From a virus (Duplodnaviria; Caudoviricetes): a stretch of 28,995 nucleotides of DNA. The stretch lies in IMG/VR virus record IMGVR_UViG_3300021124_000027, positions 1 to 28,995 of that record. The stretch is one strand, 5' to 3'. This document shows, piece by piece, positions 1 through 28,995 of the stretch. The notes under the pieces are model-generated. The model made no database searches. It saw nothing but the letters and a program-made list of their open reading frames with translations, and had not been told where the DNA came from. Both the position numbers and the translations under genes were made by a program. Position 1 is the first letter of the stretch. Each line of letters opens with the position of its first letter.

Positions 1-1272
1 AGACTTGGTATTATGCGTACAAATATATCCTTCTCCAGCCAAAAAAAGACCATCTTCTCTATTAACCTTAATACATTGCGTATCAGCAGTTTTATTAAGT
101 TTTTCAATTTTTATATACCTACCAAATGTTCTTTTGGTTTTTAATGTACGATCTTCTTTTCTTGGTAATAAAAATACATCTTTTGCATAAAAGGATATTT
201 TCCATGTTGCCCCATAAGATTTATCGCCAATTTTTGCTTCAGATGCAATAATATTTGCTTTAACACCTAAACTTCTAATTAACTCAGCAACTTGCTCTAT
301 AAAATTAAAATTACTTTGCGCAAAGAAACATTGGCCTTCTTTAGATACATTACCATCTGTATCCATTAATCCTTTTAATAAATCTTTTCGCTGATCTATT
401 GATGCCTCAAGGTATTCTCTAGGTATGTGTTTATTCTTATAAATGTCCAATTGTTTTAGTTGTGCTTGCAACCCGAGAATCCCAAACGTATATTTTGTGT
501 TTTGGTTTGTTGTTTTATATCCTCTTTTTTCTATTTCTGGTCGAATATAAAAAGCATCATCATCTTTGGATGTTATTACACCGCTACCTTTACTTCCATC
601 ACCCAACCAAACACCTAAAACATAAGGATCAATTAATAGATTTTTTCTTTTATATTGAACTGGAGAAACATCTGGCAATCTTGGCAATCTTGGAGTTTTT
701 ATTTTTTTTAATAAAAATTCAATAACACCGTTTCTTTTGGTTCTTAAAAATTCACCATTTTGTCTACGCCATAATTGTTCCGTTGTGTAATCTTTATATA
801 CTTTTGTTTTCCTATCTAACCGTACAGTCCATAGATGTTCGCCATCAACATCTATGTAAGCGTTATCATCTGTCCATACTCTATATAGTTCTCTGTTTTT
901 AAAAACATCTGACTTGCCAATTACCTCAACTGGCAACCCATCCGGTCCAAATACAAAATCTCCGACAATAAGGTCAGACATTGGTTTCATCCCATTGGTA
1001 GTAGGTATCTTCATATCTACCATTATAGCGTGTCGCGGTGGCATGTTCACAATCAGTCTCTTAATCTTCCCTTCTGCTATCTCCTGAAACTTCTTTGCCA
1101 TCACCTTATGATGCCGCCCATTAATAAAACCTGGCCACATACTCTTCGTAAACTCCATGAATTCTTTTTGCGCCTTCTCCCGCCCCTCACTCTCAATCAA
1201 CTCCATCGCCGTCCGCAATATCTCCTCGCGCTCCATCGGGGGAAGCTGGTCTAGTATTTGCTCTAGATTCAT
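1..1272 (-). CDS. terL: Terminase large subunit, 5' part (runs off window), intein-containing
   Basis: Absent from the ORF track because it is open at the edge. Hand translation from ATG 1272 gives MNLEQILDQ...MWPGFINGRHHKVMAKKFQEIAEGKIKRLIVNMPPRH|intein|TKS. Splicing restores the terminase Walker A NMPPRHTKS. ATGA overlap with the upstream gene. Confidence 0.92.
   Translation of the reverse strand, partial: MNLEQILDQLPPMEREEILRTAMELIESEGREKAQKEFMEFTKSMWPGFINGRHHKVMAKKFQEIAEGKIKRLIVNMPPRHAIMVDMKIPTTNGMKPMSDLIVGDFVFGPDGLPVEVIGKSDVFKNRELYRVWTDDNAYIDVDGEHLWTVRLDRKTKVYKDYTTEQLWRRQNGEFLRTKRNGVIEFLLKKIKTPRLPRLPDVSPVQYKRKNLLIDPYVLGVWLGDGSKGSGVITSKDDDAFYIRPEIEKRGYKTTNQNTKYTFGILGLQAQLKQLDIYKNKHIPREYLEASIDQRKDLLKGLMDTDGNVSKEGQCFFAQSNFNFIEQVAELIRSLGVKANIIASEAKIGDKSYGATWKISFYAKDVFLLPRKEDRTLKTKRTFGRYIKIEKLNKTADTQCIKVNREDGLFLAGEGYICTHNTKS
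10..1029 (-). mobile_element. 340-aa intein with LAGLIDADG homing endonuclease; Ala1, class 3 signature
   Basis: Begins AIMVDMKIPTTNG. Block B DGEHLW; LAGLIDADG motifs LGVWLGDG and LKGLMDTDG; ends TQCIKVNREDGLFLAGEGYICTHN followed by Thr+1. Confidence 0.92.
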
Positions 1273-1487
1273 AGATACATCCTCACACCCTTCGGTCTAT
1301 ACGTCCTTGCTTTATCCGGCATCGACTTACAATGCCCAAGCTCTACAAGTCTTTTCATCATCCGGTGAATATTCCCTCGACCCTTAGCATTCATTACATA
1401 CATCACCTCATCCACGGATGGCCCATAACCATATCGCTTCCAAAATTCCTCAATCACCATATACACTTCCTTTTGGCGCGGCGTCAT
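1269..1487 (-). CDS. LexA-type N-terminal winged-HTH DNA-binding protein, no protease domain
   Basis: MTPRQKEVY..IEEF...GYGPSVDEV...NIHRMMKRLVELG matches the LexA DBD pattern (LT.RQ..V..I......G.PPT..E). Confidence 0.8.
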   Translation of the reverse strand: MTPRQKEVYMVIEEFWKRYGYGPSVDEVMYVMNAKGRGNIHRMMKRLVELGHCKSMPDKARTYRPKGVRMYL

Positions 1488-1636
1488 TTTTTCATTAATT
1501 CCCGTATTAAGGTGCCAGTGTCATCCCAAGCTCTATTCTCTAACCTACGGTAATACATCTGATGCAATAGAACATATAACTCTCTCTGCTCCATAGGGGT
1601 AAGTAATTTCAATATCTCTAATAGTCGTTTATCCAA
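1484..1636 (-). CDS. Small hypothetical protein (50 aa, TTG start)
   Basis: LDKRLLEILKLLTPMEQRELY...ELMKK*; G-run RBS upstream; ATGA-coupled to the LexA-like gene. Confidence 0.55.
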   Translation of the reverse strand: MDKRLLEILKLLTPMEQRELYVLLHQMYYRRLENRAWDDTGTLIRELMKK

Positions 1637-1649
1637 AATATATACCCCC

Positions 1650-2570
1650 CTACCCTTTTGTTTTCAAACTGTTGACGGGGGTGTTTCCTATTTCTTTATC
1701 CGTATCCTCTAGCAATTTTTCAATACCCCCACCCCCTTGTTGAGAATCATTCTCATCTTGGTAACTGCAAACGTTTGCAGAAGCAATATTTTCTTCTTCA
1801 TTATCAATGACTTGTGAGTGTGCATTTTTGTTTTTGTTGGATTGTAATGTGTGAATATCGTGTGATTCAATGTGTGGAATACTATGTATATCCTGAGCAC
1901 CTCCCCTAACAAGCATTTGTGGGGTGGGGTTCGCCTCATCACCACCTGAATTTCCGTTTGCGTTGCCAGAAAAGCCATTGATTTCAGACAGTAAAGAATC
2001 TCCATCATCAATAGTTATATCTGTTATTGATTGATTGATTGATTGATTATTAGATAGCATTAACTTAATCTGATTGATAAGTTTTGTTTTAACTTCGCTA
2101 CTCTGATTGATTGTTGTTACAACTTTTCTATCTTCGAATAGTCCTACATCATAGGACTTGCCAAGTAATTCCAGCGATCTTATTCTAGAAGCTGGGGGAT
2201 TATCCTCATTGAGAGCGTGTAATGTAAGCTGGTGCATGATAAAGGCCTTTAATTGAGTGCTGGATTGATATGATTGTGCTTCAATAGCTACCTTAAACGC
2301 TTCTATCTCATTGGCAATTTTTGGGTTATTTGCCAGCTTGAACGCTTCATTACCTTGATAAACTTTTTTAGACTTGGTGTTATAGTTATTTCTGTAAGCT
2401 TCTGCCTTAGGTTTACCTAGTGCAACATCTCTTACAAATCCCTTCTGTTTTGTTGTTAAACTTCTCTTCTTTCCCTCACCTTTTATGATACTCTCCATAG
2501 GTATCTGATCCAAAGCTTCTAGCACTTGTTTACGGTTGATGATCTTAACGGGCTTTTTTGGTTTATCCAT
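1650..2570 (-). CDS. terS: Terminase small subunit with long acidic/disordered C-terminal tail
   Basis: LTTKQKGFV...KAEAYRNNY...AFKLANNPKI HTH pattern and RIRSLELLGK..VGLF motif; lies upstream of terL. Confidence 0.75.
   Translation of the reverse strand: MDKPKKPVKIINRKQVLEALDQIPMESIIKGEGKKRSLTTKQKGFVRDVALGKPKAEAYRNNYNTKSKKVYQGNEAFKLANNPKIANEIEAFKVAIEAQSYQSSTQLKAFIMHQLTLHALNEDNPPASRIRSLELLGKSYDVGLFEDRKVVTTINQSSEVKTKLINQIKLMLSNNQSINQSITDITIDDGDSLLSEINGFSGNANGNSGGDEANPTPQMLVRGGAQDIHSIPHIESHDIHTLQSNKNKNAHSQVIDNEEENIASANVCSYQDENDSQQGGGGIEKLLEDTDKEIGNTPVNSLKTKG
1762..1783. repeat. 22-bp element with a perfect 16-bp palindrome CTGCAAACGTTTGCAG (copy 1)
   Basis: TAACTGCAAACGTTTGCAGAAG is the exact reverse complement of 12684-12705. 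Confidence 0.85.
2026..2048. repeat. (ATTG)5 tetranucleotide repeat within terS
   Basis: attgattgattgattgattgatt, encoding NQSINQS. Confidence 0.8.
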
Positions 2571-2621
2571 GATCTATATAAAAGTAATCTACTAGGGTAT
2601 AAAACAAGTATATCACGATTA

Positions 2622-2678
2622 CTGTTCAAATCTACACCACTGTAAATAACAACAGTTAAGCACTGTATATAAAACCAT
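2622..2678. promoter_or_regulatory. Tandem LexA/SOS-box-like sites
   Basis: Perfect CTGT-N8-ACAG at 2640-2655 (CTGTAAATAACAACAG); near matches at 2622-2637 (CTGTTCAAATCTACAC) and 2663-2678 (CTGTATATAAAACCAT). Confidence 0.65.
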
Positions 2679-2724
2679 TAGGGTTTTTAGTTTGAATTAT
2701 TTACAAAAAAAGTAATTAAAACGC

Positions 2725-2752
2725 TTGCCAGGGTTATAAATGATGATAATAT
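2725..2752 (+). promoter_or_regulatory. Putative sigma70 promoter of the early gene array
   Basis: TTGCCA-N16-TAATAT with TGn extension and an A-rich upstream tract. Confidence 0.5.
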
Positions 2753-3018
2753 AAACACATGTATTAAATTTTTATCAACAATGTTTTAATTAAAGGTGAA
2801 TTATGAATAAGTTTATATCTTGGAGTTTTCCGGTTTATCTAATAGTAATGTCCGGACTTATCATCTTAATGCAACAATAACCAATGACGGGGAAACCCGT
2901 CTATCACTTACAGGGGAATTAAATGATTTTATTAAAAGAAATTTTTTTTATTTTATTTCATACTGCACTAGGTTTTTTTCTAGGTGCTATCTATATTTTA
3001 AAGAATGGCGGGTTTTAA

Positions 3019-3267
3019 ATGGATAACTTAATTTTTACGATCGCTTCCCACTATGCTAGTGCAATAGTTAACGGGGATTACTCCGGCTTAGAAGATCACG
3101 AAGAAAAAGAACTAAACGGGTTTTTAGACCACTTAATGAGAGAGTTTAACTCTAATGATCTCCAGCTAACAGACTACTATTTACAAAATGAACCGGATTT
3201 TAACAGGTGCGAGATATCAAACCTATACGCTAATTGTATTCAATTCAATTTAATTAAAGGAGTTTAA
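3019..3267 (+). CDS. Hypothetical early protein
   Basis: 82-aa ORF; ASAIVNGDYSGLED motif typical of phage early genes. Confidence 0.7.
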   Translation: MDNLIFTIASHYASAIVNGDYSGLEDHEEKELNGFLDHLMREFNSNDLQLTDYYLQNEPDFNRCEISNLYANCIQFNLIKGV

Positions 3268-3270
3268 ACC

Positions 3271-3582
3271 ATGAAACAAACTATAAATTTTTATCAATTC
3301 TCGGACGAATTCAAGGCGATCCGCCCTAACAATTTCTCATATGAGGGATTACAAGCACTATTTGATTACTTGGAAGAATTAGAAAATGATCTAGGCGAAG
3401 AAATAGAATTAGATGTTATCGCCTTGTGCTGTGATTACACCGAGCAAACACTCGATGAATTTAACCGAGATTATTCGGAAGATGGAAAAATGAGCATGGA
3501 AGAAGCGATCGAATACCTTTGTGAAAATACCCATTTTGTAGATAAAACAAGTAATGAAACATTGATATATTTGCAATTTTAA
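3271..3582 (+). CDS. Highly acidic hypothetical early protein
   Basis: GGAG RBS; NNFSYEGLQALFDYLEE...ELDVIALCCDYTE motif; very D/E-rich. Confidence 0.8.
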   Translation: MKQTINFYQFSDEFKAIRPNNFSYEGLQALFDYLEELENDLGEEIELDVIALCCDYTEQTLDEFNRDYSEDGKMSMEEAIEYLCENTHFVDKTSNETLIYLQF

Positions 3583-3589
3583 ATATCAA

Positions 3590-3630
3590 CTGTAAGCCCT
3601 TTTACGAGGGTTTACGGGTGCTATTTTGCA
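3590..3630 (+). other. Intergenic double hairpin
   Basis: CTGTAAGCCCT/AGGGTTTACGG stem with G-U pairs, then GTGC/GCAC, just before the next RBS. Confidence 0.55.
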
Positions 3631-3647
3631 CTATACAAGGGGATTTT

Positions 3648-3788
3648 ATGACATTGAAAGAATTTATAGCACTATGTAGCGATTTTATGATTGATCCAAG
3701 TATTGCACTAGAAAACGAGGGTATATATAACGCCCTCACCAATAAAGATTATTCATTAGTTAAACAATTATTATCAACACAATTTTAA
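3648..3788 (+). CDS. Small hypothetical protein (46 aa)
   Basis: GGGGA RBS; MTLKEFIALCSDFMIDPSIALENE...STQF*. Confidence 0.7.
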   Translation: MTLKEFIALCSDFMIDPSIALENEGIYNALTNKDYSLVKQLLSTQF

Positions 3789-3797
3789 GGGGAAATC

Positions 3798-3950
3798 ATG
3801 ATAGAGGATTATGAGTTAATTACTTTTATTGATCAAGATGGAAAAGCACTTGACGACGATTTAAACGAATTTAGAAATGAAAACGGGGAAATAGTAATAA
3901 TTCCCGAAATGGAAAGAAAATATTTTACACAAATTGAAACGGGGAATTAA
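3798..3950 (+). CDS. Small acidic hypothetical protein (50 aa)
   Basis: GGGGA RBS; MIEDYELITFIDQDGKALDDDLNEF... Confidence 0.65.
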   Translation: MIEDYELITFIDQDGKALDDDLNEFRNENGEIVIIPEMERKYFTQIETGN

Positions 3951-4127
3951 ATGAATTATTACATTGAAAACGGGTTTAAAAACCGAAAAGATTATTTGAA
4001 CAGTTTAGCTGAAGATTTTGAAATAGCCAGGGCAACAGTTTACATGATGGCGGGTTTACTTGGAGAATCAGAAGATTTTGACGGGCTTATCACGAGCCTT
4101 GAGGATTACTTAGAAGCATTTTATTAA
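3951..4127 (+). CDS. Small acidic hypothetical protein (58 aa)
   Basis: MNYYIENGFKNRKDYLNSLAEDF...LGESEDFDGLITSLED; GGGGA RBS. Confidence 0.75.
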   Translation: MNYYIENGFKNRKDYLNSLAEDFEIARATVYMMAGLLGESEDFDGLITSLEDYLEAFY

Positions 4128-4169
4128 ACATTATTAGCCCGCCTAAAAACGGGCTTTAAAGGGGAAATT

Positions 4170-4361
4170 ATGAAAGAATTAAGAATTAAAAGATTATTAA
4201 AAATCTATCTACCCGTTTTTAATGATCATCAAAATATTGAAGGCGATTACTGCGAACCGTTAAACGAAGAACAAGCAAGCGAAAGCGGGTTTTTTATATA
4301 TTGGTGCGGGTTATGGGATGACAGAAGGCAAGAATTATCGCAACTTTTAAAAGGAAAATAA
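4170..4361 (+). CDS. Hypothetical protein
   Basis: GGGGA RBS; in-operon ORF. Confidence 0.65.
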   Translation: MKELRIKRLLKIYLPVFNDHQNIEGDYCEPLNEEQASESGFFIYWCGLWDDRRQELSQLLKGK

Positions 4362-4363
4362 TC

Positions 4364-4591
4364 GTGTCATTACTTCAAGAAATGGAAAAATTCGGATTAG
4401 CAGACTGCGAATTCAACCGAAAATTGTGGGAAGAGGAAGCCACTATCAAAAAAATATTATCTCTCACGGAATGTGTAGAAGATCAATTGATCATTATTCA
4501 CTCAACGGAAAATAAAGAGTTAATTAGATTAGCTAAGCGATCCATTGTAAAGCTGGAAAAAAAAATAACCCAATTAAAAGGATCACTATGA
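4364..4591 (+). CDS. Hypothetical protein
   Basis: GTG start; tightly packed in the operon. Confidence 0.65.
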   Translation: MSLLQEMEKFGLADCEFNRKLWEEEATIKKILSLTECVEDQLIIIHSTENKELIRLAKRSIVKLEKKITQLKGSL

Positions 4592-4758
4592 AAGAAATAT
4601 CACAAATTACCGTAGACACTTGGCTATCACAAAAAACCATAAAAATAACTGAATACGGGAATGAAAACACTTATTATATGGATAACTTTGGAAACGGATT
4701 TTATTGCAAAAATTACCCAAAAAATTATGGAATTGTTTTAAACATGGAGAAATTATGA
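4588..4758 (+). CDS. Small hypothetical protein (56 aa)
   Basis: ATGA-coupled on both sides; MKEISQITVDTW... Confidence 0.55.
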   Translation: MKEISQITVDTWLSQKTIKITEYGNENTYYMDNFGNGFYCKNYPKNYGIVLNMEKL

Positions 4759-4943
4759 AATATTTAGCAAAATGGAAAACAGAAAAATATTCTAGTGTAA
4801 GTTTATTGGACAGAAATTTTTTTACAGAAGATAACGGGTATTCTAAAGACGATTGTAAACGAATCACGCTTTTACGGGTAAATGATGTTATCGCTTTGTC
4901 AGATGGAATAAGCCAATTACATACAATTGAAAGGGTATTATGA
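4755..4943 (+). CDS. Hypothetical protein (start re-assigned to MKYLAKW)
   Basis: GGAG RBS before ATG 4755. Confidence 0.65.
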   Translation: MKYLAKWKTEKYSSVSLLDRNFFTEDNGYSKDDCKRITLLRVNDVIALSDGISQLHTIERVL

Positions 4944-5036
4944 ATAACTTTTGGGAATGGCTCACTGCCACGCTATTTGGAATACTCTTGGGGTATTTCT
5001 TTTATGTTGCATTTATCATGAATTCTTAAAAAAAAA

Positions 5037-5065
5037 TTGATATTTATTTTTTTTGGGAATATATT
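5037..5065 (+). promoter_or_regulatory. Putative sigma70 promoter
   Basis: TTGATA-N17-TATATT after an A-tract. Confidence 0.45.
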
Positions 5066-5094
5066 AAACGAATCATACTATCAAAGGGGAAATT

Positions 5095-5346
5095 ATGAAA
5101 TTTAGATTTATTTGCGATCCGTCGCACGGCTGGGGAGAGATTCCTATTTCTTTAATTAAAGATTTAGGACTGAACAATAAGATTAGTAATTTTTCTTATA
5201 AAAAAGACGATAACGCATATCTTGAGGAAGACTGCGATTTACCGTTAGTTTTACGGGAATTAAAAAAACAAGGAATAGAGTTTTCATTTTCTGAAGAACA
5301 TTCTAATTATGATTCTTGGGTAAGAAATTTAAAAAAGTTTAACTGA
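5095..5346 (+). CDS. Conserved phage hypothetical protein (DPxHGW...YLEEDCD type)
   Basis: GGGGA RBS; CDPSHGW, ISNFSY and YLEEDCD motifs. Confidence 0.8.
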   Translation: MKFRFICDPSHGWGEIPISLIKDLGLNNKISNFSYKKDDNAYLEEDCDLPLVLRELKKQGIEFSFSEEHSNYDSWVRNLKKFN

Positions 5347-5388
5347 TGAGGGTTTATTACCCGAAACTATCGAGAGATAGTCTTAAAC
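5337..5388 (+). ncRNA. Type I hammerhead ribozyme
   Basis: GTTTAA-CTGATGA-GGGT(TTATT)ACCC-GAAA-CTATC(GAGA)GATAG-TC-TTAAAC: complete core, three perfect stems; predicted cleavage after GUC (C5382). Confidence 0.92.
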
Positions 5389-5405
5389 AAACAAGGGGAA
5401 ATATC

Positions 5406-5585
5406 ATGGAAGATAGATTTATTGTTTTAGAAGAAGAGTTACCAGCTGATGAATATGAGGGCGGAGATCATTGGTATATCTATGATCTAGTGGATAACGA
5501 AGTATTAAATAATGAATGGTTTGAAACAGAAAAACAAGCTTACGATTATTTAAATTTGTATTTTGAACATGAGGGGATTTTATGA
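5406..5585 (+). CDS. Acidic hypothetical protein (start re-assigned to MEDRF)
   Basis: GGGGA RBS at 5395-5399; the ORF-track N-terminus corresponds to the ribozyme sequence. Confidence 0.7.
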   Translation: MEDRFIVLEEELPADEYEGGDHWYIYDLVDNEVLNNEWFETEKQAYDYLNLYFEHEGIL

Positions 5586-5932
5586 AAGTAACAATTCAAG
5601 CTGGTAAGTATTATTTAGGTGATCCATGCTATTCGCTAAATGAGTCATGGGGAAATATTTTAGAACAAACAGATTATTTTAAAACGCCATTAGTTACTAT
5701 TGATGGGTTTGAAATATTAGCTTTTAAAACTGCTTACGGGGACGGGGAATACCCAAGTAATGCCGGACGGAAATTTTGCGTTGATAGTGGTTTAATTGGA
5801 CTTGTTCCCGTAGAACTAGCGGACGATAAAGAGCCATTTAGCACAATGATCGTTGAATTTAATGAACCGACATTATGTAAACGGGTTAAGGGAAAATTGT
5901 ATTTTGGCAGAGTAGTCATTGACACTAACTAA
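5582..5932 (+). CDS. Conserved phage hypothetical protein (DPCY / TAYGDG / VDSG motifs)
   Basis: YYLGDPCY, TAYGDGEY and VDSGLIG motifs. Confidence 0.8.
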   Translation: MKVTIQAGKYYLGDPCYSLNESWGNILEQTDYFKTPLVTIDGFEILAFKTAYGDGEYPSNAGRKFCVDSGLIGLVPVELADDKEPFSTMIVEFNEPTLCKRVKGKLYFGRVVIDTN

Positions 5933-5943
5933 GGGGAAAGAAA

Positions 5944-6111
5944 ATGACTAAATATTATATTCGTGCTAGTGAAATAGTTTATTTTACTAAAGAAATCGAA
6001 GCAGATAATGAGGATCAAGCTTGGGAAAAAGCTTTAGATTTAAATTGGAGTAATGACGATTTAGTAAACAGACGAGATTTTACAATTGAAGAAGTAGAGG
6101 AGATTGAATAA
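5944..6111 (+). CDS. Small acidic protein (55 aa), DpnD/PcfM-like pattern
   Basis: MTKYYIRASEIVYFTKEIEADNEDQAWEKA; GGGGA RBS. Confidence 0.65.
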   Translation: MTKYYIRASEIVYFTKEIEADNEDQAWEKALDLNWSNDDLVNRRDFTIEEVEEIE

Positions 6112-6374
6112 TGTATCAAGTTAAACCTACTTTTATGGGCAATCCGGATAGAAACCAATACACTAATCCCGTTAAGCCCAAGACATTTACCGCCAACACC
6201 TTAGAAGCCCTCCGAGACGAGATTTACGAGTTTTTAGGGGATAACGACTTAGGTGCTGGTAATTGGGGAACGGCACGGGTTTTAAAGGACGGCAAGTTAT
6301 ACGGATACATGAGTTATAACGGGCGTATATGGGATTCTAATGAGTGGTCTCCAACTGCAAAGGAAATATTATGA
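6111..6374 (+). CDS. Conserved phage hypothetical protein
   Basis: GNPD..Q, LGAGNW and SYNGRIW motifs. Confidence 0.8.
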   Translation: MYQVKPTFMGNPDRNQYTNPVKPKTFTANTLEALRDEIYEFLGDNDLGAGNWGTARVLKDGKLYGYMSYNGRIWDSNEWSPTAKEIL

Positions 6375-6604
6375 GTCAAAGAAACCATTTAAAGCGGGCG
6401 GTAAAAATATTATGGAATAACTTCGAAAATGACATTAGGAAATCTCATGAATGGACTTGGAATTTAAAAAATTGGACTCTCCATTTTTATATCGTAGATG
6501 ATTATGAAAGTGTAGTGGCTTACTCCGTTAAAGGTGAATCAACCAATTGGAGTGATGGTATTTATTTAGAGCAAAGACAAAGAAAATGGGAGGAGTTAGT
6601 ATGA
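6371..6604 (+). CDS. Hypothetical protein
   Basis: ATGA-coupled; start MSQRNH. Confidence 0.65.
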   Translation: MSQRNHLKRAVKILWNNFENDIRKSHEWTWNLKNWTLHFYIVDDYESVVAYSVKGESTNWSDGIYLEQRQRKWEELV

Positions 6605-6822
6605 AATATGAAATACAACACTATACATTGTGTGATGGCTGGGTTAATACTTGGACAATTACCAATGAAGACGGCACAACGGAATCAGAGTATTTTGAGA
6701 CTAAAGAACAGGCGATCAGTGCTTTAGCTGATTTTATTGACGAGGAAAATAGAGAGTATTTACACGGGAATATAGATAGCCCGTATGACATTCAAGAATT
6801 TAGAATTGAGGAGGTTTTATAA
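6601..6822 (+). CDS. Acidic hypothetical protein
   Basis: GGAGG RBS; MKYEIQHYTLCDGWVNTW. Confidence 0.75.
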   Translation: MKYEIQHYTLCDGWVNTWTITNEDGTTESEYFETKEQAISALADFIDEENREYLHGNIDSPYDIQEFRIEEVL

Positions 6823-7091
6823 TGGGGTTTTTTGACGGATATGTAAATTACCATAGAACAAGTGGCGGTTATGAAGAAGAAACAACTGAAGGTAAAAAAT
6901 ACAAATCTTTTCGTGTAAACGATTTTGAATTTTTTGAAGGGTTTGGCGTTGATGAATTAAAAAAACTTTTAGCTTATGCAAAATTAGCAAAAGGAGATGG
7001 GTTTCACATACCTACGCAAAAAGGATATTCAACTTATTTGCCGACTTGGTATGCAGAAGCATTGGTTAAACATTATTTTGGGGATAAATAA
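6822..7091 (+). CDS. Hypothetical protein
   Basis: GAGG RBS; packed ORF. Confidence 0.7.
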   Translation: MGFFDGYVNYHRTSGGYEEETTEGKKYKSFRVNDFEFFEGFGVDELKKLLAYAKLAKGDGFHIPTQKGYSTYLPTWYAEALVKHYFGDK

Positions 7092-7283
7092 ATGAGTTTT
7101 ATTACTAAAAAAGAAACTATATTTAATGGTGGCGGGAACAAAGTGGACTGTTATACCTTAAAAAACGGAAAAGTAATTTGCATTAATGAGGATATGTTAG
7201 CCCTATATGGAGATATGGAAGATGCAGAAACCACAATTTTAGGTGATGGCCAAGATTTATCAATTCACAGTTTTTATTTTTAA
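7092..7283 (+). CDS. Hypothetical protein
   Basis: Packed ORF with GGGG RBS. Confidence 0.65.
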   Translation: MSFITKKETIFNGGGNKVDCYTLKNGKVICINEDMLALYGDMEDAETTILGDGQDLSIHSFYF

Positions 7284-7292
7284 GGGGGAAGT

Positions 7293-7568
7293 ATGAAAGT
7301 AGTTATTGAATTTGATTTACCGGAAGATCAAGCCATTCCAGATGTTGAGGATATTTTACGACTTAGTAATCCGAATTGGATTGCTGATTGGTGGCATATT
7401 TCAGATATAGAAAATGGGGATTGGGACGATCATGAAATAACAGATGATGATTGCCGAGAAATTTTAAGGCGAGCCGACAAGTATTTAGATTCTAATCAAG
7501 GGTTAAATTGGGAGTCAATGCAGTGTCATATTGACGAATATTTACGCAATTTAAGGAAAAACAAATGA
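7293..7568 (+). CDS. Acidic hypothetical protein
   Basis: AGGGGGAA RBS; WHISDI...CREIL...DSNQGLNWE motif. Confidence 0.75.
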   Translation: MKVVIEFDLPEDQAIPDVEDILRLSNPNWIADWWHISDIENGDWDDHEITDDDCREILRRADKYLDSNQGLNWESMQCHIDEYLRNLRKNK

Positions 7569-7750
7569 ACAATATGAAACGATATAAAGTTACTTACAAT
7601 GTTGGTAGAAGAATTATTGTAGAAGTGGATGTCCCAAACGGTGAACACCCGTATGATTATGCCCATGATTCTATTTTGCTTGAAATGCACGAAGATGAGT
7701 ATATTGACGATCAAGATTATGAGGAGATTGATCCGCATGACGCCAACTGA
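7565..7750 (+). CDS. Acidic hypothetical protein
   Basis: ATGA-coupled; D/E-rich C-terminus. Confidence 0.65.
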   Translation: MNNMKRYKVTYNVGRRIIVEVDVPNGEHPYDYAHDSILLEMHEDEYIDDQDYEEIDPHDAN

Positions 7751-8015
7751 TCATCACCAAGCAAGGATATTACAGGGTATGAGTGTCCATGCAGAGGTTA
7801 TCTTAGACCTTATAAAAACCTTGCCAAGACGAAATGTAATGCTGGTAATAGATAGTGCCGTTGATATGGAAATAGCGACTAGAAACACTGTTCACAAGTC
7901 AATCATGTGGCTTAAAAACAATGGTTATATCACTATGATAAGAAACGAAGGAGACGGGCGAGGTAAAACTTGCTCGATTACCAAGAGGGGATTGAATTAC
8001 TTAGATCAAGTCTAG
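7737..8015 (+). CDS. MarR-like winged-helix DNA-binding protein
   Basis: TVHKSIMWLKNNGYI...DGRGKTCSITKRG wing motif; start re-assigned to MTPTD. Confidence 0.7.
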   Translation: MTPTDHHQARILQGMSVHAEVILDLIKTLPRRNVMLVIDSAVDMEIATRNTVHKSIMWLKNNGYITMIRNEGDGRGKTCSITKRGLNYLDQV

Positions 8016-8768
8016 GATATTCCCTACATCTCCATGCAAAAACGCATCATTAAAATCGTAACCCTCAATGTCGGACTTCCAATATTGCCCTATCTTTTGG
8101 GCGGTTTGGAGTCCGATTTTGTCATGATCAGCGATTACTAACGGGTCATGCTTTCCCCTTGCAATTTCCAGCATATTCTGAGCAGAAAAACATACATGAA
8201 TTGTGTATCTCTTTTTAGCTTGTTTCAGAACTTCCCTCACCGATAACCCAGTGGCATATCCTTCAACAATTAAATCACGACCTTTATTGTCGATTACCAG
8301 CGAAGCACCTTTAGTAATCTGTCCACGCAAAAACTTCTTACTTCCCTCACTGTCTATCATTTGGCAACCGACCAATTTTCCGTCAATTCGCATAGGGACT
8401 AATAGCAGATTATTCCATACGGGTGCTTTTAAATCTGGAAAACCCTTACGGGCAAGGTATAAATGGGTCATGTCCGTAGCATGATTCAGCATAAAAACCG
8501 CCTTTGACTTTGCTTTAGATTGCTTCTCTAGCTGATCATCCTTAATTTTCTGTCGATCAATCTGTCTAAACGGGTCATAGTTTTTACTACGGAATGAGAT
8601 AGGTTTCTCATGGATAGCCCAATTTTGAATTGCACCAGATTGCCCATCCCAAATATACGAACCATTCTTTTTACTTGGTTTATCTTCCGTTGAAACCCTT
8701 GTCCATGAATTAATTTCTAATCTGTCAATAATAAGCCCGTGTTGCTGGGCGAAGTCGATGAATTCCAT
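8001..8768 (-). CDS. Toprim-domain primase-like protein
   Basis: IVEGYATGLS and VIADHD Toprim motifs; YLARKG and LLVPMR; likely start MEFIDF at 8768. Confidence 0.85.
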   Translation of the reverse strand: MEFIDFAQQHGLIIDRLEINSWTRVSTEDKPSKKNGSYIWDGQSGAIQNWAIHEKPISFRSKNYDPFRQIDRQKIKDDQLEKQSKAKSKAVFMLNHATDMTHLYLARKGFPDLKAPVWNNLLLVPMRIDGKLVGCQMIDSEGSKKFLRGQITKGASLVIDNKGRDLIVEGYATGLSVREVLKQAKKRYTIHVCFSAQNMLEIARGKHDPLVIADHDKIGLQTAQKIGQYWKSDIEGYDFNDAFLHGDVGNILDLI

Positions 8769-11275
8769 TTTGCTTTTCCTTTTGCGTATGCGATTGATCT
8801 TGAACGAATCCAATTAGCCGTCTCAAAGCTTGGCGGTATTGCTTGAACAACGCCCCATGCTTTCGGCGGGAATACCCCAACCTTTTCTTTAAATTTATGA
8901 GCAGACCATCCATCTTTGTATCCTCTTTCTCTGCCGTAATATAGTAACTCAGCATAGAATTTTTCTTGATTAATGTTCTTTTGTTTAATTTTACCGTCTA
9001 ATTCTTTGAGCTCTCCGGCAACTGAAACAATATGATTATTAATCTTTTTCTCGAATCCGCACTCATCACACGTATTTGTTTTAGATGTCCACAAACCAGC
9101 ACAAGCAGGGCATTTAGATTCTTTCTTTTCTCTTTCTGTTGGTTCAGCCCTAGTCGATTCCTTGCCCTCATTTAATTCTTTTACGCCATACTCATATAAA
9201 TCGTCCCAGTCTTTTCTGAAACGAAGATAATTTCCGGAATGATCTAGCCAAGTCGCAAATTCCTTGCCTTCATGCGTTCGCATTACTCTGCCCATCTGCT
9301 GAACATGAGAGCTTAATGATTTACTGAAAGGCCTAGCAGATATGCCAATCATTACATCTGATACATCAAACCCTTTTGTAAGAATATCCGTAGCGATTAG
9401 TCCGATAATTTCTGAGTCGGGTTTTGAGAATTCCTCAATAACCTGTCTTTTGTATTCACTATCTTCTTTATATGAGATTGAAACAAAATTATGCCCCGAT
9501 TGTTTAAAGTTTTTCTCTAAATCTCTGCCGTGATCCACGCCAGCACAGAACACAACTGTTTTAACAGGTTTGCCATATATTTCATAGGTTTTCTTATGCC
9601 ATTCTGCAACGATATCACCTGTAATCTTCATACCGCGATCTGTAATATCAGCTTCCGACCATTCACCAGCAACTTTTTTGGCGCCCGTCATGTCGATTTC
9701 TTTAGCAATAAACACTTTTAATGGTGTAAGCCACCTATCTTCAATCAACTCTTGCGTAGTGGGGGCATTAACGACATTGGAATAGATTTTACCCAACCCT
9801 TTGGTGAATGGTGTAGCAGTTAAACCGATTACTTTGAGATGGGGATTCTTTTCAATGATGTCAATAATGCCCTTGCGTTTTACATGGCACTCATCATAAA
9901 TCAATAACTCCATGTCCGGAGTAATGCTTCTAGATTCTAGTGTTTGCGCTGAACAGATTTGGATATGCTCTTGCGGTCTATGTCTCCAGTGTCCAGCTTG
10001 TAATACCCCATGCGGTATGTTGTATTTACCAAGTCGCAGACTGGTTTGCTCAACCAATACAATCCGATCAAGAATCATGGATACTTTTCTATGTTGCTTG
10101 GCATACTCCGCCATAATAGCAATTGCCATTTCAGTATTATGCGTTACCGTAAAATCACCCAATAAAAATAATTTATCTTTATCTATTTCAAAACCAAAAT
10201 ATTCGCCAGTTCCAATTGAATTTACTGTAATGCCAACTGATAGCGCATCTTTTTTTATTAATCTTGTTGTGGCTTTTTTTCTTGGTATTCTGCAAGGAAT
10301 TTTATCTGTGTTACCAGATATGGAAACTCTCCAATATATCCCTACTTTGCCATTGTTATGACATTTTTTTTGACACTCAACTATATAAGCCGCAAGACCC
10401 AAAGACCTTGCTAAATAAACAACTTCATGGGCAAGTCTTTTATTTTTTTGCACAAAATCAAAACAATTTCTACTTAAAGACCCATCTGTATCAATTAAAC
10501 CTGCTAATAATTCTAGCCTTTGAAACTCACTGCCAGTTAAATAAGAATGAGGGATATGTTTGTTACTAATTAAATTTAATGATTGAAAATCTTTTAACAA
10601 ACTATTGTTGTTCTTTCTGCCAGATGTAATATAAGCAACAACTGAATTGTTATTTTTTTGAAAGTCAATTTTTACTGATAACTTTCTAAATTCAGCTTCT
10701 TTATATATTTCCTCTAGTATCTCTTGATCTTCTGTGCATATTGCTGTTGTTTTTGATATTCCATCCCCTAGCCATAAGCCAAGATAATATGGATTAATTG
10801 GTTGGTACTTTTCCTCAAACAATACCCCCGTTCTCCATCCTTTTGCACAATGTTTAAAAGTCTTAGATTCTTTTAAATAATCTAAAACATTTATATTGTA
10901 AATTTTTCCAGTTTTATATTTGTCACTTCGAGAGCAATCCCATCTTGTTGCCCCTCCTGTTATTTTTAACGACAAAATATGAGCATCATTTACAATGTAT
11001 GAATCACCTTTTGTTGGTGTTACTTTGTATAATTCGCCAATTCCTTTAACGGTAGATAAAACAGTTCTAGGAAGGCTATCCGGTCCCATTAATAAGTCCC
11101 CAGCAACAACATTTTCCACCGTTTTAATAGTCCCATCGAACATTAAAACTGGAGTCCCTTTTCCCAAACATTTACCGCAACCTGTCGGCGCATATAAAAT
11201 CTGACTTCGGTGACTTTTAAAGCCCTCTAATAACTTATCTACTACTACTTTCTGATGTTCCCGTAATTGAAGCAT
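8717..11275 (-). CDS. SF2 DExH helicase (RadD/YejH-like) with C-terminal Zn finger, intein-containing
   Basis: APTGCGK|T, DECH, GLTATP, LTKGFD, QQMGRVMR, CPAC...CDEC. Confidence 0.93.
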   Translation of the reverse strand: MLQLREHQKVVVDKLLEGFKSHRSQILYAPTGCGKCLGKGTPVLMFDGTIKTVENVVAGDLLMGPDSLPRTVLSTVKGIGELYKVTPTKGDSYIVNDAHILSLKITGGATRWDCSRSDKYKTGKIYNINVLDYLKESKTFKHCAKGWRTGVLFEEKYQPINPYYLGLWLGDGISKTTAICTEDQEILEEIYKEAEFRKLSVKIDFQKNNNSVVAYITSGRKNNNSLLKDFQSLNLISNKHIPHSYLTGSEFQRLELLAGLIDTDGSLSRNCFDFVQKNKRLAHEVVYLARSLGLAAYIVECQKKCHNNGKVGIYWRVSISGNTDKIPCRIPRKKATTRLIKKDALSVGITVNSIGTGEYFGFEIDKDKLFLLGDFTVTHNTEMAIAIMAEYAKQHRKVSMILDRIVLVEQTSLRLGKYNIPHGVLQAGHWRHRPQEHIQICSAQTLESRSITPDMELLIYDECHVKRKGIIDIIEKNPHLKVIGLTATPFTKGLGKIYSNVVNAPTTQELIEDRWLTPLKVFIAKEIDMTGAKKVAGEWSEADITDRGMKITGDIVAEWHKKTYEIYGKPVKTVVFCAGVDHGRDLEKNFKQSGHNFVSISYKEDSEYKRQVIEEFSKPDSEIIGLIATDILTKGFDVSDVMIGISARPFSKSLSSHVQQMGRVMRTHEGKEFATWLDHSGNYLRFRKDWDDLYEYGVKELNEGKESTRAEPTEREKKESKCPACAGLWTSKTNTCDECGFEKKINNHIVSVAGELKELDGKIKQKNINQEKFYAELLYYGRERGYKDGWSAHKFKEKVGVFPPKAWGVVQAIPPSFETANWIRSRSIAYAKGKAKWNSSTSPSNTGLLLTD
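10136..11170 (-). mobile_element. 345-aa class 1 intein with LAGLIDADG endonuclease in helicase Walker A
   Basis: CLGKGTPVLMFDG start; LGLWLGDG and LAGLIDTDG; ends FLLGDFTVTHN followed by Thr+1. Confidence 0.95.
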
Positions 11276-11312
11276 TTTCTCTCCCTGATAAGATACCGCC
11301 TATCTTCGGTGT

Positions 11313-12125
11313 TTATTTTTCCAATTTCTTACATCTGTTGCGCCAGTAGGTTACTTCTTTAATTAACTCGGCATTTTTGTTTTGAAATTGATCCCTTGAA
11401 TTCTTTACTACGCTTAATTCTGACTCTAAAACCTTAACTCTTTTCTGCAATTCATTTATTTCATTTACTACTTTTTCCTCATCCCCTGACAATGCTAATT
11501 CTTTTGTCTTAAGGATTTGATTCTCTTCCACTAGCTTTTGATTAACAAACGATAACTCTTTTATCTCATCATCTGCCGGATTGTAATCTTCTATTTTATC
11601 TGCTTCTGGTTTCGGATCTTCTTTTTTTCCTATGTTGGTAGTCTCCATTGTTGTTTTTTTGCCCTTCATGGTGACTGCTTTCTTTGAAGGTCTTTCAATG
11701 GATAACTCTTTTCTCATATTGGCAACAAAAGTAGCGGATACCTTACATATCTTAGCCGTCTCTCTGTCTGAATATTCCGACCACTCAATGTCATTTAATA
11801 CTGTAGTGACTGCCTTTCTTTTATCTGTATTGGTTCTCTGGAAACCATGCTCGGCATTGACCCCAAAGGAATACAACTGAGCATCTCGGATTGTGCCATT
11901 ACGGACATTGACCTCAACCTTGCTAGTGCCGAGCTTCTGATACATGAAATACCGGTGAAAACCATCCACCAAGTAATAATTTACACCATCATAAAATGCT
12001 TCGATTGGCGGAAATATTGATCCCTCTTTACTGCTCTCTATATAGGTATTGATTACCTCTACGCTGATTCTTTCCCTTGATTGTGTACCGCCATCAATCT
12101 TAATCTTACTTAGTTCTAATAACAT
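11313..12125 (-). CDS. ParB/Srx-domain protein with HTH and C-terminal coiled coil
   Basis: FPPI...YLVDGFHR; SDRETAKICKVSATFV HTH; GGAG RBS before ATG 12125. Confidence 0.85.
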   Translation of the reverse strand: MLLELSKIKIDGGTQSRERISVEVINTYIESSKEGSIFPPIEAFYDGVNYYLVDGFHRYFMYQKLGTSKVEVNVRNGTIRDAQLYSFGVNAEHGFQRTNTDKRKAVTTVLNDIEWSEYSDRETAKICKVSATFVANMRKELSIERPSKKAVTMKGKKTTMETTNIGKKEDPKPEADKIEDYNPADDEIKELSFVNQKLVEENQILKTKELALSGDEEKVVNEINELQKRVKVLESELSVVKNSRDQFQNKNAELIKEVTYWRNRCKKLEK

Positions 12126-12151
12126 CTTTTCTCCTTTTAATGAATCTACTA

Positions 12152-12187
12152 TATCACACATGAATTAAAATGATGTCATCTGTGATA
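12152..12187. repeat. Degenerate ~35-bp element, copy 1 (copy 2 at 13204-13239)
   Basis: TATCACACATGAAT identical in both copies, followed by GATGT..CATCTGT. Confidence 0.6.
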
Positions 12188-12199
12188 AGAATAGGTTAA

Positions 12200-12637
12200 A
12201 CCACAGGGCGAGATGGTGATATGCCTGCTAAATAAGATATCAACCAAATGCCAGCCGACTTGCGTCCACTGCTTCCTGAGATAATGTTCTTCTTCCAAGA
12301 CGCCTATCAACTAGAGTCGGCCAAACTCCCTATGCATCACCTTAATCATGTCTTGTTCGTATCAGTACCCATTTAAGTCTGACTGCGCCGCCCTGTGTAT
12401 ATACTGCGAAGCGCAACCTGTTTCATTTAATTGCTCGGTCATTAGCAACGTCTCATGTAAGGTAGCTGAGACCAACCATCTGTATCGCCGTTCTGCGATT
12501 GCCAGTAGAAATGAAAAAACCTCTTGAAAGATATATTGCTGTAGAAAAGGGCACTTAGGTAAGTCATCCACGCAACTTATTAAAATGTCCTAACAATATA
12601 TCTATCAAGAGGTTTTCTGCGTTTTCTACTCCGCAAT
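12200..12637 (-). ncRNA. Putative large structured leader RNA/ncRNA upstream of the replication operon
   Basis: Many nested inverted repeats, no convincing ORF, promoter directly upstream. Confidence 0.6.
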
Positions 12638-12643
12638 ACAAAT

Positions 12644-12671
12644 ATTGTATCAAATCTATGGGAATGTGCAA
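12644..12671 (-). promoter_or_regulatory. Putative sigma70 promoter of the leader/replication operon
   Basis: TTGCAC-N16-TACAAT with TGn extension. Confidence 0.6.
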
Positions 12672-12683
12672 ATATTTTTGTCA

Positions 12684-12705
12684 CTTCTGCAAACGTTTGC
12701 AGTTA
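12684..12705. repeat. 22-bp palindromic element, copy 2
   Basis: CTTCTGCAAACGTTTGCAGTTA. Confidence 0.85.
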
Positions 12706-12706
12706 G

Positions 12707-12774
12707 AAATAAAATTGCCCTAGTTTTTTAGGCTAGGGCAACCACACAGGGGGGTGTGAACAGGGGGAACTGTT
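12707..12774 (-). ncRNA. Putative ~68-nt sRNA with two C-rich loops and an intrinsic terminator
   Basis: AACAG(TTCCCC)CTGTT-CACA(CCCCCC)TGTG-TGG-TTGCCCTAG(CCTAAAAAA)CTAGGGCAA-TTTTATTT. Confidence 0.7.
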
Positions 12775-12781
12775 AAATATA

Positions 12782-12809
12782 ATTGTAAAGGGATTTCATG
12801 GAATGTCAA
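12782..12809 (-). promoter_or_regulatory. Sigma70 promoter of the sRNA
   Basis: TTGACA-N16-TACAAT; predicted +1 near 12774. Confidence 0.7.
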
Positions 12810-12846
12810 TAAAAAAATGGGGGCGACCAAGTAGTCCAAACCCCCT
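12810..12846 (-). terminator. Probable intrinsic terminator after rusA
   Basis: GGGGG...CCCCC stem followed by ATTTTTTT on the minus strand. Confidence 0.55.
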
Positions 12847-12856
12847 AAAGACCTTC

Positions 12857-13213
12857 TCACAGGTATTCTTTAATTATAACCTGGCATCCGCCGTTTTTAA
12901 CCTTTTCACCACGTTCAACTGTTAATTTCCAGACTTGCTGATCATCTTCATACATATAGCCTTGCATAGAATCTAATATTGCTTTGCAACAATTATCTAT
13001 ATCCAACAATCTTTTGTCGCGCGGATACAACACTATGGATATTTCTACCTTAGAATCCCCGAATCCTTCTAAACTTTGACAGATATTAGCCACCGCAGAT
13101 TTAAAATCCATCCCTCTCTTGGAAATATATCTTCTATGTCCGGATGCTAGATACATGTTGTTGACTGAGGGCGGATAAGGAAAATAAAGGATGTGTTGTT
13201 TTTTATCACACAT
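12857..13213 (-). CDS. rusA: RusA-family Holliday junction resolvase
   Basis: PYPPSVNN, DKRLLDIDNCCKAILDSM and EDDQQV motifs. Confidence 0.92.
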   Translation of the reverse strand: MCDKKQHILYFPYPPSVNNMYLASGHRRYISKRGMDFKSAVANICQSLEGFGDSKVEISIVLYPRDKRLLDIDNCCKAILDSMQGYMYEDDQQVWKLTVERGEKVKNGGCQVIIKEYL

Positions 13214-13235
13214 GAATAAATAGATGTATCATCTG

Positions 13236-13264
13236 TTGACACCGTTAAATGGGTTTGATATTGT
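13236..13264 (+). promoter_or_regulatory. Putative sigma70 promoter of the long rightward operon
   Basis: TTGACA-N17-TATTGT with TGn. Confidence 0.6.
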
Positions 13265-13285
13265 TATTATACACAAGGGGGAATC

Positions 13286-13564
13286 ATGAAAATAGATTAC
13301 ACAAATATCAGCGAGCCGGAATGGTTGAAAGACCTTGCAGATGATAGTTGTTTAGGCATGAGAGATTTAATTGATATTTTTAAAATAAATCAAAAATGTT
13401 TAGAACAAAGAATTTATGCTGGTAATTTTCCGAAGCCTGATTTATCCCAAAAAAGTGTTTTAAATCGCAATCATATTTGGCAGGCAAGTAAGATGAAAAA
13501 AAACTTATGGCACGTTTCAACAATTAAAAAATTCTTCAAGGAAATAAAAAATGCATCTCACTAA
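13286..13564 (+). CDS. AlpA/excisionase-like HTH protein
   Basis: LGMRDLIDIFKI...IYAGNFPKP...W..STI pattern. Confidence 0.6.
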   Translation: MKIDYTNISEPEWLKDLADDSCLGMRDLIDIFKINQKCLEQRIYAGNFPKPDLSQKSVLNRNHIWQASKMKKNLWHVSTIKKFFKEIKNASH

Positions 13565-14423
13565 TAAATTTGGTTTACCAGAAGTATTTGTCAATCTAAC
13601 AAAGCGATCTACTTATTCAAAAGGGAGAGCTCACCTATCTGTTACAGAACTATTAAATAGTCCGCAGATTGTTCAATTAAAACGTAAGCATTGGGATGAT
13701 CTCGAGGAAGATGTGGCTGACAAAATATTTGCATTATTCGGCACTGCCATGCACTCTATCTTAGAGCATGGGAAAACAGAGGGAACAATTGTTGAAGAAA
13801 GAATCCACACTACAGTAGATGGATGGAATATTTCCGGTGCAATTGACCTTCAAGAAATCAGTGATCAAGGTATTAGCGTCAAAGATTACAAGACTACGGG
13901 TGCTTGGGCAGCAATGCAAGAAAAGGCTGAATGGGAACAACAGTTAAATATTTATGCATATCTTGTCGAAGCAGTAAAGGGCGCACCAGTGACTGATTTA
14001 GGCATTGTGGCCATTATTCGTGATTGGAATAAGCGAGAGTCTCAGACTAAAGAAAACTACCCAGAAGCACCCATTAAAGTAATCCCAATTACCTTATGGA
14101 GTTTTGCGGAAAGAGAACAGTTTATTAAGGATCGCATTACCTTACATAGCAACGCGCATCTATCTACAGAAATTGGAGAGGGTTATACGCCTTGCACACC
14201 ATCAGAAATGTGGGAAACGGAAACAGTTTATGCAATCAAAAAGACGGGCGGAGTAAGGGCAAAATCTTTACACGCAACTCAAGAGGAAGCCGACCAAAAG
14301 TTGGCTGAGCTCGGCAAGGGGTATGAATTAGAAGTAAGAAAAGGGGAAAGACGCCGGTGTAAGGATTATTGCCAAGTCAATCAATTTTGTAATCAATATA
14401 AAGAATATTTGGAGAAGCAATGA
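13551..14423 (+). CDS. PD-(D/E)XK exonuclease, Cas4-like
   Basis: FGTAMH, SGAID, DYKTT and QLNIY; C-terminal Cys cluster C...CKDYCQVNQFC. Confidence 0.88.
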   Translation: MHLTNKFGLPEVFVNLTKRSTYSKGRAHLSVTELLNSPQIVQLKRKHWDDLEEDVADKIFALFGTAMHSILEHGKTEGTIVEERIHTTVDGWNISGAIDLQEISDQGISVKDYKTTGAWAAMQEKAEWEQQLNIYAYLVEAVKGAPVTDLGIVAIIRDWNKRESQTKENYPEAPIKVIPITLWSFAEREQFIKDRITLHSNAHLSTEIGEGYTPCTPSEMWETETVYAIKKTGGVRAKSLHATQEEADQKLAELGKGYELEVRKGERRRCKDYCQVNQFCNQYKEYLEKQ

Positions 14424-14563
14424 GTGAATTAGCAACCATAAAGAATTCAAGATTTGTTTATAAGTCTGGTTCTGACGTATTAGCAACATGGAAGAAAACG
14501 GGATGGGTGCCACCATCAGAATATCGCAAAGACTATTTATTCGGAGAGAAAAATGCTAGGTGA
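14420..14563 (+). CDS. Small hypothetical protein (47 aa)
   Basis: ATGA-coupled; DVLATWKKTGWVPPSE. Confidence 0.65.
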   Translation: MSELATIKNSRFVYKSGSDVLATWKKTGWVPPSEYRKDYLFGEKNAR

Positions 14564-14771
14564 AAGACAACAAGCTATGTTACGGGCAGTAGCAAGAGAT
14601 CCAAAAGATCCTTTATTTGGTAAGCCGAATGAGTTATTAAATCTTGCAATAGATAGAATTATGTTGGAGCAACCTAATGCCTTTTTGGAGGAAAAGGATT
14701 TTAAGAATAGAAAATTCTATCATAAGCCAAGACATGCTGAAACCCTATATAAAAGTTACATTAAGGAGTGA
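14553..14771 (+). CDS. Hypothetical protein
   Basis: GGAG RBS; packed ORF. Confidence 0.65.
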   Translation: MLGERQQAMLRAVARDPKDPLFGKPNELLNLAIDRIMLEQPNAFLEEKDFKNRKFYHKPRHAETLYKSYIKE

Positions 14772-14778
14772 GAACAAA

Positions 14779-15072
14779 ATGAAACATCAACATTCACAAG
14801 TAATTAAAGCTTTTGCCGATGGGAAAGATTGTGAGTATTTTTTTAGTAATGAAGTAACTCAATGCTGGTTTCCCATAACCGATATAAGAGATTTTTACTA
14901 TCAAGAAGCTGTAAGAATCAAACCATTAGAGTTAAAAAAAGAAATTAGATTTACTATTGCTTATCTTGAATCTGTATATGAACCAAAAACCTTTCAACAT
15001 GAAATGGATAATCTCAAACTTACATTTGATGGTGAATCAAAAAAACTTATATTTGCAGAGGTGATTAAATGA
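14779..15072 (+). CDS. Hypothetical protein
   Basis: Start MKHQHSQVIKAFADG; LKLTFDGE motif. Confidence 0.7.
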   Translation: MKHQHSQVIKAFADGKDCEYFFSNEVTQCWFPITDIRDFYYQEAVRIKPLELKKEIRFTIAYLESVYEPKTFQHEMDNLKLTFDGESKKLIFAEVIK

Positions 15073-15290
15073 AAGCATTTCCATGCAAAGAAATACATAT
15101 ATCTGAAGTTAATGGTGATTTTGCAATTGAAGAGCATAAAGGCATGGATTTAAGAGATTACTTCGCTGCTAAAGCAATGCAATCAATTTTATTAGGCATT
15201 GTTACATCTAGTAATGATATAGACCAAGATTATATTACTAGTGTGTCTTATGATTTAGCCAATTCAATGATGGAAGCGAGGGAAAAATGA
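15069..15290 (+). CDS. Conserved phage protein (GMxLRDYFAAKAMQ type)
   Basis: MKAFP...GMDLRDYFAAKAMQ...SYDLANSMMEAR. Confidence 0.8.
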   Translation: MKAFPCKEIHISEVNGDFAIEEHKGMDLRDYFAAKAMQSILLGIVTSSNDIDQDYITSVSYDLANSMMEAREK

Positions 15291-15589
15291 GTGATGATGT
15301 TCAATTAGCGGGTTTTGGTGCTATTCCCGAGTCTGGTCGCACAAAATGGCAAGGCGCTTTTTTTGGGGTTAATCCAAGTTCTGATGGATATGACATGGGG
15401 TTTGACACGGAACAAAAAGCCAAAGAAAAATTTTTAATAGATTTATTAAGTTTTTTATCCGCAAATCCACGCATAGTAATGTATTGGCGAAGACTTCCAA
15501 TGCTTACTGTTTCATATGATTTTGATTCTGAAGTAGTTAAGTATAAATGTACGGGAAGAATTGCCTATACAAATTTGGAGAACGTTTAA
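15287..15589 (+). CDS. Hypothetical protein
   Basis: ATGA-coupled ORF. Confidence 0.65.
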   Translation: MSDDVQLAGFGAIPESGRTKWQGAFFGVNPSSDGYDMGFDTEQKAKEKFLIDLLSFLSANPRIVMYWRRLPMLTVSYDFDSEVVKYKCTGRIAYTNLENV

Positions 15590-15756
15590 TGCTTGCAGAA
15601 AAATTACACATTCAATTATATAAATACAACTCTAATGAAGAAATATTTCAAATTCGAAGAGTATTTTCAGATGAAGAGCATGAGCCTAAAATTTTTCATT
15701 ATATTGTGGATGGCATGTTAAAAGAATTAAATCATGCAATCAAAGAAAGCGAGTAA
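15589..15756 (+). CDS. Hypothetical protein
   Basis: GGAG RBS; start MLAEK. Confidence 0.55.
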   Translation: MLAEKLHIQLYKYNSNEEIFQIRRVFSDEEHEPKIFHYIVDGMLKELNHAIKESE

Positions 15757-15759
15757 GAC

Positions 15760-15987
15760 ATGAGCTGGGCTGAAGAACAGGCTATTGACATAGGGCCGCC
15801 AAATCGGTTTGGAGAATTTTTTCCAACTCGAGAGTCAAGCAATATTTGGGCAACCAAGGATGGCAGAAGATTGAAGATAAGCGAAATGACAGACGAGCAT
15901 CTTTATAACGCTTATAAAAAATTTAACGCTGAAACTTTGGCAAGAGAAATTTTATTAAGACTATTTAAGAAAGAGGTTGAAAAATGA
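15760..15987 (+). CDS. Hypothetical protein
   Basis: WATKDGRRLKISEMTDEHLYNA motif. Confidence 0.7.
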   Translation: MSWAEEQAIDIGPPNRFGEFFPTRESSNIWATKDGRRLKISEMTDEHLYNAYKKFNAETLAREILLRLFKKEVEK

Positions 15988-16190
15988 TTAAAGGTTATAG
16001 AGAGTTAACAGATGACGAAATCAAAAACATTAATGACATTAAAGAAATAGCAAATTTAATTGGTGGGATGATTGTAGAAATGGAAAAAACAAATGGTATT
16101 GATCAAAGATGGGTAGCAATTGCCAAAACGGATTTACAAAAAGGGTTTATGGCGATGGTTCGCTCAATCGCACAACCAACTTCATTTTAA
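15984..16190 (+). CDS. acb2: Acb2-family cyclic-nucleotide sponge (anti-CBASS)
   Basis: IKGYRELTDDEI..INDIKE and RWVAIAKTDLQKGFMAMVRSIAQPTSF closely follow Acb2 as recalled (IKGYRDLSQEEI..NRVKE...[27 protein letters not shown]). Confidence 0.9.
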   Translation: MIKGYRELTDDEIKNINDIKEIANLIGGMIVEMEKTNGIDQRWVAIAKTDLQKGFMAMVRSIAQPTSF

Positions 16191-16204
16191 TAGGGGATTA
16201 AGAT

Positions 16205-16912
16205 ATGACTGTATATAAGAAATTGCAAGAGGCTAGAAATCGGCTTAATAAGATTTCATTGAGTAAATCCGGGAAGAATGCGTTTGCCAAGTTTAATTAC
16301 TTTGAATTAGGCGACTTCATGCCAGCTGTTACCGGTATTTTTAATGATGTAGGCCTATGCGGAGTGGTTTCATTTACCACAGATACGGCATACCTCACTA
16401 TTTATGATGTGGATGGCGAGGAGAGATCATTTGTTACCTTCACTTCCCCGTTAGTAATGGCAAGCATGGATCGTGTGCAACCCATACAGCTGATGGGTAG
16501 TAGCCATACGTATTTTCGCAGATACCTTTATCTAATGGCGCTTGATCTAGTTGAGCACGATTCTGTAGATGCCGCTGAGCCACCAGCAAAAGTAGAAGTA
16601 AAAGCAAAGGTAGAGCCTAAGGTAGAAACAAAAGAAGAGCCTAAAGAAGAGACTCCCAAGCCAAAAATTGATTCAGCGAATTTAAAAGGCAAGGAAGGCC
16701 CGTGGCAATTAAAACTTAAAGAGGAAGGAGAGTGGCAAGTAACTGTTCAAGAAGCAACCAATATTTTATTGGCAATTGCAAAGACAAAGGATGATGTCAA
16801 CAATATTTATAAAGTAAATCGCGTTATTTACGACAAGTTAAAAGAAACAAATATTACTGTTTACGAAGAAATTATCAACGTTTTTAACATCACCAAGAAG
16901 GAATTATCATAA
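16205..16912 (+). CDS. erf: ERF-family ssDNA annealing recombinase
   Basis: VYKKLQEAR, KSGKNAF..FNYFELGDF, Q.MGSSHTYFRRY. Confidence 0.85.
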   Translation: MTVYKKLQEARNRLNKISLSKSGKNAFAKFNYFELGDFMPAVTGIFNDVGLCGVVSFTTDTAYLTIYDVDGEERSFVTFTSPLVMASMDRVQPIQLMGSSHTYFRRYLYLMALDLVEHDSVDAAEPPAKVEVKAKVEPKVETKEEPKEETPKPKIDSANLKGKEGPWQLKLKEEGEWQVTVQEATNILLAIAKTKDDVNNIYKVNRVIYDKLKETNITVYEEIINVFNITKKELS

Positions 16913-17190
16913 TGGATTACCCAAATAGCGGTGCTTTATTTAGAACTAAAGACAAGAAGCATGAAAAGTCTCCCGATATGTTTGGGTCTATGAAGCTAGA
17001 CAAGCATTACATCATGTCTTTAATTGAAGAATCTACAAGCCAATTGATTGAAATTAAATTCAGCGGATGGACTGCTGAGTCTCCGACCACTGGCACAAAA
17101 TATCTATCATTGAAATTAAATACAATGACTCCTCTTCCGAAGGAAAATGCTCCTAAAGAGGAAGATGACGACGAATCTATTCCGTTCTAG
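16912..17190 (+). CDS. Putative single-stranded DNA-binding protein
   Basis: NSGALF...KSPDMFG...KYLSL; acidic tail DDDESIPF; follows ERF. Confidence 0.65.
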   Translation: MDYPNSGALFRTKDKKHEKSPDMFGSMKLDKHYIMSLIEESTSQLIEIKFSGWTAESPTTGTKYLSLKLNTMTPLPKENAPKEEDDDESIPF

Positions 17191-17191
17191 T

Positions 17192-17605
17192 ATGGCAGAT
17201 ACTATTCAATTTGAAGGCGTTAAAACAGGGTTAAGGCAGTCTAAAGATGGTTATCTGCTAAGTATCGCAGTCCATCCGGATGACTTGCCTGGCGACTTGA
17301 TGCGTGACTTTGTTGGTTCTCGGTATATGGTGGTTATGGTACGTTTGAATGATGAGGAGATGCCTTATGAGCGCCCTAAACACCACCCAGAGGTAGCATC
17401 TGCCGGAATGTTATGCAGAGATAGAGACTTTTGGATGTATGTTGATGTAGCTTGTTCTGACACGATATCTTCTGAAGGCGAATGCACCGAATGGTTTAAG
17501 TTTTATTTTGATATTGATTCAAGAGCAGACCTTAAAACCAACGATGCGGCAAGAGAGAAATTCATTCAATTTAAAAAAGGATTTGAAGCATGGAAAAAAG
17601 AGTAA
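17192..17605 (+). CDS. Conserved phage hypothetical protein
   Basis: Start MADTIQFEGVK; RDFVGSRYMVVMV and AGMLCRD. Confidence 0.75.
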   Translation: MADTIQFEGVKTGLRQSKDGYLLSIAVHPDDLPGDLMRDFVGSRYMVVMVRLNDEEMPYERPKHHPEVASAGMLCRDRDFWMYVDVACSDTISSEGECTEWFKFYFDIDSRADLKTNDAAREKFIQFKKGFEAWKKE

Positions 17606-17886
17606 TTGAAAAGAAACTGATACCTTATAGCGTGTATCTCCCTAAAGAGTATCACGACAAGATATCAGGCCTTGCTAAGCAAAGAAAGGCATCTGGGTTG
17701 ATCCGTGATGCAATCTGCATGATGCTGGATGGCGGAGATCAGTATCGAAGTGGTTATAACCAAGCCATTAGAGATATTGTTGCTGAGATTAAGAGAACTC
17801 CTGGAATTACAGACTTTGCTTACAAAAACCTTAGATTGGATGATCTTGTTATGACGCAAATAAGAACCTTAATGGAGAATAAATGA
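17590..17886 (+). CDS. Ribbon-helix-helix-like DNA-binding protein
   Basis: PYSVYLPKEYHDKI...ASGLIRDAI. Confidence 0.6.
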   Translation: MEKRVIEKKLIPYSVYLPKEYHDKISGLAKQRKASGLIRDAICMMLDGGDQYRSGYNQAIRDIVAEIKRTPGITDFAYKNLRLDDLVMTQIRTLMENK

Positions 17887-18071
17887 GCAATGAGGACAAA
17901 GAGCATCTGCGAGCCATATATGCTGGACTAGCAATGATGGGGTTGATTCAAAAAAGTGTTTACCCCAATGAAATGGTTGTTAGTTTATCTTTTGATATGG
18001 CTGATTTAATGATGGAACATTTAAACCCTCAAGAGGGGATTGTAAAAGCAAGGAGAAAAAAGGTTGGATAA
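17883..18071 (+). CDS. Hypothetical protein
   Basis: YAGLAMMGL...FDMADLMM; related in pattern to 15069-15290. Confidence 0.7.
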   Translation: MSNEDKEHLRAIYAGLAMMGLIQKSVYPNEMVVSLSFDMADLMMEHLNPQEGIVKARRKKVG

Positions 18072-18210
18072 GAAGTTTTGTAGCTCGTGTCAGACGTTTA
18101 AGTTGGTGGCGGATATGAAGTTTATTAATACCGCAAATAAAAATGTAAAAAGATGGAAATGTAACAGTTGTTTTAACAAGAACAGTACCCAAAAATACAA
18201 AGGAAAATGA
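18064..18210 (+). CDS. Small Zn-finger protein (48 aa, TTG start)
   Basis: FCSSCQ...RWKCNSC; GGAG RBS. Confidence 0.65.
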   Translation: MDKKFCSSCQTFKLVADMKFINTANKNVKRWKCNSCFNKNSTQKYKGK

Positions 18211-18211
18211 A

Positions 18212-18520
18212 ATGAAAGAATTTACAGGGATATCCGGAAAAATGTATAAAGAAATTGATACAACGCCGCCTTCTCCAGAACACCCAAAGTGGTGGGAGGA
18301 AGAAGAGCCTAAATGTGATGCGGTAAACCATCCAAGCCATTATAAGGTTGGCGGTATCGAAACTATCGACTTCATTGAAGCTAAAGGACTTAATTACCAT
18401 CTCGGAAATGTTGTTAAATACATTACGCGAGCAGATTACAAAGGCAATAGATTGCAAGATCTTAAGAAAGCCCAATGGTATTTAAATAGAGCAATTTTAA
18501 ATTTGGAGAATGGTGAATGA
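18212..18520 (+). CDS. DUF3310 (SaV-like) protein
   Basis: VNHPSHY..GGIETIDFI...GNVVKYITRA..K...QDLKKAQWYL. Confidence 0.88.
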   Translation: MKEFTGISGKMYKEIDTTPPSPEHPKWWEEEEPKCDAVNHPSHYKVGGIETIDFIEAKGLNYHLGNVVKYITRADYKGNRLQDLKKAQWYLNRAILNLENGE

Positions 18521-18816
18521 AAAAAATATTGTTATCCCTTTTATTTGTAAGTTTTTTATCGGTGGCGGAAGGCATTGCTTGGATCAATAACAATGCTGGG
18601 GGCAAAATTATTATCACCAACGAAGTCTGTAAAGACTTAGATGGCAAGGTTTATAAAAAATTAAATCGTATTTATATGTATACATCTGAAGGGATAACAA
18701 TTGACGGGTGTTTCTATATTGCCGACGATTTGATTAATGCCGTATGGGTCAATGGGACGCAAATGAAATACCCTGTCTCTGATTTTATTTTATATGAGAA
18801 AAAGGTGGTTTTATGA
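18517..18816 (+). CDS. Hypothetical protein with signal-peptide-like N-terminus
   Basis: MKKILLSLLFVSFLSVAEG; NNAGGKI and GC motifs. Confidence 0.7.
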   Translation: MKKILLSLLFVSFLSVAEGIAWINNNAGGKIIITNEVCKDLDGKVYKKLNRIYMYTSEGITIDGCFYIADDLINAVWVNGTQMKYPVSDFILYEKKVVL

Positions 18817-18998
18817 AATTACTTATATTGAGTATTAGTATTTCTGTTGTTGTTTTATTGCACATTGCCTTGCTAAGAACCTTGCTAAATATAGACGGCA
18901 ATATACAATCAATCAAAGACTGCTCGTTAGCTGAGATCAGTCCAGATTTTACAATAAAAGAGAAAGAACTTTGCCGGAGTAAGCATGGAACAAAATGA
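18813..18998 (+). CDS. Membrane-anchored hypothetical protein
   Basis: Hydrophobic N-terminus; CSLAEISPDF...KELCR. Confidence 0.65.
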   Translation: MKLLILSISISVVVLLHIALLRTLLNIDGNIQSIKDCSLAEISPDFTIKEKELCRSKHGTK

Positions 18999-19152
18999 AC
19001 TAATGAAATATGACGACATGGGTAAAGAATTAAATGTGCCAATGAAGACAGCTCATATGCAAACAAAACGCGCGTTAGATAAAGCAAAACTTTTGCTTGA
19101 ATCCAAGGGTTTTAAGTTAAGCGATTTTTTTGAGGATAGCAAAGATGAGTGA
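18985..19152 (+). CDS. Small sigma-region-4-like HTH protein (55 aa)
   Basis: MKYDDMGKELNVPMKTAHMQTKRALDKAK. Confidence 0.55.
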   Translation: MEQNELMKYDDMGKELNVPMKTAHMQTKRALDKAKLLLESKGFKLSDFFEDSKDE

Positions 19153-19414
19153 ATGTATTAACCCAAAAGGATATATAAATGCTAATCAATTAATAATTGC
19201 TGCAAACAATGCAATTACTGATGAGTATAAAGCTACAGATAATTGGATTATTAACGCGTCAATTATGTTATATGAACAAGAAAAAAGGCTTGAAGAATTT
19301 AAAATGGAAATTGATATTTTTATCAAAATTATCAATAAAGAAAAAATCCCGGTTGAACTATTAATTCATTTAAATCCATTGCATTGTTCATTAATTGGAG
19401 AATTAAAAAAATGA
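19145..19414 (+). CDS. Hypothetical protein
   Basis: Packed ORF; start MSECIN. Confidence 0.6.
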   Translation: MSECINPKGYINANQLIIAANNAITDEYKATDNWIINASIMLYEQEKRLEEFKMEIDIFIKIINKEKIPVELLIHLNPLHCSLIGELKK

Positions 19415-19614
19415 GTAGATCACCAGCAATTGCAGAATTTAAAGATAAACATAATTATGATTTAGATTGTACAAGATGTAATAACTGTAAAAATTTTAAG
19501 CCGGGATATACGAAATTAGTAAATAGTATGCCAAGAAAAGTAAGACCTTACTGTAATTTGGGCGAGTTTTATACAAATAAATTTGCAATATGTAATGAAT
19601 GGGATGAAAAATGA
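19411..19614 (+). CDS. Cys-rich hypothetical protein
   Basis: CNNCKNF...YC...ICNEW. Confidence 0.7.
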   Translation: MSRSPAIAEFKDKHNYDLDCTRCNNCKNFKPGYTKLVNSMPRKVRPYCNLGEFYTNKFAICNEWDEK

Positions 19615-20063
19615 ATGAATTTAATAACTATTATTGTCAACACAATATACCAGCAATTAGTTGTTCAATATGTTCATATACTAGGGTTCAAACAAATGTC
19701 TCCCTCATTAATGTGGGAGAGATAAATGAACCAATCGGAAATTCTGAACAGTTGCCTGTTGCTTGGATGCACACTAATTCAGGACAAATATTTAAAACAG
19801 AAAAGCCTAATCAATTTGATTTGCCTTTGTTTACCCCACTTTACATACATCCAATGCGTGATGACGAAAACGATGATATTTTTCGCAAAGAACAAGTGGA
19901 AAAATTTTATGCGGAAGCAAGACCTTTGCGTGAAAAATATAAATTTCGTGAATTGAGTGATGAGGAAATAGAAAAAGTTTATAGTTCTATTCCCGAAATT
20001 AAAGGTTACGCACCAATATATGAATTTGCAAGAGCAATACTAAAGAAAGCGAGTGAAAAATGA
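19611..20063 (+). CDS. Mosaic hypothetical protein (PVAW / PLY / LSDEEI...FARAI modules)
   Basis: ATGA-coupled; ends FARAILKKASEK. Confidence 0.7.
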   Translation: MNEFNNYYCQHNIPAISCSICSYTRVQTNVSLINVGEINEPIGNSEQLPVAWMHTNSGQIFKTEKPNQFDLPLFTPLYIHPMRDDENDDIFRKEQVEKFYAEARPLREKYKFRELSDEEIEKVYSSIPEIKGYAPIYEFARAILKKASEK

Positions 20064-20254
20064 GTGAACTAACGAAAGATACAGAATGCCAATACTGTAA
20101 GCAAGGATGTTTTAGATGCGATGCAAGAAAAGCACTAACAGATGAGGAAATAAGCCAAGTGTATAAAGAAGTCAGCGAACCATTTGGTAAAAAAAGACTG
20201 TATGAAATACATGATTTTGCAAGAGCAATACTAAAGAAAGCGAGTGAGAAATGA
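20060..20254 (+). CDS. Hypothetical protein with Cys-rich N-terminus and LTDEEI...FARAI module
   Basis: CQYCKQGCFRC; ends FARAILKKASEK. Confidence 0.7.
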   Translation: MSELTKDTECQYCKQGCFRCDARKALTDEEISQVYKEVSEPFGKKRLYEIHDFARAILKKASEK

Positions 20255-20457
20255 CAGTAAATATTGGGGACACAGGGACTTACACTTCTTTTCCAGTAAG
20301 TCCTTATACAGGTCTGCCTGTTTGGTATTGTAAAGTTTTAAATATCCACGATGACCAATTGGATGTTGAAGTTATTGTTACTGGTGGATTAATTAAAAAA
20401 ACAATTTACAAAATTGATTTTAATAAAAAATTTATTTTATGGGATGGAATCAAATGA
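20251..20457 (+). CDS. Hypothetical protein
   Basis: ATGA-coupled. Confidence 0.6.
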   Translation: MTVNIGDTGTYTSFPVSPYTGLPVWYCKVLNIHDDQLDVEVIVTGGLIKKTIYKIDFNKKFILWDGIK

Positions 20458-20723
20458 CTTTAAGGCTTAAACCATCGTATATGGAATGGACACCAAATGA
20501 CTTAGCAGATGCTTTAAAAAACTGGTTAGGCAACAGAGAACAACTTTTGGCGGCAGCAAATATGCTACGACAACAAGCACAAGAGATTGAAAAATTAAAA
20601 CAAGAATTAGCATTGGCAAAAGCAGCAAGTATGTCATACGAAACTTGGTGGATTAAGTATAGAGATATGTCAGTTGAGTTAGATAAAGAACTTAAAGAAT
20701 TAAAGAAAGCGAGTGAGAAATGA
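20454..20723 (+). CDS. Coiled-coil hypothetical protein
   Basis: TPNDLADAL...AANMLRQQAQEIEKLK; ends LKKASEK. Confidence 0.7.
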   Translation: MTLRLKPSYMEWTPNDLADALKNWLGNREQLLAAANMLRQQAQEIEKLKQELALAKAASMSYETWWIKYRDMSVELDKELKELKKASEK

Positions 20724-20983
20724 ATGAACCAAAAACATGGATGAGCATCACCGAAGTGATTGAGAAGCTAGACGAATATGCCAAAGGGGATGAGTATCAG
20801 AAAGCAACAGAAGATGCAGTATTTTATTTAAACAGTCACAAAATTTCATTTGATTTATATAGAAACCAAATGTCTGCACAAAAGAACATTATTCATTCGT
20901 ATGAAAATTTAATTGAGGATAAAGACCAAGAAATTGAGAATTTAAAAAGCAAGGTCCAATACTGGAAAGGATTTCACAAATGA
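20720..20983 (+). CDS. Hypothetical protein
   Basis: ATGA-coupled. Confidence 0.65.
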   Translation: MNEPKTWMSITEVIEKLDEYAKGDEYQKATEDAVFYLNSHKISFDLYRNQMSAQKNIIHSYENLIEDKDQEIENLKSKVQYWKGFHK

Positions 20984-21192
20984 AACGCTGTTGGAATAGG
21001 CGCACATTGTACTCAGTCCATGTAAACAGACCAATTGAGAAGCCAGGGTTATGGAAAAACTTTATTGAAACAACTAATTTAAATAGTGCAATAAGATTTA
21101 ATAAGAAGTTGAAGTTGAAGTATAGGCAAATAGATGTAACAACATATGGCAGAAACCGTAAAAGGTTTGTTTTGAAAAAAAGTTGGTTATAG
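20980..21192 (+). CDS. Basic hypothetical protein
   Basis: ATGA-coupled; K/R-rich. Confidence 0.55.
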   Translation: MKRCWNRRTLYSVHVNRPIEKPGLWKNFIETTNLNSAIRFNKKLKLKYRQIDVTTYGRNRKRFVLKKSWL

Positions 21193-21201
21193 GGGGAATA
21201 A

Positions 21202-21507
21202 ATGAATAAAGAGTTAGATGATGCATTATGTGCTAAGTATCCAAAGATATTTGCACAACGCAATTGGCCAATGACTGAAACTTGTATGTGCTGGGGGTTT
21301 GAGTGCGGCGATGGTTGGTATGATTTGATAGATACGCTATGTCATTCCATACAAACATACTTGGATGCCCATGAGTTGCCACAGGTTGTAGCTACCCAAG
21401 TTAAATCAAAATTTGGCGAGTTACGATTTTATGTTGACGGCGGAGATCGGTTTACTGATGGGTTAATTACGTTTGCTGAAAACATATCAACAAAGATAAA
21501 GGAGTAA
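21202..21507 (+). CDS. Conserved phage hypothetical protein
   Basis: GFECGDGWYDLI and QVKSKFGELRFY motifs. Confidence 0.8.
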   Translation: MNKELDDALCAKYPKIFAQRNWPMTETCMCWGFECGDGWYDLIDTLCHSIQTYLDAHELPQVVATQVKSKFGELRFYVDGGDRFTDGLITFAENISTKIKE

Positions 21508-21510
21508 TAA

Positions 21511-22290
21511 ATGAATTGTTTTAAATTTAAAAGCGGTGAGCAACATATTGTTTTAGAAAATTATGATACTGATGCGAAAGTATATTTAAAATATACTGGA
21601 GATGAATCTTTTTTTAAAATGTTATTAAAGGTTGATGCTCTTAGACGCAGGGGTATAAAGCATCTTGAATTAATTGCTCCATATTTTCCAGGCTCTAGAC
21701 AGGATCGAATTAATGTACGAGGTGAGCCACTTACTGTAAAAGTTTATGCCGATATTATTAACCTACAACAGTTTGATAGGGTATACATTTTTGACCCACA
21801 TAGCGATGTTACACCTGCTTTGATTAACAATGTCTTTTCCATTGATAATCACGGGCTTGTAGCAACAGCTATTAATGCATACGAATGGCAGAATTACATC
21901 CTTGTTTCGCCAGATGCGGGATCCAATAAAAAAATCTATTCTTTATCTCAATTTCTAGATGGCCCACCTGTTATTCGTGCTGATAAGATTCGCAATACCA
22001 CAACAGGGGAAATTACCGGAACAGAGGTTTATTGTTCTGATCTCAATGGGCAAACCTGCATTATTGTGGATGACATTTGCTCTGGTGGCAGAACTTTTAT
22101 GGAGCTCGCCAAGAAGTTAAGGGAGAAAAATGCAGGAGAAATTATATTAATTGTGTCTCATTATGAAGGAGTTGCGAATTTACAACACATGAAAGAGAGT
22201 GGTATTGATAAAATCATTACAACAAATAGCATTAATGAATTAGCATCAACCGACTATTTGGAAGTAACTAATGTTTTTCAATTTATTTAA
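21511..22290 (+). CDS. Ribose-phosphate pyrophosphokinase-like protein; probable ADPR-PP synthetase (Adps) of NARP1
   Basis: PYFPGSRQDR, DPHS, VSPDAG and IVDDICSGGRTF PRTase loop; adjacent to a NAMPT-like gene. Confidence 0.88.
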   Translation: MNCFKFKSGEQHIVLENYDTDAKVYLKYTGDESFFKMLLKVDALRRRGIKHLELIAPYFPGSRQDRINVRGEPLTVKVYADIINLQQFDRVYIFDPHSDVTPALINNVFSIDNHGLVATAINAYEWQNYILVSPDAGSNKKIYSLSQFLDGPPVIRADKIRNTTTGEITGTEVYCSDLNGQTCIIVDDICSGGRTFMELAKKLREKNAGEIILIVSHYEGVANLQHMKESGIDKIITTNSINELASTDYLEVTNVFQFI

Positions 22291-22299
22291 GGGGAAATA

Positions 22300-23778
22300 A
22301 TGATTCCAAGCACAGCAATTGATGGGTATAAAGTAGACCATCGCAGACAGTATCCAGAGGGAACACAAGTAATTTATAGCAATTTAACAGCAAGAAAAAC
22401 TCGCAGAGAATACACCGATAAAATGGTATTCTTTGGCTTACAGTATTTCATCGAGCATTACTTATTAGATGAATGGAATAATGGATTCTTTTGGAGACCA
22501 AAGAAAGCGGTTATTAAACAGTTTAAACGCCGTATTGATAACTATCTTGGTCCAAATAATGTTGGCACTGAACACATCGAAGCACTGTATGATTTAGGAT
22601 ATCTACCAATTGAAATTTGTGCATTGCCAGAGGGTACGGTATACCCAACACGAGTGCCATGCATGACAATCACCAATACTCATCCGGAATTCTTTTGGAT
22701 TACCAATTATCTAGAAACAATCATTAGCACAACCCTATGGGGAATGTGTACAAGTGCTACCACTGCTTATGCATACAAAAAATTGTTGACTGAGTTTGCG
22801 AATAAAACAGGTGGAAGCTTAGATTTTGTAAATTGGCAGGCGCATGACTTTAGCTTTAGAGGAATGTTCGGCTTAGAAGCAGCTATGATGAGCGGTGCAG
22901 CCCATTTATTATGTTTTACAGGCACAGATACCATTCCGGCAATCGACTTCTTAGAGAAGTATTATGAGGCAGATTGTGAAAAAGAATTAATTGGTGGTAG
23001 CGTTGCAGCAACAGAGCATTCGGTTATGTGCGCTGGTGGAGAAGTAAACGAAGTAGAAACGTTTAGACGATTAATTGAAGATATTTATCCATCTGGTATT
23101 GTGAGTATTGTTTCAGACTCTTGGGACTTTTGGAAAGTGATGTCCGAGTATACAGTTACTCTCAAGGATAAGATTCTTGCGCGAGATGGTAAAGTGGTAT
23201 TTAGACCTGACTCCGGAGACCCAATAAAGATTATTTGTGGTGATCCAGACATGAGGGATAAATATACTTACAGGGGTGCAGTGCAGTGTTTATGGGATGT
23301 GTTTGGCGGCACAATTAATGATAAGGGTTACAAGGAATTAGATCCTCATGTTGGGCTTATTTATGGCGATTCTATTACTTATGAACGTGCCAAAGAAATC
23401 TGTGAGAGATTAGAACAGAAAGGGTTTGCTTCTACTAATATTGTATTTGGTATCGGTAGTTACACTTATCAGTATGTGACCAGGGACACAGACGGCTACG
23501 CAATTAAGGCCACTTATGCAGAGATTAATGGTGAGCCACATGAAATATTTAAACGCCCCAAGACAGATGATGGCACAAAGTTTTCCGCAAAAGGTAAGGT
23601 AGCGGTTTTAAGAAATGAAGTTAATGAGCTTTATGTGGTTGACCAAGTTCAGCCTTCATTTGATTTTGCAAAAGATCAATTAAAAAGGGTCTTTATCAAT
23701 GGTGCATCTAGTAGAAGTGTTACTCTGCAAGAAATTCGAGACCGAATCAACCTTAATTTAGCTATGGATTTACTATGA
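22300..23778 (+). CDS. Nicotinamide phosphoribosyltransferase-like protein; probable Namat of NARP1
   Basis: DGYKVDH..QYP, HDFSFRG, ATEHSVM, SIVSDSWD, RPDSGDP, IYGDSIT, FGIGS. Confidence 0.92.
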   Translation: MIPSTAIDGYKVDHRRQYPEGTQVIYSNLTARKTRREYTDKMVFFGLQYFIEHYLLDEWNNGFFWRPKKAVIKQFKRRIDNYLGPNNVGTEHIEALYDLGYLPIEICALPEGTVYPTRVPCMTITNTHPEFFWITNYLETIISTTLWGMCTSATTAYAYKKLLTEFANKTGGSLDFVNWQAHDFSFRGMFGLEAAMMSGAAHLLCFTGTDTIPAIDFLEKYYEADCEKELIGGSVAATEHSVMCAGGEVNEVETFRRLIEDIYPSGIVSIVSDSWDFWKVMSEYTVTLKDKILARDGKVVFRPDSGDPIKIICGDPDMRDKYTYRGAVQCLWDVFGGTINDKGYKELDPHVGLIYGDSITYERAKEICERLEQKGFASTNIVFGIGSYTYQYVTRDTDGYAIKATYAEINGEPHEIFKRPKTDDGTKFSAKGKVAVLRNEVNELYVVDQVQPSFDFAKDQLKRVFINGASSRSVTLQEIRDRINLNLAMDLL

Positions 23779-23961
23779 AAATGTATATATTTTGCTTATT
23801 AATAGCCTCCACAATGTGTGGATTAATTATTTTTTTAACTGAAATGGCAAGGGGGCAATAAATAATATGGGCCGTTTAATTGATTTTTTATTTAGCGTTT
23901 GGTTAAACGCCCTTATAGTGGCGTATGTGTATGTATGTTTTAAATATATTACGAGGGAAAT

Positions 23962-24150
23962 ATGAAAGATGCAAAGTGGGTTTATGAGTTTACATTAGAA
24001 GATGCGAAAAAGGCTTACAATTTATTAGCCATGCACCACAGTGAGTTATTAAATATGAATCACAAGCTCCAAGAGCAACTAAGAGATAGAAGTGTAACAA
24101 ATTTGTTAATGTGGAAAATTAGACGTTTATTTAAAAAGGTTTGGGAATGA
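23962..24150 (+). CDS. Hypothetical protein
   Basis: GAGG RBS; 62 aa. Confidence 0.6.
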   Translation: MKDAKWVYEFTLEDAKKAYNLLAMHHSELLNMNHKLQEQLRDRSVTNLLMWKIRRLFKKVWE

Positions 24151-24350
24151 AGGTTAAATTAGAAATAATTTCAGAGAATGAAGATGGATCAGCAATTGCT
24201 ACAGTTGAACTAGATAGGGAGACAATCAATTTTTTATCCGGAGAAGGTTTAATGGCAATCATTGAGCGAGCTATTGAATCTTCCGAGTCTTACATTGCTC
24301 CAAAGAAAGACTTGGTAGAGATGGAAAGGTTTAATGATGTGGAACTATAG
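24147..24350 (+). CDS. Hypothetical protein
   Basis: ENEDGSA motif; ATGA-coupled. Confidence 0.7.
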   Translation: MKVKLEIISENEDGSAIATVELDRETINFLSGEGLMAIIERAIESSESYIAPKKDLVEMERFNDVEL

Positions 24351-24549
24351 AATAGTAAAAACCACGGATGAAGTAACCAAAGAGCCCACTTATGAAATTT
24401 GTGAAGTTTATTACAACGCCATAGGAAAACCGACAGGCTTTTGTTCTGCAAAGTTACTTGGTGACACTATTGAGGAGTTGAAGTCCGTTTTAGAAATGCT
24501 TGGGTCTGCATATGAAAAGCCAGTTATTAAGTCAACAGATTTTAAATAG
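24334..24549 (+). CDS. Conserved phage hypothetical protein
   Basis: WNYRIV...ICEVYY...KPV. Confidence 0.75.
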   Translation: MMWNYRIVKTTDEVTKEPTYEICEVYYNAIGKPTGFCSAKLLGDTIEELKSVLEMLGSAYEKPVIKSTDFK

Positions 24550-24698
24550 TTTGAAATATTTCTTGTAAATAACCCGTTCGGTAACTTTTGGCAAATAATT
24601 CAAACTATTTACCCATAATGTTACCGATAGGGAACTTTTGCATAATATGTAACACATTAGTTATCTTTAAGTAACTTTTGTATCATTATTGGTACATC

Positions 24699-24752
24699 TT
24701 AAAATCCTATTCTTGGTAATTTATATTCTTCACAAATTAGTTTGGCATATTT
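24699..24752 (-). pseudogene. Orphan duplicate of the 3' end of the HEXXH gene (25320-25682)
   Basis: Translates as KYAKLICEEYKLPRIGF* versus KYAKIICKEYGLNRIGF* (13/17 identical). Confidence 0.88.
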
Positions 24753-24828
24753 ATGTTAAAATAAACAAAACCCTTAAAGGTCTGCAAACCAATAAGGGCT
24801 TCTAACCACCACAATATAGGAGTATTGC

Positions 24829-25317
24829 ATGGCTGAACAAATTATAACCCAAGAGTATTTACAATCCATCTTTGAATATAAAGATGGCGAATTATTTTCA
24901 AAAATTAATTATAGAAAAAAATATGTTGGCGTAAAAGTAGGGTCAATTGGAAATGGATATTATTCTGTGCAACTGAATAATAAAAAATATAAAATCCACC
25001 GCTTAATTTTTTTAATGTTTAAAGGTTATTTACCTGAATACATAGATCATATAGATTGCAATAAACTTAACAATAAAATAGAAAATTTAAGGGAAACCAC
25101 AAAAGCACAAAATTCTTTAAATCAAAAAATTAACATTAGAAATAAATCTAATTATAAAAATGTATCTTGGGACAAATTTACAAAAAAATGGTTAGTTTCT
25201 TTAACAGTAAATAAAAAAAGTATAAAAATAGGTCGTTTTGATGATATTGAATTAGCTGACTTGGTGGCAACCGAAGCAAGAAATAAATATTTTGGTAAAT
25301 TTGCTAATCATGGGTAA
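24829..25317 (+). CDS. Free-standing HNH-AP2 homing endonuclease
   Basis: HRLIF...IDHIDCNKLNNKIENLR; C-terminal AP2-like KNVSW...KW...GRF...A; upstream hairpin 24770-24800 and GGAG RBS. Confidence 0.9.
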   Translation: MAEQIITQEYLQSIFEYKDGELFSKINYRKKYVGVKVGSIGNGYYSVQLNNKKYKIHRLIFLMFKGYLPEYIDHIDCNKLNNKIENLRETTKAQNSLNQKINIRNKSNYKNVSWDKFTKKWLVSLTVNKKSIKIGRFDDIELADLVATEARNKYFGKFANHG

Positions 25318-25319
25318 AT

Positions 25320-25682
25320 TTAAAACCCAATTCTATTGAGTCCATATTCTTTGCAAATAATTTTTGCATATTTCTTGAATGTGCTGTCATGTAAATCCCA
25401 TTCATTACTTCTGCGTGTTCTTCGCATATGTATGCATTCATGAAGAAGACTTGTTAAGATGTGTTCAAAACTTGTATTCATTGATATGCTTACCAGTATT
25501 TCATGAGTCTTTTTCTCGGCATCAAAGGTGTAAGTTGCATAGCACTCTTGCTCGTTAAGAAATACTTTATCGGCCACATCAAATTTAATATCTCCAGATT
25601 TAGGCATTTTCCACTCTGAAACTGGAGGTAGCTGGCAAATAAGCACATATATTGCTTCAAGCATCTGAGGAGTGGGCGTCAT
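25320..25682 (-). CDS. SprT-like/zincin HEXXH metalloprotein
   Basis: LLHECIH followed by HDSTF. Confidence 0.75.
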   Translation of the reverse strand: MTPTPQMLEAIYVLICQLPPVSEWKMPKSGDIKFDVADKVFLNEQECYATYTFDAEKKTHEILVSISMNTSFEHILTSLLHECIHMRRTRRSNEWDLHDSTFKKYAKIICKEYGLNRIGF

Positions 25683-26899
25683 TTCCAGCTAATCCACTCT
25701 TTGACCACTTCTTTCTTTTGCTTGTCTACATAAACCGGAATACTAAATGTTATGCCATGCTCCGGATGGGTAATCCACATTGCTTGTCTAGGCGGCTCAA
25801 AGCCAAAGTTATTAGAGTAAGCATATTCGTCATACCCTTTAAGCGATCCATTAACGATTAATCTCTCTAATTGAATTAACTGGTGCCAGTGGCCAAGTAA
25901 CATGGTGTCATAACTCATATCTATCTGTGAGTTTCTTGATCGTTTCCTATGATCCCCGCGAATGATGGGCCCAAGGGCGCCAATCACGCCCTCGCCCCCA
26001 CGAAATTGATCTCCGTGTGTGAGTAAATACTTATGCCCAAAAATAGAATAATAGGCATCCGGACCATCTGGTATATGGAAAGTAACTCTAGGATCATTCT
26101 CAAATCTCTTGGCTAAAAACTGATAGGTGAGCCAATCAAATGACGTAAAATTTCTACCCTTATTCCGAATTTTAAAGGTATTGCGTCCGTGATTTCCAGA
26201 TACACAGGGGATGAATACATTGTCAAATTCATTCGCTAAGGTTTCAATACACCAACATAGGACTCCAAACAAATCCAATATAACTGGCATAATTTCTTTT
26301 TCATTAGTGGCAGATAGCTCATCATGGATATCTCCTGAAACCATGTCACCGCCAAGGACAAATACAATGCCTGGATAATTTGCATGAGCTACATAATTTT
26401 TTAATAAATCAACTGCTTTTTCTATCATTTGCCGCGCACGATTCTGTGAAATTTCTAAATTGTATTCATTTACTCCATTAATTTGATTGGGATCAACCAC
26501 CTCACCCCAGTGCCAATCTGATGCAAATAAAGTTGGTACGCCTGCAAATGTTTTTTTAATTATTTTTTTGACTAACCAGTTAGGTATTTTTGGATTTCCA
26601 TCTCGCAGTTTAATGATTTTCTTTTTAATGTACTCTGCGGTAAGTTGGTCTTGCTGGTGGCTGGCAACGGATGATTCTAGTTGTCTTATTTTATCTTGGG
26701 CTTCTGCTAATTTATCAATCAGAGAATCTTCTTTTATTTCATTGGGGACTATTCCCGCTCGAATTGCACTATTATACCGAGCTCGATATGTGTTAGGATT
26801 AAGTTGTAATAATTTAGCGGCTTCAGTTTTAGATTGTGTTACATTAAAAGCATCAATAGCTTCTTGCATTAACTCTTGAGATAAATTTCTTGCGGACAT
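25679..26899 (-). CDS. Calcineurin-like metallophosphoesterase with N-terminal HTH/coiled coil
   Basis: SDWH, GD, GNHG, THGD and GHWH motifs; KTEAAKLLQLNPNTYRAR HTH. Confidence 0.88.
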   Translation of the reverse strand: MSARNLSQELMQEAIDAFNVTQSKTEAAKLLQLNPNTYRARYNSAIRAGIVPNEIKEDSLIDKLAEAQDKIRQLESSVASHQQDQLTAEYIKKKIIKLRDGNPKIPNWLVKKIIKKTFAGVPTLFASDWHWGEVVDPNQINGVNEYNLEISQNRARQMIEKAVDLLKNYVAHANYPGIVFVLGGDMVSGDIHDELSATNEKEIMPVILDLFGVLCWCIETLANEFDNVFIPCVSGNHGRNTFKIRNKGRNFTSFDWLTYQFLAKRFENDPRVTFHIPDGPDAYYSIFGHKYLLTHGDQFRGGEGVIGALGPIIRGDHRKRSRNSQIDMSYDTMLLGHWHQLIQLERLIVNGSLKGYDEYAYSNNFGFEPPRQAMWITHPEHGITFSIPVYVDKQKKEVVKEWISWK

Positions 26900-27034
26900 G
26901 ATTTTCCCTTAGTGTAATCTATTGAATAATAAAACAATTTCATTAATTTAACAACCTTTTAGACAAAGTGGATAATTTACAACAACAATATCTCTTAATT
27001 GGTTATACAATAACCGAAGAAAAGGGGATATATT

Positions 27035-27322
27035 ATGTACAGAAACAAAAAGCTACTGGAGATAGTGAGAGAAGCGCCATGCCAAATATGCAACACCAAG
27101 GACGGGACAGTGGTGGCGGCACACTCCAATCAATTACGTGACGGCAAGGGTAGGGGCATTAAAGCAAATGACTATCGAATTGCCGCCCTATGCTACATCT
27201 GCCATATGCTATATGACCAAGGTAAAACACTAAGCAAACAACAAAGATCAGAATTCTTTGACGAAGCACATAGAAAAACAATAGGATGGCTATTTGAGAA
27301 TGATCATCTGGAGGTTAAATGA
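27035..27322 (+). CDS. YbcO/DUF1364-like Zn-binding putative nuclease
   Basis: PCQIC...VVAAHSN...GKGRGIKAND...LCYICH...DQG. Confidence 0.75.
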   Translation: MYRNKKLLEIVREAPCQICNTKDGTVVAAHSNQLRDGKGRGIKANDYRIAALCYICHMLYDQGKTLSKQQRSEFFDEAHRKTIGWLFENDHLEVK

Positions 27323-28050
27323 GTAGAATTGTATGTTGGTTTAGTTGTGGAGCGGCCTCTGCTGTTGCCACAAAATTAGCGATTGCTGAGAATGCAGGAA
27401 AACTTCCCCTAATCATTGCCTACACGGAAGTAATTGAAGAGCATCCAGATAACAAAAGGTTCTTAGCTGATTGTGAAAAATGGTTTGGGCAAGACATCCT
27501 TATCTTGGGCAACGATAGATACGATAGGTCCATCTATAAAGTATTTGAAAAGAACTACATTAAAACCCCTAAAGGCGCTCCTTGTACAAGAACCCTCAAA
27601 AAGGGTGTTAGACAAAAGTTTGAGCAAGTTGGAGACAGACAGGTGTTTGGTTATACCGCCGAAGAGCAAGCCCGGCTAGACCGATTTATAGATGCCAATA
27701 ATGATGTGGATATATGGACACCGTTAATTGACAAAAGACTAGGCAAGGAAGATTGTTTGGCCATGTTAGAAAATGCTGGCATTGAACTCCCTATGATGTA
27801 TCGACTTGGATACAACAATAATAATTGCATCGGTTGTGTTAAAGGCGGCATGGGATATTGGAATAAAATTAAAATAGACTTCCCAGAGCAGTTTGACCGC
27901 ATGGCTAAGCTAGAAAGATTTAAACAGCAGAAAGTATTTAAAGATAGATACCTCGATGAGTTAAAACCCACCGATGGTAACTATCCAAAAGAACCAAACA
28001 TAGAGTGCAGCATTTTTTGTCAAATGGCAGAAGATGAATTACTTAAATGA
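27319..28050 (+). CDS. PAPS-reductase-like (adenine nucleotide alpha-hydrolase fold) phage protein
   Basis: WFSCGAASAVA P-loop, EHPDN, PCT..LKK, NNNCIGCVKGG, ECSIFC. Confidence 0.75.
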   Translation: MSRIVCWFSCGAASAVATKLAIAENAGKLPLIIAYTEVIEEHPDNKRFLADCEKWFGQDILILGNDRYDRSIYKVFEKNYIKTPKGAPCTRTLKKGVRQKFEQVGDRQVFGYTAEEQARLDRFIDANNDVDIWTPLIDKRLGKEDCLAMLENAGIELPMMYRLGYNNNNCIGCVKGGMGYWNKIKIDFPEQFDRMAKLERFKQQKVFKDRYLDELKPTDGNYPKEPNIECSIFCQMAEDELLK

Positions 28051-28995
28051 TTTTCTAATATTCTCTACGTTTTCTGCCGTCTTAGACATAATAACTTTTT
28101 GGGCAACAATCATTCTTTCTCTTTCGTCTCTAGGGATATCCGTTTGCTCTGAAATCATTTGAATGTATTTACGTTGTTGCGCCAATTGGTTTACAGTTTG
28201 GTTGTATAACTTCTGTAGACCAATTAAGTTGCCCTTCTCTTTCATTATCTCAGCAACCTTTTCATTGTCGCCCTGTTCTGCATAACGCTTGAGATCATTG
28301 AAATGGTTTTGTATCTTGGCATTACTCTGATAGAAATCCGTAATATATTTAGAGTTAGTCTCTGGTTCTGTCTGAGCAATACCGATAGCATCCAATAATG
28401 GCTTAGTCGGCTTATCTTCAAATGCTCGCGCTGCTGTAGAGCCTAGTATACCACCCAACCAACCTAGATATCCCTGTGCAAGATAATCAATCTGCACTGG
28501 TGATGGTCCAGAGTTTTCCAACCCTACTGCGCTTAATGGGAGGTTAATGCCCTTACTGATTCCTTTAGCTACACCAGAGGTTCTATCTGCATATCTCTCT
28601 GTCTTTGTATAGCGCTCCATGCCAGGCGTTTCAATTGGCGCACCAGTAAAGCTATCTTTATTATTTAAAACGTTCCACATAGGCTTAATAGCTTGTGGAG
28701 TAGGGTCTAAAGATAAAGTATCTAAGAAGTATTGTCCCATACGACTAAAGAATACTTTGCTCTCTACACTATCATCAGCAAACTGCTCTAAACCACGTTC
28801 TGCTAATGTGCCGATACCACCAATTTCATATGGCTTTGGAATACGGAAAGCAGTATCGCCAACCTTAAACCACCAAAAGTTATCTCTATCCCAATCTGGG
28901 CGCTTCTTAAAGTCCTCATCATCCTTATTCATCATGTATAGCGTGGCAGAAGCGATTGCAATTGCACCCAATGTGTAGAACAATCTCTGTTGTTT
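28039..28995 (-). CDS. C-terminus of a large protein with LPD38-like domain (probable virion/ejection protein); 5' part outside window
   Basis: W.RDNFW...RIPKPYEIG, NKDSFTGAPI, SPVQIDYL.QGYLG.LG, YITDFY. Confidence 0.75.
   Translation of the reverse strand, partial: KQQRLFYTLGAIAIASATLYMMNKDDEDFKKRPDWDRDNFWWFKVGDTAFRIPKPYEIGGIGTLAERGLEQFADDSVESKVFFSRMGQYFLDTLSLDPTPQAIKPMWNVLNNKDSFTGAPIETPGMERYTKTERYADRTSGVAKGISKGINLPLSAVGLENSGPSPVQIDYLAQGYLGWLGGILGSTAARAFEDKPTKPLLDAIGIAQTEPETNSKYITDFYQSNAKIQNHFNDLKRYAEQGDNEKVAEIMKEKGNLIGLQKLYNQTVNQLAQQRKYIQMISEQTDIPRDERERMIVAQKVIMSKTAENVENIRKSFK

Follow-up and report, generated by a model that had tools for sequence, protein, structure and literature searches.

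A 68-nt unit on the minus strand of the phage DNA analyzed here is probably a trans-acting antisense sRNA, whose C-rich loops would pair with the Shine-Dalgarno (SD) sequence of the gene starting at 13286, block ribosome loading, and likely turn the divergent recombination operon down. The DNA (the window, 28,995 nt) is a 29-kb phage record fragment with a CheckV completeness of 46%. Judged from comparison of related loci, the unit represents a conserved family of phage sRNAs, and the comparative evidence for a target in the phage's own genome is unusually good.

The unit occupies positions 12809–12707 of the minus strand and has the parts of a self-contained sRNA gene, as the initial annotation proposed. 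A sigma-70-type promoter (12782..12809, minus strand; TTGACA-N16-TACAAT) matches the consensus at 11/12 positions, with TTGACA at 12809–12804, a 16 nt spacer, and TACAAT at 12787–12782. It has the top score among the 22 promoter-like sites in the 6 kb scanned (10000–16000), a number of sites at chance level (22.5 in shuffles). The predicted 68-nt sRNA (12707..12774, minus strand), defined by its fold and its family, reads from 12774 to 12707 as hairpin 1 (12759..12774; AACAG-UUCCCC-CUGUU), hairpin 2 (12743..12758; CACAC-CCCCCU-GUGUG), each with a 5-bp stem, and an intrinsic terminator (12707..12742) with a 10-bp stem, a 9-nt loop, and the U tract UUUAUUU; the terminator is recognized by fold and covariation. 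The loop UUCCCC is as originally described, whereas the second loop, first read as CCCCCC, should read CCCCCU, since its supposed sixth C belongs to the stem. The fold has a minimum free energy of -23.2 kcal/mol and a z-score of -5.61, equaled by 0/200 shuffles. The locus had been described as free of open reading frames, and no ORF of at least 50 aa in the window ORF list overlaps it; Rfam gives no match at the locus, even at E values up to 5. An own promoter and intrinsic terminator without an ORF, the marks of a trans-encoded base-pairing sRNA, are thus present at the level of pattern and conservation.

Upstream of the sRNA, a terminator-like hairpin (12811..12845, minus strand; GGGGG...CCCCC-U7) would end the rusA/GUGA-hairpin transcript, in agreement with the probable rusA terminator first placed there, though its z-score is only -2.05. 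The same arrangement is found in L250, L253, L254, L056, L276, and L280. A simple terminator scan listed neither this hairpin nor the sRNA terminator. A second short unit (12811–12878, minus strand) consists of a TATAAT within the rusA 3' end, an ACCU-GUGAGA-AGGU hairpin, and a terminator. A GUGA-hairpin and terminator with an extended -10 is the sole short unit after rusA in L037–L043, L048, L069, L255–L265, L286, L292, and L304.

The sRNA closely follows rusA and precedes a ParB-like/helicase/primase operon, sharing the strand of both. The rusA-like resolvase gene (12857..13213, minus strand; PHROG 34, E 8e-27), whose true start is probably downstream of 13213, separates the sRNA from its predicted target. 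The divergent operon runs rightward from its own promoter (13236..13264, plus strand; TTGACA-N17-TATTGT with TG, a 10/12 match) and codes for a 92-aa orphan, a PD-(D/E)XK exonuclease and later an ERF annealing protein, with PRPP synthetase and NAMPT further on. The orphan gene (13286..13564, plus strand) belongs to no family; its product has one homologue cluster and no PHROG or real Pfam match, and a Cox-like HTH is only a weak lead (Atlas feature match 0.92 at rank 13). The exonuclease gene (13551..14423, plus strand; PHROG 2139, PF12705) overlaps it.

Several other features of the window are recorded here. The PRPP synthetase and NAMPT genes form an NAD salvage pair (21511–23778, plus strand), directly preceded by the gene at 21202. 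The leader of the ParB-like gene contains a long rod (12516–12616, minus strand) with 23-nt arms that are 96% complementary (z -7.0 for 12505–12645). The element also takes in 12620–12640 and 12505–12515; an inner UUUUCUAC is complementary to an upstream GUAGAAAA, and strain L001 alters both. The rod has no Rfam match and resembles the C4/P4-CI antisense elements; counterparts with other sequences occupy the same place in L038, L052, L078, L081, and L064. A 17-nt direct repeat (core TATCACACATGAAT, 94%) is operator-like and is present at 12152–12168, before the ParB-like gene, and at 13204–13220, in the rusA/13286 divergent promoter region. The helicase (8717–11275, minus strand) has 852 aa compared with ~492 aa in relatives, and its insert, which matches terminase families over residues 15–398, is probably an intein. 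A 72-aa protein with a LexA-type DNA-binding domain and no peptidase (1269–1487, minus strand) adjoins a small terminase-like gene; the relative G004 has one too.

The predicted main target is the 5' UTR and ribosome binding site (RBS) of the gene at 13286 (13270..13288, plus strand), with a pairing energy of -11.7 kcal/mol including accessibility; pairing energies are from our own simplified accessibility model built on ViennaRNA, not from IntaRNA. Within hairpin 1, GUUCCCCCU is predicted to pair over 9 bp with this RBS, and the loop and 3' stem strand of hairpin 2 could form 11 bp with one bulge across the short 5' UTR. The leader is nearly unstructured, and cofolding it with the sRNA gives -37.4 versus -25.5 for the two separately, a gain of ~12 kcal/mol. 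The 13286 start ranks 3 of the 72 starts in the window.

The RBS itself contains AGGGGGAA at 13276–13283. Outside the RNA locus this sequence occurs at 7283–7290, 13276–13283, and 21191–21198, in 3/3 cases just before a start codon (7293, 13286, and 21202; 0.06 expected). The first two copies had been pointed out in the initial annotation and the third is additional. Its reading of the NAMPT gene RBS as AGGGGAA is confirmed, and many rightward genes do have G-rich RBSs: with genes called by our own script, GGGG SDs precede 15/62 plus-strand genes and 1/10 minus-strand genes (a doubtful TTG start), or 16/72 overall. These are concentrated in the 2800–8015 cluster, at 10/21 genes. The GGGG-SD share of 0.22 in the window is the highest among records with at least 25 genes except for the phage's own strain L249 (0.35); the others range from 0.00 to 0.16.

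Conservation of the unit in homologous loci, which the initial annotation had proposed to look for, is observed. We compared 148 related loci, obtained through RusA searches of viral and metagenome contigs plus one pattern scan; the set includes duplicates between collections, loci ending soon after rusA, and 33 distant loci (RusA 52–58%) that have coding DNA directly after rusA. A three-hairpin unit with C-loops follows rusA in 41/148 loci, corresponding to 23 distinct RNAs. The descriptor used (hairpin, C-loop hairpin, terminator) is derived from these same examples. Run over both strands of the window plus 10 relatives (748 kb), it gives one match per record in 9/11 records and none elsewhere; 541 dinucleotide-shuffled copies of the window yield 25 matches. 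The relative L252 bridges the window and the family, with the terminator kept, stem 1 changed on both sides, and loop 1 rewritten; L250, L253, L254, L238, and L241 are further intermediates. Exact copies of hairpin 1 occur in 13 stretches of viral contigs, one of them a strain copy (L034) and 12 in unrelated contexts, and among the matches listed in an anti-start pattern scan most are apparently ordinary RBS sites. No sRNA-like unit is seen by eye in the divergent intergenic region of Pag-Yong1. A small ORF on the opposite strand was considered and rejected; the SD+ATG complement opens only 3, 8, and 18 codons (L012, L014, and L013; by eye), and the window has no ATG there.

The terminator stem exhibits two-sided changes at 9/9 pairs with 96% of cells paired, exceeding 500/500 shuffles and all slid controls (covariation 0.95 versus 0.24 shuffled). 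Hairpins 1 and 2 are out of register in the MAFFT alignment, and therefore only the terminator is counted with controls. These two hairpins exhibit little covariation and have nearly invariant cores; the CAC/GUG core of hairpin 2 is unchanged in 18/18 clade-A RNAs. The terminator loop (12724–12732, minus strand) is kept as NCUAAUCCN or CCUAAAAAA (CUAAUCC or CUAAAAA) while the stem drifts; SD pairing does not account for this, and the loop is possibly a protein site. Because the opposite strand folds slightly better in 22/23 RNAs, fold energy does not tell the strand, and the strand assignment rests on the U tract and on the promoter, with an extended -10 (TGn[TA]AnnnT) within 20 nt upstream in 16/23 distinct family members. 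A covariance model, as had been suggested, recovers the window RNA at E 0.014 when built on 6 distant members (model R1); it counts as weak support because it has 5 pairs only and a second window match reaches E 0.046.

Two observations concern the gene content around the family. In G003 (L333 13601–13918), a different gene of no Pfam family takes the place of rusA, yet the sRNA is retained and still matches the exonuclease RBS; L238 is a close relative of G003. In type B and D loci, a 46–59 aa gene, phasin-like by eye, directly follows the sRNA (L336 3174–3314; L016 3590–3769), and its G004 copy has no Pfam or PHROG match.

Comparisons of the relatives provide evidence that the loops follow the RBS of the first gene; whether loops co-vary with each phage's RBS wording was a test proposed in the initial annotation. 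In 27/27 testable loci the phage's own RNA pairs over the first-gene SD (28 loci are given; L061 is dropped, its first gene being uncalled). Own pairings average -9.8 kcal/mol versus -7.2 for foreign pairings (permutation p ~1e-5, with loci that are not independent), and over 9 author-defined RNA classes the true own assignment ranks 1 of 362,880. On an exonuclease tree of 25 loci, 5/7 path-independent pairs favor own pairing, another opposes it by 0.2, and the last is a tie; in the draw shown, four of the five favoring pairs do so by 4–7 kcal/mol, although five versus one is too few for significance on a sign test. The co-changes are specific: GGGGG occurs with the C-run loops CCCCC (window, L252), AAGGGGA with CUCCCCUU (L253), GGAGGGA or GGGAGG with the UCCCUCC-type CUCCCUCC (L250, L254), GGAGGA with UCCUCC, and GAGGAG with CUCCUC. 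The first-gene protein differs from one relative to another but keeps a matching RBS, so the conserved part is the leader.

The window RNA reaches -9 to -13 at GGGG-type first-gene sites versus -2 to -6.5 at Z-class GGAGGA sites. The seed of the three-hairpin types is only 6–8 bp, and a CCUCC loop will pair with whatever strong SD is offered, so the Z classes tell little. Some foreign RNAs bind the window target as well or better (L253 -14.0, L065 -14.8, L075 -11.9). Ranked against the other starts of its genome, the first gene reaches the top tenth in 8/17 genomes only, with a median quantile of 0.125; in 3 more genomes it is uncalled. A G-U asymmetry test for RNA pairing versus a DNA repeat around rusA is negative overall, with 39 wobble versus 50 A-C changes (p 0.90) in alignments that run through stems and are noisy; the unstructured D/E/F types, a subset picked post hoc, have 14 wobble versus 2 A-C changes. 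Conserved, co-varying complementarity to a target elsewhere, as expected of a base-pairing sRNA, is thus found, with few independent pairs and a negative wobble test.

A second match involves the exonuclease leader. In clade Z3, loop 1 and stem are a perfect 12–13 bp complement of this leader in L073, L066, L235, L076, and L314; L076 alters both partners, and L301 is without both the loop and the site. The match is kept via G-U pairs in L061 and L062, has one mismatch in L064, and is poor in L059. In the window, in L056 and L280, and in most B/E loci, this leader is not targeted (matrix p 0.026). A GGAG-N-ATGAAG start-codon target was also tried and rejected, having few matches that are not consistently above control; the loop's real match is the exonuclease leader. 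RNAs of other folds at the rusA slot match their own first-gene RBS as well, over 11 bp in L080, ~19 bp in L277, and ~17 bp, including the start codon, in L057, L065, L307, L310, and L322; the differently folded RNA of L300 likewise matches its own, within the range of 11 to ~19 bp for such RNAs. The GUGA-hairpin (type C) units are mostly without a first-gene RBS match (10/14 weaker than -5), and the type D loci L053 and L278 have -2.4 at a first gene whose start is uncertain.

The breadth of the target set bears on how the sRNA is used. The initial annotation had early and anti-defense genes silenced jointly through a shared G-rich RBS. Joint silencing of all GGGGA genes is plausible but only partly supported, and it is unlikely that the main role of the sRNA is to silence the whole GGGG-RBS set to a similar degree, with the RBS wording as the tag by which early genes are addressed; this role is nested with the repression of the 13286 operon that we prefer. 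The best start regions in the window are those of 21202 (21191..21198, plus strand, before the PRPP synthetase-NAMPT genes; -13.6 kcal/mol over 11 bp with hairpin 1, the strongest predicted duplex in the window), 7293 (7283..7290, plus strand, in the 2800–8015 cluster; -10.0), and 13286 (-9.9), the first two being secondary candidate sites, and the small early genes, NAMPT, and ERF reach -5 to -8. Joint silencing fits the 10/21 GGGG RBSs of the early cluster, L250 and L254, whose CUCCCUCC loops occur alongside GGGAG/GAGGG RBSs in 4/7 and 4/11 genes, and the genome-wide matching of own RNA to own start regions (residual -0.41 over 21 loci, p ~1e-5; first of 720 assignments of the 6 classes), in which the window RNA puts its own genome in first place among 21; this comparison covers 21 of 24 scored loci, types D and the 3-gene L253 being left out. 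However, own-matching holds for same-strand genes too (residual -0.31), and most secondary GGGG sites are 6-bp contacts of -5 to -8 kcal/mol. Starts reaching -5 favor the opposite over the same strand in G003 (7/54 vs 0/47, p 0.01) and G004 (9/56 vs 2/58, p 0.023), but this bias is significant in only 2/6 genomes; it is not so in the window (11/62 vs 0/10, p 0.17), G005, G001, or G002. G003 also retains GGGG RBSs in its early cluster despite its UCCUCC-loop RNA, though U-G pairs would permit binding. No anti-defense gene is identified among the predicted targets with an annotation that included no defense or anti-defense library. In L238/G007 (L342 18139–18927, 16618–18096), loop 1 UUCUCUCU matches the GAGAGAG RBSs of two genes encoded on the same strand as the RNA, the ParB-like gene and the helicase gene, and some family members may thus reach the replication operon too.

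Other explanations place the function elsewhere. The unit heads the replication operon and could be a promoter-proximal attenuator or anti-terminator of the downstream ParB-like/helicase/primase genes, or a protein-binding RNA, with the SD match a by-product, arising for example from an old duplication of the divergent leader that left a direct DNA repeat flanking rusA. This would agree with the negative wobble test and with the conserved terminator loop that SD pairing leaves unexplained. It is nonetheless improbable, since a neutral repeat would not keep step with the RBS through several RNA folds and at two different target genes, it is the loop-exposed bases that match while the terminator stem drifts, and relatives have separate promoter-like sites farther downstream (by eye). 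The chances are slim that the sRNA is instead an immunity or exclusion factor that accumulates in a cell already carrying the phage and there shuts off the first operon of any newcomer whose RBS wording is the same, like P1/P7 c4 heteroimmunity. The loop/RBS pairs are divided into several specificity classes, the C4/CI-like rod (12516–12616) adjoins the sRNA, and c4 acts at its own phage's RBS (PMC12197685), but foreign RNAs often bind the window site as well as the own RNA does, and no tyrosine integrase, resolvase, or S24 peptidase is found in 5/5 records, the window plus four relatives, of which two reach 93% and 100% completeness. Controls for this search are detected in 9–14 of 14 genomes, and no integrase or repressor is named among the 69 of 115 G004 proteins scanned in PHROGs. 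A carrier state may be possible despite the missing integrase and repressor; the lysogeny switch first suggested for this RNA is unsupported, because none of these genes is found in the window or the four relatives. Least probable, and barely credible, is host shut-off, with host mRNAs bearing strong SDs as the main targets and phage matches incidental. Most relatives do have loops with CCUCC, which is the canonical anti-SD motif, and cuckoo and 6C RNAs act on many mRNAs; however, the window RNA is without CCUCC and weak at canonical sites, its own phage has moved to GGGGG, and the 13-bp match of Z3 is to a phage leader.

The sRNA resembles several known systems. Cuckoo (RSs0680/CcsR, ar14; RF02344) of Alphaproteobacteria has 2–4 adjacent hairpins with CCUCCUCCC in each loop (PMC4615179). 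The phage sRNA shares the adjacent hairpins (here two and a terminator), variable stems, and anti-SD-like C-rich loops. Unlike the one fixed CCUCCUCCC of cuckoo, its loops differ between hairpins and phages, following each phage's own RBS, and it is phage-encoded in a Betaproteobacteria-type context. The full cuckoo motif is in none of the parsed family loops (UUCCCC and CCCCCU in the window), and the cuckoo and 6C Rfam models have no match in the window, 16 related loci, or L336 1500–5000. The 6C sRNA of Mycobacterium and other Actinobacteria binds mRNAs directly through C-rich loops (PMC6486639), and the window RNA, with two hairpins and C-run loops, looks most like 6C in shape. Whereas 6C is chromosomal, conserved in high-GC Gram-positives, and has a fixed loop, the phage loop varies, and there is no sign of an actinobacterial host; relatives carry the Betaproteobacteria-1 RNA (RF02932). 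The P1/P7 c4 RNA blocks its own phage's ant mRNA near the RBS and sets heteroimmunity (PMC12197685). The sRNA, likewise a phage RNA with phage-specific variants, is predicted to pair with an own-phage mRNA near its RBS. Unlike c4, which has an antirepressor target in a temperate phage, it is a stand-alone gene that would pair with the SD itself of a divergent operon ~500 nt away, in phages without a detectable integrase or repressor and with a target gene of no family; no C4 Rfam match is present in the window. c4 is processed from the same operon as its target, and P4 CI and P22 sar are comparable phage antisense RNAs. RsaE is a C-rich-motif sRNA of Firmicutes. The C-rich UCCC loop motifs of Firmicutes sRNAs such as RNAIII seed pairing at G-rich RBSs (PMC4615179). 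RNAIII and RsaE have a similar UCCC seed but differ in size, fold, and host range, and are not phage-encoded. The predicted sRNA works like cuckoo, 6C, and c4, yet fails the defining motif or model of each. No description of it was found in the literature, the alignment and structure archives of PMC10690425 lying outside that search. The latter study predicts 8,495 RNAs from IMG/VR; its readable tables contain none of the motifs tried, and an entry for the structure, with no function assigned, may already exist there.

Relatives also provide information on the host. RF02932 is present (77–97 bits) in 6/16 related loci and G004, further along the same intergenic region and ahead of the replication operon (L300 2960–3081, L292 1151–1270, L289 1134–1256, L255 1776–1895, L303 1291–1414, L295 1307–1430, and L336 3544–3668), and is absent from the window. 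This suggests that the Betaproteobacteria-1 motif is a phage element and, because relatives carry it, hints at a betaproteobacterial host; the main text of PMC5737381 does not name the motif. A scan of genome contigs finds only 2 MAG contigs, labeled Bacteroidetes/Bacteroidales and possibly misbinned. The nearest cultured phages are distant (exonuclease at most 36%, RusA at most 44%), and the capsid of G004 is 70% identical to those of MinM2/Pag-Yong1/Pra-JY27.

If the sRNA represses the 13286 operon, as we prefer, it would be made from the start of infection by the host polymerase, and would be stable and accumulate. A C-loop would contact the 13286 SD over 6–8 bp and then extend into the stem strand (9–11 bp in the window). 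Pairing over the SD would block ribosome loading on the first cistron, and the loss of its translation would spread to the exonuclease, which overlaps it, and to the genes beyond. Early recombination functions would in this way be shut off with a delay, sparing the GGAG-type replication genes on the RNA's strand, with 7293, 21202, the small early genes, ERF, and NAMPT as likely weaker secondary targets. A broader, more tentative possibility, which we regard as doubtful, is that this phage group times its early genes, and perhaps excludes kin, without a repressor protein, using an exchangeable sRNA in a fixed slot after rusA and the SD wording as a private address. The SDs of silenced genes would then be reworded in each lineage (GGGGG, GGAGGGA, GAGGAG, AAAGGAU) while still loading ribosomes, and the wording of the window phage would be nearly orthogonal to canonical host GGAGG sites.

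Phage sRNAs in the literature consulted mostly act on host genes or on the immunity operons of temperate phages; here the apparent target is the phage's own operon. The natural series of co-changed loop and RBS pairs represents ready-made swap controls, and would yield small sRNA-RBS pairs with partial orthogonality to host sites. It makes testable both the use of SD wording as a regulatory address and the timing of phage gene expression by RNA alone.
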